Below are positions 1-64,000 of a stretch of 64,000 nucleotides of DNA, piece after piece. This DNA is from Pseudomonadales bacterium (GTDB taxonomy: Bacteria; Pseudomonadota; Gammaproteobacteria; Pseudomonadales; Azotimanducaceae). Numbering within the stretch: position 1 is the first letter of the stretch; each line of letters starts with the position of its first letter. The translations under genes were made by a program, and so were the position numbers. The stretch is taken from the NCBI GenBank assembly GCA_963667455.2, contig CAXXFR010000019.1:97181-161180 (forward strand), in the 5' to 3' direction. The notes under the pieces were generated by a model. That model had not been told where the DNA came from and made no database searches. It saw only the letters and a list, made by a program, of their open reading frames with translations.

Positions 1-918
1 GTTGACATTGAATCAACGGACGATGTGCTCTTTGAGTGTCTCAATGCTATTGTTCGATTGACGGTTGCGAAGGATCGATTCGAACCAAACTCCTACGTCT
101 GGATCGTTTCCCGCACTGGAGATTTTCGCACCCTGACGTTGCGGTGCATTGCCCCTGGTTCTTGGATTCGAGATGTTGTCAAAGACTTTCGCAGCAGCAT
201 GCGGTTTTCGGGCACCCTCTCTCCCCATGACGTGTACGTCGCAAGTCACGGACTTCAGGGTCCTTTTCGGAGAGTGAACATAGAACCCGACCACAGACGA
301 TTCGGAGTGATGATCGTTCCAGACGTATCGACTTACTGGCGAGATCGGAGCGATAGTGCCGGATCAGTGGCAAGTATCGTGCGTACGGCAAGAGATGGAG
401 CAGTTGGCAATTGGCTCGTTGCCTTCCCTTCCTTTGAGTACATCAACTTGGTAAGTCAGTACTTTCTCGAAGATGAAGAAACACGCGAGCAGCAACGAGA
501 GATGCCAATTAGTGAGCGAAGTGAGTTTATTGGATGGATTTCTCAGGGATCGCGACGCGTTGCCTTCGTCACGATGGGCGGCATATTCACCGAGTCGGTA
601 GACATTGACGGAGATGTCTTAGCAGGAGTCATTGTGATTGGACCGGCAATACCTCCATCAAGTCTGGAACGGGAGCTAATCCGGGATACGTCGGAATTGG
701 GCTATGAACTGGCTTATCGCCAACCAGCTCTTACGCGAGTTGTTCAGGCTGCTGGACGAGTTGTGCGTGGACCGGCGGATCGAGGCGCGATCATTTTGGT
801 CGATCCTCGTTTTACGCATCGTGAGGTTCAGCAGTATTTTCCCAGCCATTGGGATCCGGAAGTCGTCCGTTGCGAGGACTTGGGTGAAGCATTGTCGAGG
901 TTCTCCCTAGCCATTTGA
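1..918 (+). CDS. DinG/XPD (Rad3)-family SF2 helicase, C-terminal part only (5' end lies outside the window)
   Basis: Frame 1 is open from base 1 to TGA 916-918. The translation carries the RecA2/Helicase_C_2-type half: MRFSGTLSP, VAFVTMGGIFTESVDIDGDVLAGVIVIGPAIPP and the motif VI-like QAAGRVVRGPADRGAIILVDPRF. Confidence 0.7.
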   Translation, partial: VDIESTDDVLFECLNAIVRLTVAKDRFEPNSYVWIVSRTGDFRTLTLRCIAPGSWIRDVVKDFRSSMRFSGTLSPHDVYVASHGLQGPFRRVNIEPDHRRFGVMIVPDVSTYWRDRSDSAGSVASIVRTARDGAVGNWLVAFPSFEYINLVSQYFLEDEETREQQREMPISERSEFIGWISQGSRRVAFVTMGGIFTESVDIDGDVLAGVIVIGPAIPPSSLERELIRDTSELGYELAYRQPALTRVVQAAGRVVRGPADRGAIILVDPRFTHREVQQYFPSHWDPEVVRCEDLGEALSRFSLAI

Positions 919-1097
919 CAGATCGGCGACGTTCAGTCTGCGTGGTCAAGCGCACTTGGGCTCTGCTCTCTCACACATACGAAGTTGGGAATTCAGCACA
1001 TTTCCCAGCCCTAGGATCGAATGTCCACGGTTGCATTGGCAGAGCTAGCAAGGCTCAGTTCATGTGACTCTAAACTCGTCGAAATTGCCCTGAAGAA

Positions 1098-1129
1098 GCG
1101 ACACAACTTGTCGCGTCCGTGTGGATACT
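1098..1129 (+). promoter_or_regulatory. Operator/promoter element copy 1: GCGACAcaactTGTCGC + 10 nt + ATACT
   Basis: The palindrome is at 1098-1114 with 6-bp arms. Exactly 10 nt separate it from ATACT at 1125-1129 (GATACT is -10-like). The same architecture and spacing occur at four sites, always upstream of a + strand gene of the array. Confidence 0.55.
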
Positions 1130-1131
1130 AG

Positions 1132-1255
1132 CGTCGAGTCTGATGCAGAACCCAGTTAGCGAATCATCCTAGTAGAGAGTTTTTTCATTCAACAACGAGG
1201 TACTTATTTTGGGGTTTCTTACTGAGGAAACGGGGTTTTGCGTCAGACTCTGACG
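1132..1255 (+). promoter_or_regulatory. Conserved structured 5' leader of A1 (putative cis-regulatory RNA)
   Basis: cgtcgagtctgatgc (1132-1146) can pair with gcgtcagactctgacg (1240-1255). This gives 4 bp + 11 bp with one bulged T and one G:U pair. The block is 81% identical to 2553-2675 upstream of A2. Confidence 0.3.
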
Positions 1256-1423
1256 ACCTCCGAGAGCTGGGAGACCACGACCCTTGACGGATTTCTTCAG
1301 GAGAACTCTCGAGTTGCCACACAATGACCCTCGTTGCCGTCGACTGACGCAGGTACGCAGACATCTCGGCGGCTAGTCGCTACCAAGAACGCAACGTAAA
1401 TTGGCAATGGAGTTAAGAGTCCA

Positions 1424-2320
1424 ATGACTGAGAATGAGACAGACACAGAAACAACTGAATGGCCCCTCTTTGAGGAAGTCAGTAAACGATGTGACGTACG
1501 TAGAGACTTTCCGAAGCTACTGAAGACGATTGAAGAGCACTCGTGCGGGATCGTCACAGCTCATCGCAACTACCCCACAAAGAGACAACGCAGGGCAATG
1601 GCCCGCGATGACGATGGATGGGGAGTTTTGCAGGAAGTTCAAGAAATCGAAGAACGAAATGTTAGCCTGAATCAAGATAGGCAAGAAAGGCTAGTCGAAC
1701 AGATCAACGAAGCGCGTTACAAGAGAATAGAGATTCGTCATATCTGTGGGAACATCGTGGAAGGGTCACTTCTGATTTGGCCTACCCGTGCCCGCAGAGG
1801 GCGAGACGAACCTCTGTTGCGATTCCTCAAGGACTTAAGCAAGAAATTCAATCAGAAGTCCTTCTACTTTTTGCCCTACCAGTCCCCTCCAATCATGTAC
1901 GATTTTCGGGATGGTCAATGGGTACCAGAGCGTAAGCGTGGAATTTCCACGTTGATTGACTTTGAACGAGTCCTGCAGGAACACAAGCAGGTTGCGTACC
2001 GCGATCTACCAGGACCCAAACTACCCAGCATTTCGGCCTGTGAGGTCGTCAAACTAAGCGATCCCATCCATCCCATACTTCGAAGCCAACGGGCAAGTCC
2101 TTCAATGGCCAAAGCCATGTTCTACAGGGATTTTCACCACAAGATTGACGTGATGGACTTCTTGTCGTCTATAGAGAGAGAAAGGCACCTTACCACTCTT
2201 CAGTATGAGACTCTCTTTGACCTTCTTGAATGGGCCGAATCGTCCTTGAGTTGGTTCACCCGGTCTCTCATCAATCTAAGGTATAGAAAACGTAACGATG
2301 TCGGAGAAGACGCGGAGTGA
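1424..2320 (+). CDS. Hypothetical protein A1 (298 aa), member of a 4-paralogue family with N-terminal SCGI(V/I)TAHRN motif
   Basis: ATG at 1424 is preceded by ggag. It shows 58% aa identity to A2 over 105 hand-aligned residues. Shared motifs are SCGIVTAHRNYP, EERN..RQERL, SLLIWP, ARRGRDEPLLRFLKDLSKKF.Q.SF and MDFLSSIERERH. Confidence 0.8.
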   Translation: MTENETDTETTEWPLFEEVSKRCDVRRDFPKLLKTIEEHSCGIVTAHRNYPTKRQRRAMARDDDGWGVLQEVQEIEERNVSLNQDRQERLVEQINEARYKRIEIRHICGNIVEGSLLIWPTRARRGRDEPLLRFLKDLSKKFNQKSFYFLPYQSPPIMYDFRDGQWVPERKRGISTLIDFERVLQEHKQVAYRDLPGPKLPSISACEVVKLSDPIHPILRSQRASPSMAKAMFYRDFHHKIDVMDFLSSIERERHLTTLQYETLFDLLEWAESSLSWFTRSLINLRYRKRNDVGEDAE

Positions 2321-2518
2321 CCGCGTTAGAAGGGATGGAACTGTTGAAAAGCCTCGGATCACCACCTGTCCCCCTAGGTCTGTTGCCTCCTCTAGCGGCG
2401 AGAATCAGGCATTCTTGTGTCGTTTCGAAATGGGAGCGCAGGCAAATACGCTGGGCGAGTGCAAGCGTGAGAGACGCACCCTGAGACAACACATCGCCGG
2501 TAAAGTCACCTTTTAGAA

Positions 2519-2550
2519 GCGACACAACTTGTCGCTACTGTGTGAATACT
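2519..2550 (+). promoter_or_regulatory. Operator/promoter element copy 2
   Basis: GCGACACAACTTGTCGC is at 2519-2535, followed by 10 nt and then ATACT at 2546-2550. Confidence 0.55.
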
Positions 2551-2552
2551 AA

Positions 2553-2675
2553 CGTCGAGTCTGATGCAGAGTCCTGTAAGCGAATCTTCATAGTAGACCG
2601 TTTATTCGTAGATCAATGAGGTACGTGGATTGCCTTTTCTTACTGAGAACTCGGGGTTTGCGTCAGACTCTGCCG
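2553..2675 (+). promoter_or_regulatory. Conserved structured 5' leader of A2 (putative cis-regulatory RNA)
   Basis: The same arms as in copy 1 are present (2553-2567 and 2660-2675). The inner 11-bp helix is identical. The outer 4-bp helix has one mismatch. Confidence 0.3.
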
Positions 2676-2895
2676 ATCGAGGAAGGCCTGTGGTCTGTGA
2701 GCCCTTGTCGAATGCGACCAAGAGAGCACTGGAGTCGCCTTGCAGGGACGAATCCTAGCAATTAGAAGGCAATCTGACCGATAGAGCGGCACCGCCATGA
2801 TTGTCGTTTCCATGGACTGGCGCCGATATGTAGACACATCGACGTGAAAGCACTGCGACGAACACAACACATCAGGGCATTGAGTACGGAATTCA

Positions 2896-3780
2896 ATGAC
2901 AAAACGTGAGACAAAGACTACACGGGAACCTGAATTTGAGGAGGTCAGTGATCGATCTGACCTAAGTAGCGATTTTCCGAAAGTGCTGAAGGCGATTGGA
3001 AAGCGCTCGTGTGGGATCATCACAGCTCATCGCAACTATCCTGACAAGAAACAACGAAGAGCACTCAGTGATCAAAGGCATGGTGACGGAGTATTTCATA
3101 TCGTTCGTGAAATGGAAGAACGAAATGTTCACTTCAATCGAATTCGACAAGAAAGGTTACAGGAACACATAAACGAGTCGTATTACACGCAGATTACGAT
3201 TGATCATCTGTCTAATGACATCTTGGAATCATCAAGCCTGATTTGGCCACTATTTGCCCGCAGAGGACGAGACGAATCTCTGTTGCGATTCCTCAAGGAC
3301 TTGAGCATGAAATTCGGTCAAAATTCCTTCTTCTTCTTCCCGTATCAATCGACTCCGCTCATGTACGAGTATCGGAGCGGTCTATGGACCTCAGAGAGCA
3401 AGTTCGAAATCTCCACACTGGATGACCTTGAACGAGTCTTGCAGGAGCTCAAGTGGGCTGCGTACCGTGATTTGCCAGGACCCGATTTGTCCACGATTTC
3501 AGCATGCGAGGTCATCAGGGTCTGGGGTCCAAGGCAACCCTGGACACGGATTCAACACGGAGGTCTTTTCATGGCAATAGCAATCTTGCATGGGATGTAT
3601 CTCCACAGACTTAAAAAGATGGACTTTCTATCGACCATCGAGCGAGAAAGGCACATTAGTACTCCGCAATATGAGAACCTGCTAAATTCTGTGAGATTGA
3701 ATCGGTTTAATCGCTTTCTCATCAATCTGAAGTACAGGAAACGGCGCGATGTCCATAAAGACGCGGAAGAGTCGAGTTAG
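2896..3780 (+). CDS. Hypothetical protein A2 (294 aa), paralogue of A1
   Basis: It is collinear with A1 and carries SCGIITAHRNYP, EERN..RQERL, SLIWP, ARRGRDESLLRFLKDLSMKFGQNSF and MDFLSTIERERH. Confidence 0.8.
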   Translation: MTKRETKTTREPEFEEVSDRSDLSSDFPKVLKAIGKRSCGIITAHRNYPDKKQRRALSDQRHGDGVFHIVREMEERNVHFNRIRQERLQEHINESYYTQITIDHLSNDILESSSLIWPLFARRGRDESLLRFLKDLSMKFGQNSFFFFPYQSTPLMYEYRSGLWTSESKFEISTLDDLERVLQELKWAAYRDLPGPDLSTISACEVIRVWGPRQPWTRIQHGGLFMAIAILHGMYLHRLKKMDFLSTIERERHISTPQYENLLNSVRLNRFNRFLINLKYRKRRDVHKDAEESS

Positions 3781-4179
3781 TCAAGAACGAATAGAGCTAT
3801 TGAAGACCTAGACACCCCAGTCTTCGCGCCGGAGTCTCCAACGAGAGGGATACGGCTCATCTAGCGGTGCGCGATTGAAGGTTGGCGAGCGGTCTCTCTC
3901 ATCGCACCATCCAGGATCTGATCAGCAGTCACTTCACTTACTGTTCTCTTCAGCCTCGAGAGCTCGTTTTGGTCACTGAGCTAAATCTGTGGACTGTTGA
4001 GGGAAGTGACACCGAAGCGGCTGGAATCATTGAGCCTTCTTTGCGAATTCGTCTCACGTCGAGTGTCGGACACTCTCTGAGACCCGTCGCGATGAAAACG
4101 GGGCCAGAACTCTCGGCGAGCACGGTCATAGGGGAAGCACTTTCAGACAGATCATCTCTTGCGAAATCACTCTCCAGAA

Positions 4180-4211
4180 GCGACACAACTTGTCGTTTGA
4201 GTGTGGATACT
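4180..4211 (+). promoter_or_regulatory. Operator/promoter element copy 3
   Basis: GCGACACAACTTGTCGT is at 4180-4196, followed by 10 nt and ATACT at 4207-4211. It lies about 95 nt upstream of the B1 ATG. Confidence 0.55.
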
Positions 4212-4306
4212 ACCGATGTTCTCGAGCCGTGGGCTAGTGTGGACTCCCGTCCGAGACCACTGAAAATTCAGTCAAATCCAATCCCAAAATCAGATCCAGG
4301 AGCACT

Positions 4307-6457
4307 ATGGTTGACCGATCATTAACCCGCCAGCGACCTACCCGTCGTAGCCATCAAAACGGCGCAAGCGCGGCTAAAGCGCAGATGAGGCCCATCTGTC
4401 GTTTATGGATTCTCCGCTTTTTGTGTGGCTATAGCAAGAACCGGAGGCACCTCGAGAGAAAGGGCGTGTGCAATTCAGACCTAGTTGAACGACTTCAACT
4501 CACGCCCCCCATTCCTCAGTCGGACAGCTCGACGGATGGAGTTGAACTAGGTACTCTGGATTCCGAACTGACGGTGGCTGAACGATCAGCCGAGCGTACC
4601 CTTCCACCCAAGGGACTGAGGGATAACGTGAGACGTGTCGGCAGATTGTTTGGATTGACAGAAGTCGAACACGACGTTCTTTCCCTTGCAATCCTGCTGT
4701 CAACGGATTCCGACCTGATTTCACACTTAGGCGTAGTGAATTCGTTGAACGTGAACGAAGTGGTTGCAATCGTCTCAACCGTACTCGCATGGGATGTCTG
4801 CGAAGTAGAGTCTGCCATTGATTCCGATGGAGGTCTCTACCGGCACGGACTGTTGCGCCCAGAGCATGAAGGGTCCGTTGACAACGGATTGGCCGATTGG
4901 TTGATCCCCTTCAGTCCAGACTTCGCTCGCAACATGATGCGAGACGATCAGAGGGAAGTATCGTTGTTCGCAGACGCATTCTGCATCGATCCTCCGACCG
5001 AACTGACGTTGAATGATTTCTCTTTTCTAGGTCGACCGTTGGACCACTTAAGGACCCACATCCTAAAGTCTGTCGATACGGGACAGCAGGGCGTGAATTA
5101 CCTGATCCATGGAGACAGCCGTACAGGCAAGACTGAATTCTGTCGCGCACTCGCGAGAGACACCGAATTGGTGCTACACGAAGTCTCTGTGGACGGCACA
5201 GACGAAGATGACGACGAATGCACGCGAAATCAGGCCGCAGTAACAATTGCACAGCAGCATGCCGAGAAGTCTCGAGGGCTTGTTGTCGTCGACAATGCCG
5301 ACTACTTGTTCCCAGAAGAAGAGGACAGCTTCTTCTCACGGAGGTCGCGACGACGTTCCAGAAGAATCGGCTTTGAAGAGACAGACAGTTCCATCGAACG
5401 CATATTGGCTTCAAACGGGTCGCCAACGATCTGGATTGTTCAAGACACTGAAGACATTAGTGAGAAATTCATCGATTCATTTGATCGAGTGTACGAAATG
5501 CAGACGCCACCTCCGAGACATCTTCGCGAGATTGTTCGCAAGCAACTTCCGAACTGCAATGAAGAACTCGTGAGAAGTGTCGCGTCCATTGCCGGATTGG
5601 ATTCGTCCTCAATCCAGAACGCACGTGACTTTGCATCAATTGTGGATGGGGATCCCAGTTCCGAGGCTTGGAATGAAGCTTTCATCGACAGCTTCAATGC
5701 TCGGCAGAAAGTACTCGATCGTCCTCCGATCAGGAGAAACGATCCGTCCATGCCAACAGACCTGTACAACATGCGCTACATCAATTCAAACCCCGGGTTG
5801 GATGGAATCATGCAGCGGATTAGGGCAGATTCGGGTGCTCGTATGCTTCTGCACGGACCTCCGGGAACGGGCAAGACCGCTTGGGTCAAGCACTTGGCAC
5901 AAGAGTTGCAAGTCGATCTTGTACAAGTCACGGCATCACAGATTCACAACAAGTATGTGGGCGAAACGGAGAAGAACCTCAGCAAGGTATTCGCACAAGC
6001 CGCCCAATCGGGAGCTCTGCTGTTGATCGATGAAGCCGACACCTTTCTCTACGACCGGCACGGGGCTAAACAGTCCTGGGAAGTGTCGTTTGTGAATGAG
6101 TTTCTAAGCCAGTTGGAGAACTACCTCGGATTGCTGGCGGCGACAACCAACTTTCGGCAGCTCGTTGACAGCGCTGCCATTCGTCGTTTCGGCATCAAGA
6201 TTGAGTTCATGTTTCTCACTTGGGAGCAAATCTCTTGGCTCTTCAGTGCCTATTGCGACCAGTACGGATTGCACATAACCGATGAACGGGAATTGCTTGA
6301 ATTACGTGGCGTTGGCGTCTTGACCCCAGGGGATTTTGCGGCTGTAGACGAACGCAATCGCTTTTGCCCGATTACTACGGTTCGAGAGTTTGTCGAGGCT
6401 CTGATCGAAGAGTGCTCCCACAAACGAGAGAGGGGATCGTTAGTTGGATTCCATTGA
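4307..6457 (+). CDS. Tandem-AAA+ ATPase B1 (716 aa): unassigned N-domain, D1 with Walker A but DNAD Walker B, canonical classic-clade D2
   Basis: D1 has Walker A GDSRTGKT (5111-5134) and Walker B VVVDNAD (5282-5302, no catalytic Glu). D2 has GPPGTGKT (5855-5878), YVGETEKNLSKVF (5948-5992), LLLIDEAD (6017-6040), ATTN and AAIRRF. Confidence 0.85.
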   Translation: MVDRSLTRQRPTRRSHQNGASAAKAQMRPICRLWILRFLCGYSKNRRHLERKGVCNSDLVERLQLTPPIPQSDSSTDGVELGTLDSELTVAERSAERTLPPKGLRDNVRRVGRLFGLTEVEHDVLSLAILLSTDSDLISHLGVVNSLNVNEVVAIVSTVLAWDVCEVESAIDSDGGLYRHGLLRPEHEGSVDNGLADWLIPFSPDFARNMMRDDQREVSLFADAFCIDPPTELTLNDFSFLGRPLDHLRTHILKSVDTGQQGVNYLIHGDSRTGKTEFCRALARDTELVLHEVSVDGTDEDDDECTRNQAAVTIAQQHAEKSRGLVVVDNADYLFPEEEDSFFSRRSRRRSRRIGFEETDSSIERILASNGSPTIWIVQDTEDISEKFIDSFDRVYEMQTPPPRHLREIVRKQLPNCNEELVRSVASIAGLDSSSIQNARDFASIVDGDPSSEAWNEAFIDSFNARQKVLDRPPIRRNDPSMPTDLYNMRYINSNPGLDGIMQRIRADSGARMLLHGPPGTGKTAWVKHLAQELQVDLVQVTASQIHNKYVGETEKNLSKVFAQAAQSGALLLIDEADTFLYDRHGAKQSWEVSFVNEFLSQLENYLGLLAATTNFRQLVDSAAIRRFGIKIEFMFLTWEQISWLFSAYCDQYGLHITDERELLELRGVGVLTPGDFAAVDERNRFCPITTVREFVEALIEECSHKRERGSLVGFH

Positions 6458-6912
6458 CCGGAACATCTCGTTGCTTGGTGAACGGAACTGCTCTTCGGAC
6501 GAAAACGTGCACTGCATCCGGGAACGGTCGAGAAGCAGCATGCAATCCTGTTGTTTTGTTTGACGTACTAGCCTGAATGGTTCGAAGTAATGGATTTCAC
6601 GGTGCGGCCGGTTGGAAGAGCCAGCCGCACAAGACCTGTCGAAGACTGTGTTGAATTGCCTTGTTTTAGATCGGTTGATCTGTGCGCTCGAGGGACGGCT
6701 CGTTGCAACTTCAGCTCCGTTTAGTCACCGGATTTGCATGGTCGGACCGTGCAATTGATGCCGATTTCGCCCGAAATTGATGATTTAGCGCAAAAAGTTG
6801 GGCAAATTACTTAACTTCTCAAGTCCTAATCGGAATATATAGGGGAGAGTTTGAATATTTTGGGTGACTTCCGTGCCAATTGTGCCGAAATTCGTGAATT
6901 CGCTTCGACAAC

Positions 6913-6944
6913 GCGACACAACTTGTCGTTTATTTGCGCATACT
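6913..6944 (+). promoter_or_regulatory. Operator/promoter element copy 4
   Basis: GCGACACAACTTGTCGT is at 6913-6929, followed by 10 nt and ATACT at 6940-6944. It lies about 97 nt upstream of ATG 7042. Confidence 0.55.
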
Positions 6945-7041
6945 GACATCTGTTCGCGCAATTGGGGCGATCATGCACCGGCATCAAAGAGGAGTGGATT
7001 TTCGCTCACGCCCCGTTGTAGCAGCGGATCCAGAGACCATC

Positions 7042-9192
7042 ATGATTGATCGATCAACCGACCGCCGGCGGACAAGCCGTCGAAGTGGACAGACAGACTC
7101 CAATACGGTAGCTGAGCGTGAAGACTCCCTACTTCGTCTGTGGACGCTTCGCTTCTGTTGCCGGTACGGCAAGATGCGCAGGCGCATTGAGAGGAACGGT
7201 CTGACCAACGCAATTCTGGTCGAGAAAATCCAGTCCGCCATGCGCGAGATCGGTTCGCACGACCTGAAAGCCAATAGCGCATTGGACGTTCTAAACTCCG
7301 AACTGAAGATAGCTCAGAGATCAGCCGAACAGACATTGCTTCCTGAGGGATTGCGAAACAATGTGCGGCGCTTGAGAGAGCTGTTTGACTTAACGGAAGT
7401 CGAAGCCGACATACTCACATTGGCAATCATGCTTTCGACCGACCTTGACCTGGCCTCCCAATTGAAAGTGTCGAAATCCTTGACGTTGGACGATGTCATT
7501 GAGATTGTCTCGGTTGTGCTCGACTTTAGCGTTCGCGACGTTCAGTCCGCTATCAATTCCGCTTCAGGTCTGTACAAGCACGGATTGCTACGCACAGAAC
7601 TTGCTCAATCAAAGCGCAAGGGCCTCGCGGCATGGCTGACTCCCTATAGCCCAGATCATGTTGCCAAGATGATGCAAGACAGTGAGAAGGAAGCACTGTT
7701 GATCGAAGACGCGTTTACCAAGGACTCTCCGACGGAACTGGTGTTGGAGGACTTTTCTTATCTCGGTCAGTCTCTTGACTTTCTGACAGCTCACTTCCGG
7801 CGGTCTGTTGAATCGGGAAAGACTGGCGTGAACTACTTGCTCCACGGAGATCGTGGATCCGGAAAGACCGAGTTCTGCAGAGCATTTTCCAAAGAAGTAG
7901 ATCGGGTTCTACTCGAGGTGGCTCAAGTAGAAACGGGAAGCGAAGTCATGGAACTCAAGCAGAGAACGTGCGCGGTGCTGCTGAGCCAGCGAATCGCCGA
8001 GAAACTAGGAGGATTCGTTGTTGTTGACAATGCCGACGAGTTGCTCCTGCATTTCGGGCAACGATATATGAATGCCAGTTTTCGATTTCAAGCAAGAAAC
8101 TGCGAGTTCGACGAGGCAGGCGAACCGTTAGAACGCATGATGGCTTCGAACCCGGTGCCCACAGTCTGGATCGTTCGCGACCAAGATGATGTCTTCGACG
8201 AGATCCTTGCTGAGTTTGACGGAGTGTATGAAATGCAGAGTCCATCGTCGACTCGCCTCAGGGAGATGGTCAAGAAACAACTTCCTGGTTGCGAGGAGAG
8301 TCTCGTGCGAAGAATCGCATCCGTACCGGGTATCAATCGGGCCACGATACATGCCGCTCGTGACTTCGCTTCAACAATCGCCGACAGTCCCCAATCTAGC
8401 GTTTGGGTCGAAGCTTTCATCGAAGCGTTCAATGCACGTCAGAAGATTCGCAAGAAACCTGTCATTGGAACGAATGTCCCCACGTTGCGAACTAGTCTGT
8501 ATCACGAACGCTACGTCAGTTCACAGCCAAACTTGGATGGAGTCATGCATCGCATTGGCGAAGAATGCAGAGCGCGATTGCTCCTATACGGACCGCCTGG
8601 GACTGGAAAGACTGCTTGGGCCGGGAACTTGGCCAAGGAGCTGGATATCGATCTGGTGCAAGTTACCGCATCGCAAATCCAACATCACTACCCAGGCAGA
8701 GCTGAAAGAAGAATCAGGAAAGTGTTCTCGAAAGCCCAACAATCAGGAGCACTGCTCTTGTTCGATGAAGCCGACACCTTCCTCTACGACCGTCGGAATG
8801 CACACCGATCTTGGGAAGTTTCTTTCGTGAATGAATTTCTCACACAGCTAGAGAACTACACAGGATTGATTGCGGCAACGACTAACCTACGGTCACTTGT
8901 CGATAGTGCGGCGATTCGTCGTTTCGACATTAAAGTAGAGTTCAAGTTTCTTGAGTTCGAGCAAGTGACAGGACTCTTTAGAGCTTACTGTGAACGGTAT
9001 GGATTACGCGTTACGGACGAACGAGAACTCGATGAGTTGCGCAACATTGGTGTGCTAACCCCAGGAGACTTCGCCGCCGTGGATGAACGAAGCCGCTTCT
9101 TCCCAATCCGGTCAGTTGAGCAGTTCAGGGAAGCTTTAATCGACGAGTGCTCTCTCAAGCCCGATTCCAATAGGCAATTTGGATTTCAGTAG
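7042..9192 (+). CDS. Tandem-AAA+ ATPase B2 (716 aa), paralogue of B1
   Basis: I moved the start from the ORF-track TTG 6934 to ATG 7042. MIDRSTDRRRTSRRSGQ then parallels the B1 N-terminus MVDRSLTRQRPTRRSHQ, the length becomes identical to B1, and 6934 lies inside the promoter element. Motifs: D1 GDRGSGKT and VVVDNAD; D2 GPPGTGKT, LLLFDEAD, AAIRRF. Confidence 0.85.
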   Translation: MIDRSTDRRRTSRRSGQTDSNTVAEREDSLLRLWTLRFCCRYGKMRRRIERNGLTNAILVEKIQSAMREIGSHDLKANSALDVLNSELKIAQRSAEQTLLPEGLRNNVRRLRELFDLTEVEADILTLAIMLSTDLDLASQLKVSKSLTLDDVIEIVSVVLDFSVRDVQSAINSASGLYKHGLLRTELAQSKRKGLAAWLTPYSPDHVAKMMQDSEKEALLIEDAFTKDSPTELVLEDFSYLGQSLDFLTAHFRRSVESGKTGVNYLLHGDRGSGKTEFCRAFSKEVDRVLLEVAQVETGSEVMELKQRTCAVLLSQRIAEKLGGFVVVDNADELLLHFGQRYMNASFRFQARNCEFDEAGEPLERMMASNPVPTVWIVRDQDDVFDEILAEFDGVYEMQSPSSTRLREMVKKQLPGCEESLVRRIASVPGINRATIHAARDFASTIADSPQSSVWVEAFIEAFNARQKIRKKPVIGTNVPTLRTSLYHERYVSSQPNLDGVMHRIGEECRARLLLYGPPGTGKTAWAGNLAKELDIDLVQVTASQIQHHYPGRAERRIRKVFSKAQQSGALLLFDEADTFLYDRRNAHRSWEVSFVNEFLTQLENYTGLIAATTNLRSLVDSAAIRRFDIKVEFKFLEFEQVTGLFRAYCERYGLRVTDERELDELRNIGVLTPGDFAAVDERSRFFPIRSVEQFREALIDECSLKPDSNRQFGFQ

Positions 9193-9399
9193 AGTGCCTA
9201 GATCTTTAATGAGAGTGTCCCATCGCCGTCTGGTTGAGATTGAAGTGTCCGTGCTTCATGAACCCCCGCCCAGTAGGACTAATTCCTTCTCCCGATACGT
9301 CTCAAGCCACGAACCAAGAATCAATCCAACATCTAATCGATCTAGTACCACTGCCCAAGTCGCAGAGACTTGCAATTTTGAACCGATAGGAGTCTACCA

Positions 9400-10053
9400 A
9401 TGAACACGCCGAAACGAACGAACCGGCCTCATCGTAGCGAGTCGGACACCAGCAATTTAGAGCCATCTTTCCAGAACATGCTGAAAGTTCGCCGGAAATT
9501 CTCGTGCGGGATGATCTCTGCGCACAAAATCGTATACGGCCGCAAGAGCCGTCAATCAGCTAAGGGGACAAGTGCTATGCAGGCCGCTGACGGACACCTT
9601 TCGTTCCGAGAACATATACAAGACAATCATTTGCTTCACATCAGGTTATCCGGGCTTTCTCCTGACTGGATGTATGAGGAGAAAAATGAAGAACGTGAGA
9701 AAGAGATGGCTTCTGTCATAAGTCAGAGCGGCTATAACCAATTTCTGATGGAGAGCTTCTTCGCAAGGGTCAAGATAAACTCGTTTTGGGTTTGGAACGA
9801 CGCAGACCCAGGCGCGGGCAGTGGAGATCTTTTGACCTTTCTTCAGCGATTGGCAAAGGATTTCGAACAAGACTCATTTCAGCTCATTCCGTTCAAGAAG
9901 CAAATAACCCTGTACAGACGAGATTTGGACATCAATGGAGCTTGGAATGGCAACTGGCTCACTACGGGAATGGGATACATATCGAAAGTGAAGACGGGGC
10001 AGGTCCGTGTAGCTGAAAGTTATCGTCTGCTAGAGATTACTGGACCTCATTAG
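9400..10053 (+). CDS. Hypothetical protein A3 (217 aa), distant and shorter A-family member
   Basis: An aggag RBS precedes ATG 9400. It shares SCGMISAHK, EEREKEMA, FWVWND, LLTFLQRLAKDFEQDSF with A1/A2 in the same order. It lacks the C-terminal third. Confidence 0.7.
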   Translation: MNTPKRTNRPHRSESDTSNLEPSFQNMLKVRRKFSCGMISAHKIVYGRKSRQSAKGTSAMQAADGHLSFREHIQDNHLLHIRLSGLSPDWMYEEKNEEREKEMASVISQSGYNQFLMESFFARVKINSFWVWNDADPGAGSGDLLTFLQRLAKDFEQDSFQLIPFKKQITLYRRDLDINGAWNGNWLTTGMGYISKVKTGQVRVAESYRLLEITGPH

Positions 10054-10177
10054 AGTCTATTGTCCTATCGGATTTATCACTACCTGAATCGGTGCAAGTG
10101 CCGTCGACTGTGGCGCGTTGACTCTAGCACATACATTTCGAAAACTGAAGCGAACTACAGCTAATGGGAGCGAATCA

Positions 10178-11173
10178 ATGAATGACACTACTTTGTGTTG
10201 CCCAAGTGAACAGGGCACACCTTTCGAAGAGCAAGAATTTGAGACTACGATAAGTGAATTGTTGGAGATTTGTGCGAATTTCTCGTATGGAATATTGTCA
10301 GCACAACGCAATCGGTTCAACTTGAATAGTCTACAGGACTTCAAGAGTCTATTTGCGCGAGTCGAGAGCGGAGTCATCGATCCAGTGCAGGTCGTGCAGC
10401 AGTTGTTGCAAAGGAACCGAACATTGCAACGTGAAAACGCGTTAGTTAATGAAAGGCGGGAGAATAAGCTCGCGTCGGTCATAACCTATGAGCGTCTAGA
10501 TCGATTCAATATTCGAGGTGTCTTTGAGGATTCCGTGGACACTGACTTTTTGGTTTGGTATGACGGTGACTCGGACAACCAGATGGCTGATTTGCTACTC
10601 ACGCTTCTCAAAGAGCAGAGTGCGAATTTCGGTCAACATTCGTTCATCTACCAACGCAAGGATGAGCCGGTGTGTCGATATTCTCGATCATGGAATGGCG
10701 ATAGCGGCCAGTTCGGCGAGTGGCTAGTCGAGAGCGTTGGATCTGTGTCGACGCTCCAAGATCTTGAGAGGTTGTTGGGACGAAGCAAACTGACATCATT
10801 CCTCAATTGGGCTGGTATTGATGTGGAAGCTCGAATTGACTCAGAATCAGGTTCGGAGAAAGCTTCTCCTACGCTCGTAGACTTGATTTCGCAACAGTCT
10901 ATGGGCTACACAATTCGACGAGTTATTGGTCCGATTGAAGGCTGGGATGGAAGTTACGGTTTCTTCTCCGGGTTGGCAAATCAGGAGCGAGATTCGGAGG
11001 CTAAGTGTCACATGGATACGGTGGCGTTCTTGGAAGAAATAGCCAAAGAGCGATATATCTCGACCACGGAATTTGAAGCGATCGCGGATCGACTCGAGGC
11101 GAAGAGGAAAAGGCTTAGCAGGGGTGTGCGTCGGCGGATAGCTCGAAAGTTCCCGTTGTTTAGTGAGAGTTGA
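10178..11173 (+). CDS. Hypothetical protein A4 (331 aa), distant A-family member
   Basis: I prefer ATG 10178 (gggag lies 8 nt upstream) over the ORF-track TTG 10118. It shares SYGILSAQRN, NERRENKLA, FLVWYD, LLLTLLKEQSANFGQHSF, VSTLQDLERLL and AFLEEIAKERYIST with A1/A2. Confidence 0.7.
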   Translation: MNDTTLCCPSEQGTPFEEQEFETTISELLEICANFSYGILSAQRNRFNLNSLQDFKSLFARVESGVIDPVQVVQQLLQRNRTLQRENALVNERRENKLASVITYERLDRFNIRGVFEDSVDTDFLVWYDGDSDNQMADLLLTLLKEQSANFGQHSFIYQRKDEPVCRYSRSWNGDSGQFGEWLVESVGSVSTLQDLERLLGRSKLTSFLNWAGIDVEARIDSESGSEKASPTLVDLISQQSMGYTIRRVIGPIEGWDGSYGFFSGLANQERDSEAKCHMDTVAFLEEIAKERYISTTEFEAIADRLEAKRKRLSRGVRRRIARKFPLFSES

Positions 11174-11336
11174 AGCGACGTAGTTGACTCCCGCCAATTG
11201 GGTGTGCAGTGCACCGTGAAGGGTCGGATTCAGTGATGGGTGAAATCAGCATGGAATTCAATGCCGTTGGCACCAGGTGTCGTTGACATAAGCGAGCGGA
11301 GTATGATTTCTTGAGCTTGACTTACTCCTCTTCCGA

Positions 11337-12335
11337 ATGCCCGCTCGGCAACACAGCATCGATACCACCCTATTCGCGTTGGCCGTTATCAAACGAATCC
11401 CAAGGGAACAGACCATTTCGGCGCAAGAGCTCACGGACCAACTGGAGGAAGCAGGAATTGATCGAAACGTGAGATCAGTGCAACGCATGCTTAAGGTGCT
11501 TTCTTCACACTTCGACATTGACTGCGACACAGATCACCGCCCGCATCGCTACTGTTGGAAACCGAACGCGGCCGCGATGCTGATTCCCATGGTCGAGCAG
11601 AACGAAGCATTGATGTTGCTATTTGCGGAACGATTTCTGGCAAACATCCTGCCGCCGGGTGCATTGCCATCGTTTGAAGGAATTCTCAAACAAGCCCACG
11701 ACATGCTTGTCAACAAGCAACAGTCGCATGGTCAGTGGTTGGACAAGGTCCGCGTGGCTCATCCCACGCCTTTACTGTATCCGCCTGATGTCGATCCGGA
11801 CGTGCTCCGGTCGGTTTCCGAATGCTTATTCGAGAATCGAAAACTGCGCTTGAATTACCGAAACAGGAGAGGGGAATTGAACGATTGGGTGGTTCTTCCG
11901 CTTGGATTGGTTACTCGTGCACAAGTGCTCTACTTGATTTCAAAGTTCGATGACAGTGATACCCACTATCGACTTGCGTTACACCGGATGGTTTCGGTGC
12001 ACCCAACGACCATTCGTTTTGCTCCTCCCGCAGATTTCGACATTGACCAGAGCATCGCGGAGTATGGATTCTCGCCGGGAAATCGCAAAGTCGTGAAGCT
12101 GGAGTTTTATGTCGATAGAAGGGCTGGGAATCACCTGACCGAGTCCCTACTCTCGAAAGATCAGGTCTGCACTGAGCTGGAGCACGAGTACCATATAGCC
12201 GCTACGGTCCGGGACTCGATTGAACTGCGACATTGGTTGTGCGGATTCGGCGACTCCATCAGAGACATATCCATCGACGGAGAACGAGTCAACATCAACG
12301 AGTCAAGAACTTGGTTTGGTGGTGATTTAGAGTAG
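11337..12335 (+). CDS. WYL-domain transcriptional regulator (wHTH - WYL - C-terminal WCX-like domain)
   Basis: The N-terminal wHTH is IPREQTISAQELTDQLEEAGIDRNVRSVQRMLKVL. The central WYL-type segment is LRLNYRNRRGELNDWVVLPLGLVTRAQVLYLISKFDDSDTHYRLALHRM. The C-terminal part is VKLEFYV...IELRHWLCGFGDSI. Confidence 0.75.
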   Translation: MPARQHSIDTTLFALAVIKRIPREQTISAQELTDQLEEAGIDRNVRSVQRMLKVLSSHFDIDCDTDHRPHRYCWKPNAAAMLIPMVEQNEALMLLFAERFLANILPPGALPSFEGILKQAHDMLVNKQQSHGQWLDKVRVAHPTPLLYPPDVDPDVLRSVSECLFENRKLRLNYRNRRGELNDWVVLPLGLVTRAQVLYLISKFDDSDTHYRLALHRMVSVHPTTIRFAPPADFDIDQSIAEYGFSPGNRKVVKLEFYVDRRAGNHLTESLLSKDQVCTELEHEYHIAATVRDSIELRHWLCGFGDSIRDISIDGERVNINESRTWFGGDLE

Positions 12336-12461
12336 CGGTTCGGCAACGACCAGCGTCCATCGAGGAAGTACGTGCGCCGACTCAATTCATCGCGGGTGAA
12401 GACAGTTTTTCTTGGAGCTGTGCAATCCCTTGAAGACGGACATGGAAAGGAGATTTGACAA

Positions 12462-13172
12462 GTGTCCCAATCCGATAATTCTGACATCAGTGTGATCAAG
12501 ACACGCAAGATTCCGTGGTACAGAAAACACTTACCAGTGGTCGCCCTAAGTGTGGCGATCATTGTCGTAAGTGCGACGTTACTGCATCATATGATGAGTT
12601 CCAATGCATCGAACTTGACGGTCGAGATCATGGCTGCAGTGGTTGCAGTGGTCCTGGTGGTGGCATCCGTGGCCGTAACATTGCACTTTCAGTCTGACTA
12701 TGAAGTGGAGAGAGACTGTAAGACCGAGATATTTAAGAAACGATTGGAGATTTATGAACATATTCTTGAAATGTATTCTGAGCTGGATGACGAAGACAAT
12801 ATTAACGAGGACAAACTCAACAAGATTCAGAATCTTGCTTTAAGAGCATCTTTGGTAGCCACGACCGACGTCACTGCTTCAATGGCAAACTACACCCGAA
12901 ATATCTGGCTTGAAAGGAAGCTATACTTTAGTGATCAGGAAGTGAAAGACCTTCAGGATAAGTTTGGAGATGATCCGCAGAGAAGGATGTATCCCGGGTC
13001 ATTTCGAAGTTTGGTAAAAGAGATGAGAGAAGACTTGAATCTTATCGAAGAAGAGGACAAGAAGAAGTTCCTAGAGGAATCGATCAAGATTTTGGTCAAT
13101 ATCGAAAAGAAGTCACAACCGAAACACACCGTAGCTAGACCTGGTCAGCAAGAGGAATTGCGTAGCGCCTAG
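12462..13172 (+). CDS. Hypothetical membrane protein: 2 N-terminal TM helices plus a charged helical domain
   Basis: GTG 12462 lies 9 nt after aaggag. The TM segments are LPVVALSVAIIVVSATLLHHM and VEIMAAVVAVVLVVASVAVTLHF. The C-terminal part is K/E/D-rich. Two sampled 60-nt lines (12721, 12781) have 18/60 and 22/60 G+C. Confidence 0.6.
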   Translation: MSQSDNSDISVIKTRKIPWYRKHLPVVALSVAIIVVSATLLHHMMSSNASNLTVEIMAAVVAVVLVVASVAVTLHFQSDYEVERDCKTEIFKKRLEIYEHILEMYSELDDEDNINEDKLNKIQNLALRASLVATTDVTASMANYTRNIWLERKLYFSDQEVKDLQDKFGDDPQRRMYPGSFRSLVKEMREDLNLIEEEDKKKFLEESIKILVNIEKKSQPKHTVARPGQQEELRSA

Positions 13173-13197
13173 TCTTCAAATCGTGGAAATCAGGGAG

Positions 13198-14388
13198 ATG
13201 AGCATGGACTCGATGAGTGAATTTCGAGAGCAGACAAGAGATTGGCTTCGAGCGAATTGTCCCGAAGGAGGTCGAGGTCCTGGCCCAGTCACATCGGGGA
13301 GCAGCAAGACACCTGTACGCGATCCCGATACGCGATTGTGGCTCGACCGGATGATCGAGAAAGGGTGGACGGCTCCCACTTGGCCAGTCGAGTACGGAGG
13401 AGGTGGACTCAATACCGAGCAGTACATGGTCTTGATTGAGGAGATGCGCAACATCAATGCTCGTGTTCCGCTGATGGGCATGGGTATTTCGCTGATCGGA
13501 CCGACATTGCTCGAGTTCGGCACCGAGGACCAGAAACAACGCCACATACCTCGAATCGTACGAGCCGAAGTCGGCTGGTGCCAGGGATATAGCGAGCCCA
13601 ATGCCGGTTCGGACCTTGCCTCGTTGCAAACCCGAGCCGTGGACAACGGAGACCACTACGTCGTAAACGGATCCAAGATTTGGACATCAGGTGCTCAGAT
13701 TGCCGACTGGATTTTTGTCTTGGTTCGAACTGATCCGGATGTTCCGAAGCACGACGGAATCAGCTTTGTTCTCATGGATATGGCGCAAGAGGGAGTCAGC
13801 GTCAAGCCGATTCGATTGATATCCGGCGAGTCGCCGTTTTGCGAGACGTTCTTCGACAACGCCATTGTCAAGAAAGAAGACCTTGTTGGAGAATTGAACA
13901 AGGGGTGGACTGTCGGCAAACGCTTGTTGCAGCACGAACGCGGAAGTATGGCTTCGCTGGTTGGCGGTGGAGTGTCTCGAGAGGCAGGTCCATCGCTCGA
14001 ACACGAGGCGAAGGCTCTTGCCGGCGAGAGCAATGGACGCATTGCGGACGAGGCGTTCCGTAGCCGAGTTGTTGAATCCAACATGAACTCACATGCATTC
14101 CAATTGACTCAACGACGAACCGTTGAAGAGACTGAAGACGGAAGTACTCCCGGTCCACAGACATCCATATTCAAGATGTACGGGACCGAACTCCAGCAGG
14201 AGCGAGCAGAACTATTGGTCGAAATGCGTGGATCCGACGGACTGGGATGGAGTGGACGAGAATTCAGCGCTCACCACATTGGCGGTACCCGCGGATGGCT
14301 GGCGGGCAGGGCTGCTTCGATCTACAGTGGAAGCAACGAAATCCAACGCAACATTGTTGCGAAGCGCGTGTTGGGACTACCTGACTAG
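13198..14388 (+). CDS. Acyl-CoA dehydrogenase family protein
   Basis: Motifs: GWTAPTWPVEYGGGGL, GYSEPNAGSDLASLQTRAV..GDHYVVNGSKIWTSGA, and C-terminal IYSGSNEIQRNIVA. The start is ambiguous (GTG 13183, ATG 13198 or 13204). Confidence 0.85.
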   Translation: MSMDSMSEFREQTRDWLRANCPEGGRGPGPVTSGSSKTPVRDPDTRLWLDRMIEKGWTAPTWPVEYGGGGLNTEQYMVLIEEMRNINARVPLMGMGISLIGPTLLEFGTEDQKQRHIPRIVRAEVGWCQGYSEPNAGSDLASLQTRAVDNGDHYVVNGSKIWTSGAQIADWIFVLVRTDPDVPKHDGISFVLMDMAQEGVSVKPIRLISGESPFCETFFDNAIVKKEDLVGELNKGWTVGKRLLQHERGSMASLVGGGVSREAGPSLEHEAKALAGESNGRIADEAFRSRVVESNMNSHAFQLTQRRTVEETEDGSTPGPQTSIFKMYGTELQQERAELLVEMRGSDGLGWSGREFSAHHIGGTRGWLAGRAASIYSGSNEIQRNIVAKRVLGLPD

Positions 14389-14470
14389 CCGACCGGTTGC
14401 TCGACTCCAACTGGCCGAGCAACCTGGTAATGAATCGCCCTGTTTCACCTGAAACTGTTGATTGTTGCCC

Positions 14471-15172
14471 ATGAAGCCAATCCGAATTGGCCTTCTCGTG
14501 GCCGTAGTCGTGGCGATTGTGCTGTTCTTTGTCCTTGGATACGGCGAGTACTTGACGCTTGACTACCTGAAGGAGCAGAGAGACCGGGTACTTCAACTCT
14601 ACAACGATCATCCAGTGTTGACGATCTTGGCGTTCATCGCCGTGTATGTGTTGTTGACGAGCCTTTCAATCCCGAGTGCTACAGGATTGACTCTTCTAGC
14701 AGGGGCACTCTTCGATCTGTTTGTCGGAGTCATCGTTGTGGCCGTAGCCAGTACTTGTGGTGCGACGTTCGCCTTCCTACTTGCCCGATATTTCTTTCGG
14801 GATGTGGTGCAAACCAAGTTTTCGAAGCAGCTAGGTTTCATCAATCGAGGAATGGACCGCGACGGAATCTTCTACCTGTTCGCGATAAGGGTGGCACCCG
14901 CCATACCGTACTTTGTAGTCAACGCCGCGATGGGATTGACTACGATAAGGTTGTGGCCGTACTTTTGGGTGAGCGGGATAGGGATGCTCGGAGCAACAAC
15001 GGTCTTCGTCAATGCTGGTAGCCAGTTGGGAAGATTGGAGTCTTTCTCGGGCATTCTCTCACCCGGTCTGATGCTTGCTCTGCTTCTGTTGGGAATCTTT
15101 CCATTAGCCGTCAAACTACTCTTGAGGGCGTTCGGCAAGCTAAACGAATCGGAGAATAGGGGCGATTTGTAG
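14471..15172 (+). CDS. TVP38/TMEM64 (DedA-like, SNARE-associated) family membrane protein
   Basis: It is a multi-TM protein with RYFFRDVV and FAIRVAPAIPYFVVNAAMGLT, which are typical of the family. Confidence 0.7.
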   Translation: MKPIRIGLLVAVVVAIVLFFVLGYGEYLTLDYLKEQRDRVLQLYNDHPVLTILAFIAVYVLLTSLSIPSATGLTLLAGALFDLFVGVIVVAVASTCGATFAFLLARYFFRDVVQTKFSKQLGFINRGMDRDGIFYLFAIRVAPAIPYFVVNAAMGLTTIRLWPYFWVSGIGMLGATTVFVNAGSQLGRLESFSGILSPGLMLALLLLGIFPLAVKLLLRAFGKLNESENRGDL

Positions 15173-15289
15173 ACCTAGACTGCTGAGAAGCGGGACTAGT
15201 AGAAGCTAGCCGATACCTGAGGACTTGACTTCGACGGATCGTTGTGTATTGACTACAATTGGAGTCCACCGTCCTTGCAACTAGGTGTC

Positions 15290-16090
15290 ATGATGCGGCC
15301 CATTCAACTCTTACAGAGACTATTTTTTCTGACGGCACTGTTTGTCTGCATATCGAGTACAGCCCAACCCTCGGGATTGTTCTTTGGTGGGCTTGGGTCG
15401 ATTGCCCAATCAGAAGTCGCATTTTCCAAGGACGTGGACAATACGCACCCGGACAACCCAACAACGGTTGCGGGAAGGATATTTCAAACCACTAACGAAG
15501 GCGATGGATACCTAGCGCATGTGGGCGCGACTGTAGGACTTAGGCACACATGGGACTCACAGTTTCTAAGCGTGCAGCTCGAAGTCGCTACAGGTGCCGG
15601 ACGCGTCTCCGGATTCGTTCCCGGTGCGGGTATTTCGTCCTCTCGGGCTCAATATGGCGAAGCTTGGCCTGAGACCTTTGAGGTGAGTCGTACGAACGAA
15701 ATCGGTTTGGTCGCGAAGTGGGGACGTTCCACTCAAATGAACAGTTGGACTGCGATATCAGGCTGGTATGTACTGCTGGGAGCAAGGTTCGTGGTTGAAG
15801 CGGATTTTGAATTGAGACACCAGCGTGGCTGTTATATTCCGAGTGGATGTGAGGGTCAACAATTCCAATCCGGTTCTTTCCAATATGAAGTTGAAGATCG
15901 CACTTTTCAGTTTGGTGCAGGGCTGGAACACACGTTCAATGATCGTCTAGCCGCGCAGTTGGAGTTGCGCATTGAAACTCCTTTCGAGAAGACGTGGGTG
16001 GACAAGTTTGAAAACGACACAGTGCTTGTCGGTCACGAACTTGAACTGACCAAGTTGACTGTTTCCCTCAATATTTTGAGGTTTTTCTAA
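15290..16090 (+). CDS. Putative outer-membrane beta-barrel protein
   Basis: I chose the start at MMRPIQLLQRLFFLTALFVCISSTAQP, which is signal-peptide-like. The sequence has alternating amphipathic strands and a C-terminal aromatic ...LNILRFF. Confidence 0.55.
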   Translation: MMRPIQLLQRLFFLTALFVCISSTAQPSGLFFGGLGSIAQSEVAFSKDVDNTHPDNPTTVAGRIFQTTNEGDGYLAHVGATVGLRHTWDSQFLSVQLEVATGAGRVSGFVPGAGISSSRAQYGEAWPETFEVSRTNEIGLVAKWGRSTQMNSWTAISGWYVLLGARFVVEADFELRHQRGCYIPSGCEGQQFQSGSFQYEVEDRTFQFGAGLEHTFNDRLAAQLELRIETPFEKTWVDKFENDTVLVGHELELTKLTVSLNILRFF

Positions 16091-16349
16091 GTTCTAATTT
16101 GGCTTAGCACATGAACAAGAGCAACTGAATTTTGGCATACATTGAATACGGACAGGCGTTCGATTTCTTATCCTGACTTCGGCGGTTCAGTCGAGTTCGC
16201 AAGCTCAAGTAACTAATCCTTCACCTCTTGAACGGTGGACTGAAATGTAGTGCCACGTGCATGTGTTGAGTTGTTGTATATCAATGACATGTTCAGAGAT
16301 GGCATCGAAATCAGAATTAGTAGAGACTTCGTGAATCCTTAAGACTCCT

Positions 16350-19300
16350 TTATCTGATCGACTGACTGTCGATGTAAACCCTTGCATGATCACTGTACGC
16401 CGACGTCACTCTCGAGAGCTGTGGCAGGAATGGGCTTGATCGAGCCGGAAGCCCGTTGATTTCTTCGATGACCATCTTGCCGTTACACACCGAATGCGGC
16501 ATGTCTATGAACAGTCGGTCAAGCCTCTCGTCTTGGGGCTTCGCAAACACTTGCAGTTTCTTTCCTTGAGCCGTACAAGTGCAAAGTAGCTCGCCATCAA
16601 CAAATCCAAGGTAATTACCCACTCGTCGATCAGGGAGTTCCGGCCATTCGACGCCCATGCCGCAAGGAGCAGCAGGGTCGTAGGCGGACAGCCACACTGA
16701 ATGTTGCGACTTGGCCGCCAGTGCGTGAACCGCATCGGGTCTTGCGAATTGGGGTCCCGACAGCTCCATGAAGAAGATGCCAGATGTCAGTTCTCCAGAG
16801 AGCTCCATGATTCTCAAGGCGTCGAACAGAGCTCGCCATCGAAATACGCCTCCTTCTCGGTTGGCAATCTCTCGCGTAACGACTCCGTAGCGACTCAAGA
16901 GAATGCGAACTCTCTCCTTGGCTTCCTCAAGTTGCTCGATGGGATCGGAATCCGGTACTGACTCGCTAGTGTCGGTTCGATACCAAGTTCCAGGCCTCGA
17001 AGGTTGTCGTCTTCTTCTCACAAGCCTCCTGCGCAGGGTGCCATCGACGGCACCAGAGACTCCGACCCTGAATTTCCGCTCTGCGCCTGTACGAAGCGGA
17101 ATGATGCTGTCGGAAGAGATTTCTCCACGCCAAACGGCACTCCAGAAGACCTCATTGAATTCATCCAAGAGCATCGAGCAGTTGCTTTGAAGTGTGGAGA
17201 ACGTGTACTGCCCTTGTGGATCGACAAAGCCCTGAACCGGCGGCTCATTGTCCTGGCTCTCAGTCGGACCGAAGGCGAGATCATCTGGAAAGCCCATCGT
17301 GATTCGCTCTCGCTCGGTTCCACGCCAACACACCTGTTGCAGTTGCAAGCACTCCTCGAGTTCGTGCTTCGGAATGCTGTTGCAACGGGCCAACCACACG
17401 TCCTTCAGCCAATAGTCGATTGGTGCGCTGTAGCCCCGCAAGCGCTCCACGACATCTACGACAGAGTCCGCACTAGAACGCATCTTCGAGAACTGTTGCC
17501 AGCGTTCGCAGAAAACCGTCCAATTACGAATAGACACCGGTTCAACAGCGGATCTGTTGGAGAGTCTCTGGAGCCGTAGCAGTGCGTCGAGGTTCTCGCG
17601 ATCACAAGTTCGCAGAGTGACTTCGTCTTCGACTTGAACGTCGTCCGTCAGTATTTCCCGAGTCACTAAATCCGAGAGAATGTCGATGACCTGCTTGCGG
17701 TCGAGAGGGATCAGAGCAAGAAATTCCTCTTGTGTGCGAGGGCCGTAGAACTGCAACGCATTGGCAACTGCTTGTGTAGGGTTGTTGCGTATCAACTCAC
17801 TGTTCTCGGCATGAATGAGTCCCCGCCAGCCGGATTCTTCGATCACTTCGACATGTGATGGGATTTCGGCTTCCTCAAACCATTCCGTTTGCGGAATCCA
17901 TACGCGGGTCTTGATCCATTCTTCAAGCTCCAGTGGATCTTCAGGCTCGTAACCGGGCATTCGTCGCTGAAGTTTGAGTTCGAATTCCTCGATCACGTTT
18001 GCCGTAATCGGGGGTCGCAGGCTCGGATCCCGAATTGCCGCCGAGACCAATTCCTCCGACAACTTGGAAGACTTTGTGCCCTCGGGCGAGTCGTCCGCAT
18101 ACATGTAGCGACCGATCTGGTCATACGAAATGTCCGAAGCAAACACGCTGGGCACGCTGTTGCGAACGACGATGATCTCGATCAGTCCGTCCGAAAGACG
18201 AGCTAGCACCTCGCGTGCCGCAATGAGATCGAACTCATCCTGGAGACAGGTGCGCCAAGTCTCCAACAAGACTGGGAAGTCGTCATAATCCTGGGCGGCC
18301 TCAAGTAGCTTCTTGGACTGCATGCGAGTCATCCACAACGGAACACGTTGATCGAAACGGCTCTTGTTCAACAACAACGAACGACCGGCGCACTCTCGGA
18401 ATCTAGCACCAAAGAACCCTGAGTGTTCCAAAGCTTGCGCCAAACGTTCGTCGAGCCGGTCCGGATCGAGAAATCCAAGAATGGTCTGGACATCGGCTTG
18501 TTGCTTCAACTGAATCGCAATCGTGTAGTTGTCGCAAAACATGTCGGGTTCCGACCGGAAAGTCTCTCTCCATGCGGTGGACAGCGCCATCGTGATTGGA
18601 CGGTTAACTCGGCCGCCCCAATTGGTGTGCAGGATTAACTGCTCATCGCTGGCTCCTGACACATAGGTGCCCGGGCCGCTAGCAAGCTGTTCAGCGATCA
18701 AGTTTTCCTGGTGAGGAAGCACGGTAGTTGCGTTGCGCTGTTGTACGAGCAGTTCAACCAAGTCTCGGGCCGCCGTTTTGTCAAATCCGCGGTTGTCGAG
18801 CAGTTCCAACAGTGCAGGCTGGTCGTCTTGACTCAAGAGTTCGTCTGCAGTCTTGAGGAATCGGCCTACCAGACTGGCGAAGTGGAAGTCTCGATCATTG
18901 AATTCGGAGCGAAAGAACGGAACCGCCGCTTCGGAAGTCGGGGCACTGCGCACCGAAACGTCGTTATGCGAAATCGATGAAATCGCCCATTGCTGCGATC
19001 CGAACGTCAGGTTCTGTCCGATCTTGGCTTCCCATACATACTCTTCGTCGAGTTCGCCGATCAGTGCGCCTGTATCGGCGTGACGCAGTCGGTAGTAGCC
19101 CCGATCGGGAATCGCGCCGCCTGAGGAATACAGGGCCATCGCTGCACTCTTTCGAGCCGAGATCTTCTGGGTTGATTGGTCGATGGCGATGCGAGGACGA
19201 AGGCTGCGAATTCTGGCATCTTCGAAACGGCCTGTGAGCATTCCGAGCACTCGATCAAAATCTTGACGATCGAGTTTGGAATAGGAGTAGCTACGAATCA

Positions 19301-20612
19301 GAGATGCGAATACATTGTCGGCACTGCAGCTCTCGGCAACCACTCTGGAGACTATGAGCTGAGCCAGCAAATCAAGAGGAGCTTTCATGGGTTGCAGTAG
19401 CTCGATGTCGCGCTCTTCGATGGCTAGTGCCAATGCGGCCGAATCAATCAGATCACGAGCATGTGTGGGATAGAGCTTGGCGCGAGAGACATCGCCAACT
19501 CGATGTCCCGAACGGCCAATCCGTTGCAGCGCTGAAGAAACGCTCATTGGCGTCTGGATCAGCAGGACTTCATCCAACGAGCCGATGTCGATGCCCATTT
19601 CCAAAGAACTGGTCGCGACGATTGCTTTGAGATCACCTGCCTTGAGTCGGGCTTCGACCTCTTCGCGAATTTCTCGAGACAAGGAGCCGTGGTGCGAGTA
19701 CGCCGTGATCGAATCCGCATCGGAATTGAGGTCTGAAGCTATTCGTTCCGCCATTCGACGCGATTCCGTAAAGATCAGCGTCGAGTCGTTCGTTTGAATC
19801 GAACGGTGAAAGTCCTCGATCAAATGCGGCCAGATCGGTTGGCCGTTCTCTCTCGCTTGAGTCGCCTCGCTCGGAACGTGAACCGAGAGTTCGATCTGCT
19901 TGCTGGTGGTCGACGTGACTGTGTGGACTTTGCGTTGGTTGCCGTTGTTGTCGTAACCGCCAACGTAGTCCGCGACGACGGATAGAGGTCGAACGGTGGC
20001 CGAGAGAGCGATTCGTTGGAACTCACCAGAGAGATCGACGATGCGTTCTAAGGAGGCCATGAGCATTGATCCTCGTCGATTTTCGACCAATGCATGAATC
20101 TCGTCGAGGACTACCGCCTGCACGAGACCGAACAGTCGCTGACTGCGAGCGGCGGTGAGCATGAACAACAGACTTTCCGGTGTCGAAACCAGAATCTCGG
20201 GTGGATGCCTCAGCATCCGTTGACGGGCAGACTGAGGCGTGTCGCCACTCCGGGTAAGCACATTGATGGTTGGAAACGCAAGTCCCGCCGATTTGAACTC
20301 ATGCTCCAACTCGGCAAGCGGTTCGAGGAGATTGCGACGAATGTCGTTGTTGAGCGCTTTCAGGGGTGAAACGTACACGACGCGAATCGCACCGGTGCGG
20401 AGCTCACCCTGGATGAATTTGTCAATGAACGCAAGGAACGCTGTGAGGGTTTTCCCGCTCCCTGTTGGGGCGGAAACAACCACGCTTTCACCGTTCGCGA
20501 CGCGCGGCCAAGTTTGTTCCTGGATCGCCGTGGGCGATCCGTACTTGCGCGAGAACCAATCCCGAATGAGCGGGTGGAAGCGATTCTCGGCTACTGCGCT
20601 CGACTTGGTCAC
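16350..20612 (-). CDS. lhr: ATP-dependent helicase Lhr (large DEAH-type SF2 helicase, 1420 aa)
   Basis: Motifs: AIQEQTWP, SAPTGSGKTLTAF, VVLDEIHAL, SHHGSLS, QRIGRSGH. A long Lhr-type C-terminal extension is present. Confidence 0.9.
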   Translation of the reverse strand: MTKSSAVAENRFHPLIRDWFSRKYGSPTAIQEQTWPRVANGESVVVSAPTGSGKTLTAFLAFIDKFIQGELRTGAIRVVYVSPLKALNNDIRRNLLEPLAELEHEFKSAGLAFPTINVLTRSGDTPQSARQRMLRHPPEILVSTPESLLFMLTAARSQRLFGLVQAVVLDEIHALVENRRGSMLMASLERIVDLSGEFQRIALSATVRPLSVVADYVGGYDNNGNQRKVHTVTSTTSKQIELSVHVPSEATQARENGQPIWPHLIEDFHRSIQTNDSTLIFTESRRMAERIASDLNSDADSITAYSHHGSLSREIREEVEARLKAGDLKAIVATSSLEMGIDIGSLDEVLLIQTPMSVSSALQRIGRSGHRVGDVSRAKLYPTHARDLIDSAALALAIEERDIELLQPMKAPLDLLAQLIVSRVVAESCSADNVFASLIRSYSYSKLDRQDFDRVLGMLTGRFEDARIRSLRPRIAIDQSTQKISARKSAAMALYSSGGAIPDRGYYRLRHADTGALIGELDEEYVWEAKIGQNLTFGSQQWAISSISHNDVSVRSAPTSEAAVPFFRSEFNDRDFHFASLVGRFLKTADELLSQDDQPALLELLDNRGFDKTAARDLVELLVQQRNATTVLPHQENLIAEQLASGPGTYVSGASDEQLILHTNWGGRVNRPITMALSTAWRETFRSEPDMFCDNYTIAIQLKQQADVQTILGFLDPDRLDERLAQALEHSGFFGARFRECAGRSLLLNKSRFDQRVPLWMTRMQSKKLLEAAQDYDDFPVLLETWRTCLQDEFDLIAAREVLARLSDGLIEIIVVRNSVPSVFASDISYDQIGRYMYADDSPEGTKSSKLSEELVSAAIRDPSLRPPITANVIEEFELKLQRRMPGYEPEDPLELEEWIKTRVWIPQTEWFEEAEIPSHVEVIEESGWRGLIHAENSELIRNNPTQAVANALQFYGPRTQEEFLALIPLDRKQVIDILSDLVTREILTDDVQVEDEVTLRTCDRENLDALLRLQRLSNRSAVEPVSIRNWTVFCERWQQFSKMRSSADSVVDVVERLRGYSAPIDYWLKDVWLARCNSIPKHELEECLQLQQVCWRGTERERITMGFPDDLAFGPTESQDNEPPVQGFVDPQGQYTFSTLQSNCSMLLDEFNEVFWSAVWRGEISSDSIIPLRTGAERKFRVGVSGAVDGTLRRRLVRRRRQPSRPGTWYRTDTSESVPDSDPIEQLEEAKERVRILLSRYGVVTREIANREGGVFRWRALFDALRIMELSGELTSGIFFMELSGPQFARPDAVHALAAKSQHSVWLSAYDPAAPCGMGVEWPELPDRRVGNYLGFVDGELLCTCTAQGKKLQVFAKPQDERLDRLFIDMPHSVCNGKMVIEEINGLPARSSPFLPQLSRVTSAYSDHARVYIDSQSIR

Positions 20613-20670
20613 GAACGACTTAGTTCTTGTGCATCAACCATGAGTCAAGGAAGGTCTTGACCGAATAGCT

Positions 20671-21450
20671 CTAGTACCAGTCGTAATCGACTGTTCCCCC
20701 CGCATTGAATACGATGCGTTCGCCCGTCATGTAGGAGTTGTCAGAGGAAATCAGAAAGAGCACCAATTTCGCAACTTCTTCCGGCTGGCAGACATGTCCA
20801 AAAGGGGAAACAGAGTCAAGCTCCTTGATGTTTAGAACGCCTGCTCGGGCTCTCATTAGACGGCGTCCCATTTCAGTGTCAACGAGACCGGGTGCGATCA
20901 CGTTTACGCGAATACCGTATTCGCGCTCCTCCTTCGCCACGGTGTAAGCCAACATTTCTAAAGCGGCTTTTGCCATGTTGTACGGTGCGCCATTCGGGAT
21001 TGGTTCGCTCGTGGCTGCGCTCGAGACCATGATGATGTCCGCTCGTTCGGCATTCCGCATGTCTGGAATGAGAAGCCGACACAATGTATGTGCGGCAAAC
21101 GCATGAACATTGACGACTCGGACCACCTCGTCGGGACTGGTTTCAGCTACTGACAGGCCGCGACTTGCCACTCCTGCATTGCTAATGAATATACACGGTG
21201 GTCCTAGATCCTCTGAAACATGGTTAACCAGCTGTTCGCACTCCTCTGGAACATCAATGCTGGCGGCGTATGTAGCTGCATGTCCGCCATGGGACTTGAT
21301 CGCCTCGACGGTTGATTGGGCGGAGGCTTCGTCTCGACGATAGTTGACGGCAACTGAAACGCCTGCTTCGCCAAGCGCCAAGGAAATGGCACGGCCGATT
21401 CCTCTTCCTCCTCCGGTAACGAGCGCGACTCGCCCGTCGAGCGATGTCAT
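20671..21450 (-). CDS. SDR-family oxidoreductase (FabG-like)
   Basis: Motifs: VALVTGGGRGIGRAI, NAGV, YNMAKAALE. The ATG overlaps the upstream stop (TAATG). Confidence 0.85.
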   Translation of the reverse strand: MTSLDGRVALVTGGGRGIGRAISLALGEAGVSVAVNYRRDEASAQSTVEAIKSHGGHAATYAASIDVPEECEQLVNHVSEDLGPPCIFISNAGVASRGLSVAETSPDEVVRVVNVHAFAAHTLCRLLIPDMRNAERADIIMVSSAATSEPIPNGAPYNMAKAALEMLAYTVAKEEREYGIRVNVIAPGLVDTEMGRRLMRARAGVLNIKELDSVSPFGHVCQPEEVAKLVLFLISSDNSYMTGERIVFNAGGTVDYDWY

Positions 21451-22229
21451 TAGTGACCTTTGAACTGGGGGTCGCGCTTCTCCAGAAACGCTGCAACCCC
21501 TTCAGCGTTGTCCTTCGTGCTGCCTGCTTCCGATTGTAAGCGTGCTTCCATATCCAGTTGCTGTTCGTAGGCGTTGTGCCACGTGGCCCAGTACAAGCGT
21601 CGGATCATACCGAGGGACGCGGGACCTGCCGCAAGTCTCTGAGCGACCTCCATTGCTCCCTCCATCAAGAGCTCGTTGTCGTCGAACAATCTATTGACCA
21701 GACCCCATTCATGAGCCTGTTCTGCGGGCAATCTTTCCGCAAGCATTGAGAGCTCGATGGCGCGGCCCCATCCCAGTAATCTGGGCAACAAGAAAGTCGC
21801 TCCGCCATCCGGCACCAGGCCGATTTTCGCGAACGCCTGTAAGAAGAAGGCTTTCTTGGATGCGCAGACGATGTCGCCCATGATGGCGAAACTCATACCC
21901 ACTCCCGCGGCAGCTCCGTTCACTGCGGTGACCAGTGGAATGTCCATGTCTCGCAACGTTAGGAACAGGGGGTGATAGCCGCCTCGCAAACTTCCGTCCA
22001 ACGAACTGTCGGATTTCGTATCGACAAGGTTTGCTCCGGAGCAAAAGCCTCTCCCGACTCCGGTGAGCAACATGCACCGGGCACCGCTGTTCTTTCTCGC
22101 GATAGTCGAAACGACTTGCTTGAGTTCGCCGAGCATCTCGTTGCCGATCGCGTTCATCACTGTCGGATCGTTGAATCGCACGACGGCAACGTTTCGATCC
22201 ATTTCGAATTGAATCTTGTTGAATTCCAT
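21450..22229 (-). CDS. Enoyl-CoA hydratase/isomerase (crotonase) family
   Basis: Motifs: VVRFNDP..MNA, LLTGVGRGFCSGANL, AVNGAAAGVG, GLVPDGG. Confidence 0.85.
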   Translation of the reverse strand: MEFNKIQFEMDRNVAVVRFNDPTVMNAIGNEMLGELKQVVSTIARKNSGARCMLLTGVGRGFCSGANLVDTKSDSSLDGSLRGGYHPLFLTLRDMDIPLVTAVNGAAAGVGMSFAIMGDIVCASKKAFFLQAFAKIGLVPDGGATFLLPRLLGWGRAIELSMLAERLPAEQAHEWGLVNRLFDDNELLMEGAMEVAQRLAAGPASLGMIRRLYWATWHNAYEQQLDMEARLQSEAGSTKDNAEGVAAFLEKRDPQFKGH

Positions 22230-22293
22230 GAATTGCCTAATATCCCTTCACTTCGACACTGCCGATTTTGCAATAAGTCCACGAGCAGTCGCT

Positions 22294-23208
22294 ATGGATC
22301 TCACACCAAGCTCAATTGAACACTCTGACTTGAGCCCTGTAAAAGTCAGATGGACCGTCGATCAGTCCACTGATCTGAGCGTTCAGGAAGTGCGTCTTCT
22401 GGGAGATGGGTTTGACTTTGTCACGTACCTGATCAATGGTCAATGGGTCTTCCGATTTCCCCTTCGCTGGGAAGTCTCCGACACCTTCTTACGAGAACGC
22501 AAGTTGCTACAACAGCTTTCTCTGTCGGTTTCCACTCCGCAATACTCGTATTGGGTCGAGCGACCGGTAGGGTTCCCCATGCCGGTCGGTGCGTACCAGC
22601 TGATTTCTGGTCAATCCATGGAAATCCTTGTTCCTGAGGACCACGAAGTTCCCGATCTGGCTCGCCAAATAGGAGAGGTGCTCGTGGAACTTCACTCATT
22701 GGAAATTGAATCGCTCGCCGAACGAAGCGACACGGTTCACGATCCGGTGGCGGAAGCATGGGTCTACATCGTACAGCTGGAGGATTTGTCTGACGGAGAA
22801 GAAGATGCCTGCCTAGACTTTGTACGCCAGCACCAACGAAATCGAAATGACGTTGAATCCGTAACTATTCACGGCGACCTCGGTGTGGAACACATCATTA
22901 CGAACAAGGGTGGCGTGGTGCAAGGAATAATCGATTGGTCTAACTGTCGAAGAGGCAATCGATTCTCGGATTTTGTCGGTCTGTGGGGTTGGGGCGGAGA
23001 TGAGTTTGTAATGCAGGTGCTGGAGCACTACCATGCTCGCCCCAGAGCTCGGGATTGGGCGATGATTCGTACCGAAGGTCTGCTGTATTGCTTGATGCGC
23101 GGCAGCTTGGCTGTCCGACGTGAAGATTGGACTCAAGAGTTGTGGTTCAAACGACTGCGCAACCGCCTCGCGGAAGTGGCCGGAACTAACGCACTCGCAG
23201 AACCATGA
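22294..23208 (+). CDS. Aminoglycoside-phosphotransferase-fold (APH) kinase family protein
   Basis: The Brenner/DxD region is IHGDLGVEHIITNKGGVVQGIIDWSNCRRGNRFSDF. I chose the start at MDLTPSS to avoid overlap with the divergent gene; this is uncertain. Confidence 0.7.
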   Translation: MDLTPSSIEHSDLSPVKVRWTVDQSTDLSVQEVRLLGDGFDFVTYLINGQWVFRFPLRWEVSDTFLRERKLLQQLSLSVSTPQYSYWVERPVGFPMPVGAYQLISGQSMEILVPEDHEVPDLARQIGEVLVELHSLEIESLAERSDTVHDPVAEAWVYIVQLEDLSDGEEDACLDFVRQHQRNRNDVESVTIHGDLGVEHIITNKGGVVQGIIDWSNCRRGNRFSDFVGLWGWGGDEFVMQVLEHYHARPRARDWAMIRTEGLLYCLMRGSLAVRREDWTQELWFKRLRNRLAEVAGTNALAEP

Positions 23209-23281
23209 TTGGATGGAATCCATGTCTCAGACGGATCTCTCAAGTGCAAGCATTGTTGTTGCGCATTCAGTTGACTAATCC

Positions 23282-23776
23282 ATGAACGAACTGTCGTTTG
23301 GTCTTGAACTCGCACGAGTAGATGACGCTCGGACACTGGCGATCATGGCTCGAGACGAAATCGAAAGTGGAACGGGATGGCGTTACACTCCCCGCGAAAT
23401 GCGACGATTGATTGCAGAGCGTGAGACGGTCGTGCTCACCGCCCGTCTTGCAACACCGGAGAGTTCGGATGAGTTGATCGCCGGATTCGGCGTGATGCGC
23501 TACCGTTCGCAGGACGCTCACCTGATTCTTCTAGCGGTAGACCGCGCTCACCGACGAAAAGGTGTGGGACGTCAGATGCTTGCCTGGTTGGAGAAGACCG
23601 CCAGAGTCGCAGGAATCGAGCACATACACCTTGAAGTGCGACAGTACAACGCTCCGGCGATAGCGTTCTACGAAGCGTTTGGCTATCGAAAAGTTGAACT
23701 CATACGAGACTACTACCACACTCCGATCGGTACCACCGAGAATGCGTGGTCCATGAAGCGCACCATAGAGAGATAG
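23282..23776 (+). CDS. GNAT-family N-acetyltransferase (RimI-like)
   Basis: The acetyl-CoA site is RRKGVGRQMLAWLEK, followed by HLEVRQYNAPAIAFYEAFGY. Confidence 0.8.
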   Translation: MNELSFGLELARVDDARTLAIMARDEIESGTGWRYTPREMRRLIAERETVVLTARLATPESSDELIAGFGVMRYRSQDAHLILLAVDRAHRRKGVGRQMLAWLEKTARVAGIEHIHLEVRQYNAPAIAFYEAFGYRKVELIRDYYHTPIGTTENAWSMKRTIER

Positions 23777-23843
23777 TCGGGGTCGTCGCCAAATTGCGCA
23801 AGCCCGACCCACGTTGGAGTTTCGAGTCTCGGAAAACTGCGAA

Positions 23844-24848
23844 TCAACCCAGTAGTTCTAATGCTCGGTCAATTAGCGGCGTCATGGACAGCTTCGTCTG
23901 CTCCCAACTTGGATCGGGCCGCTTGCCCCTTCGATGCAGGCTCAAATTGAATCCGGTAATGATTGCGAACTTGTAGGCGGCCAACGCGCGATACCAGCGT
24001 ATGTCGGGCAATTCCGCACCGTACGCATCAACATAGAGTTTCGATAAGGTCTCTGGATCCTGAAAGGTTGGGCGAGCCACCGTTCCCTTGGTCCACGCAG
24101 AGCGGTCGCTGAACGTGCAGATCCATCCCACATCGTTCAATGTTGCACCGATCCCCGTCAATTCCCAGTCAATCACAGCTTTTAAGCGGCCGTTTGTGGT
24201 GTCGCAAAACAGATTGGAAGTTTGGAAGTCCCCGTGAAATATTCCGATGGGCGCGTCGCTCGGAAGTTTGTCCAATAGCTTCTTCCTACAGTCCGGCACT
24301 CCAGAGAGTAGGTGGGGGTCGGCAGCACGTTCATAGAACCGATCCCACCGAATGACATCTTCATCAAACGGAACTGGGTCTCCCAAGTACGGAGCCTTGC
24401 TCGGATCCACACGATGAACATTGGCTAGAGCCGCCATGACCTCCCGAGCGACGTCGAACTGTTGTTCATCGGTAAGTTGGGATGCCCATTCTTCGGGTCC
24501 CAGTCGCAACACGTCACCTTCAAGAAACGGTACGACGAAGTAGGGGCAATCGAACCACTGCAAGTCGTCTCCGGACCACTGAACGGAGCAATGGGGAACT
24601 TCGGTCCCATCCAAAGCGCGAAGTACTTCAGCTTGACGCAAGACGTCGGCGGTTCCGCGCCAATTCACGTTGGGTGGAGGCAGTCGAATGAACCAACGAG
24701 ATTCGATTCCGTTCGATTCGACGCTGAAGCCATACGAGAATCCCGCATGACCGGGCATCGTCGCAACGTCGAACACGGTTGCCGAGTCGTCTTCGAAGTG
24801 ATGAGCACAGAACGGCCCGAGTCGTTGTTGAAGTTCTGCAACGTCCAT
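23844..24848 (-). CDS. APH-fold phosphotransferase family protein (the type usually linked to acyl-CoA genes)
   Basis: Motif: IFHGDFQTSNLF...VIDWELTGIGATLNDVGW. It starts 4 nt after the stop of the upstream CoA ligase gene. Confidence 0.8.
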   Translation of the reverse strand: MDVAELQQRLGPFCAHHFEDDSATVFDVATMPGHAGFSYGFSVESNGIESRWFIRLPPPNVNWRGTADVLRQAEVLRALDGTEVPHCSVQWSGDDLQWFDCPYFVVPFLEGDVLRLGPEEWASQLTDEQQFDVAREVMAALANVHRVDPSKAPYLGDPVPFDEDVIRWDRFYERAADPHLLSGVPDCRKKLLDKLPSDAPIGIFHGDFQTSNLFCDTTNGRLKAVIDWELTGIGATLNDVGWICTFSDRSAWTKGTVARPTFQDPETLSKLYVDAYGAELPDIRWYRALAAYKFAIITGFNLSLHRRGKRPDPSWEQTKLSMTPLIDRALELLG

Positions 24849-24851
24849 GGT

Positions 24852-26396
24852 TCAGATTGGGGCCGGCCCCGGATACTTGTCTCGTAGCAACCGCTTCAAG
24901 ATCTTGCCGGTCGGATTGCGCGGAATGGACTCCTGAAAGACGACGCCTTGGGGTAGTTTGTAACGGGCAACTTTCTCTCCCAGATAGTGCATGACTTCGG
25001 TTTCCGTGAGCGACGGGTCGCGTCGGACGATGATTGCGAGAGGGCTCTCTCCCCACTTGTTGCTGGGTTGTCCAATGACTGCGCTCTCAATGATCTTCGG
25101 ATGGGTTTGAAGTATGTTCTCGATTTCCGCTGGATAGATGTTCTCGCCACCGGAGATGATCATGTCTTTGATTCGATCTTCAATGTAGAGAAACCCCTCT
25201 TCGTCTAGGCGTCCAACATCGCCTGTGTGGAGCCAACCGTTTACCAGCGTCTTCGCCGTATCTTCCGGTCGGTTCCAATACTCGAGCATCACATGATTGC
25301 CTCGCACAAGGATTTCTCCTGGTTCATCGGCATCGCACTCAGAACCGTCCGTCCGCACGATCTTTACATCGGTATGGAAGAAGGGCTTTCCGATTGAACC
25401 AATCTTGCGAATGGCGTCTTCTGCCGCAATCACGGATCCAGGTCCACAAGATTCGGTTAACCCGTAGCAGGTGAGTAGTTCAATTTTCAAATCAGTGTAG
25501 GCATTGATGAGTCCGGGTGATACTGGAGCTGCACCGGTTAAGAACCATCGAAGAGAGGAGTAGTCGAATCGCGATTTGTCTGGTACGTCCAACATGAAGT
25601 TGAGCATCGCTGGCACTGCCAGTCCGGTCGTAATCTGTTCTTCTTCGATGAGTTCCCACACGCGTTGTGGCTCGAAGTTGCGCATCAAGATCGAAGTGAC
25701 TCCCCGATAAACCATGAGAGTCAACGGGGTCAATGCTCCAACGTGGAACAGCGGCAACGCGGAAAGAAATCGGTCGTGCTCACGTAGATCCATCGTCGCC
25801 GTGAACGTTTGGATTGCGCTCGCCATCGTTGTATGCGAGTGAACAACACCCTTGGGCAATCCGGTGGTGCCGGACGTGTACATGATGTAGAGCAGGTCGT
25901 CATCCCCGATGTCGAGATTGGGATCGACATCGGACCCAGCTTCTCGAATGTGTCGATACGGCTTAGCGAACGGAACTATCGCCTCGCCTCGTTCGACCTG
26001 CAGCCACTCTCGCATTTCGATAAGCGATGCTCGGCTGTGCAGAGTTTCAACGACTTCGCTGAACGTGTCTTCAAAGACCAACAGGGAAGAGCCGCTGTCT
26101 TGAAGAATGAACTCCAACTCATCGGGCACCAGCCGCCAATTCAACGGAACGAGGATTGCCCCTATCTTTGCAAGAGCGAAGTAGACCTCAATGAACTCGA
26201 AGCAGTTCGTTAGGAGTAGGGCGACTCGATCACCCTGCTTGACTCCCCGGCTCAACAGCGCATTGGCGATTTTGTTGCTTCTTATCTCGAGTTCTGAGAA
26301 CGAAATGCGTTCACCCGATTGTCCGTCGACGAATGCCTCACGATTGGCTGACAACTGTGAGCGACGTGTGAGCCAGTTACCGATGTTTTGCTTCAA
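24852..26396 (-). CDS. AMP-dependent acyl-CoA synthetase/ligase
   Basis: Motifs: YTSGTTGLPKGV, GYGLTE-like CYGLTES, GWLHTGDVG, and IPRNPTGKILKR at the C-terminus. Confidence 0.9.
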   Translation of the reverse strand: MKQNIGNWLTRRSQLSANREAFVDGQSGERISFSELEIRSNKIANALLSRGVKQGDRVALLLTNCFEFIEVYFALAKIGAILVPLNWRLVPDELEFILQDSGSSLLVFEDTFSEVVETLHSRASLIEMREWLQVERGEAIVPFAKPYRHIREAGSDVDPNLDIGDDDLLYIMYTSGTTGLPKGVVHSHTTMASAIQTFTATMDLREHDRFLSALPLFHVGALTPLTLMVYRGVTSILMRNFEPQRVWELIEEEQITTGLAVPAMLNFMLDVPDKSRFDYSSLRWFLTGAAPVSPGLINAYTDLKIELLTCYGLTESCGPGSVIAAEDAIRKIGSIGKPFFHTDVKIVRTDGSECDADEPGEILVRGNHVMLEYWNRPEDTAKTLVNGWLHTGDVGRLDEEGFLYIEDRIKDMIISGGENIYPAEIENILQTHPKIIESAVIGQPSNKWGESPLAIIVRRDPSLTETEVMHYLGEKVARYKLPQGVVFQESIPRNPTGKILKRLLRDKYPGPAPI

Positions 26397-26721
26397 AGGT
26401 CGTGATCGAAGTCAAACCTGCTTGCTTGTCGATTTTATGTACACGCATCAGTCGCTGATGCGGCGCGAGTCTCACCCCACTGACAGTCGCCGGACATGAG
26501 CAATAGCCAGAATTTCGATCCGAATGAGCGAGGATGCTCAATGTGTCGCAAGTAATCCAACGCTTATATCAGTCATAAAAGCTTGAATTGGTGAACAATT
26601 CGGAATACGCTGAGATTCGCAACCCTGACTGAAGCAGAGTGAACACCCAGCAACCAAGCGAGATCTCGACGGCACGTGATCGGGGAAATGCCGACATCCG
26701 ACTTCGAACTAGATCAGAACC

Positions 26722-29037
26722 ATGTCAACTTTGAACATTCGCAACTCAAGAATTCTTCTTGTCGCTACAGCAACCGTTTCGGTCTTGGGGATGGCTACTC
26801 TCGTCGCATCGCAACAAGAATCTGAACAGGAAGACGACTCGGACGTCTACTTTTTGCAGGATGTTCACGAGGATGTGCGCGCTCAATTTCAAGAGATGAA
26901 GGCAGGCCCGCAACCGACTGGCATAAACGATCCGACGCGCACCAACTGGGAGATCAACGAGCAGGTTGCGGGTTTGCTGTTCAGCGACGATTCGGCGGAT
27001 GTTAATGAAGGTCTGAGTCTGCTCAACGAGTACTCGGAGTTCGTGTATTGGAACAAGTGGATAAAGCTAGGGCCGCTGGGTTCGCGATCATTTGGCGACA
27101 TCCCTGGCCTCAGGGAGGTTTTGATTGCGCTGTTCCGCGAGAAGGTGGACGAGTCGGGAGGCGAAATTCCCCGACTTAAATTGCCTCGCGAAGTCGACGA
27201 AGCCGAGGAACGTGAGATTCTTCAGGATCCAGAGAAGTTTGAAGAGTGGCTCAACGAGGGAAATCCTCCCGTCTGGACCGAGATTCCTGCCATATTGGCT
27301 GCCATCTTTCCCGGAGATCTCGATGTACATGATTTGATTTGGGAAGTCCACGATCCTGCGCAGCCGGGGACTACCCTTCTCATGCTTGAGATGGGTGGCT
27401 TTGTAACGCCTGAGGCCACGGAGTTTCGTATCGAGAGACTGTTCATGGAGAACTTCGTGAATCCGAGCGAGGGAACCATTAGTTATGCATTCGAAGCGGC
27501 GAGGGGATTGGGTGTATGCCAGAGCGACGAGGGGTTTGAAGCGCTAGTACGTAGGCTAAGTCTGACATTAGACGCTGTCCTGGCTTCGTTTGTTGTCGAG
27601 GCTATCGTCGCGTATGGTGCTCGAGCCCTGATCCATCGCGAACGACTGGAAGAGATCGGGAAGCAATTTGGGGTCTCCGCGGACATGGGTGAATCGCAAC
27701 CTCCCGAAGAAACACTTGGGAGCTACAACACACGAGCTCCTAGTTGGCGTCTGTATTTCGCTCTGAGGAATCTGGATCGACTGTCGAAGTTCGAAAAGCG
27801 AGTTCGATCAGCACTTCCCCCACCGCCGGTCGACCGAAATCCGGAATCGACCATCGACTCCGACGGTGCTGGCGCACTCGAGCCGGATCCGAGATCAACA
27901 GATATTGAAGCAGGAATCGATCTGGACGGGGAAGCCGAGGTGAGTTCCTTGACCTATCAGATCGAGTGGGACAAGCGCATAAGCCAGCGCGAAATGTACC
28001 TAACGCTCGAACGGGACGAAGGCGGGAAGTATCGGGGAGCCTGGACCGACAGCGACGCCAAAATCCACGAAGTTCGAAATCTCAAGGTAAAGGACGGCAG
28101 GTTTTCGTTTGACTATCAGCCTTTCCAGGATGACATCGACTTCCTGCACCGAACCGACGGAGTGATCGAGGACGACAAGATCACGGGCAGACAGTATGTG
28201 ACGGAAACTCCCGATATCTATGCACGGACTTTCTCGGGACACCTGAAGCCGGAGAATCCGCCAATCGCACAGCCTGTCGCCATCGAACCCTTCGCTCCAC
28301 TGAGTTGGGACGACGGTCTGGTAGATATCTTGAACAAGGCCAAAGTCTGGACCGACGTCAGCAAAAGGTTTTTCCAATGCACTGATCGTGACGGAGAACG
28401 GCGTGGACTTCGAGTCGAATTCGACGACGATACGAATGCCGCCGGATTGCTGGAATTGCTCGCCGAGAAGAACGAAGGCGTTCGCGGCAGAAGGAATTGG
28501 CGAGATAGGCTCGCAAACGCCGGTCAGCTCCTCCCTGGTTGCGAAAGGTTGGAGCTCGTCTTCTATCCCGTTCGAGTGAACCGCACGGATTTCCGACTGA
28601 GGGTCGGCATGCAATACGAGCCAGTCCAGGGCAACTCGACTGATGCAACCAAGAATTCGCCTGATTTCGACGCCGGTCATCCCTACCAGTTGACACGGGT
28701 CGAGCTGGCTACGTCGTCTCTCAATATTGAATATTCGAAGAACGTGATCTTCAGAACGTACTGGGACCCTTATCACGGGAACACGATGCTCGACGCCGAT
28801 CAGAAGGAGACCTTCCTGACGCGGGACGATCTGTACGGCGACAGAAAAAGATATGGAAACACGTTCTCGCATACCGCGGAAGTGACGTTTGTGGACCCGG
28901 TGGACACGCGATTGTGGATGAGGTACTTCTACAACAATGGTGAATACGCCATTGATGAGAGCTTGTTGCTGGACAATGATGTGCAAACGTCACGCACGAT
29001 GGAGATTGTGTTTTCGCTTGGGGAACCCAGACGGTAG
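26722..29037 (+). CDS. Large secreted hypothetical protein (771 aa)
   Basis: It has an N-terminal signal-like LLVATATVSVLGMATLVASQQ. The protein is acidic and I recognise no motif. The 328-aa antisense ORF 28000-28986 is a shadow. Confidence 0.6.
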   Translation: MSTLNIRNSRILLVATATVSVLGMATLVASQQESEQEDDSDVYFLQDVHEDVRAQFQEMKAGPQPTGINDPTRTNWEINEQVAGLLFSDDSADVNEGLSLLNEYSEFVYWNKWIKLGPLGSRSFGDIPGLREVLIALFREKVDESGGEIPRLKLPREVDEAEEREILQDPEKFEEWLNEGNPPVWTEIPAILAAIFPGDLDVHDLIWEVHDPAQPGTTLLMLEMGGFVTPEATEFRIERLFMENFVNPSEGTISYAFEAARGLGVCQSDEGFEALVRRLSLTLDAVLASFVVEAIVAYGARALIHRERLEEIGKQFGVSADMGESQPPEETLGSYNTRAPSWRLYFALRNLDRLSKFEKRVRSALPPPPVDRNPESTIDSDGAGALEPDPRSTDIEAGIDLDGEAEVSSLTYQIEWDKRISQREMYLTLERDEGGKYRGAWTDSDAKIHEVRNLKVKDGRFSFDYQPFQDDIDFLHRTDGVIEDDKITGRQYVTETPDIYARTFSGHLKPENPPIAQPVAIEPFAPLSWDDGLVDILNKAKVWTDVSKRFFQCTDRDGERRGLRVEFDDDTNAAGLLELLAEKNEGVRGRRNWRDRLANAGQLLPGCERLELVFYPVRVNRTDFRLRVGMQYEPVQGNSTDATKNSPDFDAGHPYQLTRVELATSSLNIEYSKNVIFRTYWDPYHGNTMLDADQKETFLTRDDLYGDRKRYGNTFSHTAEVTFVDPVDTRLWMRYFYNNGEYAIDESLLLDNDVQTSRTMEIVFSLGEPRR

Positions 29038-29423
29038 CACTTTGAACAGTCCTTATCAGCAGACATCCAGTGTGTAGAGAATTTCCCTACAACACAGTAA
29101 GCAAATGGGTTGTCGAGCAAGCTAGATCTGACTAGGGTTCTCCTGCTAGGTGCAGACGCGAACTCACTGTCGATTAAACAGACCACTAGCACGCCTCAGC
29201 TGAAGTCGAACGTGCACGTCGAGTCTGCACGATCCACGATTGTCGAGTCAACAACAGAGTCTCACGACCCAGCGTAGGAACAAAGCCCCTAGTCGCAGTC
29301 TCCGAGGTTGCCAGCGACGAGGCCGGAAGTCTCCCCAAACTTCGTCTGGATGTGTTTGCAATGTTTTGCTACAATCTGTACAAACCTGTACAACCGAAAT
29401 GGATTTTGGGTTGCACGTAAAGG

Positions 29424-30308
29424 ATGAACAGTACAGTGGAACAACAGCTCTACAAGATTGGTGCGGTCTCTCAGAAGACGGGATTCTCCGCGGAACGCCT
29501 TCGTCAATGGGAACGACGCTACGGACTCGAACCCGCGTATCGGGCTAACCGCACTCGCTACTACAGTACAGACCAGGTAGCAAAGCTGATTCAAATCAGG
29601 GGTCTCCTTCGTCAAGGCCATACGATCGGTCAGTTGTGGTCTCTTTCTTCAGAAGAGCTTGCCGAACTCTACGACACGCAATTTGCTCCTGAAGATGCAA
29701 CTTCCAGCGTCGTGGTATTGGTGGGTCCCAGAGTTGCCGAGCTCGAGGCAAACAGTGCATCGGATCTCTGCGAGGTAGCTCGTCGGATCGTCAGCATCGA
29801 GGAACTCGAAAAAAGTTTGGACGATTTGCCACCATGTGACGCGTTTGTGGTAGAGATTCCTAGCCTCGACGCGAGACGTCTCGAGGATTTGAGCAATCTG
29901 TTGCCGGGGCTAGTTGTTGCGGTCTATCAGTTCGCAAGCAAGGTTGACCTCGAAGAAGCACAGCAGTCGAACTTGATGGTTTACCGATTGGGGGAAGTCA
30001 AGTGGTCAGACCTGGCGCATCGGCTTGCTGAGACTTTGCAGCGGACGAGACTTTCCGGTGGCGGAGCAGTTCACTTTTCTGAAGAAGAGCTTGCGCATCT
30101 GAGTCGAACTCAAACGAGTGGCAAGGTCGCGCCGAAAGATCTGGTTGACATCGTGCGAACCCAGCGCGCCTTGATCGAGCACATTCAGCGCATCGGAGAC
30201 TGCGCATTCGACGTGGAATTGGCCGGAATCGTCCAGCTGTCAGAAGCGAAAATGGAAGAAGCGCTGAAGTCGCTCGTAGACGAATATGAACTGTTTGTTG
30301 AAATTTGA
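29424..30308 (+). CDS. MerR-family transcriptional regulator with an unassigned C-terminal domain
   Basis: The HTH is LYKIGAVSQKTGFSAERLRQWERRYGL...RTRYYSTDQVAKLIQIRGL. Confidence 0.7.
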   Translation: MNSTVEQQLYKIGAVSQKTGFSAERLRQWERRYGLEPAYRANRTRYYSTDQVAKLIQIRGLLRQGHTIGQLWSLSSEELAELYDTQFAPEDATSSVVVLVGPRVAELEANSASDLCEVARRIVSIEELEKSLDDLPPCDAFVVEIPSLDARRLEDLSNLLPGLVVAVYQFASKVDLEEAQQSNLMVYRLGEVKWSDLAHRLAETLQRTRLSGGGAVHFSEEELAHLSRTQTSGKVAPKDLVDIVRTQRALIEHIQRIGDCAFDVELAGIVQLSEAKMEEALKSLVDEYELFVEI

Positions 30309-30889
30309 GCGAAAATAGTGTACAGTACGAAACATAAACACGGTTGTAATCTGATCGCGTTTTGTTTAGTATGGGGTTTGAGGGCAAGAAACCAGTGACG
30401 CAAGTCGTGATGAAGAACCAAACGAGCACGCTCTACATGGATGTCTCGAGCGATGGCCCGCTTGGTGCTTCGTGTCGGAACGGATTCCGGCATTTCGTTG
30501 ACTGCTTCATCACGCAGTCAAGCTTTCCGCGGCGGAAATAGACACAGGAAGTGCAAAGAGCCATGGAGGTCGTACAGAAACACGGATGTTTCCTCGACGA
30601 TATGGATAGGCTCCTATTTCCGTCGTACTGACTCGATGCGCCACGGAATGGCGCATCGACATCTGCAGTATTGTATCCAATTTGACCGATGTGCAAAACC
30701 ATTGGTTCAATTCCCTTTCGCTTAACGCTGGTACTTCTCCAGATCTCCCGACCTTGGCGGCGGTGGATTTCCGCCCGGATACTTCGGTTGCCGCACATGT
30801 ATACAACTAACTGACAAGAGTTGTCGCTACCCTCTTGTTAGAAACGGTTTGACTCGCATAATGAAGCAGTCAATCCACGGTCGTCAGCT

Positions 30890-33800
30890 ATGCGGCTCAA
30901 GTCCATCAATCTCTCCGGATTCAAATCCTTCGTCGATCCAACGTCGATTGAGTTGCCGCACGACATCAGCGTTTTTGTCGGCCCGAACGGTTGCGGTAAG
31001 TCCAATGTAGTCGATGCAGTCCGACTCGTAGTTGGCGAGAGTCGTGCAAGTCAGATACGAGGCGACTCTCTCTCCGACATCATCTTTAACGGAACGGAAT
31101 CCAGATCACCAACCGTCCAAGCAACAGTCGAGTTGCTCTTCGACAACACCGTTCAGTCGATCACCGGACCCTACGCAAGCTATTCGGAAATCTCGTTGCG
31201 GCGCGAGATCTTTCGGGACCTACAGTCCAAGTTCTATCTGAACGGACGCGCTTGTCGTCGAAGGGACATTCAAGACTTGTTCTTGGGATCCGGATTCGGT
31301 GCTCGCAGCTACGCAGTCGTCGAACAAGGATTCATCGGACGGCTTGTGGAATCGAGTCCTGACGAATTGCGCTCCCACATCGAGGAAGTTGCGGGAGTCT
31401 CCAAGTATCGAGACCGAAGGCGAGAGACCGAGCGACGCATTGCCGCGACGAACCAAAACTTGGAACGGGTTCGCGATCACAACGCTGAACTGAATCGTCA
31501 AGTGGCGCGTCTTGAACGACAAGTGCGAGAAGCAAATCGCTATTCGATTCTCAAGGATCGAGAGAGATTGGCACAAGCCAAGCTGATTGCGTTTCAGATA
31601 CGTCAAGTTGATTCAACAATCAATGATCAAGATGCGCGCGTTCGCAAGTCCCAACTAGAACTGCAGCAACATCAGACCGAACTTCAGAACATTCGAACGA
31701 CGTTGGATGGACTACGAAACGAGGAGTCCGAAGTCAACGAGTCGTTCAACGCCGTTCAGGGCGAAGCGTTTTCCGCTCGCGCCAAGAGTGGCCGCATCGA
31801 GGAAGAAGTGGAGTCGCGACGGATTCGCATCAACGACACGCAGACTGAACTGACAGCACAGAATGAGCGACGGCGCAAGTTGATAGACGAGCTCAAGAGA
31901 GATCGACAAGCGCTGCTTGCGATTGATCAATCGAAAGATGAGCTGGAATCGAACAGGAACACGGCTCGCAATCTGGCGTCGAGTGCAAATGAATCTGTAG
32001 AGAATGCCCAAGCCGCCTTTGATCAGTGGCAAGTTCGGTGGAACGAGTTGGCCTCAGAAGCAGGAGAGCTCGAAAGAGAAAAGCAATATGCCCAAGCGGT
32101 AGCGGCTAGCAACTCATCAATGCTCGACGAGCTCTTTGAACGACGTCGAGTGAACATGAGAGCTCTCGAACAATCCGAAGTTGACGACGATACACAAGCG
32201 CTAGAGACCCAACTCGCTGAACTCGCTAGTGAACGCGAGACCGAACAACGAAACCTCGCGGACACCGAAAGAGAGTTGACGGATCTGAGGGCTAGCAATG
32301 AGACCGATGAAGCATCGCTCCGAGAATTGGAGCAGGATCTGCTTTCAGTACGGGATCAATTGACTGCCAATGTTGCGATTCTGGACTCAGTGGTCAGTGG
32401 TAAAGGCACTACCGGGGAAACCGAGCTGGATTTCGGTTTGGGAATGCAAGATCAACAACGCTTGCTTGAGCAAATTGAAGTCGAAAGTGGTTGGGAGAAA
32501 GCCGTCGAGACGGTGTTGGGTCCAGACATCGGAGCGATTACGGTTAACGCACTTCGAGACATTCACGAGAAACTCGATGAGCAATTGATGGATCGTGCGA
32601 CAGTCGTCGAACCGATCAGCGACGGAGTTTCGCGAGACCCGCGTTCGTTGTTGTCACACGTTTCGAAAGGATCAGAAGTTGTTGCCGCGGTGATTGGAAC
32701 AGTCTTTGCTTGCGACAACTTAGAGCAGGCGTTGCAATTGCAGCTGTCGCTCCGCGCGGGCGAGCGAGTCGTCACAAGAAGTGGTATTTGCATTGGCAAA
32801 CACTGGATTCGATTCCCGGGTTCGGTCGAGCAAGAGAAGAGCTTGATTGAAATTCGTGAGTCCACTGAGATATTGAGAACACAACTCGCAAGTCTTCAAG
32901 AACAATACGATTCGCTTCGTCAGAAGATTCAAGATCGCATCCATCGACGCTCAAAACTGGGCGACCATGCACAGGTCGTGCGAGATCGTCTACAGGAATT
33001 GGCCGCTAGGCACGAGTCGTTGCAACTTCAACTGCAACGCAATCAGATGTTGATAGCGGAAGATCGTGATCGTCGAGTGAGAACGAATGAGGAATTGCAA
33101 AAGATTGACTCGCGTATTCGCGAACTCCAAGCAAGTTCGGCTGAACAAAGCCAACGCGTCAGCGAATCGGCGGACCGACTCGCAAGATTCACTGAACTAC
33201 GCCAGCAGTTGGAAGCGGAGCGGGTTGAAAACGCACAGAGAGTCGAGAGTGCTTTGAGTGAAGCTCGAACGCACGGGGACAAATACCGAGAGTTGGACGT
33301 CCAATTCAATACAGCCATTTCAAATCGCGATTCATTGCAACGCACATGTACTCGATTGGAATCGGACATCTCCGAACTCGACCGACAAATCGGACGAATG
33401 GGCGCAACCATCGAGACACTGGAAACTGAGTTAAGGTCGCTCGGGACTCAACGAGAGGAGGCATTGCGCACATACTCGGAAGTAGATGCTCGATTGCGTG
33501 AGATTAGAACTGCGCGAGATCAGTTGACGTTTCGAATACGCGAAAACTCCGGCAACGCAGTGCTTACCGAAAAGATGGTCGAAGACAAACAATCGGAAGT
33601 CGAGACGGAACGCGAACGCCAAATCCAGCTCAATGCTGAACGCGAACACTTGATTCGCGACTTGGTTCCTACACAGCATTCTTTCGATGAAGCATCTCAG
33701 CATCTACACGACCAGGAAGATGGAACAACCCTGCAACGAGCCTTGGATCGCATTACCAACCGAATCAACAGATTGGGTGCAGTCAACCTGGCAGCCGAAA

Positions 33801-34387
33801 GCGACTTGAAAGATCTCACTGCAGAGCGCGACCTTGTTGTTCAGCAAATCGAGGACTTGGAACTATCACAAGAGACGTTGCAGAGCGCTATTCGAAAGAT
33901 CGACCAGGAGTCGCTGACTTTGTTTCAAGACACCCTGGAACGTGCGAACGAGGCATTTCACAAAGTATTTGGAAAACTGTTCGGAGGTGGCAATGCGGCT
34001 TTGCAACTAACCGACGAAGACCCTCTGAACTCAGGAATCGCCATGCGAGTTCAACCTCCCGGAAAGCGGACGAAGAACGTCAACGCGTTGTCAGGCGGAG
34101 AAAAGTCTCTCGCCGGTATTGCATTCATTTTTGCGATGTTCGAACTGAACCCCAGTCCGGTGTGCGTACTCGACGAAGTGGATGCCGCATTGGACGATTC
34201 CAATGTTGAGAGATTTATCAAACTCATCAAAGAAATGTCTGACTTTGTACAGTTTTTGATAATTTCTCACAATCGGGCTACAATGCAAGTAGCAGAATCC
34301 CTAATCGGGGTGACCATGCAGGAAGCAGGTGTGTCTCGATTGGTTTCCGTGGACCTCGAACAAGCGCTCGAGACCGCGACTCAATGA
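30890..34387 (+). CDS. smc: Chromosome segregation protein SMC
   Basis: Features: N-terminal FKSF...VGPNGCGKSN, long coiled coils, a hinge, the signature LSGGEKSLAGIAF and Walker B VLDEVDAALD. Confidence 0.95.
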   Translation: MRLKSINLSGFKSFVDPTSIELPHDISVFVGPNGCGKSNVVDAVRLVVGESRASQIRGDSLSDIIFNGTESRSPTVQATVELLFDNTVQSITGPYASYSEISLRREIFRDLQSKFYLNGRACRRRDIQDLFLGSGFGARSYAVVEQGFIGRLVESSPDELRSHIEEVAGVSKYRDRRRETERRIAATNQNLERVRDHNAELNRQVARLERQVREANRYSILKDRERLAQAKLIAFQIRQVDSTINDQDARVRKSQLELQQHQTELQNIRTTLDGLRNEESEVNESFNAVQGEAFSARAKSGRIEEEVESRRIRINDTQTELTAQNERRRKLIDELKRDRQALLAIDQSKDELESNRNTARNLASSANESVENAQAAFDQWQVRWNELASEAGELEREKQYAQAVAASNSSMLDELFERRRVNMRALEQSEVDDDTQALETQLAELASERETEQRNLADTERELTDLRASNETDEASLRELEQDLLSVRDQLTANVAILDSVVSGKGTTGETELDFGLGMQDQQRLLEQIEVESGWEKAVETVLGPDIGAITVNALRDIHEKLDEQLMDRATVVEPISDGVSRDPRSLLSHVSKGSEVVAAVIGTVFACDNLEQALQLQLSLRAGERVVTRSGICIGKHWIRFPGSVEQEKSLIEIRESTEILRTQLASLQEQYDSLRQKIQDRIHRRSKLGDHAQVVRDRLQELAARHESLQLQLQRNQMLIAEDRDRRVRTNEELQKIDSRIRELQASSAEQSQRVSESADRLARFTELRQQLEAERVENAQRVESALSEARTHGDKYRELDVQFNTAISNRDSLQRTCTRLESDISELDRQIGRMGATIETLETELRSLGTQREEALRTYSEVDARLREIRTARDQLTFRIRENSGNAVLTEKMVEDKQSEVETERERQIQLNAEREHLIRDLVPTQHSFDEASQHLHDQEDGTTLQRALDRITNRINRLGAVNLAAESDLKDLTAERDLVVQQIEDLELSQETLQSAIRKIDQESLTLFQDTLERANEAFHKVFGKLFGGGNAALQLTDEDPLNSGIAMRVQPPGKRTKNVNALSGGEKSLAGIAFIFAMFELNPSPVCVLDEVDAALDDSNVERFIKLIKEMSDFVQFLIISHNRATMQVAESLIGVTMQEAGVSRLVSVDLEQALETATQ

Positions 34388-34429
34388 ACAAAGGGATTCC
34401 CTACAACAACACTGCTCGAGGTGATAGAT

Positions 34430-35455
34430 ATGGATGTCTTTCAAATTGTGACTTTGTGTTCGCTCCTTGCCGTCATGTTCATAGGCGTAACGAGCTACGG
34501 CTTGTTTCGGAACTGGCAGCGCAACCAACTCGAACTTGATCTTGCCCAAGCCCCTGACCGTGAGGTTAAAGCATCCGACTGGGAAGTGTCGGAAGTTAGG
34601 GTCTACCCTCGCAATGCGAGCAGAACGCAAGGTGCTGCTAGTTTGGGGACACGAGACTCAGCGACGCAAGCGGCGACACAGTCGTTCGATGCTGCGCTAA
34701 GCAGATCGGATCTAGCTGGCTTGCGTGCCACACGTCCTGGAACGCAAACACGATCGGATACGCCCAGCTCTAGTTGGTCGAGGCCAGTGGTGGCTCCGTC
34801 TCAGCAAACGAACAAGACTGGCAAGAGCAACCAACCCGCCGTACAAACCGAACTCAATCTCGGTACGTCGGACGAAACACCAACCGTCCAACCGGTTAAG
34901 GGATCCTCGGAGAGTCGATTGTCGCGGAAGTCGCCGAAACGCACCAAGCGCACCAAGGCCGCGCGGGATACCAAGAAAAACGGATCCTTCAACGCTGTAG
35001 CGTCCAAGAACAAGACTGCTTTGGAGTCCGAAACAGACTTCGTGGCCATATTCGTCATTGGCGAACACGACATGGCGTTTCGCATGGACGAAATCAGTAG
35101 ATTCCTGCTGGCAAAGGGATTGCAACTTGACTCAACCGGTTTGTTCTGTCAGAAAGACCGCACGACCGGTGAGGTGGTCTTCAAGGTTGCCAATGTGTAT
35201 TTTCCGGGCACGTTCGATACACAGAACATCGAAAACACGCGTACTGAGGGAATCTCTTTCGTCATGAAGCTGTCGATGGTCGCCCATCCGGTCGTTGTGT
35301 TTGAGCAGATGCATGCGATAGCCAATGCGTGCTCGGAGAAATTCTCTGGCACGTTGAAGGATGAAAACTTCAACAAGCTGAGCAATCAAACTCTTGCCCA
35401 CTACCGACATCGCGTCTCTGTCCACCACAGAAAGCAGTTGACGATCAACGGCTGA
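34430..35455 (+). CDS. zipA: Cell division protein ZipA
   Basis: Features: N-terminal TM, a long P/Q/S/T-rich linker, and a C-terminal FtsZ-binding-type domain (LFCQKD..VVFKVANVYFPGTFD...TEGISFVMKL). It sits between smc and ligA. Confidence 0.8.
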   Translation: MDVFQIVTLCSLLAVMFIGVTSYGLFRNWQRNQLELDLAQAPDREVKASDWEVSEVRVYPRNASRTQGAASLGTRDSATQAATQSFDAALSRSDLAGLRATRPGTQTRSDTPSSSWSRPVVAPSQQTNKTGKSNQPAVQTELNLGTSDETPTVQPVKGSSESRLSRKSPKRTKRTKAARDTKKNGSFNAVASKNKTALESETDFVAIFVIGEHDMAFRMDEISRFLLAKGLQLDSTGLFCQKDRTTGEVVFKVANVYFPGTFDTQNIENTRTEGISFVMKLSMVAHPVVVFEQMHAIANACSEKFSGTLKDENFNKLSNQTLAHYRHRVSVHHRKQLTING

Positions 35456-35473
35456 CCTTATGGTCTCGTTTAG

Positions 35474-37480
<2,007 letters not shown>

Positions 37481-37615
37481 GCTGATTAGTGGCTAGCTAG
37501 CAATCTTCGTGCCGAAAAAGGCAATGGGTGCTCCAGGGACTCGATCTCGATCCCTCTAAGGGCAACCATCCTGGATCCAATCTCTTTCTCGATGCGCTGT
37601 TACTTGGCGAAATCG

Positions 37616-37891
37616 TCATGAAGGAGGCAGCTGATTGATGTATTTCATAAACAGTATGAACGCTAGTAAGAACGCCATAAGAGCTAGGAACACCCAATTC
37701 CAGCGGTTTCGCAATTCAAGCTTCAAGACCTCTCTCCAACTGAGATTCTCGTACTTTCGAGCTTGGTATTCCAACCACTCTCTCATATTGCGATACTTGG
37801 GCTTTTCCTCCAAGGGCGAATTGGGGGCTTTGTACGGATTCTCTTCTTGCAACTCTGTCCCATCCCTTGAAGGGCTCTGTTTCTCTTGCAT
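37616..37891 (-). CDS. Small hypothetical membrane protein (91 aa)
   Basis: It has an N-terminal NPYKAP motif and a single C-terminal TM (WVFLALMAFLLAFILF). There is no other support. Confidence 0.35.
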   Translation of the reverse strand: MQEKQSPSRDGTELQEENPYKAPNSPLEEKPKYRNMREWLEYQARKYENLSWREVLKLELRNRWNWVFLALMAFLLAFILFMKYINQLPPS

Positions 37892-38042
37892 TGGGTTGGT
37901 TGTTCAGACATGTCAATCATAGCGATTGAGATCTCGTCGGACGTATCACGTTGAGTCCGTTCAATCTGAAATCAGACCGTTCTCGCACATCCTGCGTTTA
38001 TCATTTTCAACTCTACTTTAACCGACTAGTTGAGAGATTGGA

Positions 38043-39086
38043 ATGCAGTTGCAGTTTTCCCGAGATGAATTGTTGAGCGACGTCGACTACGTGAAGAGAA
38101 ACGAAGTCGAAGGTCGCCGAATGCACGGGGGATTTGATCGTCACGGCACCTATGTGCCACCGCGTTCCAACGGACGCGCAGTTGCCATTGCGAATTGGAC
38201 CTCTGCTTTGAGAGATCGAGGTGGGGATCTCCTTGAAGCTGATTCGAGCTTGCTCGTTGGGCCCCGCATGCCCAACGTAGAGCAGCAACGATTGCTAATT
38301 CGAGAAGGGATGTCTCGGGTCTTCTGGAATGGTTTGACAATCACAGGCAAGATCGAAGGTCGTGGTCGGATGCTTGCCACCATGCCGATTCCCAATATGC
38401 AGAACTATTTTGTCGAAGACATATCCGACATGGCGATCGCTCACTTGGATAAGGGGCTCATGTGGGCTCACGGAATCGACGAAGGTGGAGAGCCGGAGAA
38501 AGGCATCGGCGGGCACGACGTGATGTGGTTTGTCGCGCGTGACTTGGTGTTGGGAAAAGATGCTTGGCCGGATGCCGAACCTCCTGAAAGAATCGCTCGA
38601 CAGGATTCGCCCGAACGACGTATGCCGCAAATTGCTGTCGAGATGGAAATGCTGCTGTCTTTCTTGATGAATCTTTTGCTGATTGAATTTAGAGCTGAAA
38701 TCGGCTTTGCAGCGACCCAGGAAACACTGCGCACTCCAGGATTGTTTCCAGATCGAACTGAGAAGGCCGAGTTGGCAGCGGAAATCGTCGAACGGATCCG
38801 AACGGACGAGAAAATTCACGTCGAATCGCTTCGTCTCTATCTCGGTGAGATCGCCTCGCTCCACATTCGGACGGTCGACGGCGGTTCGGTCTTGGGTACG
38901 GAACTCATTCAACCGTTCTGGGACGACCTAGTAACTTGGGCAACAGTCGGTCAGCCGGTATTGGCAGCTCGCCAAACCTACGATGCGATATGCGACCTCA
39001 TTGAGGAACTTCCCGAAGGAAAGCGAGTTCAACAGGAATTCGACGAACTGACGGACCACGGAGTATTCGAAGAGGAAGCTGCGTAG
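38043..39086 (+). CDS. Hypothetical protein (347 aa); possibly ferritin-like/di-iron, very tentative
   Basis: It is a long ORF with genome-typical composition. The only hints are ExxH in DEKIHVES and helical LLIEFRAE. Confidence 0.5.
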   Translation: MQLQFSRDELLSDVDYVKRNEVEGRRMHGGFDRHGTYVPPRSNGRAVAIANWTSALRDRGGDLLEADSSLLVGPRMPNVEQQRLLIREGMSRVFWNGLTITGKIEGRGRMLATMPIPNMQNYFVEDISDMAIAHLDKGLMWAHGIDEGGEPEKGIGGHDVMWFVARDLVLGKDAWPDAEPPERIARQDSPERRMPQIAVEMEMLLSFLMNLLLIEFRAEIGFAATQETLRTPGLFPDRTEKAELAAEIVERIRTDEKIHVESLRLYLGEIASLHIRTVDGGSVLGTELIQPFWDDLVTWATVGQPVLAARQTYDAICDLIEELPEGKRVQQEFDELTDHGVFEEEAA

Positions 39087-39142
39087 TCGAATCTTTCGAC
39101 TCGTTCCGATGCTACTGGGCCCAGTCGCTGACTGAACCCGAG

Positions 39143-39979
39143 TCAGTCGCTGACGTCGACTCGAGTGAATCGCGGATCACGTCGCTCGACAAACGACTGA
39201 ACGCCTTCCTTAAAGTCATCTCTGGCTAGACTCTCGTCCATCCAAACAGTCGACTCTTGCATCGCCGGCCCGAGCTGCTGATTGAGGTGTCGAAAAACCT
39301 GTTTCTTCATCGTCATTATCGAATTGGGTGCACAGTTCTTGTTCAATTCCTTGAGAAACTGAACGGCGTCGGCGACGCATTCTCCCGGCTCACTCAATCG
39401 GTTTGCAAAACCAATTCTGAACGCTTCTTCCCCATCAAACTTGCGCGACGTCCAGAACAAATCGAGAGCGTTCGCGGGTCCGATGAGACGAGGCAGCATC
39501 CAGCTAGTGCCGTGTTCCGCAATGAGCCCTCGCTGCGCAAACGATGTCGTGAGACGGGCATTCCGATCAACAAATCGCAGATCCATAAACGTTGCGTAGC
39601 TGAATCCTAGTCCTGCACAGGCTCCGTTGATTGCTGCGATCAACGGTTTGCGTAGCCCGAGAAAGTACGTTGGTCCCAGTTTGAAATTTGGGTCGTCGTC
39701 TGGATTTCCAGGGTTGGCGTTCAAGTGTTCGTATCCCTGTCCGAGACGACGGCCGGCTTCGGACATCTTGCCGAGGGCGTTCATGTCCACTCCCGAACAA
39801 AAGCCGCGTCCAGCGCCGGTCAATACTGTCCCGATCACGTCTGGGTCCCTTTCCGATTCATCGAGAGCGTGCCGAATCTCAGCCTGCGTGAGATCCGTCA
39901 GTGCGTTGAGCGTCTCCGGTCGATTCATCGTGAGAATGGCCACCGGGCCGTCGATTTCGTACAGGATTTCGTCGTACAT
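39143..39979 (-). CDS. Enoyl-CoA hydratase/isomerase family protein
   Basis: Motifs: ILTMNRPETLNA, LTGAGRGFCSGVD, AINGACAGLG. Confidence 0.85.
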   Translation of the reverse strand: MYDEILYEIDGPVAILTMNRPETLNALTDLTQAEIRHALDESERDPDVIGTVLTGAGRGFCSGVDMNALGKMSEAGRRLGQGYEHLNANPGNPDDDPNFKLGPTYFLGLRKPLIAAINGACAGLGFSYATFMDLRFVDRNARLTTSFAQRGLIAEHGTSWMLPRLIGPANALDLFWTSRKFDGEEAFRIGFANRLSEPGECVADAVQFLKELNKNCAPNSIMTMKKQVFRHLNQQLGPAMQESTVWMDESLARDDFKEGVQSFVERRDPRFTRVDVSD

Positions 39980-40057
39980 TCGCAGATCTCGGATCGAATT
40001 GGAGAGAAAAGCATAACCGCACAGTTACTATCTCGTTATTGAGGTCGTTGCTAGTAC

Positions 40058-40798
40058 ATGTTCAACGTTAGAGGGCTTCTCGTCGCGATGCTCTTCGTCG
40101 TCGCTGGAGGCTGCTGGTTGGTCTACGACTTTGAATTGGGACGAAACTCGGCTCAGTTCCACTTTGACACGAAATGGCAAGACGAGCCAGCTACGCTCGT
40201 CCGCTTCAATCGCATTTATGAGCATGTCGAGTCGCACTCGACTGAAGCCAAACTACAAGACTCATTCGTCGAACTCGCTGAGATGTTCCGCGGAGTGCCG
40301 GTCAGCATCAATGTCTCAGATTCAGTCGGCCAATCCTTGCCTACTGACAGTAAATGGAACAGTATCCAGCTGGCTCATTTCACGCTGGGAAGCGATATCG
40401 CAAAACTCGATGTGAGTGCCCAACTTCGATCCCATGCGTGGCAGTTGTCTTCGGTCATCGGTGCTTCGGTGTCTGTTGTCTGTAGCGGAGACCTGATTGT
40501 CAATCCACAACAGAAGAACATGCTTGTGTTCTTGGAACTCTCCGATCTCACAAGACTTCCTCACATCTCCGAGGTTCTAAGCAACTTAGGAGGAAGAGAA
40601 GGCAAGCTGTTGGACTTGAGGCATGCTGTGACCATTCGTGGGAAGAGACACTTCAATCCAAACTTGGTAGCCAACATTGGCTTTGAGACTGAAGACAGCA
40701 TCGTGCAATGGGCGAAGTCGGTAGCTACGCTGTCTCGGCTTGCATTGCTGGATCAAGACCTGAACAAGATCGAGTTCTTCCCACTACGATTGAACTGA
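40058..40798 (+). CDS. Hypothetical protein with an N-terminal membrane anchor
   Basis: It has the TM segment LLVAMLFVVAGGCWLVY. No motif was recognised. Confidence 0.45.
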   Translation: MFNVRGLLVAMLFVVAGGCWLVYDFELGRNSAQFHFDTKWQDEPATLVRFNRIYEHVESHSTEAKLQDSFVELAEMFRGVPVSINVSDSVGQSLPTDSKWNSIQLAHFTLGSDIAKLDVSAQLRSHAWQLSSVIGASVSVVCSGDLIVNPQQKNMLVFLELSDLTRLPHISEVLSNLGGREGKLLDLRHAVTIRGKRHFNPNLVANIGFETEDSIVQWAKSVATLSRLALLDQDLNKIEFFPLRLN

Positions 40799-41049
40799 TA
40801 AGAAGACAGGGTTTCTCGTATATTCCGGTAACAGCCGCGCTCGACTTTCAAGTCCCATTGAAACGAACCGAAACAGTTAAAATCCATTTTGGAGGGCTGA
40901 ATAAGCCCGTATAGCTCTCGGAGTGAATCCACCTCCCGATTAGGTGGTTGGGATGTCAAAATGACCTTCAAGACTGCGGGATCCGGTGGAGTTCTCCGAG
41001 TGCTTGAAATATCGAAGGAGGCTGCTCGCAACGAGGCAGAAAACCAGAC

Positions 41050-42195
41050 ATGCCGATGATTCTCAATGAAGATCAAACCATTCTTCGCGATACAGCATTG
41101 GAGTTTTGTACGGAAAAAACGCCGATTTCTCAGTTGAGAAAACTGCGCGACGAGAACAGTGAAGACGGCTTTGATCGAGACACTTGGAAAGCCATGGTTG
41201 ACCTCGGTTGGGCAGGAATTCCGTTCCCAGAAGAGCACGGGGGAATGGCATTCGGCTACAAGGGTTTGGGTGTTGTCACCGAGCAGATGGGAAGAACGCT
41301 TGCCGCTAGTCCTCTCTACGCGACAGTCTGGGTATGCGGAACAGCAGTCAACATCGGGGGAACCACTGATCAGAAGAACGAATTGATCGGTCAAATCTCC
41401 GCCGGAGACCTGCTCATGGCTCTGGCATTGGAAGAATCACACAAACACAACCCCTACGGTGTAGCCACGACCGCAACTCAGAATGGCAGTGGCTTCAAGA
41501 TATCGGGAAAGAAGACGTTCGTATTAGACGGCCATGTTGCGGACAAATTGATCGTTGTCGCGCGGACTAGTGGAAGTGCGGGAGATCGAGATGGCTTGAC
41601 ACTCTTCGTAGTTGACCGCCAAGCAGACGGAGTTTCAGTCACACGAACCAACATGGTTGACAGTCGTAATGCGGCGAACATTGAGTTTTCAGATGCATCG
41701 GTTGGTTCGGACGCAGTCTTGGGCCAAGTTGACGGCGGTGCGGACGTCTTGGATCGAACCCTTGACATTGCGAGAATTGGACTCTCGTCGGAAATGTTGG
41801 GGTCGGCTCAGGAATGCTTTGATCGAACAGTTCAATACTTGAAGGACCGCGTCCAATTCGGTGTTCCCATCGGTTCGTTTCAAGCCCTCAAGCACCGAGC
41901 TGCGAACATGTTTTGCGACGTCGAGCTCTCGAAATCCGTTGTGCTGGAGTCGTTAACCGCTTTGGACGAGGATCGAGATGCCGACGAAGTTGCCGTATTG
42001 GCAAGTCTCGCCAAAGCCAAAGTGGGCGAAATGTTCCACACGGTTTCGCGGGAAGGAATTCAGATGCACGGAGGAATCGGAATGACCGACGAATTCGACA
42101 TCGGATTCTTCATCAAGAGAGCCGCAGTCACTGAACAAACGTTTGGCGACATGTATTTCCATCGTAATCGTTATGGCGAGCTGCAGGGCTATTGA
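41050..42195 (+). CDS. Acyl-CoA dehydrogenase family protein
   Basis: Motifs: GWAGIPFPEEHGG, FKISGKKTFVLDG, RVQFGVPIGSFQALKH, IQMHGGIGMTDE. Confidence 0.85.
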   Translation: MPMILNEDQTILRDTALEFCTEKTPISQLRKLRDENSEDGFDRDTWKAMVDLGWAGIPFPEEHGGMAFGYKGLGVVTEQMGRTLAASPLYATVWVCGTAVNIGGTTDQKNELIGQISAGDLLMALALEESHKHNPYGVATTATQNGSGFKISGKKTFVLDGHVADKLIVVARTSGSAGDRDGLTLFVVDRQADGVSVTRTNMVDSRNAANIEFSDASVGSDAVLGQVDGGADVLDRTLDIARIGLSSEMLGSAQECFDRTVQYLKDRVQFGVPIGSFQALKHRAANMFCDVELSKSVVLESLTALDEDRDADEVAVLASLAKAKVGEMFHTVSREGIQMHGGIGMTDEFDIGFFIKRAAVTEQTFGDMYFHRNRYGELQGY

Positions 42196-42255
42196 TTCCC
42201 CAACTCAAGATCCACCTGGAGTGATGCCTTCAACTGAAATTGGTACCAATTTGCC

Positions 42256-43608
42256 ATGAGTGATTCAGCAACCGAAGTGTGGAGTGAGAGCGCTACCATC
42301 CAAGAGCGCTTTGCTCTCAAGAACGAGGATGTTCTAAGCCAGTACACAATCGATCCGTATCGCCGAGACGTTGACGACATTCCCATCGACGAGCTGGATC
42401 CCACCCATCCGAGTCTGTTTGAAGCCGACACGATGTGGCCTTACTTCGAACGTCTAAGAAATGAAGATCCCGTTCACAAGGTTCGGGACACGATGTTCGG
42501 TACGTATTGGTGCGTAACCAAGTACCAAGATATCGTCGAGATGGAGAGGAATGTCGATGTCTTTTCTTCCGAACAACGGTATGGGGGCATTCAGATAGGA
42601 GGCCAGCCATACGACACCGACGCGCCGGACGCACAGTTCAACCTTCCGATGTTCATCATGATGGATCCGCCGAAACACACTGAACAGAGAAGCGTTGTTC
42701 AGCCCATGTTTCTGCAGCGACCACTGCAAAGCTTGAAACCGATGATTGGCGACCGCGTCTGTGCAATCCTCGATTCGTTGCCAATCGATGAGGAATTCGA
42801 TTGGGTCTCGAACGTGTCCATTGAATTGACCGCACAAATGCTGGCTACGTTGCTGGATGTTCCTCAAGAAGACCGAATGAAACTCATTCATTGGTCCGAT
42901 ACGGTTCAGAATGCGTCGAACCCAGTGGTTTTCGATTCGATTGAGGAAGCGTTTCGAGAGTTGTGGACTTGCCACGCCTATTTCTCGGAAATCTGGGAAG
43001 AAAGGAAGCGGGAGAAGAAACCTGAGAACAACCTGATTTCGATGCTGGCCCACGGTGAAGCTACCAGGGACATGAAGCCGAACGAGTTACTGGGCAATCT
43101 TCTGTTGCTGATAGTCGCAGGCAACGACACAACTCGCAATTCGATCAGCGGAGGGGTTCAATTCTTCGATCGCTATCCGTCTGAACGGGAGAAACTTGCA
43201 GAGAATCCCGACTTGGTCGCCAACGCAATCTCGGAGATCATCCGATTTCAGTCTCCTGTGGCACACATGGCCAGAACCGCTCTTTCGGATTACGAGCTCA
43301 ACGGAAAGTCAATCAAGGCGGGAGACCGGCTGGCTATGTGGTACATCTCGGGCAATCGGGACGACGAAGCCATTCCGGATGCCAATTCTTTTCAGATTGA
43401 TCGCGATTCAGCCAGAAACCATCTGGGGTTCGGATTCGGAATACATCGATGTCTTGGATACAGATTGGCTGAGATGCAGTTGCAAATTCTGTGGGAGGAA
43501 ATCGGTAAGAGATTCGAACGCATCGAGGTAGTTGGCGAGCCCAAGTACGGGTTCACGAACTTTCTGCACGCCGTTCGAGAATTGCCGGTCAGACTGCACG
43601 TCCACTAG
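42256..43608 (+). CDS. Cytochrome P450, CYP153-like
   Basis: The heme loop is FGFGIHRCLGYRLAEMQLQILWEEI. Also present are AGNDTTRN (I-helix) and N-terminal YWCVTKYQDIVEMERNVDVFSSE..GGIQI, as I recall for CYP153 alkane hydroxylases. Confidence 0.8.
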   Translation: MSDSATEVWSESATIQERFALKNEDVLSQYTIDPYRRDVDDIPIDELDPTHPSLFEADTMWPYFERLRNEDPVHKVRDTMFGTYWCVTKYQDIVEMERNVDVFSSEQRYGGIQIGGQPYDTDAPDAQFNLPMFIMMDPPKHTEQRSVVQPMFLQRPLQSLKPMIGDRVCAILDSLPIDEEFDWVSNVSIELTAQMLATLLDVPQEDRMKLIHWSDTVQNASNPVVFDSIEEAFRELWTCHAYFSEIWEERKREKKPENNLISMLAHGEATRDMKPNELLGNLLLLIVAGNDTTRNSISGGVQFFDRYPSEREKLAENPDLVANAISEIIRFQSPVAHMARTALSDYELNGKSIKAGDRLAMWYISGNRDDEAIPDANSFQIDRDSARNHLGFGFGIHRCLGYRLAEMQLQILWEEIGKRFERIEVVGEPKYGFTNFLHAVRELPVRLHVH

Positions 43609-43644
43609 ACAACGTAAGCCCCCGGAATATGGGCTCGAGGGTTC

Positions 43645-44232
43645 TTACTTCAGCAAACGCGTTGCAAACGGCTTGGTGTAGTGCGTCAGAGTTGCACGCT
43701 CCCTAAAATTCGCTCTAGCCTCCTCGGGAGGCTGACGCGAGATCTGCCACGAATTGAGCCCGTCGTACCACGTAACGAGAAGCATCAAGCCCTGTTCCGT
43801 CGATCGATTTGACTCGCAGAAGAGTGCTTGCGGAACGGCTTGGTACTGGTCCGATTTCTCAAAGTACTTCCACGCATCGGCTGACAGCTGTGCGATTCGA
43901 TCTACGTTCTTGTTCTCGACTCCGAAGAACCGAAACACATACAACCCGTCACGTTTAACTGGACTGTCATTGGTTGGACGAGCTGTCGGCTCGAGCTCGA
44001 TGGTCCTTACAGCCGAAACATCGTCAAGGTTGCTCAATGTGGAATGAACATTGGAGTTCTCGCCCGTACAGACGAGGAAGAACTCATCGGACCCCAGACC
44101 AAAAAGACCAAAGAACGCGCCCCATCGCTTGGCCGAACCCAAGAGCGCATCGTCATCTTTGGAAATCTGCTGATAGACGGGCTGAAACGTCCCGGTTGTC
44201 TTGATGTGGTGAAAAGTGAAGGGCATGGACAA
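43645..44232 (-). CDS. Hypothetical protein (195 aa)
   Basis: It is a clean ORF convergent with the P450 gene. No motif was recognised. Confidence 0.5.
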   Translation of the reverse strand: MSMPFTFHHIKTTGTFQPVYQQISKDDDALLGSAKRWGAFFGLFGLGSDEFFLVCTGENSNVHSTLSNLDDVSAVRTIELEPTARPTNDSPVKRDGLYVFRFFGVENKNVDRIAQLSADAWKYFEKSDQYQAVPQALFCESNRSTEQGLMLLVTWYDGLNSWQISRQPPEEARANFRERATLTHYTKPFATRLLK

Positions 44233-44327
44233 GCATTCTCGAACCAGTTATGGCAAGTGTAACTGTCCGACCGACACGACAACGTCTCTAAAATCTCGCA
44301 GACGGCAATGAATGGTTCGGACAGCAG

Positions 44328-45194
44328 TTGCACCCGTCCAAGAAATTTGTCGAAGTCAATGGACTTCGGATGGCTTACGTCGAAATGGGATCTGGCGATC
44401 CCATCGTGTTGCAACACGGAAACCCTACTTCCAGCTATCTTTGGCGCAACATCATGCCAGCGCTGGCGAAGTTCGGTAGATGCATCGCAGTAGATCTCGT
44501 CGGGATGGGAGACTCGGACAAACTAGCGGAATCCGATGCTGGCCACTACTCGTTCACCGAGCACTTCGGCTATTTTGAGCGTGCGCTGGAGCAGCTTCAA
44601 GTTACCAATTCGATTGTGTTTGTCGTTCACGACTGGGGTTCAGCACTTGGATTTCACTGGTGCACAAGACACCCGGATGCCGTCAAGGGAATTTGCTACA
44701 TGGAAGCCATCGTTCGATCCTTGACTTGGGATGAGTGGCCGACCGAAGCTCGCCGAATATTTCAGGGATTTCGTTCTGAAGCAGGGGAGCAAATGGTTCT
44801 CGAACGCAACCTCTTCGTCGAGGCTGTGTTGGCTGGATCAGTGCTGAAGCCTTTGTCGGATTCGGACATGAACGAATATCGACGCCCGTTCATGGAAAGG
44901 GGAGAGAGCCGACGACCGACGCTGAGTTGGCCACGCCAGATTCCGATTTCAAGCGAACCCCAAGAGGTTTGTCGACTGGTGGACTCCTATGCTGATTGGT
45001 TGCGGCACAGCGAAGTTCCCAAGCTGTTTGTCAATGCTGAACCAGGAGCGATCTTGGTTGGTGCTCAACGAGACTTTTGCCGATCATGGCCGAATCAAGA
45101 GGAAGTCACAGTGAATGCTGGTCACTTCGTACCGGAAGATGCCCCGGAAGCCGTCGCTGATGCACTTGGACAGTGGCTTGAACGACTTGCCTGA
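44328..45194 (+). CDS. Haloalkane dehalogenase (alpha/beta hydrolase)
   Basis: Motifs: HGNPTSSYLWRNIMP and the nucleophile elbow VVHDWGSALGFHW. A TTG start is needed to retain the conserved N-terminal strand FVEVNGLRMAYVE. Confidence 0.85.
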   Translation: MHPSKKFVEVNGLRMAYVEMGSGDPIVLQHGNPTSSYLWRNIMPALAKFGRCIAVDLVGMGDSDKLAESDAGHYSFTEHFGYFERALEQLQVTNSIVFVVHDWGSALGFHWCTRHPDAVKGICYMEAIVRSLTWDEWPTEARRIFQGFRSEAGEQMVLERNLFVEAVLAGSVLKPLSDSDMNEYRRPFMERGESRRPTLSWPRQIPISSEPQEVCRLVDSYADWLRHSEVPKLFVNAEPGAILVGAQRDFCRSWPNQEEVTVNAGHFVPEDAPEAVADALGQWLERLA

Positions 45195-45294
45195 GAGCCT
45201 TGCGGAAAACATATCGCTCAATCCAGGCTAGTTGCCGTGTCAAGAGCGAAGACTCACGAATCTCACTGAAGAATGTGGAATAGAAGGAAAAACC

Positions 45295-46374
45295 ATGCTT
45301 GAACGATTCAAAGTTCCCGAAGAGGTCGCAGTACGCGTTGACGAGCAGGTCATGCGCCAAGCTGTTGAAGGTATTTTCAAGGCATTTGAAATGCCGAATG
45401 CCGATGCTGAAGCCTCGGCCGATGTCCTGTTGTATTCGGATATTCGAGGCATCGACTCGCATGGTGTATCCAACATGATGCGAGCCTATGTTGCGGGCTT
45501 TCGCGCACAACAAATCAATCCTAAACCAGAGATGAAGCGCACCGTCGATCATGTTGCCGCCATATCGTATGACTGCGATCGAGGGCTTGGACTAGCTCAA
45601 AGTCGAGAATTGATGCAAACCGCTTGCGACCGCGCTCGCGAGACCGGAGTCGCAGTAGTTACGGCCTACAACGGCCGCCATTACGGACCGTCAGCGTACT
45701 ACGCGCATGTTGGTGTGAACAACGACATGGTCGGGATATCCATGACTGCTGGCGGTCTATTGGTAGCTCCGACCCACGGTGCAGAACGACTGCTAGGTCT
45801 AAATCCTCTTGGAATCGGAGTTCCATCCAATAAGGAACCTCCTTTCATTTTCGATGCCTCCATGAGCAGCGTCGCTGGGAACAAGATCGAACTTCTTCGT
45901 CGAGTCGGCGGCAATGTGTTGCCTGCTTGGATTACAGATGGTGAAGGAAATCCCATCATGGCCGAGTCTCAGGTTCCACAGGAATTCATGATGCTTCCTC
46001 TGGGTGGAACGCGAGAGATTGGTTCACACAAGGGATTTGGGTTGTCAATGATGATCGAGGTACTGTGTGGGGTACTCCTCGGCACTGGTGGTGGTCCCTT
46101 CCGTCGAAAGGGAGTTGGGCACTACTTCATGGCCTACGACGTTAGCAAGTTCACCGATCTGGATGTGTTCAAGAACGACATGGACGACTACCTGCGAGCG
46201 TTGCTCAATTGCAAGCCCGCTCCCGGAGAAGAACGAGTCGTCTATCCCGGAATTCCCGAGCACGAAGCGGAACTAGATCGCCGCGAGAACGGCATTCCCT
46301 ACCACCCTGAAGTCATACAGTGGTTTCGCAAGACGACTGGCGAGTTGGGCGTGGAACACCAGTTGCCGGAGTAG
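45295..46374 (+). CDS. Ldh_2 (malate/L-lactate dehydrogenase type 2) family oxidoreductase
   Basis: Motifs: SDIRGIDSHGV and HKGFGLSMMIEVLCGVLLG. Confidence 0.8.
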   Translation: MLERFKVPEEVAVRVDEQVMRQAVEGIFKAFEMPNADAEASADVLLYSDIRGIDSHGVSNMMRAYVAGFRAQQINPKPEMKRTVDHVAAISYDCDRGLGLAQSRELMQTACDRARETGVAVVTAYNGRHYGPSAYYAHVGVNNDMVGISMTAGGLLVAPTHGAERLLGLNPLGIGVPSNKEPPFIFDASMSSVAGNKIELLRRVGGNVLPAWITDGEGNPIMAESQVPQEFMMLPLGGTREIGSHKGFGLSMMIEVLCGVLLGTGGGPFRRKGVGHYFMAYDVSKFTDLDVFKNDMDDYLRALLNCKPAPGEERVVYPGIPEHEAELDRRENGIPYHPEVIQWFRKTTGELGVEHQLPE

Positions 46375-46496
46375 TTTCGTGCATTGCCAGGCTTTTTGAG
46401 CGACTCGACGCTCACTGGATCAATTCCGTTGCATGTAATGTCTTGACCAATGGCGGAATTTGCATAATCCACAGTTCAATTATTTGAGGTGAACCC

Positions 46497-46976
46497 ATGT
46501 CTGTTCAAGAAGGAGATCGCATTCCCGAGGCCGAGCTGCACGTTATGAGTGGCGGAAGACCGAACGGTGTAAACACTACGGACTTGACCGCCGGCAAGAA
46601 AGTCGTCATTTTCGCCGTTCCAGGTGCATTCACACCGACTTGCTCTGAGCAGCACTTGCCAGGTTTTGTTCGTCTGGCAGACGAGATCAAGGCCAAGGGT
46701 GTGGACGACATCGTCTGTGTTTCAGTTAACGATGCATTCGTAATGGATGCTTGGGGAAGGGATCGCGACGCGAGTGCAATTACGATGGCTGGCGATGGAA
46801 ACGGTACTTTCGCAGAAGCTTGTGGTCTTGTCATGGACGGGAGTGGCTTCGGTTTAGGCACACGTTCGCAGAGATATGCGATGGTCGTCGAAGACGGCGT
46901 GATCACGAAGCTTGCCGTCGAAGCTCCAGGTGCGTTTGAAGTGAGCAAGGCAGAATCCATACTGGATTCCCTGTAA
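46497..46976 (+). CDS. Peroxiredoxin, Prx5-like
   Basis: Motif: FAVPGAFTPTCS with the peroxidatic Cys. The size is 159 aa. Confidence 0.85.
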   Translation: MSVQEGDRIPEAELHVMSGGRPNGVNTTDLTAGKKVVIFAVPGAFTPTCSEQHLPGFVRLADEIKAKGVDDIVCVSVNDAFVMDAWGRDRDASAITMAGDGNGTFAEACGLVMDGSGFGLGTRSQRYAMVVEDGVITKLAVEAPGAFEVSKAESILDSL

Positions 46977-47050
46977 CGCAATTCAGCATCCGAGCCACTA
47001 CAGTCCGTTCACTGCAATGGCTTGACCCTTAGTTAAGGCCCTAGGTACCG

Positions 47051-47668
47051 ATGGATCTGAAGATCTACGGCTTTCCGCAAAGCCGTACTTTCCGCGTTCT
47101 GTGGATGGCGGAAGAAATCCGCCTGGCGAAAGGAATCGACTACCAACACGACGGCCGGATTTTCTCGTCTGGACCGGAACGCGACAAGTTACTGTCGCTC
47201 AACCCCATGGGACAGGTGCCGGTAATTGAAGACGATGGCTTCGTTCTGCGGGAATCGATGGCAATCAATCTCTACTTGTCCAAAAAGCACGATTGTCTGG
47301 CGGTTTCAACCCCTGAACAGGAAGCTTTGGCGTGGCAGTGGTCCTTTTGGGTAATGACCTCAGTGGATTCAGTCGTGTTGGACTATCTGCGTTTCAAATT
47401 GGGAATTCTCGGTGCGCAAAAGGACGAGCAGCGCACCAGAGAGCTCGAAGTGCAACTTGCGAAACCAGTTCAAGTGTTGAACTCTGAGCTCGAAATGAAG
47501 AGCTACCTCCTTGGGGATGAGTTCTGCGTTGCGGATCTAAACGTGGCGAGCGTATTCGTCTGGGCACAGCTGGGCCAGCTTCCGATGGATCATGCGACGC
47601 ATTTGCAGGATTGGCTTTCGCGTTGTCTCGGACGAGAGCCTGCTCGATTGGCGCAGTCGAAGACCTAG
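47051..47668 (+). CDS. Glutathione S-transferase family protein
   Basis: The N-terminal thioredoxin-like part has NPMGQVPVIEDDGFVLRESMAINLYL. The C-terminal part is helical. Confidence 0.8.
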   Translation: MDLKIYGFPQSRTFRVLWMAEEIRLAKGIDYQHDGRIFSSGPERDKLLSLNPMGQVPVIEDDGFVLRESMAINLYLSKKHDCLAVSTPEQEALAWQWSFWVMTSVDSVVLDYLRFKLGILGAQKDEQRTRELEVQLAKPVQVLNSELEMKSYLLGDEFCVADLNVASVFVWAQLGQLPMDHATHLQDWLSRCLGREPARLAQSKT

Positions 47669-47689
47669 CACTCGATCTTTCGAGTGCTA
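47666..47689. terminator. Perfect 10-bp hairpin between convergent genes (putative bidirectional terminator)
   Basis: tagcactcga (47666-47675), loop tctt, tcgagtgcta (47680-47689). Only a weak T-run (ttttggttt) follows about 15 nt later. Confidence 0.45.
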
Positions 47690-47713
47690 GTGGTCAGCTT
47701 CGACGATTTTGGT

Positions 47714-48448
47714 TTAGAGTCGGCCTGAGGCAGTTGCTGTGTCTGCAGACTTGATAGCGGTCTTTAGCGAAGTCATGGATCGAACCCACGGCTTCGAACT
47801 ACCAACCTCTCTGGACACACTATTGGCTGCCCTTTCCGCAAGTGATCGAGTCTCGTAGATTCCGAGCAATACCACGTACATGACTTTCGACCCAGCGGCG
47901 ATTCTCGCGCCTCGGGGTTCGACCAACCAGTCGTCGTTGTCTTCGGCGTACTTGTTAGCTTTGTCGATATCTTGAAACGCCACTAGCTGAACGGCGAAGA
48001 ACCGGTCGGGTAAGTCGACAATGCGAGTGGGCGTATCTGGCTGATAGGACAGGCGAAGATATTCGGGATCGGCGCTGGTGTCCCGCGCGGGCGGACTGCT
48101 GTATTGCTCGTTATTGGTACTCGCATACTGCTGAGGCGTCGCGGGGTCATAGCGGTGAACGCGGACTTGATTGGGTTGCAAGTTCTGAGACTGAACCTGA
48201 CTGGTGTCTCGCGGAGCCCCGGCTACTTGCGTTGCTCGATCAATAGCTGAAGTCGTTTCGTCTTCAGTTACTTTGCGGCACGACCAGTCGCCATTCTCGT
48301 GCGAACCAGTGCAAACCCATTGGCCTGCGGAATCGGGGGAAGTTCCCGCTTGCTGCGGTTGCCGAAAAGCGAAGCAACCAGAAAGACAAACAGCGAGAAC
48401 TGCGATGAGAATCCATCGGAACGTTTGCATGAAGAACCTCGTAAACAT
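47714..48448 (-). CDS. SPOR-domain lipoprotein
   Basis: Features: lipobox-like LSGCF, a low-complexity linker and a C-terminal SPOR-like FAVQLVAFQDIDKANKYAE...YVVLLGIYETRSLAE. Confidence 0.7.
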   Translation of the reverse strand: MFTRFFMQTFRWILIAVLAVCLSGCFAFRQPQQAGTSPDSAGQWVCTGSHENGDWSCRKVTEDETTSAIDRATQVAGAPRDTSQVQSQNLQPNQVRVHRYDPATPQQYASTNNEQYSSPPARDTSADPEYLRLSYQPDTPTRIVDLPDRFFAVQLVAFQDIDKANKYAEDNDDWLVEPRGARIAAGSKVMYVVLLGIYETRSLAERAANSVSREVGSSKPWVRSMTSLKTAIKSADTATASGRL

Positions 48449-48800
48449 CCGTGTTGAGATACGTTCAGTGTCGATGATACCATTTTTTGAGCCAAGTTCA
48501 GGCGTTTTTCTGAACTCTTGAGTATCTGGTCAACGGTGCTTCCTAACATGTGCTCGGTGTACTCGGCACGGAATGGTAGCTGAGTGCCGTAGCATCAGGC
48601 AACGATTTGTTAGCTGACGATCGGAATCCATCGAATTGGCGGAACCTCGCCTTCGACTGTTAGGTGTCGGAAATTACTTGCGGAAACAGCAAGACTTGAG
48701 CGAGAACGAATCGACCGAATTCGTTGGCGCGTGGATGGTTGTGCTAATGTATGCGCGATTTTGGGTGTGAGAGCACTTGTCTACTGGAGGGCTTCGCGCA

Positions 48801-49697
48801 ATGGCCATAACAGTTGAACCTACAGATGCCACGTTGGGGGCATACGTGTCGGGTATTGACCTCGCGAGACTGACCGATCGAGAAGTGGATCAGATCAAAG
48901 AGGCTTTTCTGCAATACGGCGTGCTCGTATTTCTTGGCCAGCATGTGACAGAGCAAACGCAGGTGTCGTTTTGCGAACAGTTCGGACGGATTGAGCATCT
49001 TCGTCAAAAGACGGCTTACAAAGCATCAAATATCTCAAACGTTCAGCGGAATGGAACGCCTCTGAGCCGCGAAACGTTTGCGACGAGCCTGCTTAAAGGC
49101 AATGAAGGGTGGCACACCGACAGTTCCTACATGCCTTTGTCTGCCAAGGCTTCTTGTCTATCTGCTCTCGAGGTCCCACCGTCCGGCGGAGGGACGGCTT
49201 GGGCCGACATGCGAACGGCGTACGACGCACTCGGATCCGAGATGAAGGAACGCATTGCGGATTTGTCTGCACTTCATTCTCTGTACTACTCGCAATCTGT
49301 GATCGGGCATCACGCCAAAGTGGGATCGGGCTATGGATTTCATACCAAGGGTGCACCTCTCCGCCCGCTGGTCAAGATCCACCCAGAAACTCAACGCAAA
49401 GCTCTGTACATCGGGCGCCATGCGTATCGCATACCTGGAATGGAAGACTCCGATGCCAAGAAACTCTTGGGCGAACTGCTGGAGTTTGCGTGCCAACCAC
49501 CTCGAGTGTACGAACATCGTTGGCAACCTGGAGATATGGCTATTTGGGACAATCGATGCGTACTTCATCGCGCGAGGCCGTACGATGTATCGGAACCCCG
49601 CTCGCTTCGACATGTCAGAATTGCGGGCGAAGTTGAATCTGAATCGGCACCTACCTTTTCGGATGACCTTGTGGTGTCCCAGGAAACTGCGGCGTGA
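48801..49697 (+). CDS. TauD/TfdA-family Fe(II)/2-oxoglutarate dioxygenase
   Basis: Motifs: WHTDSSY, GGGTAWADM, IWDNRCVLHRA. Confidence 0.85.
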   Translation: MAITVEPTDATLGAYVSGIDLARLTDREVDQIKEAFLQYGVLVFLGQHVTEQTQVSFCEQFGRIEHLRQKTAYKASNISNVQRNGTPLSRETFATSLLKGNEGWHTDSSYMPLSAKASCLSALEVPPSGGGTAWADMRTAYDALGSEMKERIADLSALHSLYYSQSVIGHHAKVGSGYGFHTKGAPLRPLVKIHPETQRKALYIGRHAYRIPGMEDSDAKKLLGELLEFACQPPRVYEHRWQPGDMAIWDNRCVLHRARPYDVSEPRSLRHVRIAGEVESESAPTFSDDLVVSQETAA

Positions 49698-49780
49698 CAA
49701 GATAGATTCGATTCAATCAGCTTGAGTCAGTTGGATACGGAAGCGAACCCACTCACCCAGAACGGAAACCTCGATTCGAA

Positions 49781-50407
49781 ATGTTGGCAACGCTAGATCA
49801 GTTTGAACGAATCCCGCGCGTCCTGCGGCTGAACATCGCAGGTCAGCCGATAGGGTGGATTACGTGGCAATCTGCCGTCTGTCTCTACACTCGTGAATTG
49901 GTGCGCTGGACCATGGGCGAGTCGGTGTTGCGTATCCGAGGCGGTTATTCCAGAATCGACGGAACTCGAACTGTCGTTGACGTCAACAGCATCATTGCAT
50001 GCGATGGCGAGGTTTTTGAGGGAGTCAAGACTGTCCCTCCGCTGACCAACCGAGCACTGTTTGCCCGCGACCAGCACATGTGCATGTACTGTGGCTTCAA
50101 GCAGCCAGACTCCAATCTGACTCGCGACCATGTAGTACCCAAGTCGCTTGGCGGCCGCGATGTCTGGGACAACGTAGTAGCTGCTTGCAAGCGATGCAAT
50201 CATCGCAAGGGAAATCGACTGCTGGAAGAGTGCGAATGGGAGTTGTTGGCTCTACCCTATGTGCCGAATCTACCCGAATACCTCGCATTGACCAACTCGG
50301 GAAGGATTTTGGGAGATCAAATGTCCTTCCTCGAGTCTCAGTTCAGTTCCGGCCATCGCAAACGCAGCTCGGTGGAAACACGTTCGGTAGTAACCACTAG
50401 CGTCTAA
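49781..50407 (+). CDS. HNH endonuclease family protein
   Basis: Motif: CMYCG...TRDHVVPKSLGGRDVWDNVVAACKRCNHRKGN. Its 3' end overlaps the convergent peptidase gene by 11 nt. Confidence 0.8.
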   Translation: MLATLDQFERIPRVLRLNIAGQPIGWITWQSAVCLYTRELVRWTMGESVLRIRGGYSRIDGTRTVVDVNSIIACDGEVFEGVKTVPPLTNRALFARDQHMCMYCGFKQPDSNLTRDHVVPKSLGGRDVWDNVVAACKRCNHRKGNRLLEECEWELLALPYVPNLPEYLALTNSGRILGDQMSFLESQFSSGHRKRSSVETRSVVTTSV

Positions 50408-51809
50408 TGGCGAGCACGTTCAGCACGTAGGCCACGCAGCAGCTGACTCGTTCGGCCGTTCGTAAATCGAGAAACTCGTTGGGTCCGTGTGCGTTGGAAT
50501 GCGGACCCAGCACTCCCGTGACCATGAACTCGCATTGCGGATACTGATCGCCGAGCATCTTCATGAAGGGAATGGTTCCTCCCGTTCCCATTCGCCGATA
50601 CGGTTTGTCGAAGAAACTCTCGGAAGCTGCGTTGAGAGCTTTATCCAGCCAGGCTTCAACGGGTTTTGAGTACCAACCGGATTCGGCAGCATCGCACTCG
50701 AATCGGACCGCTGCGTTGTCCGGCGGGTCGCGCTCCAGTTCGGACTGAACGAAGTCAGCGCACTTTCTCGCATCGGCATTGGGTGGCAATCGGAAAACCA
50801 TCTTTGCAGACGTGAAGGGACGCAAAGTGTTGCCGGCCAGATCGGGCTCAGGTGCACCGCCCAAACCAACTGTACCAAGGCAGGGTCGCCATGCATTCGC
50901 AATCAACAGATCCTTGAGGTCTTCTGTGCTCGCTTGATTGGGATTGGCCCACGGATAGCGGTCAACAACGGTTGTGCCGAGTGTCTCGGCGACTTCGGCG
51001 CATTGCTCCACCGCCCACGACGGGATTTCAGTGTTCAGACTCTCACTTAATCTGCCGGAGTCTTTGTCTTCGATTCTCTCGTAGAGCGAACGCAGGACTC
51101 TAAAGCTCGAAGGGACGATGCCGCCCGCCGCACCGGAATGCACACCCTCCTTGAGAACTTCGACGGTCAGTGTCCCACTGAGCATTCCTCGAAGCGATGT
51201 CGTTAGCCACAACTGGTCGTAGTTGCCGCATTCGGCATCCAAACAGACAACCAGATCCGGTGTACCGATTTCTTCCGAGAGCAGTTCGATGTAGTAGGGC
51301 AGGTCGAAACTGCCGCTTTCCTCGCATCCTTCGATGACTATCGTGCATCGGGGAGTGGCGAGATTTTGCTGCTGCAATGCAGAAAGTGCCGACAGGCAGG
51401 AGAAGAGGGCGTAGCCGTCGTCTCCGCCTCCTCGTCCATAGAGGCGCCCATTCTCGAGAACAGGGATCCATGGTCCTTTTCCCTCATGCCAGCCTGTAAA
51501 TTCCGGTTGCTTGTCGTAGTGCCCGTACAACAGTACGTTTCCAGACCCATTGTTTCGAGCTGCCACTTCAAGAAACAAGAGCGGTGTTCGACCGGGGAGT
51601 TCAACTGTGCGCAAAGAGAGCCCTTCGATGTTGAATGCATCGACGGAGTCGGCAAACAGTGACGCGGCCTCTCTCATATACCCGTTCGCATCCCACTCGG
51701 GATCGAACACCGGCGAAAGATTTGGAATGCGGATGTACTGCTTCAGCACATCAAGAATCTGTCCCTTCCAGCGACTTTCAATGGACTGTCTGATGTTGGC
51801 TACGTTCAT
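50397..51809 (-). CDS. M20-family metallopeptidase (dipeptidase/deacylase type)
   Basis: Motifs: LLYGHYDKQP, GRGGGDDGY, EGCEESGS. Confidence 0.8.
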   Translation of the reverse strand: MNVANIRQSIESRWKGQILDVLKQYIRIPNLSPVFDPEWDANGYMREAASLFADSVDAFNIEGLSLRTVELPGRTPLLFLEVAARNNGSGNVLLYGHYDKQPEFTGWHEGKGPWIPVLENGRLYGRGGGDDGYALFSCLSALSALQQQNLATPRCTIVIEGCEESGSFDLPYYIELLSEEIGTPDLVVCLDAECGNYDQLWLTTSLRGMLSGTLTVEVLKEGVHSGAAGGIVPSSFRVLRSLYERIEDKDSGRLSESLNTEIPSWAVEQCAEVAETLGTTVVDRYPWANPNQASTEDLKDLLIANAWRPCLGTVGLGGAPEPDLAGNTLRPFTSAKMVFRLPPNADARKCADFVQSELERDPPDNAAVRFECDAAESGWYSKPVEAWLDKALNAASESFFDKPYRRMGTGGTIPFMKMLGDQYPQCEFMVTGVLGPHSNAHGPNEFLDLRTAERVSCCVAYVLNVLAIRR

Positions 51810-51886
51810 GTTCTTGCCCTAATGTGCCTCATCCGGATTGGCCGAAACGGTCTCGGAGAACCGACGCTTATAGGTCAGTCGATCTT

Positions 51887-53296
51887 TCAGCGACGGATTG
51901 TGGACCAACGCGTTCCATTGCGCGTATCCTCGATTTCAATGCCGCGTTCAGCAAGTTCTTCGCGGATCGCATCCGCTCGTTCAAAGTCTTTGCTGGATCG
52001 CGCTTCATTGCGTTCTTCAATGAGTTGCTCAACTGACTCTGGATCGAGTTCTTGCGGCATCTCGAAGTATTGGGTGGGAGACTGGTTCAACAACCCCAGC
52101 AACCATCCGCCTCCCAGTAGTTGCTGACGTAGTTCCTTCAGCTCTCCCACATCCCGAGTCTTGAGGATTTCACTAGCGATTCCATGCATCGCGGCGATTG
52201 CGTTCGGGGTATGAAGATCGTCTGCGAGTGCATTGACTACCGACTCCGGAAAGTCCTCGATTGGCATCGGCAGTATTTCTGCACTGTTCTTTTCTTCGAG
52301 GTCGGTGCATTCCGAAACGTGGCGCAAGGATCGGTACAGGGTATCGACGCTTCGCCTAGACTGCTCAAGGAGTCGTTCGTCCCAGACTAAGCTTTGGCGA
52401 TAGTGTCCGCTCAGCATCGCATAGCGAATCGTTTCAGACGCATGGTTGTCCCGCAAGTTACGGATGGTCAGCACGTTGCCGAGGCTCTTCGACATTTTTC
52501 GACCGCCGAAATTGAGCATTCCGTTGTGCATCCAATAGTTGACGTATTCTGCTCCGTCTTCGATGCAGCAACCTTGAGCCAGTTCGTTTTCGTTGTGAGG
52601 GAAGATCAAGTCGCTTCCCGCGCCATGAATGTCGATGGGCGCACCCAAATGCTCGTGAATCATTGCGGTGCATTCGATATGCCAACCAGGTCTTCCTCGA
52701 CCCCACGGACTGTCCCATCCGGGCATCGTGGAGTCGGATGGCTTCCACAGTACGAAATCTTTGGGGTCGTTCTTGTAGGGAGCGACCTCAACTCGCGCAC
52801 CGTCCAGCATGTCTTGCATGGATCGATTGGATAGCTCTCCATACTGGTCGTAAGCTCGGACATCGAACAGCACGTGCCCCTCGGCCTCGTAGGCGTAATT
52901 ACGTTCGAGCAGACGTTGGATCATCGAGATGATTTTGTCGAGAAGAAGGGTGGGTCTGGGCTCAACATCAGGATCCAAGACATGGAGAGCTTCAATGTCT
53001 TCATGAAACGCATCAATGAAGCGTTTCGTTAGTTCGAAATACGGTTCGTTGTTGGCTCTTGACGCATCGATGATCTTGTCGTCGATGTCGGTAATGTTTC
53101 GAACATAGGTGACCTTGGGGTAAACAAGCCGCAAAAGTCTGACAAATACATCGAAAACCACAGCGGACAATCCATTGCCGATGTGGACTCTGTCGTACAC
53201 GGTAGGACCACATACGTAGACCGTTACATGGTCTGGGTCGATTGGCTCAAAGAGCCGTTTACTCCTTTGCTTGGTGTCGTAGATGTAGATGTTCAT
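51887..53296 (-). CDS. cysS: Cysteine--tRNA ligase
   Basis: Motifs: YVCGPTVYDRVHIGN and KMSKSLGN. Confidence 0.95.
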   Translation of the reverse strand: MNIYIYDTKQRSKRLFEPIDPDHVTVYVCGPTVYDRVHIGNGLSAVVFDVFVRLLRLVYPKVTYVRNITDIDDKIIDASRANNEPYFELTKRFIDAFHEDIEALHVLDPDVEPRPTLLLDKIISMIQRLLERNYAYEAEGHVLFDVRAYDQYGELSNRSMQDMLDGARVEVAPYKNDPKDFVLWKPSDSTMPGWDSPWGRGRPGWHIECTAMIHEHLGAPIDIHGAGSDLIFPHNENELAQGCCIEDGAEYVNYWMHNGMLNFGGRKMSKSLGNVLTIRNLRDNHASETIRYAMLSGHYRQSLVWDERLLEQSRRSVDTLYRSLRHVSECTDLEEKNSAEILPMPIEDFPESVVNALADDLHTPNAIAAMHGIASEILKTRDVGELKELRQQLLGGGWLLGLLNQSPTQYFEMPQELDPESVEQLIEERNEARSSKDFERADAIREELAERGIEIEDTRNGTRWSTIRR

Positions 53297-53374
53297 CGTC
53301 GTTCAAATGGCGAAGTTCAAAGTGCAAGTCGAAAGACCTGCACTTCAGAGCAATTTTTCGCGGATTGGTTCCGA

Positions 53375-54748
53375 CTAGGAGCTTGAGCCGTAACGCTCCT
53401 GCAGGTATTGGAACACTGCGCGCAGCGCCATGGCTTCGCCTCCAGACGGGTGGGCGGGACGAGCTTTGGTATTGCTTCCCATGAGATCGAAGTGCGCCCA
53501 GGGAATCTTGTTGACGAAGTGCTCGAGGAAGAGGGCGGCCGTGATTGCTCCACCCTGAGTTTCGGTTCCGATGTTGGACAAGTCGGCGAGGGACTTCTTC
53601 AGCGAACTCCGATAGCCGTCGTACAGAGGAAGTCGCCAAATTGGATCCAAGACCTGATTTCCCGCTTCTAGTAACCCGTCCGCGACATCGTCGTCATTGC
53701 AGAACATAGCGGAAATTTCCGAGCCGACAGCGACTCGCGCAGCTCCTGTCAGAGTTGAGAAATCAATCATCAGCTCCGGTTTCGATTCAGCGGCGAGTGC
53801 CAAAGCATCACAGAGAATCAATCGTCCTTCGGCATCGGTATTGCCCACTTCGACTGTGGTTCCCTTGTAGGTAGTGACCACATCACCTGGATGGTAGGCG
53901 TTGCTCGACACGGCGTTTTCCACCGCCGGGATGAGCACTCTCAGATGAACGTTCAGCTTGCGATACATGATGAGTTGCGCCAAACCCAAAGTAATGGCTG
54001 CACCCGCCATGTCCTTTTTCATTTCGCGCATTCCGGCTGCCGACTTGAGATCCAAGCCTCCGGAATCGAAGCACACACCCTTGCCGAGAATCGCGATGCT
54101 CGGTGCAGACTCGTCGCCCCATGAGAAGTCAAGAAGTCGAGGCTCTGAAACACTGGCTCTACCTACCGCGTGAATCGTTCGAAATCCGCCTTTGAGCAGG
54201 TCATCGCCACAGGTGGTTTTCAGTTCGACATCGAATCGCTCGCAAACAGTTCGCACTGCTGATTCAAGCTGATCGGGTAGCAGATCTCCCGCTGAAGTGT
54301 TGATGAGGTCTCGAGCGAGATTCATCGAACTCAGTTCATGGTCAATGGATTCGTGGGACGGATCGATGAATAGCCGTGCTTTTTCCTCTTTGTCGGGATC
54401 CTTCTTCTTGTACTTTGAGAATTCGTAGGCACCCATTCCCCAGCCGAGTCCCAACGCATAGACCTCTTCAGGCACACCATGGTCGAGCACGTAGTCACCG
54501 GCCGGCAGTCGCTTCGCTAGCGATCCGATGCTTTCCACTGTTACAGTCTTGCCGACTCCGGCGATGATTCTGCGCGGGAAACCGTTTTCATCAGGCACGG
54601 TAAGGAACTGATTGGCGGTTCCTTTGAACTTCGATCGTTTCAACCAAGCGAGGACGATGTCACTCTGCTTCTCACGCCACTCGTCGAATCCCTTGGATGA
54701 GACAAGTTCGATCGGTGTGGCGTCGCTGGATTCTGCGAAAACTAGCAT
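53375..54748 (-). CDS. M17 leucyl aminopeptidase family protein
   Basis: Motifs: GKGVCFDSGGLDLK, MKKDMAGAA, NTDAEGRLILCDAL. Confidence 0.85.
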   Translation of the reverse strand: MLVFAESSDATPIELVSSKGFDEWREKQSDIVLAWLKRSKFKGTANQFLTVPDENGFPRRIIAGVGKTVTVESIGSLAKRLPAGDYVLDHGVPEEVYALGLGWGMGAYEFSKYKKKDPDKEEKARLFIDPSHESIDHELSSMNLARDLINTSAGDLLPDQLESAVRTVCERFDVELKTTCGDDLLKGGFRTIHAVGRASVSEPRLLDFSWGDESAPSIAILGKGVCFDSGGLDLKSAAGMREMKKDMAGAAITLGLAQLIMYRKLNVHLRVLIPAVENAVSSNAYHPGDVVTTYKGTTVEVGNTDAEGRLILCDALALAAESKPELMIDFSTLTGAARVAVGSEISAMFCNDDDVADGLLEAGNQVLDPIWRLPLYDGYRSSLKKSLADLSNIGTETQGGAITAALFLEHFVNKIPWAHFDLMGSNTKARPAHPSGGEAMALRAVFQYLQERYGSSS

Positions 54749-54834
54749 GGAGATTCCTTTGTCTGAATGGCGACAGGTTGCGAATACTACTTTAACAACG
54801 GCAAATCGTGTATGGGATCGATTGGACGCAGTGT

Positions 54835-55812
54835 CTAGTGATTCAGTTTGCTTACCAGTTGATCCGCTCGGTAGCTTGAGCGAACCAGGGGACCCGAAGC
54901 AACGTCGATGAACCCGAGATTCATGGCAATTTCCCGATAGCGTTCAAACTCATTGGGGTGAACCCAACGTTCGACAGGCAAGTGGTTCTTCGTGGGACGC
55001 AAGTACTGGCCTAGAGTGAGAAAGTCGACTTTATTGTTTCGCAAGTCTTCAAACGCTTCGACCAGTTCATCTTCAGTCTCACCGAGTCCGAGCATGAGGC
55101 TTGACTTTGTCGCAACTCCCGAGTTCTTGGCATAGTGGAGCACTGCCAATGTCTGGTCGTAGCCGGCGCGCGAATCCCGTACGCGAGACGTGAGGCGTCG
55201 AACCGTCTCAATGTTCTGAGCGAATACTGCTAGGGGTGTGTTCACGACAATATCGACTGAATTGAAGTTCCCTTGAAAATCTGGAGTCAACGCCTCGATG
55301 GTTGTGGATGGACTGGCATCATGGATAGCTTCAATGCAGGCTGCATAATGAGTAGCGCCGCCATCCGGCAAGTCGTCCCGGTCGACGGAAGTCAGAACCA
55401 CGTACTTGAGGTTCATGAGACTGACGGCCTTCGCACTGTTGGCGGGCTCGTTAGCGTCAAGCCACTGGTGTGGATTACCGGTGTCGACGGCGCAAAAGTT
55501 GCACGCACGAGTGCAAACCGATCCCATCAGCATCAGGGTCGCCGTACCGTTGCTCCAACACTCGCCGATGTTGGGGCAGTGCGACTCAGCGCAGACCGTA
55601 TGGAGGGAGTTCTCCTCGACCAGAGATCGAATCTGTTGGTACTTCGCGCCCTGTGGAAGGTGAACTCGGAGCCAGGGAGGCTTTCTCGGTCTTGCATCGA
55701 TAACGACTGTCGGGAGTAGCTTATTGCGGACTCGGCCAGTTACGCCGTCGCGAATCGCGACAAAACCTTGAGGGGTTCGATACTTGGTTCCGCTGCGAAT
55801 CGAGTTTCTCAT
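54835..55812 (-). CDS. lipA: Lipoyl synthase
   Basis: Motifs: [13 protein letters not shown] and the radical-SAM [10 protein letters not shown]. Confidence 0.95.
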
Positions 55813-56006
55813 GGGTCGGTGCGGTGGGCCAAGTTCCGGTCAGTGCTGAAATGGGCTATTCGAATATTACCGTTAGGGGGTTGTTAGTCCAATTTGGAAC
55901 AATGCTCGCCTGAACGTCGTGGAGAGTGCGTACCTTGTGACCCACTTGACGACAGCAAAACAGTTCAACCCGTAGACAGAGGCAGACCTATGGAGAGAAG
56001 CAAATC

Positions 56007-56819
56007 GTGAAAGCACTTCAAGCAGTATGTGAAAAGATCGTCCAATCGAGCTGGTTCACCTATGGAATCACCGGGATTATCGTCGCCAACGCCATCGTCG
56101 TTGGCTTGGATACGTCCGACTACTTGGCAGGGAAATTCTCGGTCGTATTCGAGTGGGTCAATCTGATCGTACTGGTGATCTTTATCGTTGAGGCGATGAT
56201 CAAGATGGTTGCGTTCTATCCCCGATGCCATCACTACTTCAAAGACGGATGGAATGTATTCGACTTTGCAATCATCGTGTTTTGTCTCATCCCATCGACG
56301 GGAGAACTGGCAACGATCGCACGCTTGGCGCGAGTGCTCCGGGTGCTTCGAATCGTCTCAGTGCTCCCACAGCTTCGTGTGCTGGTGAATGCCCTCATTC
56401 ACTCAATGCCGGGGATGTTCAACATTGTCTTGCTTCTTTCGATTGTGTTCTATGTCTACGGAGTCGCCGGATACCACCTTTTCCACGAAGTTGACCCGAC
56501 TCACTGGAGCACGTTGGGGATTTCGCTGCTTTCCCTGTTTCGAATTGTGACCCTTGAGGATTGGACAGACATCATGTACAACGCTCTCGATCACTATTGG
56601 TGGGCGTGGGTGTATTTCCTGAGTTTCGTTGTGCTCGGTACCTTTGTGGTGATCAATCTGTTCATTGGAATCGTCATTACGAACGTTCAGGATGCCCGCG
56701 AGAAGTCGTTGGCAGAACTTCGCAAGGACATGCATTCGGACGAAGTCATCGCCGAATTGCAACGAACGAGAGACGCGTTAGAGCGTGTCCAGGAGCAACT
56801 GGAGAAGCAAAAGCCTTAA
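56007..56819 (+). CDS. Voltage-gated ion channel, single-domain BacNav/NaChBac type
   Basis: Features: S4 RLARVLRVLRIVSVLPQLR, pore FRIVTLEDWTDIMY (filter codons 56550-56570) and a C-terminal coiled coil. GTG start follows ggagagaag. Confidence 0.85.
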   Translation: MKALQAVCEKIVQSSWFTYGITGIIVANAIVVGLDTSDYLAGKFSVVFEWVNLIVLVIFIVEAMIKMVAFYPRCHHYFKDGWNVFDFAIIVFCLIPSTGELATIARLARVLRVLRIVSVLPQLRVLVNALIHSMPGMFNIVLLLSIVFYVYGVAGYHLFHEVDPTHWSTLGISLLSLFRIVTLEDWTDIMYNALDHYWWAWVYFLSFVVLGTFVVINLFIGIVITNVQDAREKSLAELRKDMHSDEVIAELQRTRDALERVQEQLEKQKP

Positions 56820-56843
56820 CGGTTGGTCTTCGAGTTTTCCAGT

Positions 56844-56871
56844 CCTTTCACATGCAGTCAGATGTGAGAGG
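56844..56871. terminator. Hairpin between convergent channel and asnS genes
   Basis: cctttcacat (56844-56853), 8-nt loop, atgtgagagg (56862-56871). This is 10 bp including one G:U pair. There is no clear U-tract. Confidence 0.35.
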
Positions 56872-56922
56872 CTGAAGTGGACTCGCTTCGATCAGCAATC
56901 AGCCTGACCCAAGAAGGAGCGA

Positions 56923-58296
56923 CTAGAAGGAGGCGTTGTTCGGAACTCGGGGGAACGGCGCGATGTCACGGATGTTGTCCATGCCGGACATGTAGAGAAC
57001 GAGCCTCTCATATCCCACACCGAATCCTGCGTGAGGCACTGACCCGTACTTTCGCAGCTCTCGATACCACCACAGTTCCTCACGCATTTCATCGTCCATG
57101 CGTGACTCGAGTACGTCTAGGCGTTCTTCTCGCTGGCTTCCGCCAATGATTTCGCCCACACCGGGAACAAGCACATCCATTGCCGCCACCGTTCGCTCGT
57201 CGTCGTTCAGTCGCATGTAAAACGCCTTGATATCCGATGGGTAGTTTGTGACGATTACGGGGGCATCCGCTATTTCAGTGAGATAGCGTTCGTGTTCGGA
57301 TTGCAGATCATTGCCCCACGCGACGGGATACTCGAATGTTCGATTTGACTTGAGCAGCTCTTCGACAGCGTCTGAGTAGTCCATGCGCTCAAACGGCTTC
57401 TCGATCACCCTTTGCAGGCGATCACGCACCGAAGCATCGATCCGTTGCACAAAGAAATCGATGTCGTCGGGGATCTTCTCTTGAACTGACGTAAACACCG
57501 CTTTGAGAAAGTCTTCAGCCAAGTCCGCGTTGGCTTGAAGATCTGCAAACGCAATCTCCGGTTCGATCATCCAAAACTCAGCAAGATGACGGCTGGTATT
57601 GGAGTTCTCCGCCCGAAACGTTGGTCCAAAGGTGTACACCTTGGATAGCGCCAGACAGAAAGCTTCGACATTGAGCTGGCCGGAGACAGAGAGAAAGGTT
57701 TCCTTGCCAAAGAACTCCGGCGAACCTTCAATGGCATCGCGGTTGGCCTCGTCGAGTGCGCTGACCCGAAACAAATCGCCAGCCCCTTCACAATCACTGG
57801 CAGTGATGATCGGAGTGCTAACCCAAACGAAGCCATTGGAATTGAAGTACTCGTGGACCGCCATCGATGTCGCATGGCGCAGTCGAGCAATTGCGCCGAA
57901 AGTACTCGTTCTGGGTCGTAGGTGGGCAACAGTGCGGAGGTATTCGAATGTATGCCGCTTCTTGGCGATGGGATACGTGTCTGCATCCGCCACCGTACCG
58001 ACAATTGATATTTCGCTTGCCTGCATTTCGCGGTCTTGCCCTCGACCGCTTGATTCGACAACTGTACCGGTTGCTTCAACCGCAGCTCCTGTGGTCAGAT
58101 TCGTGACCTCCCCATAGTTGGGTATGGCTTCATCCACAACCACTTGGAAGTGATCGAAGCTGGATCCGTCGTGAACGGAGAGGAACGAAAAGCCAGCTTT
58201 CGATGATCGGATAGACCGCAACCAGCCCCTGACCGTTGTCGAGTCTCCGATCTTGACTTCGTGCTGCAGAATCTTGCGTATTTCGGTTGTACTCAT
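56923..58296 (-). CDS. asnS: Asparagine--tRNA ligase
   Basis: Motifs: [26 protein letters not shown] and GGSQREER. I moved the start to ATG 58296 ([10 protein letters not shown]), which matches usual AsnRS N-termini. The ORF track starts at 58335. Confidence 0.9.
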
Positions 58297-58669
58297 GATC
58301 TCGAGTCTAAATTGGAGTTTTTCCTGATCGAGCACGTACAGGCCGGCTCAATTCTAGACCAGAGCCGTCTGATGAATTGGTATGAGCAAATCTCTGAACG
58401 GTCTCGCTTGAGTTTCCGCGGAGGCGTTGGACACTCAAGAGCGAGGATCGATGATTCGTGGCGGTTCGCTTGAGACTTGCGGCAGCACCTCACAAGGGTT
58501 CAGAGCGTGAAAGCCGACCAAGCGCCACCAAGTAACCAACGACCAAATTGAAGACGGTGATTCATGAGCGTTTCCTCACTTCTGCAAGGGGCATCAATTG
58601 CCGTCCAAGTCATTCCGAGGCTAGTTACAATTCGACTAGCGCATCCCTAATGGAGACACACGGTAGCTC

Positions 58670-59131
58670 ATGAGTGAAGTCGAATACCCGGACTGTCTGC
58701 GAGAACTCTATGAGAGTGAGGTATTTGGCGAGACATTCGCTCGCGCCTTGATGAATGTCGCCAAGAACGACCGGGACCGCTACCACTTCGCTACTCTGCT
58801 CCAACTTGAGACTGAGACAAAGGCTCGACTTCGTCCAGTTCTATGGAAAAAGGGTCTATCGTTGGAACACAACGCGGATCTGAGCTTGTTGGAAGGCACA
58901 GTAGAAGCGTACAAGTCTGTGGACTTTGCCACGTTTGCCGCCCTGATCAAACCCTCGGTGGAGAATTTCGTCAGTCGGTTTGAAGCCATCGCCGCGGCTG
59001 TTCCGGAAGATGAGAAGCAATTGGCACAGTCAATGATCCGCCATGAAAAGTCAATCCTCACTTGGCTCGAGCAAGAAAGTACAGGTGGAAATGACCATTC
59101 TCTTGACTTGATGATCGCTGAGTTGGAGTAG
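58670..59131 (+). CDS. Hypothetical helical protein (153 aa)
   Basis: It is a clean ORF with an ATG start. No motif was recognised. Confidence 0.5.
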   Translation: MSEVEYPDCLRELYESEVFGETFARALMNVAKNDRDRYHFATLLQLETETKARLRPVLWKKGLSLEHNADLSLLEGTVEAYKSVDFATFAALIKPSVENFVSRFEAIAAAVPEDEKQLAQSMIRHEKSILTWLEQESTGGNDHSLDLMIAELE

Positions 59132-59607
59132 CCGTTGCTGCAGGTGTAGCGACGGCCTTCATTGGGTCCGAATAGAGAGCTTGACGCTCGACTAATCGAA
59201 TCTGTGGGTCAAATGCAAGTTCTTCGGGTTTCGCCCGTTTGCATGTAGTTGCCAGATATTCCCCGCTCTCTTGATCTACGAGGCGTATTCCTCCAGACTC
59301 GTATGCCGAATTCCCGGCTGACTGAAGGTGTATTCACCGCAAACAGCCTATTGATGCTTGAAGTTCTCGACTACTCTGGAATCCCTATCACGCGAGGACC
59401 GAAATCCGTCGAGTTGTACTATCCGTAGTCGGACATCTTCCGATCCTAGACCAGAAGCTCGATAACGCATCCCGAATTGGCCGCAACACGGGAATGAAGT
59501 AATGAAGACACTGAGTCACACTCGAATGCTAGACGAGGCTATTGACAAGATCGACAAGCGAGAACGTGGGCGGTTCGCTTAATCCTAGGTCGCATACATA
59601 GGTGGCT

Positions 59608-60740
59608 TCAGATTGGCTCTCCTCTGTCACGAGCAATCGCCAAGATGTAGTCCATGAGAGAAGGTATTCCTGGTTCGTAGAGGTGATCTTCTCCCTTTGC
59701 TGTCCAGATATATCCCAACGCCAGAAATGTGTCCGCTATGTCTTGGGCTCGTACGTCAGCATTTACTGCGTTGACGACTTTTCTGATGTCGTATGTGTCC
59801 ATGCACTGTGACTCTGAGGACTGCGAGCCGGCATAGGCCGCAGCTATAGCAGCTGCAAAGGGAACGAGCTCCTGAGAATCGAGTTCCTGAAATCGGTCTC
59901 AGTACATCACATTGACATCCTCGTCCCATCGAGGATGTGCGAGCACTATTGTTTCGGTGTCGATGACTCGATCGTTGGACTCAATTGCGACATTCCAAAT
60001 GGTGTCCCCGATGCTTTGAACGAAGTAGGGATAACACTGCCTCTGTTCGATCAAGCGGTTCTCCACCACTTCTTCGAGACGAACGTCGAGTCCGGTATTT
60101 GTCATTGGCTCAAACAGCGCACTCTTGGCTGATTGAATGTCCAAGCGCTCCATTCGCATTCGACGAGCACTGTTGAGATAGGAGACATCCATTTTTCTGA
60201 GGTGCGAGGGAAGAGTTGGGGTGCCAGCCAAGATAACGGCAAATTTTGTCTTCTTTCTTCGCGCCGCATCGGTAAGTGAGAGGATTGCGTCGAGCACCTC
60301 TCGTGAGTTTCGCTGTGCCTCGTCCGCCATGAGCAGAGTTGGCTTGTCGTACATTACTGCGACGCACCGTTCCCCGAGGTCTCCGGTGCCTGTAGCGGTC
60401 AGCAATGAAGTTTTGCGCTCTCTGCCATCTTGAGATGTCCCTGCCGTTTGCGAACGGTCGGTTTCGCGAAGGAACTTCCGATGTAAGCTCTTGGGGGTCG
60501 GGACCGACGGACTAAGCACATAGACTGGATAGACTCTGCTGTTCTTTTCAAGCTTCCTCTCGACGTGGTGGAGCAAGGTAGTCTTGCCGTTACTCGCGGG
60601 CCGTACAAAAGCGTCTCTCTAGGAACCGACTGTCCTGTGGGAAGCCCGTCGGTTAATTGGTCAATTTCGCGAAGTTCCTCGTCTCTTCCGGCGAAAACCG
60701 GAGGGAATCCCCCTATACCAGGTGTGTATGGATTTCTCAT
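59608..60740 (-). pseudogene. Decayed AAA ATPase of the ORC/Cdc6-like (archaeal-ATPase type) family
   Basis: The N-terminal frame reads NPYTPG..FAGRDEELREI...LLYGPR. Restoring one lost G at 60592-60594 (cga-gt-aac to cga-ggt-aac) gives Walker A GPRGNGKTTLLHHV. Walker B is LLMADEAQ. An in-frame TGA at 59899-59901 is followed by 96 more open codons in the same frame, down to 59608. Confidence 0.65.
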
Positions 60741-61009
60741 GTGTTAAGTGCATGTTCAAGTAGATTGAGGAGAACTAGCTAGGTTCTTGACCGGTTTGGT
60801 TGAATATCGTTTGTTGCAAGACGCGCAAAGTACCGTAGTCACGTACGAGTTGAATTCTTTATGGAGATCCCACTCCACCTGGGTAACCTAGAGCAGAGTC
60901 GAGGTGTGATCGTCAATGCACCAGGCTTAGACTCGAGTGGTTTGACAAGTCGATCTCCCGCCCAATTCGTTGTGAAATGACGAGTTTCATTGTGCATTGC
61001 GTCGAATCG

Positions 61010-61591
61010 CTACACTTTGATCACCACTGTATTTGCAACAAGATCATGAATCATTCTGCGGTCTCTACGAAAAATTGAAAACATATCGACGATCTCCACA
61101 ATCAGGCCTAAGAAGAGATTTATGAAACTTGCAGTATCAAAGATGAAATATCGCAAGAAAATTATCCTAGTGAGTGGAACTACTTGATGTGTATCTGCAT
61201 CTACGATCCTTATATCTAGAATCATTTTTCCCAAGGATTGGCCTCGAGTAGCAAGATAATATCCATTAATAATGAAGTAGGCCACGAGGTAAAAAACTAT
61301 CTCAACGTATATCCATGGATTCAACAGTTGTAATTGGAAATAGTCAGTCTCTGCTTCCATATATGCTGTTATGATCCTTGCCAATTCCTCCCTCCCATTT
61401 GGAACCGAAGCTATAACGAGAATTGCAACCACTAAGAATATCAAGACAAAGATCAGACCATCGAGCAAGACTGCAGCGAGACGGCGACCTCGAGATGCCA
61501 AGACTATCCCATCAGTGTTCTCTTCCGTACTGAGGCTCGCACGCGGGGCAGTATAGGGGTTCTGTGCAGTGCCAATTCCGTCTTCAGACAT
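61010..61591 (-). CDS. RDD-family membrane protein
   Basis: Motifs: N-terminal NPYTAPRASL, RRLAAVLLDGLI, GQSLGKMILDIRIVD, FRRDRRMIHDLVANTVV. It is AT-rich (22/60 G+C in each of two sampled lines). Confidence 0.8.
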   Translation of the reverse strand: MSEDGIGTAQNPYTAPRASLSTEENTDGIVLASRGRRLAAVLLDGLIFVLIFLVVAILVIASVPNGREELARIITAYMEAETDYFQLQLLNPWIYVEIVFYLVAYFIINGYYLATRGQSLGKMILDIRIVDADTHQVVPLTRIIFLRYFIFDTASFINLFLGLIVEIVDMFSIFRRDRRMIHDLVANTVVIKV

Positions 61592-61754
61592 GATCTCTCA
61601 GTTTCTCAATTCGGTATGTGTGACAGACTGTGGATGTTACCACGAGCCAGTTCTAGCGAAGATTGATTCCGTTCGCAGGGCGGCGTGTAAAGGACGACCC
61701 CCACCGCCAATTGCGTCGTGAAAAGCTCAACTCTGTGTAAAGAGTGACCAGTCG

Positions 61755-62339
61755 CTAGACCTTGATGACCACCGTATTGGCGGTAAGGTCGTGAATCATT
61801 CTGCGATCTCGACGAAATATGGAAAAGATATCAACTAGACTGACGATCATGGCTAATACTACGTTAAGCAAATTTATTGCATCGAATATGAAGTATCTCA
61901 TTGCAATGATCTTAGTGAGCGGAACAACCTGATGGGTGTCCGCATCCACGATTTTTATACGCAATATCATCTTTCCAAGGGATTGACCTCGAGTAGCAAG
62001 AAAATATCCATTAACTCCAAAGTACACCACTATTGTCACGAATATTTCAACATAGACTACCGGATTCAATAGGCCAAGTCCCAACAAATCTGGATTGGCC
62101 TCAATATAGTTTTCTGTAATGAACTTATCCAATGCATCCGTTCCTCCAGGAAACAACAAGACTATCGGAACTGTGACGATGAAACATGCCAAAACAAGGA
62201 TCAGGCTATCGAGCAAGACGGCACCGAGACGACGACCACGAGTCGCTAGAACAACTTTGTCGGTGTCGTCCGAGTCCAAGCTCGCTCGTGGAGCGGTATA
62301 AGGGTTCTGTGTGGTGTCCAATTTGTCGTTTGTCGTCAT
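61755..62339 (-). CDS. RDD-family membrane protein, tandem paralogue
   Basis: It is collinear with 61010-61591 and carries NPYTAPRASL, RRLGAVLLDSLI, GQSLGKMILRIKIVD, FRRDRRMIHDLTANTVV. Confidence 0.8.
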   Translation of the reverse strand: MTTNDKLDTTQNPYTAPRASLDSDDTDKVVLATRGRRLGAVLLDSLILVLACFIVTVPIVLLFPGGTDALDKFITENYIEANPDLLGLGLLNPVVYVEIFVTIVVYFGVNGYFLATRGQSLGKMILRIKIVDADTHQVVPLTKIIAMRYFIFDAINLLNVVLAMIVSLVDIFSIFRRDRRMIHDLTANTVVIKV

Positions 62340-62471
62340 TTCTCTGGTCTTTTTAACTCTGCGAAAGTCTTCTACTCAGGATGTTATCACGAGCAATCAG
62401 TTCTAACGGCACTCAGAACAACTCACAGTTCGAATTTAAGATTCTCTGAAGCATTTGTGGAATGCGTCACG

Positions 62472-63761
62472 CTACAGTTGGCCGGCTCGCTTGATCTGCC
62501 AATACGCGTTCACAATCTTTACATGAAGGTCCGAAGGCAACGCCTCAAGGACGACATTTGTAGCTCTTCGACACTGTTGGATGACCTCTTGGCGTTCCTT
62601 GATGTATTTCGCCGCGCCGAGCACAGTCAATGCGTGATCAATGTTGTGTACATCCATATACATCGACTCGTCGATCGACCTCTCGCGAAGACTGGCAAGA
62701 ATGACACTGTGTCTTGTACTCAGCAACCGTAGTGCGTCGGTGACCTCATGGTCGTCGTCTCGTAACGACGTCAGAAGCACCATGAGAGATCGCTTGGGTT
62801 GGCGGAGTAGGGCTTCCTCGGCGGCCTCGATGTAGTCCGAAGCAACAGGACCGGAACGAAGGTCGTACGTTAGGTGTAACAAGGAACTCACGGCAGACAG
62901 TCCTGCAACACTCGGAATCCATCGGTTGTCTTGGCCGAAGCACGAGATCGCCACCTTGTCTCCTTGTCGGAGAGCGATGTAGGAAAGCAGGATCATTGCA
63001 TCCAATGTTCGGTCCATGAGCGAAACTTCTCCATCATGGCTATGCAATCGCTGTCCGGTGTCGACTAGAAAGACCAACTGCTGAGCGCGTTCGTCTTCAA
63101 ATTCTCGGGAAATGAGATCCCTTCTCTTGGATGTCGCCTTCCAATCGATTCGACTGAGCGAATCGCCTTGACGATACTCTCTCAATTGCAGAAATTCCAA
63201 GCCCTCACCCCGACGCGCTAGTTTTCGAAGTCCTATTTGGTTGGTCTGGTGAACAAGGAGCAATTGGAGATACTTGGTTATTTGCGAGAAGTCGGGGTAA
63301 ACACGGATTGAAGCCTCACAGGGAATGTGAAGCATCCGTTGCCACAACCCCAGAGCTGAGTCGACTGCCACGTCGACGTACGGGAAGTGGAAGTCGCCGC
63401 GCATTGTGGGACGAACCGTGTACTCAACAAGTATGGATTGATCGGGCGGAACACTGAACGTAGCTGGCAGTCCTGTTGGATTCAATTCCAAAGGACAGCG
63501 GTCGTTGACCGTCACGCGAAGCCGCAGATTGCTGTCGTTTTCAATCGTCAGTCGAACTGCCACTGACTGGCGTATGGCGAGACTTGGCGCAATGTTGCGG
63601 CGAATGGATGGTCTCTCCCGCTGAAGAACTTGCCACGCATCGACTATGGTCGCGATCCCGACACAGACTGCGACCCCGATGGCGATCGAGGAAAACCCTG
63701 GAATAGTCAGCAAGGCCGTCACAGCCAAGACTGCTACCACCAGCGCAATAGTGGGTTTCAC
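62472..63761 (-). CDS. DUF58-domain protein (MoxR-associated, vWA-like)
   Basis: Features: N-terminal TMs and LREYRQGDSLSRIDWKATSKRRDLISREFE. The GTG start overlaps the upstream moxR stop (GTGA). Confidence 0.8.
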   Translation of the reverse strand: MKPTIALVVAVLAVTALLTIPGFSSIAIGVAVCVGIATIVDAWQVLQRERPSIRRNIAPSLAIRQSVAVRLTIENDSNLRLRVTVNDRCPLELNPTGLPATFSVPPDQSILVEYTVRPTMRGDFHFPYVDVAVDSALGLWQRMLHIPCEASIRVYPDFSQITKYLQLLLVHQTNQIGLRKLARRGEGLEFLQLREYRQGDSLSRIDWKATSKRRDLISREFEDERAQQLVFLVDTGQRLHSHDGEVSLMDRTLDAMILLSYIALRQGDKVAISCFGQDNRWIPSVAGLSAVSSLLHLTYDLRSGPVASDYIEAAEEALLRQPKRSLMVLLTSLRDDDHEVTDALRLLSTRHSVILASLRERSIDESMYMDVHNIDHALTVLGAAKYIKERQEVIQQCRRATNVVLEALPSDLHVKIVNAYWQIKRAGQL

Positions 63762-64000
63762 GTGCGGGGTGCTTCCACGCTGGTGATTGCTGACTGGAGG
63801 ATTTCGTCCTTAGAGAGTCCCTCGATTTGGTATTCGGGACTTAGTGTTATGCGATGTCGCAGCGTGGACACCGCGATCGCTCGGATGTCGTCGGGAATAA
63901 CGAAGTTGCGACGTGAAAGCAATGCCAATGATCGCGCAATTCGAATGATTGCTATGGCGGCTCTCGGACTCGCTCCTTGAGAGATCCCTTCAAATTGACG
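63758..64000 (-). CDS. MoxR-like AAA+ ATPase, C-terminal end only (5' end outside the window)
   Basis: Manual reverse translation gives ...QGASPRAAIAIIRIARSLALLSRRNFVIPDDIRAIAVSTLRHRITLSPEYQIEGLSKDEILQSAITSVEAPRT*. This is a typical MoxR lid domain. Confidence 0.75.
   Translation of the reverse strand, partial: RQFEGISQGASPRAAIAIIRIARSLALLSRRNFVIPDDIRAIAVSTLRHRITLSPEYQIEGLSKDEILQSAITSVEAPRT

Follow-up and report, generated by a model that had tools for sequence, protein, structure and literature searches.

A candidate composite defence island combining a WYL-linked AAA+ ATPase cassette with predicted SAM-lyase-fold proteins

The nine-gene region at the start of the window (the whole 64-kb stretch of DNA analyzed here) is best read as an unusual form of a known locus type and not as a wholly new nine-gene machine. 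Our preferred explanation, to which we give a probability of roughly 40%, is a composite, chromosomally fixed conflict/defence island, in which a WYL-controlled AAA+ cassette would carry SAM-lyase-fold proteins as cargo. Its core would be a two-gene cassette pairing B, a tandem AAA+ ATPase of Cdc48 type that is present twice here, with a wHTH-WYL regulator; the companion genes here would be A1-A4, which putatively form a bacterial and very rare branch of the SAM-lyase/PII-like fold, and perhaps the gene of a 2-TM protein.

Results

Gene layout, shared operator and leader RNA

ORF calls recovered nine consecutive genes, all on the + strand and at the same positions as in the initial annotation (Table 1), which was also right in giving B1 and B2 the same length and in seeing in the region the look of a conflict/defence island. 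Two starts have alternatives: a TTG at 10118 would lengthen A4 to 351 aa, and the B2 ORF is extendable to a TTG at 6934, 5 nt past the operator, with the B1 and B2 N-termini aligning from the B2 ATG at 7042. The next gene 3' of the 2-TM protein gene encodes an acyl-CoA dehydrogenase. The right flank of the region consists of housekeeping genes, Lhr lies downstream in the window, and no integrase, transposase, tRNA, conjugation or phage structural gene was found within the 64 kb. On the left, the window opens inside the helicase gene, and no border of the island comes into view.

Table 1. Features of the region, in window coordinates.
Feature	Position	Strand	Description
Helicase C-terminal fragment, 305 codons	1..918	+	XPD/DinG-family (Rad3-like); cut at window edge
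Operator copy 1	1098..1114	+	within a conserved promoter/operator block of 54 nt (1080-1133), 5' of A1
Structured 5' leader RNA copy 1	1132..1255	+	upstream of A1; long closing helix round partly conserved interior
A1, 298 aa	1424..2320	+	predicted SAM-lyase-fold N-domain and helical C-terminal extension
Operator copy 2	2519..2535	+	upstream of A2
Structured 5' leader RNA copy 2	2553..2675	+	upstream of A2
A2, 294 aa	2896..3780	+	A1 paralogue
Operator copy 3	4180..4196	+	111 nt upstream of B1 start; no leader hairpin
B1, 716 aa	4307..6457	+	predicted tandem AAA+ ATPase
Operator copy 4	6913..6929	+	113 nt upstream of B2 ATG
B2, 716 aa	7042..9192	+	B1 paralogue
A3, 217 aa	9400..10053	+	short A-family member, predicted SAM-lyase-like domain only
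A4, 331 aa from ATG	10178..11173	+	long A-family member
WYL gene	11337..12335	+	wHTH-WYL(-WCX) transcription regulator
2-TM protein gene	12462..13172	+	two TM and cytoplasmic helical C-terminal half

The promoter/operator element described earlier before four of the genes is real and precedes A1, A2, B1 and B2. The exact 16-nt sequence GCGACACAACTTGTCG occurs in four + strand copies, at 1098, 2519, 4180 and 6913; no further copy was found elsewhere in the 64 kb with up to 3 mismatches, and four matches were reached in 0 of 100 shuffles. It is the central part of a 6-N5-6 inverted repeat, which reads GCGACA-N5-TGTCGC at copy 1; the surrounding 54 nt are 65-81% identical between the four copies (repeat family D2). 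No copy precedes the WYL gene.

An unexpected extra is a conserved structured leader RNA 5' of A genes. Copy 1 has an MFE of -50.4 kcal/mol (z -5.07), and the consensus structure contains 32 pairs, with 91.7% of cells paired and 5 pairs changed on both sides. The two copies share 80% identity over 145 nt, and a stretch of the syntenic locus L002, described below (9543-9700), is 77% identical to copy 1 at the DNA level; no Rfam family was found for this RNA.

The A proteins are predicted divergent relatives of phage SAM lyases

Full-length identity between A1 and A2 is 57-58%, in line with the 58% first reported, and the placing of A3 and A4 as their distant relatives is supported by significant BLASTP matches (A1-A4, 6e-16; A1-A3, 4e-8; A3-A4, 1e-11). 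That the A proteins belong to no named family stands for ordinary library searches, as A1-A4 have zero matches in Pfam, NCBIfam, PHROGs and PADLOC and fail outright against the Pfam SAM-lyase model, but falls with profile-profile comparison and with AF2/Foldseek. An exhaustive profile search of 1.84 billion representatives found the A family to be very rare, with 9 clusters, the three most distant of which, at E values from 5.7e-6 to 8e-4, carry Pfam PF23780 S-AdoMet_lyase (6.5e-25, 3.8e-7 and 2e-12) and DUF3293. Aligned by hhalign to the PF23780 members, a profile of A proteins only gives 99.0% probability and E 4e-18 over 124 columns, and the profile of the PF23780-bearing members picks out T3 SAM lyase as the top sequence in the PDB (E 0.0011). 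The AF2 model of A1 (pLDDT 79.8) has the T3 SAM lyase 8bb1_E and Svi3-3 6znb as its top two Foldseek matches in the PDB, at weak E values of 0.016 and 0.047, and matches in BFVD many phage SAMase-type proteins of 125-140 aa with probability 1.0 and TM 0.5-0.62, as well as a domain of a large polyvalent protein. In A1, the N-domain spans approximately residues 25-175, which include a helical insertion (53-96), and is followed by the helical C-terminal extension. Profiles and models thus assign to the common N-domain of A1-A4 a SAM-lyase/PII-like fold, which would make these proteins very divergent phage SAM lyase relatives.

The active-site residues are retained only in part. The Gln104 equivalent is invariant in the A family, and the Glu69 equivalent is kept in A1, A2 and altogether 5 of the 9 members (residue roles: PMC7877911, PMC12255297), the position being Ile in A3 and Asp in A4; A4 retains a G-x-F motif and the Gln, and the single-copy family member P0007 retains G-x-W, E and Q-E. 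In Svi3-3, Gly56 leaves no space for a side chain beside the ribose. Its equivalent is replaced in A1, A2 and A3, and the T-loop is ~6 residues shorter across all members.

B1 and B2 resemble Cdc48-like ATPases and belong to a widespread cassette

The earlier reading of the B proteins as classic-clade tandem AAA+ ATPases is supported. B1 and B2 share 55% identity over 687 residues, gap-free; B1 matches Pfam AAA over two stretches (4.9e-32), and phrog_10401 'ATPase' matches B1 over its full length (1.4e-87) and B2 (1e-80). The best PDB matches of B1 are Rix7/AFG2/VAT/p97 (7e-23). Its D1 module has a Walker A GxxxxGKT and a Walker B D-N, the Walker B Glu being absent from D1 of both proteins, and its D2 is of the classic clade, with GPPGTGKT, IDEAD, a KYVG pore loop and an RR pair; pore loop-1 of B2 is HYPG. 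IetA/IteA models cover D2 of B1 only, and the ~250-aa N-region of B1 has an AF2 pLDDT below 50. Both proteins are Cdc48-like.

The WYL protein matches Pfam WYL at 4.2e-10, with a weak WCX at 0.057, and two PADLOC WYL models (3.9e-18 and 9.3e-15) covering residues 16-309; no solved relative was found by sequence. Its gene type recurs beside B homologues, with adjacent B and WYL genes in 10 of the 14 other B loci (L004, L005, L008, L011, L014, L016, L017, L018, L019 and L020), which bears out the wHTH-WYL regulator as a partner of the B ATPases. The B proteins closest to B1 include those of L008 and L011, and the WYL proteins encoded next to these share 39% identity with the window WYL protein over its full length. 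Neighbors in L008 match PDC-M27A (1.9e-182) and PDC-M27B (1.3e-242), and Sir2, BREX-2, HEPN, HipA and nucleases are annotated near B-WYL in other loci; further companions are an ADP-ribosylglycohydrolase with HEPN and PD-(D/E)XK/UvrD proteins and, often, RecB-like or PD-(D/E)XK nucleases, UvrD, Pol II or Y-family polymerases. Plasmids commonly carry B homologues, which also occur on a phage-labeled contig. The best reading is that B-WYL is a widespread two-gene cassette typical of bacterial defence islands, with companions that vary between genomes.

A and B occur apart in other genomes

Beyond this window, A-B linkage is absent from the data reached: none of the 14 B-like loci has an A-like ORF, and A-like genes occur without B as an A3'-A4' pair in L002 and as single genes in L006 and L007. 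Other A-family members are found singly, between housekeeping genes. At L002, the orthologues of A3 and A4 are 60 and 55% identical. The flanking acyl-CoA dehydrogenases of the two genomes share only 53% identity, and the A3-A4 pair has kept its chromosomal position in both, a stability unusual for fast-turnover defence cargo. This locus keeps the operator and the leader and has lost the adjacent WYL gene; hence, the WYL protein may not be what binds the operator.

The helicase and the 2-TM protein were both initially taken as possible effectors. The helicase is probably a flanking neighbor outside the system. Its fragment matches Pfam Helicase_C_2 (1.2e-25) and the PADLOC typeIV_DinG model (6e-37), no cas genes or CRISPR array being found downstream, and it shares ~30% identity with ~800-aa XPD/DinG-type helicases ('ATP-dependent DNA helicase') whose surroundings are either repair-related or ordinary; it lacks an operator copy, and SbcCD takes its place at L002. 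For the 2-TM protein, an effector role stays a guess, as it has sub-threshold Pfam matches only (DUF6297, 0.0037; DUF4231, 0.034) and no relatives in NCBIfam, PHROGs, PADLOC or among plasmids. Its gene is absent at L002.

Discussion

In the composite island that we favor, A1, A2, B1 and B2 would be kept off by a dimeric repressor bound to the 6-N5-6 inverted repeat, with the WYL protein as the likeliest candidate for that repressor, until stress or infection provides a releasing cue; for characterized WYL repressors, such a cue is DNA damage or single-stranded DNA. The A proteins would then form PII-like homo- or hetero-trimers that bind, and at least in some cases cleave, SAM or a SAM-derived/adenosine-containing metabolite, which would stop methylation-dependent processes or remove a signal, while a B1/B2 hexamer could act as unfoldase or remodeller of a client. 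Since the A and B families are not together elsewhere, the argument for joint action here comes down to the shared operator.

The first proposal for this locus was one obligate multi-gene machine, with A as clients or adaptors of the B ATPases, in interleaved sets or hetero-oligomers, and an effector role for the helicase, the 2-TM protein or both. The common operator, the nine genes on one strand and the similar divergence of the A pair (57%) and the B pair (55%), which fits duplication at about one time, are in its favor, but the separate occurrence of A and B elsewhere makes two interleaved obligate sets unlikely, and the helicase (operator-free and similar to repair-context helicases) and the 2-TM gene (missing from L002) do not fit; we regard it as distinctly unlikely overall. 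The A proteins might instead be non-catalytic, serving as PII-like ligand sensors or regulators, or as MetK-binding inhibitors, in a signaling or stress module. Most members of the PII/GlnB-like superfamily, in which their fold lies, are ligand-sensing trimers (PMC7877911; PMC12255297), MetK binding is a second activity of T3 SAMase (PMC8406200), and the lost Gly56 equivalent in A1-A3, the lost Glu in A3 and the shortened T-loop point the same way. The invariant Gln104 equivalent, the Glu69 equivalent in five of nine members and the motifs of P0007 nevertheless suggest that catalysis is ancestral in the family, and we consider this reading unlikely.

Two further readings turn on the neighborhood. 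As counter-defence cargo of a decayed mobile element, A would be anti-restriction or anti-BREX proteins of SAMase type, and B-WYL would be of plasmid or phage origin. SAMase-type genes are indeed present in phage T3 and in polyvalent proteins, as reflected in the structural matches of A1; in the literature covered, all characterized relatives beyond CRISPR loci are phage anti-defence enzymes; and B homologues frequent plasmids. However, the 64-kb window lacks mobility and phage structural genes, its right flank is housekeeping, A3-A4 is syntenic in a diverged genome and the other A-family members are solitary genes in housekeeping surroundings, which leaves this origin highly doubtful. A DNA-damage-response module unrelated to defence, in which a remodelling ATPase and its accessory proteins, beside repair genes, would answer to a WYL regulator of the DriD/PafBC kind, appears quite improbable to us. 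The WYL regulators DriD, PafBC and SiwR govern damage responses; repair-type genes are neighbors here and in L002 (XPD/DinG helicase, SbcCD, Lhr downstream), and nucleases, UvrD and polymerases often lie near B-WYL. Yet the same cassettes adjoin PDC-M27, Sir2, HEPN, BREX-2 and HipA, and a SAM-lyase-fold protein has no obvious repair role.

Comparison with known systems

By prediction and profile homology, the A proteins share the core fold of the phage SAM lyases (T3 SAMase gp0.3, Svi3-3; PF23780; related DUF3293), along with the motifs S-x-G-x-[IV]-[ST]-A-x-R, N-x-x-R and F-x-Q-x-S, which holds the invariant Gln, and, in A1 and A2, the Glu ending the T-loop. They differ in being bacterial, chromosomal and larger (217-331 aa versus ~125-160 aa), with a helical insertion of ~45-60 residues after the first strand and, in A1, A2 and A4 but not A3, a helical C-terminal extension of ~120 residues, as well as in the T-loop and Gly56 changes and in falling below the Pfam threshold. 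A cellular member of the PII-like SAM-lyase superfamily in an immune locus is the SAM-AMP lyase of type III CRISPR-CorA from Clostridium botulinum, with catalytic Glu and Gln at trimer interfaces (PMC12255297). It offers a precedent for a host-side role of the A fold, namely signal degradation, whereas the window has no Cas10, CorA, NrN or CRISPR array.

With Cdc48/p97, VAT, Rix7 and AFG2, the B proteins have in common two AAA modules and a D2 equipped with both Walker motifs, a pore loop (K-Y-V-G in B1) and a pair of arginines, and they depart from these unfoldases in the D1 Walker B and the low-confidence N-region. Models of the defence ATPase IetA match D2 of B at 1e-27, but an IetS protease partner is missing and, at 84.7 bits, the match to NCBIfam IteA stays far under the 510-bit cut-off; the PHROG of B itself (10401) has no functional assignment. 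The candidate operator is an inverted repeat with its arms 5 bp apart, as are the BrxR boxes (PMC9122601), the arms being 6-7 bp long versus 11 bp. The window WYL protein is similar to the BrxR/CapW wHTH-WYL-WCX repressors in its above-threshold WYL domain and adjacent defence-type genes, and differs in the weakly detected WCX and in its own gene having no operator copy.

B-WYL loci on proteobacterial plasmids, such as those of Rhodoferax antarcticus (NZ_CP019242) and Pantoea sp. At-9b (NC_014840), adjoin the candidate defence system PDC-M27 (a PLD-like protein and a SNF2 helicase) as cargo. They are alike to the window in gene order and strand, with identities of 29-31% for B and 39% for WYL, and have a single B gene and no A-family gene, whereas the window has two B genes, with two A genes separating them from WYL.

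Gene organization of the locus

The ORF map of window positions 1-13172 contains nine genes on the + strand, in agreement with the initial annotation: a helicase fragment, four small paralogous proteins (A1-A4), two paired AAA+ ATPases (B1 and B2), a wHTH-WYL regulator and a 2-TM protein. The paralogue pairs proposed there were also recovered. A1 and A2 are 57-58% identical (58% in the annotation), B1 and B2, both of 716 aa as claimed, are 55% identical across 687 residues in a gap-free alignment, and A3 and A4 are indeed distantly but significantly related to A1/A2 and to each other (BLASTP E-values of 6e-16 for A1-A4, 4e-8 for A1-A3 and 1e-11 for A3-A4). The genes 3' of the locus are of the housekeeping kind (acyl-CoA dehydrogenase, DedA/VTT protein, Lhr, SDR, enoyl-CoA hydratase and SMC); two ORFs of this flank, at 15242-16090 (282 aa) and 26722-29037 (771 aa), have no Pfam match at E <= 1e-5. 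A 147-aa TTG ORF at 3882-4325, which crosses the A2-B1 intergenic region including the third operator copy, is most likely spurious. Scanning positions 1-13400 for sigma-70-type promoters returned 0 sites, compared with 11.0 +/- 2.7 in shuffled sequences; either this host's promoters depart from the E. coli consensus or the interval avoids such sites.

Coordinates of the genes, operator copies and leader segments (window positions unless L002, a related locus, is named)
Feature	Position	Strand	Description
Helicase C-terminal fragment	1-918	+	305 codons
Operator 16-mer, copy 1	1098		upstream of A1
Leader of A1	1132-1255		conserved structured segment
A1	1424-2320	+	298 aa
Operator 16-mer, copy 2	2519		upstream of A2
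Leader of A2	2553-2675		conserved structured segment
A2	2896-3780	+	294 aa
Operator 16-mer, copy 3	4180		upstream of B1
B1	4307-6457	+	716 aa
Operator 16-mer, copy 4	6913		upstream of B2
B2	7042-9192	+	716 aa, counted from the ATG aligning with the B1 start
A3	9400-10053	+	217 aa
A4	10178-11173	+	331 aa
WYL protein	11337-12335	+	332 aa
2-TM protein	12462-13172	+	236 aa
Leader of A3' (A3 orthologue)	L002 9582-9705		conserved structured segment

The helicase had been counted as a member of the system; it carries no operator copy, and its relatives lie in repair or ordinary contexts, on a Legionella plasmid among Ku, UdgX, GIY-YIG, dinB and umuD genes and in Enterococcus among ordinary genes. The fragment is ~30% identical to ~800-aa XPD/DinG-type helicases. 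The PADLOC typeIV_DinG model matches it at 6e-37, but no cas gene, CRISPR repeat family or array was found 3' of the fragment within the window, and for this reason its identification as a type IV-A CRISPR (CasDinG/Csf4) helicase was not adopted. The closest annotated relatives also lie outside CRISPR loci. Note that the window begins inside the helicase gene, whose 5' DNA lies beyond it; from its sequence context, we treat the helicase as a probable neighbour. The 2-TM protein gave sub-threshold Pfam matches to DUF6297 (E 0.0037) and DUF4231 (E 0.034), forms a singleton cluster, and has no homologue on the plasmids or in the syntenic locus L002. We make no claim of a SLATT-type protein, which would rest on the E 0.034 match and on DUF4231 being a member of the SLATT group.

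The A proteins form a rare family with a predicted SAM-lyase fold

Searches of A1-A4 against Pfam, NCBIfam, PHROGs and PADLOC gave no match. The A family is extraordinarily rare: HMMER, run exhaustively with the family profile over 1.84 billion representatives, yielded nine clusters in total, and a word-indexed search of 5.8 billion clusters returned the window's own A proteins and two others, namely a protein of 69% identity encoded on a metagenome contig of 999 bp and an A3-like protein. All members beyond the window (loci L001, L002, L006 and L007) stem from a small set of ENA metagenome assemblies, with sample labels that begin with NGUY21-1 or PANK22-1. This looks like a family restricted to a single habitat or lineage.

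The initial annotation could assign A1-A4 to no family, but profile and structure comparisons point to the SAM-lyase fold. The three most distant of the nine clusters (HMMER E-values of 5.7e-6, 1.4e-5 and 8e-4) carry PF23780, the Pfam S-AdoMet_lyase family (6.5e-25, 3.8e-7 and 2e-12), as well as DUF3293, and an hhalign comparison of an A-only profile with these PF23780 proteins reached 99.0% probability (E 4e-18, 124 columns). Among PDB sequences, the best match to the PF23780-member profile is the phage T3 SAM lyase (E 0.0011). The PF23780 and DUF3293 models themselves match neither A1-A4 at E <= 0.1 nor the A-family relatives P0006-P0009 at E <= 1, and the A alignment profile run directly against PDB sequences retrieved a chance-level ferritin (E 0.003) and no SAM lyase. 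The AlphaFold2 model of A1 (mean pLDDT 79.8) has as its top two PDB matches the T3 SAM lyase (8bb1_E; probability 1.0, TM 0.52 on target) and the Svi3-3 SAM lyase (6znb), with weak E-values; among predicted viral structures, its matches include many early proteins of T7-like phages, 125-140 aa long (probability 1.0, TM 0.5-0.62), and one viral match is an annotated SAM hydrolase. From the PF23780 link, the hhalign alignment, the T3 match and the matches of the A1 model, we infer that the common N-domain of A1-A4 (~residues 25-175 of A1) has a SAM-lyase/PII-like fold, an alpha-beta sandwich of ferredoxin-like type. A helical insertion lies behind the first strand of this domain, and A1, A2 and A4 carry a C-terminal helical extension of ~120 residues.

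Enzymes of the SAM lyase family are trimers with active sites at the subunit interfaces, and convert SAM to MTA and homoserine lactone. Strict conservation is limited to Gly56, Glu69 and Gln104 (Svi3-3 numbering), each located at the ligand site; activity depends critically on Glu69, and Gly56 leaves no side-chain space beside the ribose (PMC7877911). When the CRISPR-associated SAM-AMP lyase is considered, only Glu and Gln are structurally conserved (PMC12255297). The equivalent of Gln104 is Gln in every member of the A family. That of Glu69 is Glu in A1, A2 and three metagenomic members, Asp in A4 and Ile in A3, and that of Gly56 is Gly in A4, P0006 and P0007, His in A1 and A2, and Ser in A3. 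No single A protein of the window keeps Gly, Glu and Gln all unchanged, in an alignment that is uncertain around the shortened T-loop: the loop from the Gly to the Glu position is ~six residues shorter in the A family than in phage SAM lyases. The single-copy relative P0007 retains all of G-x-W, Glu and Q-E, suggesting that the ancestral protein was active. Since the fold places its active sites between subunits, complete sites could arise in mixed trimers (A1/A2, A3/A4); equally, the A proteins could be ligand sensors.

The B ATPases and a conserved B-WYL cassette

Both B proteins match phrog_10401 ('ATPase', no known function) over their full length (1.4e-87 for B1 and 1e-80 for B2). Pfam AAA matches two stretches in B, corresponding to two AAA+ modules, D1 and D2. 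The second module is of the classic clade, with GPPGTGKT, IDEAD, an arginine pair and, in B1, the pore loop KYVG, and its best PDB matches are Rix7, AFG2, VAT and p97 (7e-23); two modules with Walker A/B motifs, a pore loop and arginine fingers in D2 place B among the type II classic-clade AAA+ proteins. D1 would bind nucleotide, judging by its motifs. Its Walker B reads D-N in both proteins instead of the family consensus D-E (5285-5300 and 8020-8035), and the D2 pore loop is altered to HYPG in B2 compared with KYVG in B1, which hints at a division of labour in a possible B1/B2 hetero-hexamer. In the N-terminal part, where Cdc48/p97-like ATPases carry a double-psi barrel, residues 1-250 of B have no Pfam match save a sub-threshold WHD in B2 (E 0.017), and this N-terminal region has pLDDT <50 in the AlphaFold2 model of B1. 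Membership of IetAS was rejected: IteA (NCBIfam) scores 84.7 bits against a cut-off of 510 bits, the IetA/IteA models match B at D2 only, and library searches found no protease gene in 1-13172, whereas IetAS includes the serine protease IetS.

Fourteen loci with B homologues (24-31% identity to B) were collected from metagenome assemblies, a Pseudomonadales MAG, ten plasmids and one phage-labelled contig. A contig profile scan with the B1/B2 alignment, whose peptide patterns were over-specific, gave one locus (L003), and a word-indexed B1 search gave three relatives, swamped by generic AAA+ candidates. A WYL gene adjoins B in nine loci (L004, L005, L011, L014, L016, L017, L018, L019 and L020) and lies one gene away in L008, making ten of 14; two further B loci have a WYL gene 4-8 kb off. 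Compared end to end, the window's WYL protein shares 39% identity with the WYL proteins encoded beside B on Rhodoferax and Pantoea plasmids, and the B proteins from these plasmids rank among the closest to B1. The neighbours of the pair vary by locus: the candidate defence system PDC-M27 (components A and B at E 1.9e-182 and 1.3e-242); Sir2 in another locus, with BREX-2 close by; ADP-ribosylglycohydrolase with HEPN, a PD-(D/E)XK nuclease and a UvrD helicase; DUF2779 or TM0106 RecB-like nucleases; and DnaB-like helicases with a DEDDh exonuclease. With WYL beside B in ten of the 14 loci and neighbours that differ from one to the next, B plus WYL is a conserved cassette with variable company. Such company is typical of defence islands, though repair genes also accompany the cassette. 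Its hosts are plasmids, a phage-labelled contig and chromosomal islands of alpha-, beta- and gamma-proteobacteria. We found no description of it in the literature, and as far as our searches show the cassette is widespread yet undescribed.

A shared operator and the WYL regulator

The initial annotation had noted one promoter/operator element in front of four genes, and this observation was borne out. The 16-mer GCGACACAACTTGTCG occurs in four exact copies, upstream of A1, A2, B1 and B2, and nowhere else in the 64 kb, even with three mismatches; four matches were obtained in 0/100 shuffles. An inverted repeat, GCGACA-N5-TGTCG(C/T), within a conserved block of 54 nt, has this 16-mer as its core. 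The operator arms are 6-7 bp long and the spacer is 5 bp. BrxR boxes, which lie between promoter and gene, have the same 5-bp spacer and longer arms of 11 bp (PMC9122601). A scan of metagenome and viral contigs with the operator pattern gave 0 matches.

The adjacent WYL protein is the obvious candidate for binding the operator. Regulators of the BrxR/CapW type have a wHTH, a WYL and a WCX domain; they repress promoters by binding an inverted repeat, until a ligand, ssDNA, frees them. It matches Pfam WYL above the cut-off (4.2e-10) and WCX below it (14.2 bits against 23.9), and PADLOC WYL models cover its residues 16-253 and 151-309. Two observations speak against this assignment: the WYL gene itself has no operator copy upstream, and L002 keeps operator and leader intact upstream of A3' whereas the WYL gene adjoining A4' (the A4 orthologue) is not intact.

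A candidate leader RNA of the A genes

Directly 3' of the operator, a conserved segment of ~124 nt precedes A1, A2 and, in L002, A3'; the regions upstream of B1 and B2 lack it. It is predicted to fold back on itself as one long hairpin, closed by a helix of 21 bp (MFE -50.4 kcal/mol, z -5.07, 0/200 shuffles). Across the three copies, 91.7% of cells are paired, compared with 35-50% when the partners are slid, and five pairs are changed on both sides, a number reached by 7/500 shuffles. Three one-sided changes in the closing helix (AU to GU once, CG to UG twice) keep a G-U wobble on the + strand, which argues for a + strand RNA. The leader DNA is 77% identical between window and L002, compared with 55-60% for the neighbouring proteins. 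No Rfam family was matched, chance-level miRNA-like matches reflecting the long hairpin, and pattern scans of metagenome and viral contigs gave 0 further copies. A small-ORF reading was rejected, as L002 does not conserve the 9-codon ORF present in the leaders of A1 and A2. These three copies are suggestive of a new cis-regulatory RNA of A-family genes.

Relationship between the A and B genes

A survey of gene neighbourhoods across genomes found no co-occurrence of A and B outside the window: A-family profiles detect no A-family ORF in the 14 B loci, and the loci with A-family genes (L002, L006 and L007) have no B nearby. L006 has a single A-family gene with recN-bamE on one side and rnfH/smpB on the other, and the single gene of L007 adjoins an AbiEi-like gene. 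L002 carries an A3'-A4' pair (A3' is 60% identical to A3, A4' 55% to A4) behind an SbcD/SbcC-like pair, and the locus is syntenic with the window: A4' is followed by the remnant of a WYL gene, just its last ~53 codons (11753-11911; 64% identical to the window WYL), and then by an acyl-CoA dehydrogenase 53% identical to that of the window. From this synteny, A3-A4-WYL is an old arrangement; compared with L002, the window additionally has A1, A2, B1, B2 and the 2-TM gene.

Within the window, only the shared operator ties A1/A2 to B1/B2. It is good evidence of A-B co-regulation in this genome, not of an obligate machine. The findings do not support reading the nine genes as a categorically new system.

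Discussion

The most likely reading of the locus is an AAA+ cassette under WYL control, of the kind seen in defence islands, with proteins of the SAM-lyase fold as its cargo here. A repressor dimer, probably of the WYL protein, would keep A1, A2, B1 and B2 off until a cue of damage or infection frees it; in characterised WYL repressors this cue is ssDNA (PMC11662680). The A proteins would then form PII-like trimers whose ligand, either bound or cleaved, would be SAM or a compound that derives from SAM or contains adenosine, and a B1/B2 hexamer would remodel a client. By analogy with the Sir2 and HEPN cargo of sister cassettes, a metabolite-depleting or growth-arresting effector role is plausible.

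Several other readings have to be weighed against this one. A true A-B machine would account for the common operator, and the separate distribution of the two families in other genomes speaks against it. Alternatively, the A proteins may be non-catalytic PII-like sensors or MetK binders: the substitutions at the Gly and Glu positions in the window fit this reading, and the residues kept in P0007, together with the invariant Gln, fit catalysis. The locus may also be counter-defence cargo of a decayed mobile element, a reading compatible with the phage relatives of the A fold and the plasmid-borne B-WYL pairs; the A3-A4-WYL order shared with L002 and the housekeeping flank fit a settled chromosomal locus better. 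Finally, it may be a DNA-damage-response module, as the repair genes beside some cassettes would allow; the Sir2, BREX-2 and PDC-M27 neighbours point rather to defence. We favour the WYL-controlled, defence-island-type cassette among these. The locus is not an ordinary one, and statements on its function stand as proposals.

A more specific version of the cassette reading is improbable in our estimate (roughly one chance in seven). The A proteins would be inducible effectors of an immune strategy not described before and, once derepressed, would destroy SAM or a SAM-derived second messenger, arresting the infected cell or starving phage methylation; B1/B2, a dedicated Cdc48-like unfoldase, would assemble or activate them, and the A genes would be under the control of a new class of structured leader RNA that possibly senses a metabolite related to SAM. 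If true, the host would have turned into a weapon of its own an enzyme fold with which phages counter restriction and BREX.

So far, the SAM-lyase fold has been known from phage enzymes that counter restriction or BREX and from a single CRISPR-associated enzyme that degrades a signal. A bacterial branch that is chromosomal, expanded four-fold and tightly co-regulated would widen its biology, and could mean host-side SAM depletion, signal degradation or ligand sensing. The tandem-AAA+/WYL pair, recurrent and without a described function, may matter more generally; the window offers a B-WYL variant with unusual neighbours and a clean operator, usable for studying regulation. Overall, the locus is a variant of two known kinds, the SAM-lyase superfamily and the WYL-regulated cassettes of defence islands: the fold of the A proteins is itself known, whereas their bacterial branch is new, and no earlier description covers the domains it has added, its expansion to four copies, or the operator and leader RNA dedicated to it.

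Follow-up and report, generated by a model that had tools for sequence, protein, structure and literature searches.

The window, by which we mean the whole 64 kb stretch of DNA that was analysed, contains a run of genes that includes two paralogous pairs (A1 and A2, B1 and B2) and a WYL-domain transcription regulator. Each member of the two pairs is preceded by the same 32-base block, consisting of a 17-bp palindrome, 9 nt and a -10-like hexamer. The features are, in order:

1098..1114, + strand: palindromic predicted regulator site of the A1 promoter, GCGACACAACTTGTCGC (exact match; same consensus upstream of B/WYL cassettes elsewhere)
1124..1129, + strand: -10-like hexamer GATACT of the A1 promoter, 9 nt past the palindrome (pattern match; N9/N10 spacing in related sites)
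1136..1250, + strand: conserved structured 5' leader element of A1, starting at the predicted transcription start
1424..2320, + strand: A1, orphan protein of 298 aa, first gene of the predicted regulon
2519..2535, + strand: palindromic predicted regulator site of the A2 promoter (exact match)
2545..2550, + strand: -10-like hexamer AATACT of the A2 promoter (pattern match)
2557..2670, + strand: conserved structured 5' leader element of A2
2896..3780, + strand: A2, paralogue of A1 with 57% identity
4180..4196, + strand: palindromic predicted regulator site of the B1 promoter, 17th base T (exact match)
4206..4211, + strand: -10-like hexamer GATACT of the B1 promoter (pattern match)
4307..6457, + strand: B1, double AAA+ ATPase of 716 aa
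6913..6929, + strand: palindromic predicted regulator site of the B2 promoter, 17th base T (exact match)
6939..6944, + strand: -10-like hexamer CATACT of the B2 promoter (pattern match)
7042..9192, + strand: B2, double AAA+ ATPase, 55% identical to B1
9400..10053, + strand: C, short paralogue of the A family, without a promoter block of its own
10178..11173, + strand: D, A-family paralogue of 331 aa
11337..12335, + strand: WYL-domain transcription regulator (wHTH-3HB-WYL-WCX), proposed to bind all four sites

The four-copy block and its genes

Written as GCGACACAACTTGTCG(C/T)-N9-(G/A/C)ATACT, the block has four copies in the window, all on the + strand, where 0 are expected by chance. The pattern GCGACACAACTTGTCGY-N10-ATACT matches with 0 mismatches at 1098-1129, 2519-2550, 4180-4211 and 6913-6944 (+ strand), exactly as described in an earlier sequence-only reading; 100 dinucleotide shuffles gave 0.00 matches, and a search allowing up to 3 mismatches added none to the four. 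The remaining ~57 kb of the window hold no further copy of the element, and relaxed scans of the window (15-mer with up to 3 mismatches; GCGAC-N7-GTCGC with half-site mismatches) gave only weak matches, none with a -10-like hexamer. The 16-mer of the palindrome has the same letters in 4/4 copies. The inverted repeat GCGACA/TGTCGC, previously ascribed to every copy, is found in copies 1 and 2, where the 17th base is C and the arms are 6 bp, but is shortened to 5-bp arms in copies 3 and 4, where that base is T.

Beyond the 32-bp block there is essentially no relationship among the four upstream regions, except between the leaders of A1 and A2. As the flanks are unrelated and the downstream genes are old paralogues (57% and 55%), we conclude from these comparisons that the block is under selection and does not represent a fresh duplication.

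A1 has no family matches, and a PDB fold search with it gave no significant match. Relatives have a single B gene ahead of the WYL gene; B1 and B2 each share 32–35% identity with it, and B2 takes its place in the window. Four separate transcription units had been proposed, but the fourth is probably longer than B2: because neither a site nor a recognisable promoter precedes C, D and the WYL gene, C is probably co-transcribed with B2, and the unit probably extends through D and possibly through the WYL gene too.

Transcription is predicted to start about 7 nt past each hexamer. With ATG codons at 1424 (A1), 2896 (A2), 4307 (B1) and 7042 (B2), this gives leaders of ~288, ~339, ~89 and ~91 nt, respectively, in agreement with the original estimates. 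The structured element of the A1 leader is closed by a stem (GAGUCUGAUGCAGA.../...UGCGUCAGACUC) and has no match in Rfam; a third copy of the leader element occurs at another locus (L025), behind the same promoter type.

Promoter geometry and recurrence beside WYL regulators

The resemblance of the hexamer to a -10 element is borne out by 51 related sites, which were oriented by positions 6-7 only. The hexamer nAnAnT follows the palindrome after N9 in 23 and after N10 in 6 of them (29/51 in total), while at any other offset, or on the palindrome's other side, it occurs in at most 1/51; the start codon in the relatives typically follows 24–28 nt after the hexamer. The single orientation and these distances support a promoter-type element. 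If the hexamer corresponds to -12 to -7, the palindrome spans ~-38 to -22 and so lies over the -35 region, as had been suggested. A canonical -35 element is absent, the best match reaching 3/6 in most sites; an extended -10 was found in only 1/53 sites, and no AT-rich upstream element was found. A search of window positions 800-12600 for a canonical sigma-70 promoter was likewise negative.

The palindrome and hexamer are found upstream of B, adjoining WYL orthologues with 50–58% identity, in five related loci (L001, L003, L004, L006 and L007), at the position orthologous to the B2 site (6913..6929). The arrangement of a site before the AAA+ gene B beside WYL orthologues extends across planctomycete-like contigs, Ramlibacter and other Proteobacteria, with 1–3 site copies in each related locus (three in Ramlibacter). 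When the whole collection was scanned for the exact 16-mer of the window together with A-n-T, there were 16 matches, six of which lie 25–66 nt upstream of a B homologue in Gamma- and Betaproteobacteria, and three of these six loci have a WYL homologue as well. Among 80 metagenome loci picked by WYL homology alone, GCGAC-N7-GTCGC occurs 33 times, compared to 0–4 occurrences for spacings N3-N11 (at least 8-fold enriched); with 1 mismatch there are 101 sites, compared to 27–48 at other spacings. In the same set, the site is present at 27 of the 29 B genes having upstream sequence. Since the site travels with the WYL gene across planctomycete-like and proteobacterial loci, the regulator remains the candidate reader that it had been taken for, and the sequence evidence supports co-regulation by one WYL dimer.

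In many proteobacterial loci the site-controlled operon ends with the regulator gene. Neighbouring or cargo genes are often defence-like (SIR2, with GmrSD nearby in some loci), and the gene content of the element's region varies between relatives. The B-(DUF2779)-WYL regulon appears to be undescribed so far.

The regulator compared with known WYL proteins

The regulator (11337-12335) has a Pfam WYL domain. A single-sequence search of the PDB gave no match, while the family profile matched PafBC (5e-13), DriD (~1e-9 to 2e-10), BrxR (5e-3) and CapW (1e-2). An AF2 model (pLDDT 76) predicts a wHTH and three helices followed by WYL and WCX, and Foldseek ranks full-length DriD first (1.6e-12), then PafBC bound to RNA polymerase, and then CapW and BrxR (4e-8 to 4e-5). 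On the predicted recognition helix R46, Q49 and R50 are invariant; the pattern R[ST]x[QE]R is present in 128 of 149 family representatives, and the regulator keeps R-x-x-Q-R. Among the residues of the DriD ssDNA pocket, Y168 and Y192 are kept, R204 and R176 are kept in part, and R207 is replaced by Ala.

DriD of Caulobacter crescentus is a homodimeric WYL activator that binds ATACGAC(N7)GTCGTAT; E40 reads C1, and R37 and R41 read G2 and the guanine paired with C4 (PMC10853764). Its sites, which occur in promoters without a -35 element, overlap position -35 and keep a constant distance to the -10 (PMC13004042). Compared to the DriD-dependent promoters of didA, bapE, CCNA_03891, recJ and dnaG, those in the window have the same palindrome core (CGxC-N7-GxCG) and the same layout, with the site over the -35 place at constant -10 distance, no -35 element, and one site common to several promoters. 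The regulator likewise has the wHTH-three-helix-bundle-WYL-WCX architecture, with DriD as its best structural match, and shares R-[ST]-x-[EQ]-R on the recognition helix, a likeness of residue pattern and not of residue-level structural alignment. DriD and PafB both read the half-site CGAC/GTCG, by way of an Arg pair that is kept in the regulator family too. There are also differences, as the half-site flanks are GCGAC here and ATACGAC in DriD, the site centre shows no marked AT-richness, the hexamer follows GTCGC after 9 nt as against 8 nt (in our reading of the published DriD sequences), the genes under the site are unrelated (AAA+ ATPase, DUF2779, orphan families), and the ssDNA pocket is only partly conserved. 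Because sequence identity with DriD is only 16–18% and the single-sequence search found no match, the regulator is best seen as a distant relative of DriD, not an orthologue.

PafBC promoters, which are mycobacterial and RecA-independent and work by "sigma adaptation", carry the motif tGTCgg(N10)tA(N3)T, read by PafB R46/R50 at -28 to -23 (PMC8635444); that this numbering equals the window regulator's is a coincidence. Common to both systems are a GTC-containing half-site at ~-28 to -23 with an Arg-x3-Arg reader, a canonical -10 without a -35, and a WYL-domain activator (a role predicted for the window), and PafBC is the regulator's best sequence-profile match in the PDB. However, PafBC combines two WYL proteins, as a heterodimer or a fusion, and binds a single non-palindromic element, whereas the window has one regulator gene and a full palindrome, and the PafBC regulon of ~150 genes contrasts with the small local regulon here. 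With the PafBC half-site lying 1 nt farther out from the -10 and a DriD gap of 8 nt instead of 9, the geometry is similar but not identical.

A third activator, SiwR of Mycobacterium smegmatis, acts as a WYL homodimer on the adjacent dinB-like operon; its palindrome, of which the -26 region is essential, is located between -35 and -10 (PMC10693628). A homodimer on an imperfect palindrome that lies between -35 and -10 of a neighbouring operon, and a response to ssDNA and genotoxic stress, are features that the system proposed here would share. The SiwR palindrome differs in being 19 bp long with a GGA triplet at -26, and SiwR has a single known target operon with different regulated genes.

Activation or repression

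Of several possible readings, we consider it probable that a homodimer of the WYL regulator activates the four -35-less promoters from the palindrome, replacing -35 recognition, probably in response to ssDNA. Each copy would be a composite promoter, with GCGAC-N7-GTCGC centred near -30 and a sigma-70-type -10 exactly 9 nt later. The dimer would bind through its winged helix-turn-helix domains, two recognition-helix arginines reading guanines of each CGAC/GTCG half-site. As the promoter-proximal half-site would lie at ~-27 to -23, where PafBC promoters have their "-26 element", and the whole site covers the -35 place as in DriD promoters, the bound regulator may stand in for -35 recognition and recruit RNA polymerase. 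The trigger is probably binding of the WYL domain to ssDNA from DNA damage or from phage or mobile-element attack, so that A1, A2, B1 and B2 (with C and D, and perhaps the regulator itself) would be switched on together. A DriD-like, activator-dependent promoter is the most likely class. The one shared site of the earlier reading stands, but its term "operator" suggests repression, and the architecture fits an activator site that replaces the -35 element.

The same element and protein might instead work in the manner of BrxR and CapW, the dimer covering the upstream half of the core promoter and blocking RNA polymerase until ssDNA or another signal releases it. WYL repressors are well known from BREX, CBASS and other defence islands; they too are homodimers on inverted repeats near neighbouring island promoters, their sites can repeat within an island, and CapW also binds ssDNA. 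A palindrome over the core promoter is a classic repressor layout, the cargo is of defence type (with GmrSD genes near some loci), which is the setting of BrxR and CapW, and the regulator, in many loci the last co-transcribed gene of the operon under control, suits negative autoregulation at least as well as positive feedback. The partial retention of the DriD pocket residues, the low identity with DriD, the slightly different spacing to the -10 and a helix likeness at the level of residue pattern also count against the preferred reading. We nevertheless regard repression as unlikely, if a serious competitor, as promoters without a -35, an extended -10 or a UP-like tract would be weak unaided and leave little to repress, whereas BrxR and CapW repress intrinsically active promoters. 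The BrxR operator is also built differently, with 11-bp repeats, a 5-bp spacer and a location downstream of the -10. Both profile and fold match BrxR and CapW more weakly and place the regulator nearer the activators DriD and PafBC, and its model includes a three-helix bundle, as is typical for WYL activators that are homodimers. Finally, the distance to the -10 is strictly fixed across more than 50 diverged sites, which points to a stereospecific contact with RNA polymerase.

It is very improbable that the palindrome is read by a different factor, be it an alternative sigma, a domain of the AAA+ protein B or another regulator whose gene lies elsewhere. What co-occurs with the site is the whole B-(DUF2779)-WYL cassette and not the WYL gene alone, and three loci (L009, L010 and L023) have no WYL gene within the examined stretch. 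However, the WYL-containing cassette recurs in all lineages examined, an HTH domain was identified only in the WYL protein among the cassette proteins scanned, and a GTCG half-site with an Arg-x3-Arg reader is a documented pairing in two solved WYL-DNA complexes. The symmetry of the site implies a dimeric factor and not a sigma factor, for which there is also no linked gene.

A structural or mobile repeat (a REP-like element, the intrinsic-terminator hairpin of an upstream gene, or a recombination site) is scarcely credible: copy 4 (6913-6929) was flagged as terminator-like owing to the T-rich run that follows it, and the copies lie in a region of variable gene content among relatives, but a T run is present at only 1/4 copies, the stem is 5–6 bp with a "loop" conserved as well as the arms, four copies in 64 kb and 1–3 per related locus are not the scatter of a REP element, and the sites have a single orientation relative to the downstream gene, with the -10 hexamer and then the start codon at fixed distances.

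The promoter block and the genes behind it

A block of 32 bp, consisting of a palindrome, a spacer and a -10-like hexamer, is found four times in the window, in front of the genes A1, A2, B1 and B2. The sequence-only reading had described it as GCGACACAACTTGTCGY-N10-ATACT, and this pattern is indeed present at 1098, 2519, 4180 and 6913, always on the + strand and without mismatches. Allowing up to three mismatches in the pattern scan adds no copy, shuffled sequence yields none, and no extra copies were found elsewhere in the 64-kb window, relaxed half-sites included. Nor did the window scans reveal a site before C, D or the gene of the WYL regulator. We re-read the block as a 17-bp palindrome, GCGACA-CAACT-TGTCG(C/T), followed by 9 nt and then by GATACT, AATACT, GATACT and CATACT, respectively. 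The genes and leaders concerned are the following.

Genes and predicted leaders of the cluster (window coordinates unless a locus is named)
25-918: DinG/XPD-like helicase gene, inside which the window begins
1136-1250: predicted structured 5' leader of A1, ~115 nt
1424-2320: A1, orphan family
2557-2670: predicted structured 5' leader of A2, ~115 nt
2896-3780: A2, orphan family
4307-6457: B1, double-AAA+ ATPase
7042-9192: B2, double-AAA+ ATPase
9400-10053: C, orphan family
10178-11173: D, orphan family
11337-12335: WYL-domain regulator, 332 aa
8864-8976 of contig L025: predicted structured 5' leader, ~115 nt

A1 and A2 are 57% identical and B1 and B2 55%, so that both are old paralogue pairs. 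When the four upstream regions are aligned, the block is the sole part common to all of them, and since it alone has been kept between such old paralogues, we conclude that its 16 identical bases are held by selection.

One orphan family accounts for A1, A2, C and D, four paralogues with common motifs such as SCGIxxAHRN. The family has no match in Pfam, PADLOC, NCBIfam or PHROG, an AF2 model of an A-family member (pLDDT 74) has no significant match in the PDB, and a search of 5.8 billion proteins places homologues outside the window on only two contigs. Some uncharacterised phage proteins match weakly, without being informative. Weak matches to HUH-Rep proteins (E>=0.018) were rejected, as a conserved His motif is absent.

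The transcripts of A1 and A2 should begin with a conserved element of ~115 nt, closed by a predicted stem of 14-18 bp (GAGUCUGAUGCAGA... / ...UGCGUCAGACUC). Outside the window, homologues of C and D occur on one contig only (L025), in a locus downstream of sbcCD; a C-family gene there stands behind the same promoter (GCGACACAATTTGTCGC-N9-CACACT), which is again followed by the ~115-nt leader of A1 and A2. With only three copies of the leader and an invariant stem, covariation neither supports nor refutes the predicted structure; Rfam gave no match in the whole window at the gathering threshold, nor in 1000-4400 at E<=1.

Conservation of the site beside the WYL regulator

WYL homologues of 50-58% identity sit in a conserved neighbourhood, with the order FAN1-like nuclease, DinG-like helicase, B (the AAA+ ATPase gene preceding the WYL gene), WYL, a 217-aa protein, acyl-CoA dehydrogenase and Lhr; we call these relatives "planctomycete-like" from an impression of their gene content only. 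Each of these loci possesses one palindrome upstream of B, GCGACACA[AT]G[TC]TGTCGC, followed by 9 nt and then by GACAAT or GTTAAT. DinG, B and WYL directly adjoin in the relatives, whereas in the window A1, A2 and B1 are inserted before B2, which holds the position of B, and C and D after it. The stretch from DinG to WYL (918-11337 in the window) varies among the five comparison loci L001, L003, L004, L006 and L007, most of which hold only B. In L004 it carries an island of cytosine methylase, HATPase_c_3, Z1 and DUF4420 genes.

In Ramlibacter sp. G-1-2-2 (L008; 41% identity), the B-WYL pair recurs amid defence-type genes, accompanied by three copies of the block, one before B and one before each of two paralogous unknown genes. 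These paralogues (L008 5881-7044 and 17224-18543; 369 and 342 aa, 38% identical, without a Pfam match), each behind its promoter copy, flank a stretch with B, WYL, DUF2779 and GmrSD genes.

A profile built from five proteobacterial WYL orthologues retrieved 216 relatives from metagenomes, and 80 loci (505 kb) were kept. In these, GCGAC-N7-GTCGC occurs 33 times, in 27 loci, compared with 0-4 occurrences at the spacings N3-N11; allowing one mismatch raises the number to 101 for N7, the other spacings giving 27-48. The site is carried by 27 of the 29 B genes for which upstream sequence is available in this set.

We also searched from the DNA alone, looking in 185,579 species genomes (GTDB), among which the source genome is not represented, for exact copies of the 16-mer with A-n-T in the position of the hexamer. 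The 16 matches are about the number expected by chance, as estimated from the size of the collection. In six cases, all from Gamma- or Betaproteobacteria, a B homologue nevertheless follows 25-66 nt downstream of the match, and three of these six loci also hold a WYL gene. Two further matches, in Thalassolituus and in a Comamonadaceae MAG, look genuine. The one in the MAG precedes a DUF932 gene. In Thalassolituus marinus (L009 4257-7825) the promoter copy precedes a 5'-nucleotidase gene (PF06189), which directly follows umuD-/umuC-like ORFs (identified by eye) and a gene for an LPD1-domain protein (Pfam). No B or WYL gene was found within 8 kb of this site, which suggests that some genomes have unlinked regulon members. 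A 17-mer scan of viral contigs gave six matches, but B genes, WYL genes and convincing hexamers were absent from all of them, and we therefore see no link to phages.

The regulator, the geometry of the promoter and its probable mode of action

Pfam recognises a WYL domain in the regulator, and WCX in its relatives. In an AF2 model of moderate confidence (pLDDT 76, pTM 0.44), helices 2-20, 29-38 and 45-58 plus a wing are followed by three helices at 88-137 and by beta-rich WYL and WCX parts, an order (winged HTH, three-helix bundle, WYL, WCX) shared with DriD. Full-length DriD in complex with DNA and ssDNA (8tp8) is also the best Foldseek match of the model (E 1.6e-12, 315 columns), followed by PafBC on RNA polymerase and then by CapW and BrxR; the structural alignment with DriD is 16-18% identical. 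A single-sequence phmmer search of the PDB gave no match, whereas the family profile matches PafBC (5e-13), DriD (2e-10 to 1e-9, spanning WYL-WCX only), BrxR (5e-3) and CapW (1e-2). R46, Q49 and R50, located on the predicted recognition helix 45-58, do not vary among 19 homologues; the pattern R[ST]x[QE]R is present in 128 of the 149 best family representatives. The subfamily comprises 1536 clusters at 50% identity (E<=1e-30). In DriD, ssDNA held by the WYL domain turns on both DNA binding and activation. Of the positions forming this ssDNA pocket of DriD, Y168 is retained in 19/19 homologues and Y192 in 18/19; among the basic ones, R204 is R or Y, R176 is R/K in 11/19, and R207 is Ala. By these comparisons the regulator is a distant relative of DriD within a large subfamily of its own, and not a DriD orthologue. 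A profile of the N-terminal HTH (11337-11560) run against the PDB matched only TAL-effector repeats, strongly but spuriously, through the likeness of R[ST]VQRxLxxL to ETVQRLL(PVL), which is a trap for automated annotation.

The geometry of the promoter was examined with 51 non-identical metagenome sites, oriented by positions 6-7 (GCGACAC) alone and thus independently of the downstream sequence. An nAnAnT hexamer lies 9 nt past the palindrome in 23 of these sites and 10 nt past it in 6, whereas the count is 0 or 1 at every other offset between 3 and 15, and likewise on the opposite side of the palindrome. The consensus of the oriented sites is T-GCGACACA-nnn-TGTCGC-A-N8-GAtAAT. From the hexamer to the start codon of the next gene there are in most cases 24-28 nt, which leaves space for a transcription start and a ribosome-binding site. 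A -35 is absent: at a distance of 16-18 bp, TTGACA is matched in no more than 3/6 positions (GACACA), a better match (GCGACA) being 20 bp off; an extended -10 occurs in one of 53 sites, and an AT-rich upstream tract is likewise missing. A consensus scan of 800-12600 for canonical sigma-70-like promoters had 0 matches vs 8.8 expected in shuffles, so that ordinary promoters seem to be depleted over the whole gene cluster. If the hexamer is assumed to be a -10 element at -12 to -7, the palindrome would extend from about -38 to -22, with its proximal TGTCG at about -27 to -23. One metagenome locus (L091 618-659) has two palindromes 25 bp apart and in opposite orientation upstream of B, which may represent either a double site or two divergent promoters.

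The WYL activators PafBC, DriD and SiwR sense DNA damage independently of LexA, as has been understood only recently. To our knowledge, detailed work on such activators has so far been confined to Actinobacteria and Caulobacter.

DriD binds ATACGAC(N7)GTCGTAT, its type of site being defined as CGxC-N7-GxCG, in which E40 reads C1, while the two guanines of each half-site (G2 and the one opposite C4) are read by R37 and R41, arginines one helical turn apart on the recognition helix (PMC10853764). The sites of the window, GCGAC-N7-GTCG(C/T), conform to this definition, and R46/Q49/R50 correspond to R37/E40/R41 as a match of pattern, not as a residue-level superposition. Further shared features are the location of the site over the -35 position, its constant distance to the assumed -10 and the lack of a -35. 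In our own reading of its published sequence, the CCNA_03891 promoter has GTCGC, 8 nt and then GACAAT. The PafBC motif tGTCgg(N10)tA(N3)T is read by R46 and R50 of PafB at -28 to -23 and replaces recognition of a -35 (PMC8635444). The proximal TGTCG at about -27 to -23 and the missing -35 resemble this -26 element, but here there is a full palindrome, located 1 nt nearer to the -10; the spacing thus differs by 1 bp from that of DriD as well as from that of PafBC. PafBC is a heterodimer or fusion of PafB and PafC, whereas here a single gene encodes a WYL protein of 332 aa, and no second WYL gene was found in the locus or its relatives. The palindrome bound by SiwR is located between -35 and -10, with a -26 region that is essential (PMC10693628). 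At the level of sequence, the element matches the design of WYL-activator promoters in half-site, reader residues, position and absent -35.

We favour a mechanism in which a homodimer of the WYL protein would bind the palindrome and stand in for -35 recognition, probably after capture of ssDNA, so that A1, A2, B1 and B2-C-D would be switched on together. The main rival is that the same protein acts as a repressor. It is favoured by the regulator gene's standing last in the operon that it controls, as in many loci of Proteobacteria, and by defence-like cargo genes, but it fits less well with a core promoter that is predicted to be weak, with the fixed spacing between palindrome and hexamer, and with a regulator that is closer kin to the activators. 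BrxR, a repressor, binds 11-bp repeats downstream of the -10 (PMC9122601), whereas the site described here lies upstream of the -10, in place of a -35, and so departs from the layout of BrxR and CapW operators, which are placed so as to block promoters that are active by themselves. Activation is thus probable and repression a serious but less likely option; we are far surer that the block is a promoter to which the WYL protein binds than we are of this choice. An intrinsic terminator or a REP element is very unlikely, as the copies keep one orientation and a set distance relative to the genes downstream, a T run is present only at copy 4, there are 4 copies in the 64 kb of the window and 1-3 per related locus, and each matched genome has one exact 16-mer copy (or two, from an apparently duplicated contig).

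The earlier proposal of four transcription units sharing one operator, with the WYL protein as the candidate binder, is as a whole supported by these results. For "operator" we prefer the term "activator site".

The cassette, its cargo and a possible alarm function

In Proteobacteria the core cassette is B-DUF2779-WYL, which encodes the double AAA+ ATPase, a DUF2779 protein of the RNase H-like superfamily and the WYL regulator, often in overlapping genes (for example, L038 2289-6957). The literature searched yielded no link of DUF2779 to WYL regulators and no description of this cassette. Behind 68 composite sites, the genes are B (26), DUF2779 (10), WYL (2) and others (30). This other cargo includes FtsZ/tubulin-like (7 loci) and WD40-FtsK_gamma proteins (3), SIR2, SprT-like and DnaB_C-like proteins, a trypsin-like protease, an RNase_T exonuclease, an HDAC-like protein and cpYpsA. 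The block apparently belongs to the known class of WYL-activator promoters, in a large subfamily not yet characterised, and the use of WYL dimers in place of the -35 is probably a general way of building promoters.

More tentatively, and as a possibility that we consider somewhat less probable than its opposite, B, the nuclease-like DUF2779 protein and WYL together with their private 32-bp promoter may constitute an "alarm regulon" of genomic islands, portable and independent of LexA. Its regulator would sense ssDNA, and a gene would be recruited whenever it gains the block. In the window, the recruits would then be the orphan family of A, C and D, which has a conserved, putatively structured 5' leader RNA of its own; elsewhere they would include FtsZ-like proteins, SIR2, proteases and exonucleases. 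With its two B genes, four promoters and four members of the A family, the window would represent an unusually expanded version of a previously unrecognised damage- or phage-triggered system.

Site and promoter geometry of the subfamily can be read from sequence, with a consensus that spans planctomycete-like genomes to Proteobacteria. This amounts to a testable regulon prediction, usable for finding controlled genes in any genome. As the controlled genes (the double AAA+ ATPase, DUF2779, orphan families, FtsZ-like proteins, SIR2) are mostly unknown or conflict-related, the promoter flags candidates for new damage-response or defence functions.

The FtsZ/tubulin-like proteins behind the block (Pfam Tubulin, FtsZ_C; secreted-looking) occur in L032 (2403/2438), L036, L037, L042, L061, L073 and L109, and recall DidA, the cell-division inhibitor controlled by DriD, in function only and not in sequence. 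In at least one of these loci, L032, the promoter of the FtsZ/tubulin-like gene stands back to back with another promoter of this type.

Follow-up and report, generated by a model that had tools for sequence, protein, structure and literature searches.

A predicted WYL-activator promoter and a strongly constrained leader hairpin upstream of A-family genes in a Pseudomonadales bacterium

Introduction

In a 64,000-nucleotide stretch of DNA from a Pseudomonadales bacterium (hereafter the window), two paralogous genes, A1 and A2, are each preceded by a copy of the same non-coding block. The question raised by this locus is what the repeated sequence does, and whether it does so as DNA or as RNA. 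A reading made from the sequence alone (the sequence-only reading) had taken the entire block as one RNA leader closed by a long-range helix, perhaps riboswitch-like, perhaps a protein-binding or processing site, perhaps the source of a small RNA. The interpretation favored here, held with roughly even confidence, is that the block is composite: a DNA promoter (1094-1129) followed by a transcribed leader (∼1136-1250). Including 1094-1129 in the leader RNA does not hold up, since this segment carries a putative activator box and a -10-like hexamer that are shared with AAA+ genes lacking the helix domain. The genes on which the argument turns are the following.

1424-2320, plus strand: A1 gene (298 aa, no Pfam family); the predicted transcription start lies ∼290 nt before it
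2896-3780, plus strand: A2 gene (294 aa, 58% identical to A1)
9400-10053 and 10118-11173: genes B and A3, A-family paralogues of A1 and A2; the motif SCG(I/M)xxAH is common to all four
11337-12335, plus strand: gene for a wHTH-WYL-WCX-type regulator (332 aa; Pfam WYL E=4e-10, WCX E=0.057; PADLOC WYL 4e-18)

Results and discussion

A sharply bounded repeat upstream of A1 and A2

Positions 1094-1238 and 2515-2659 are 80% identical in an ungapped alignment, with which a gapped alignment agrees, and past a 1-nt indel the ungapped identity is 92% (1233-1256 versus 2653-2676). The 81% previously given for 1094-1257 against 2515-2676 was reproduced at about 80% by both alignments, as were perfect runs of 21 nt (from 1094), 18 nt (1132) and 12 nt (1215); the run given as 13 nt is in fact 16 nt long (1237).

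The claim that the leader is better conserved than the proteins requires qualification. The A1 and A2 proteins measure 58% identical, as had been estimated, but 81% nucleotide identity and 58% amino acid identity are unlike quantities. The A1 and A2 coding DNA is 66% identical overall, with the best 60-nt windows reaching up to 87%, and the two copies of the block are therefore more alike than the genes are on average, though no more so than the most similar stretches of the genes. The distinguishing mark of the block is that it is non-coding and sharply bounded: identity between the two copies is ∼30% upstream of 1090 and 35-58% after ∼1290. Within the genes, one patch (1777-1866 versus 3243-3332) stands at 87% in 60-nt windows against the coding average, and could be a conversion tract or reflect nucleotide-level constraint.

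A probable promoter module shared with tandem-AAA+ genes

The first part of the block belongs to a module that occurs four times in the window.

1098-1114, plus strand: putative WYL-activator box, copy 1, GCGACA-CAACT-TGTCGC with core CGAC-N7-GTCG (motif match)
1124-1129, plus strand: -10-like hexamer GATACT, copy 1, exactly 10 nt past the box and without a -35 hexamer
2519-2535, plus strand: putative WYL-activator box, copy 2
2545-2550, plus strand: -10-like hexamer AATACT, copy 2
4180-4211, plus strand: box and putative -10 (GATACT), copy 3, with the tandem-AAA+ gene 4307-6457 beginning ∼95 nt further on; not followed by a hairpin domain
6913-6944, plus strand: box and putative -10 (CATACT), copy 4, upstream of the tandem-AAA+ gene ending at 9192; no hairpin domain follows

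The 19-mer GAAGCGACACAACTTGTCG, which includes the box, is found at 1095, 2516, 4177 and 6910 (the last with two mismatches), against 0.05 occurrences expected. All four boxes lie on the plus strand ahead of a gene, namely A1, A2 or one of the two tandem-AAA+ ATPase genes, and in 4/4 a spacer of exactly 10 nt lies between the palindrome GCGACA-N5-TGTCG(C/T) and a downstream (G/A/C)ATACT. When a further copy on a metagenome scaffold (L019, described below) is included, CGACA-N5-TGTCG is carried by every copy, and the N10 spacing and the nA(T/C)ACT hexamer are identical in 5/5. By motif match, the DriD/DdaA-type box is thus present in the four window copies and in L019, and in 5/5 it stands in place of a -35 at a fixed distance from the putative -10. 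A sigma-70 scan of 900-7100 found no canonical -35/-10 pair. The box and motif matches, the fixed -10 spacing, the absence of a canonical sigma-70 pair, the nearby WYL gene and the gene context together lead us to predict, with high confidence, that 1094-1129 is an activator-dependent promoter of the known DriD/DdaA kind. The hexamer at 1124-1129 would then be a real -10, and from its position transcription is predicted to start at about G1136 (G2557 in copy 2). In the proposed model, the module would drive A1, A2 and both tandem-AAA+ genes. A sigma-E or MerR-type promoter was considered and ruled out by the spacing. The spacers upstream of the AAA+ boxes (3781-4176 and 6458-6909, ∼400-450 nt) are apparently empty, and neither a leader-like match (covariance model R1) nor an Rfam match was found in them.

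The WYL regulator of the published DriD/DdaA-type systems is activated by single-stranded DNA after DNA damage. The Caulobacter DriD site ATACGAC-N7-GTCGTAT overlaps the place of the absent -35 and keeps a constant spacing to the -10 (PMC13004042), and didA, bapE, recJ, dnaG and driD are given as DriD-dependent promoters of Caulobacter crescentus (PMC13004042, PMC9186387). The window module is similar in its pseudo-palindromic core CGAC-N7-GTCG in the -35 position, its fixed -10 distance, its homodimer-type wHTH-WYL-WCX regulator and its DNA-repair context, which in the window consists of a FAN1-like nuclease and a DinG/XPD helicase encoded upstream. It differs in the box flanks (AAG/GCG in the window, ATA/TAT in the DriD site), in the distance from box to -10 (10 nt, compared with 9 by our reading of the published didA sequence) and in its target genes, as the A family and the tandem-AAA+ genes are unrelated to the DriD targets. 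The consulted parts of the DriD papers make no mention of a conserved 5'-UTR hairpin (PMC13004042, PMC9186387).

The motif of DdaA, a WYL activator of DNA-damage and defence genes in Moraxellaceae, is CGWCA-N5-TGWCG (PMC12392091), and the window palindrome CGACA-N5-TGTCG matches it exactly. For DdaA, a distance of ∼50 bp from the motif to the downstream start site is reported (PMC12392091), whereas the window hexamer implies ∼30 bp, which is the DriD geometry. If the DdaA geometry were valid here, the 5' arm of the leader helix would be untranscribed and the helix impossible in RNA; the DriD geometry is favored because the hexamer is conserved in all five copies. Mycobacterial PafBC promoters (tGTCgg-N10-tAnnnT, ‘sigma adaptation’, PMC8635444) resemble the window promoter in having TGTCG upstream of the -10, no -35 and a WYL activator, but differ in their non-palindromic site, their heterodimeric regulator and their spacing (N9 in the window by the same counting). 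A response to DNA damage is a property of the PafBC system and a prediction for the window promoter: by analogy, the regulator probably binds the box and probably responds to damage or to single-stranded DNA.

Across the bacterium's own genome (G000), the palindrome CGACA-N5-TGTCG is enriched, with 21 sites against ∼3 expected (for example C5:13154, C26:3243, C26:49915 and C29:399752). A loose genome-wide search for box plus -10 returned 32 matches without a clear regulon theme. A near-match, GCGACACAGCTTGACG, in which the outer half-site GTCG is changed to GACG, directly precedes a RecJ-like gene; recJ belongs to the DriD targets of Caulobacter (PMC13004042, PMC9186387).

The candidate regulator and its gene surroundings

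The cluster encodes its own wHTH-WYL-WCX regulator (11337-12335), which is the candidate among the three WYL genes of the genome and probably the binder of the boxes. It has no detectable sequence match to DriD or to any other solved structure. A degenerate half-box, GAAGCGAC-GTAGTTG-ACTC, is located at 11172-11190, ∼150 nt upstream of the WYL gene; autoregulation is doubtful because its outer half-site is lost. On small contigs of the same genome are two nearly identical 323-aa WYL regulators (C20:902-1873 and C38:16024-16995), which match the PafBC/PafC and BrxR structures (E=5e-16 to 1e-3) and are only 23% identical to the WYL protein of the cluster.

Upstream of the array, a gene for a FAN1-like HTH + VRR-NUC nuclease (547 aa) is followed by one for a DinG/XPD-like helicase (762 aa):

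L016:14171-17181 together with window 1-918: FAN1-like nuclease and DinG/XPD-like helicase (PADLOC ‘typeIV_DinG’ 6e-37)

No box was found upstream of either at ≤2 mismatches. No reverse transcriptase domain was found in any cluster protein, and the locus is thus not of the retron msr/msd type. Genomic neighborhoods elsewhere show a related arrangement: two distant homologues of the tandem-AAA+ proteins (28-29% identity) are encoded in metagenome islands (L027:2683-11360 and L028:2507-10763), in both of which a WYL-WCX gene lies directly 3' of the AAA+ gene and CG[AT]C-N7-G[AT]CG boxes precede several genes, the AAA+ gene included. The two islands suggest a recurring AAA+/WYL module whose promoters hold several boxes. 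Both islands also hold DnaB-like helicase genes, and L027 an RNase T-like gene.

A long-range helix at the predicted 5' end

Downstream of the promoter, the A1 and A2 copies continue into a domain that is predicted to fold as follows.

1136-1153, plus strand: 5' arm of helix P1, copy 1 (from the fold), beginning at the predicted start; outer pairs at 1132-1135 optional
1154-1232, plus strand: variable interior of the domain, copy 1, with kept islands AGCG(A/T)ATC (1158-1165) and GAGGTAC (1197-1203)
1233-1250, plus strand: 3' arm of helix P1, copy 1 (from the fold); outer pairs at 1252-1255 optional
2557-2670, plus strand: leader hairpin domain, copy 2, with P1 arms at 2557-2574 and 2653-2670 (covariance model R1, 146 bits)

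The long-range helix proposed by the sequence-only reading was recovered, running from G1136-C1250 to C1153-G1233 with optional pairs between 1132-1135 and 1252-1255, and likewise in copy 2. The minimum free energy is -50.4 kcal/mol for copy 1 (z -5.45) and -41.9 kcal/mol for copy 2 (z -2.15), and the L019 copy has z = -4.21. All three copies are predicted to form a P1 duplex of 18-21 bp; the start of the invariant helix falls within 1-2 nt of the predicted +1 in 3/3, and its end lies ∼170 nt upstream of the A1 start codon. In 3/3 copies the plus strand folds better than the minus strand, owing to G-U pairs, and this weakly favors a plus-strand RNA. The domain accompanies A-family genes in 3/3 cases and AAA+ genes with the same promoter in 0/2 (covariance model R1); since both AAA+ promoters do without it, the domain is not part of the promoter mechanism.

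The inside of the domain is far less uniform. The islands agcgaatc, tagtaga, gaggtac and tttcttactgag, described earlier as conserved, are all present in both window copies, but L019 keeps only agcg(a/t)atc and (c)aa(t/c)gaggtac. Base-pair probabilities revealed no inner pair probable in all three copies. A scan found no terminator after the helix, and there is no platform for sequestering a Shine-Dalgarno sequence either. Rfam gave no match over the window at the gathering threshold and, at E≤5, only chance matches of the hairpin to miRNA precursors. The suggestion that the element is riboswitch-like is therefore dropped: the interior is its least conserved part, there is no significant covariation and no conserved inner fold, and terminator, Shine-Dalgarno platform and Rfam match are all absent.

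Several other features were considered and rejected. A LexA box in the 5' arm (CTG-N10-CAG) occurs in copy 1 only, an alternative pairing of the 3' arm with the start-codon region is available to A1 only, and small conserved open reading frames on either strand differ in frame among the copies.

On the opposite strand, all three leaders contain a weak -35/-10-like pair, TTG(A/T)T(A/C/G)-N18-TA(G/T/C)GA(T/A), with 7-9/12 matches:

window 1166-1203 and 2587-2624, and L019:6894-6930, minus strand: -35/-10-like pair, below the scan threshold

Transcription from such a pair may run antisense through the 5' arm and on across the box, and the pair may also be due to chance.

A third copy in a distant organism

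A profile search led to a remote A-family member (P0006) and from there to its contig, L019, an ENA metagenome scaffold of 151 kb, on which a motif search revealed the third copy. It comprises CGACACAATTTGTCG-N10-CACACT at 6827 and a hairpin domain at 6858-6988, with box, -10 and helix all kept. The gene that it precedes encodes 204 aa, 60% identical to window gene B (9400-10053), and is followed by an A3 orthologue (55%); the neighboring acyl-CoA dehydrogenases of L019 and the window are 54% identical. With neighboring proteins only 54-60% identical, the two organisms are evidently distant. Window gene B itself has neither box nor hairpin upstream (covariance model R1 and motif search). Recent gene conversion, which the sequence-only reading had named among the findings that would overturn its proposal, can accordingly be set aside as the sole cause of the similarity, since L019 carries the element in a distant organism and ahead of a different A-family paralogue.

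Across the three copies, pairwise identity is 83-89% in the promoter and 78%, 70% and 66% in the leader domain, and falls to 27-42% in the 45 columns just downstream of the leader. The third copy supports the view that the block is a selected non-coding element and not a gene-conversion artefact.

The helix arms are held invariant while the interior drifts

Comparison of the three copies locates the constraint in the helix. Invariant columns make up 33/37 of the arms and 39/79 of the interior (Fisher p=2.8e-5), and TCGAGTCTGATGCAGA in the 5' arm and TGCGTCAGACTC in the 3' arm do not vary at all; the islands AGCG(A/T)ATC and CAA(T/C)GAGGTAC are the only interior ones kept in all three. Among the 21 helix pairs, 15 never vary, three show a one-sided change, one a compensatory change, and two, the outermost, are broken in one copy. 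The one-sided changes (A-U to G-U once, C-G to U-G twice) are all wobble-valid on the plus strand only, and the single compensatory change, G1133-C1254 to U-A, lies upstream of the predicted start. The two window copies had offered no covariation, as was pointed out at the time, and the third copy leaves this unchanged: no pair covaries significantly, and the observed score is equalled or exceeded in 167/500 shuffles.

A stem that stays invariant while its interior drifts suggests that the duplex, or each arm, is recognised by its sequence. Arm invariance is equally the expectation for two DNA sites. The plus-strand folding and a U-G pair conserved in 3/3 copies (from the difference GATGC versus GACGC between the arms) make us lean towards recognition at the level of RNA.

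A model for the composite block

In the proposed mechanism, DNA damage would activate a WYL regulator, probably the one encoded at 11337-12335. This homodimeric wHTH-WYL-WCX protein would bind the palindrome CGACA-N5-TGTCG, which occupies the -35 position 10 nt from a weak -10 (nATACT), and would recruit RNA polymerase to a promoter that lacks a -35. In A-family mRNAs only, the first ∼115 nt of the transcript would fold into a domain in which the 18-21-bp helix encloses ∼80 nt, with the 5' arm forming the extreme 5' end. The duplex would be recognised sequence-specifically, and not merely folded, and the hairpin would act in cis and post-transcriptionally on the A-family mRNAs. Likely modes are a 5'-terminal hairpin that sets mRNA lifetime, a site for RNase III-type double-strand cleavage, or a binding site for a protein of the cluster; our best guess is a protein-binding or processing site, two of the possibilities originally put forward. 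The start site, the formation of the helix in RNA and the post-transcriptional role are all deduced from sequence. That the rest of the block is a cis-acting transcribed structure, taken jointly with the promoter, is given about an even chance.

RNase III-processed leaders such as those of E. coli pnp and rnc, and stabiliser hairpins such as that of the ompA 5' UTR, also place a near-perfect duplex of ∼20 bp at or close to the 5' terminus of the message, well away from its start codon, where they act on the fate of the mRNA. The window hairpin, with its predicted duplex of 18-21 bp at the predicted +1, would be alike in this, and it shares with these leaders neither sequence similarity nor an Rfam match. 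To our knowledge, leaders of this type are not known for arms that stay invariant across distant taxa.

Alternative readings of the leader

The expectation that two DNA sites would look equally invariant makes it necessary to consider that the inverted repeat acts as DNA, its arms (+1 to +18 and ∼+98 to +115) being paired operators for a second DNA-binding protein, which could repress by looping or as a roadblock and would add a layer of control to the WYL promoters of the A genes only. The two arms keep their sequence without covarying, their centres are separated by ∼100 bp or about ten turns of the DNA helix, the 5' arm reaches into the stretch that polymerase covers at the start site, and the AAA+ promoters do without the helix, all as such an arrangement would have it. 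Neither arm, however, is palindromic in all copies, and inverted operator pairs 100 bp apart are uncommon. Moreover, the GATGC/GACGC difference between the arms in 3/3 copies yields its U-G pair in plus-strand RNA only, the three one-sided substitutions all keep plus-strand pairing, and the plus strand is the better-folding one in every copy. We consider paired operators unlikely on this balance. A slightly smaller chance is given to release of the ∼115-nt hairpin from the 5' UTR as a discrete RNA, acting in trans or bound by A proteins, for example as an autoregulatory RNP, an antitoxin-like RNA or a cofactor RNA. The restriction of the domain to A-family genes (3/3, in two organisms and ahead of non-orthologous paralogues), a 21-bp duplex long enough for RNase III-type excision, and invariant arms that suggest a specific binding protein would all suit a released RNA; against it, neither a terminator nor any other defined 3' end follows the domain, a genome search for further copies of the 5' arm (the arm itself, not its complement) found none, and the A1 model (pLDDT 81) matches no solved structure significantly, RNA-binding ones included.

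Two further explanations carry far less weight. A translated upstream open reading frame in the interior, running into the 3' arm, would let ribosomes open the helix and couple translation to the leader. In 3/3 copies a GAGG Shine-Dalgarno-like motif stands 8-9 nt before a TTG, the positions of GAGGTAC and TTG are conserved, and the first residues are similar (M-x-F-L-T/F). Yet a 1-nt indel shifts the frame in copy 1, the peptides would be 14, 37 and 25 aa long, TTG is a weak start codon, and the 3' arm is invariant at all codon positions while the 5' arm, outside the frame, is equally so; such an open reading frame is highly improbable. The least probable reading, by a small step, is that the block has no function and is a residue of duplication or gene conversion between A1 and A2, or the decayed ends of a miniature transposable element. 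The coding patches of 83-87% identity between A1 and A2 may be conversion tracts, and the arms do resemble terminal inverted repeats. A relic of either kind is difficult to reconcile with the L019 copy, whose neighboring proteins are 54-60% identical and which precedes a different paralogue, with the unequal conservation of arms and interior (p=3e-5), or with a position relative to the -10 that is fixed in all copies. Only two copies exist in the genome, with no target-site duplications visible, where a MITE or transposon would show dispersed copies flanked by such duplications. Through the L019 copy, a functionless block is largely refuted.

The A family and the distribution of the leader

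The proteins behind the leader are themselves extremely rare. Among 1.84 billion representative proteins, a profile search picked out only five A-family matches, and none was found in 400 genomes of the same bacterial family. In word-based searches, A1 has a single close homologue, on a 999-nt contig with 36 nt upstream of the gene, and the L019 orthologue is the sole close relative of B. An AlphaFold model of A1 from a 10-sequence alignment (pLDDT 80.8, pTM 0.81) has no significant match in the PDB. The model partly matches uncharacterised proteins of ∼135 aa, several of them from named podophages, with TM about 0.5-0.63 on the target. An HUH/Rep fold was rejected (Foldseek probability ∼0.1, TM ∼0.2, no conserved His pair). 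Other A-family members adjoin recN (L018) and sbcCD (L019), neighbors that loosely fit a DNA-damage theme. Upstream of the remote member beside recN (P0005), at L018:9735-9775, there is a perfect palindrome, GTACAA-TG-TTGTAC, which could be the operator of a different DNA-damage regulator.

Three copies of the leader are known, in two organisms, of which the bacterium's own genome holds two. A DNA search of 201 genomes of the family gave no real leader match, and covariance model R1, run over the own genome, 400 genomes of the order and the fetched loci, added none to the three. Exact two-arm patterns were absent from the viral contig and genome contig collections, and the interior-island pattern had one chance match among metagenome contigs, inside an aconitase gene.

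A more specific proposal pairs the A-family proteins with the ∼115-nt hairpin as their dedicated RNA, in a sequence-specific autoregulatory or cofactor RNP; we regard this as a tentative and rather unlikely refinement. Were it true, the locus would hold a new RNA-protein module instead of a generic stability element, set in a WYL-controlled DNA-damage/defence island around tandem-AAA+ ATPases.

Biological meaning

Judged by its motifs, the predicted promoter adds one more case to an established class. What follows it, the hairpin domain, looks like an undescribed and strongly constrained 5'-UTR element of very narrow distribution, predicted to act as RNA, and with only three copies known its reach is correspondingly narrow. 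The promoter half places a set of uncharacterised genes under a regulator class predicted to sense single-stranded DNA: four A-family paralogues, with a confident fold prediction and no match to a solved structure, and two tandem-AAA+ ATPases. For these genes without known function, DNA damage thus becomes a concrete and testable inducing condition. The leader half accompanies a protein family that is among the rarest in the databases and, if the hairpin has a specific protein recogniser, would offer a handle on the role of the A family.
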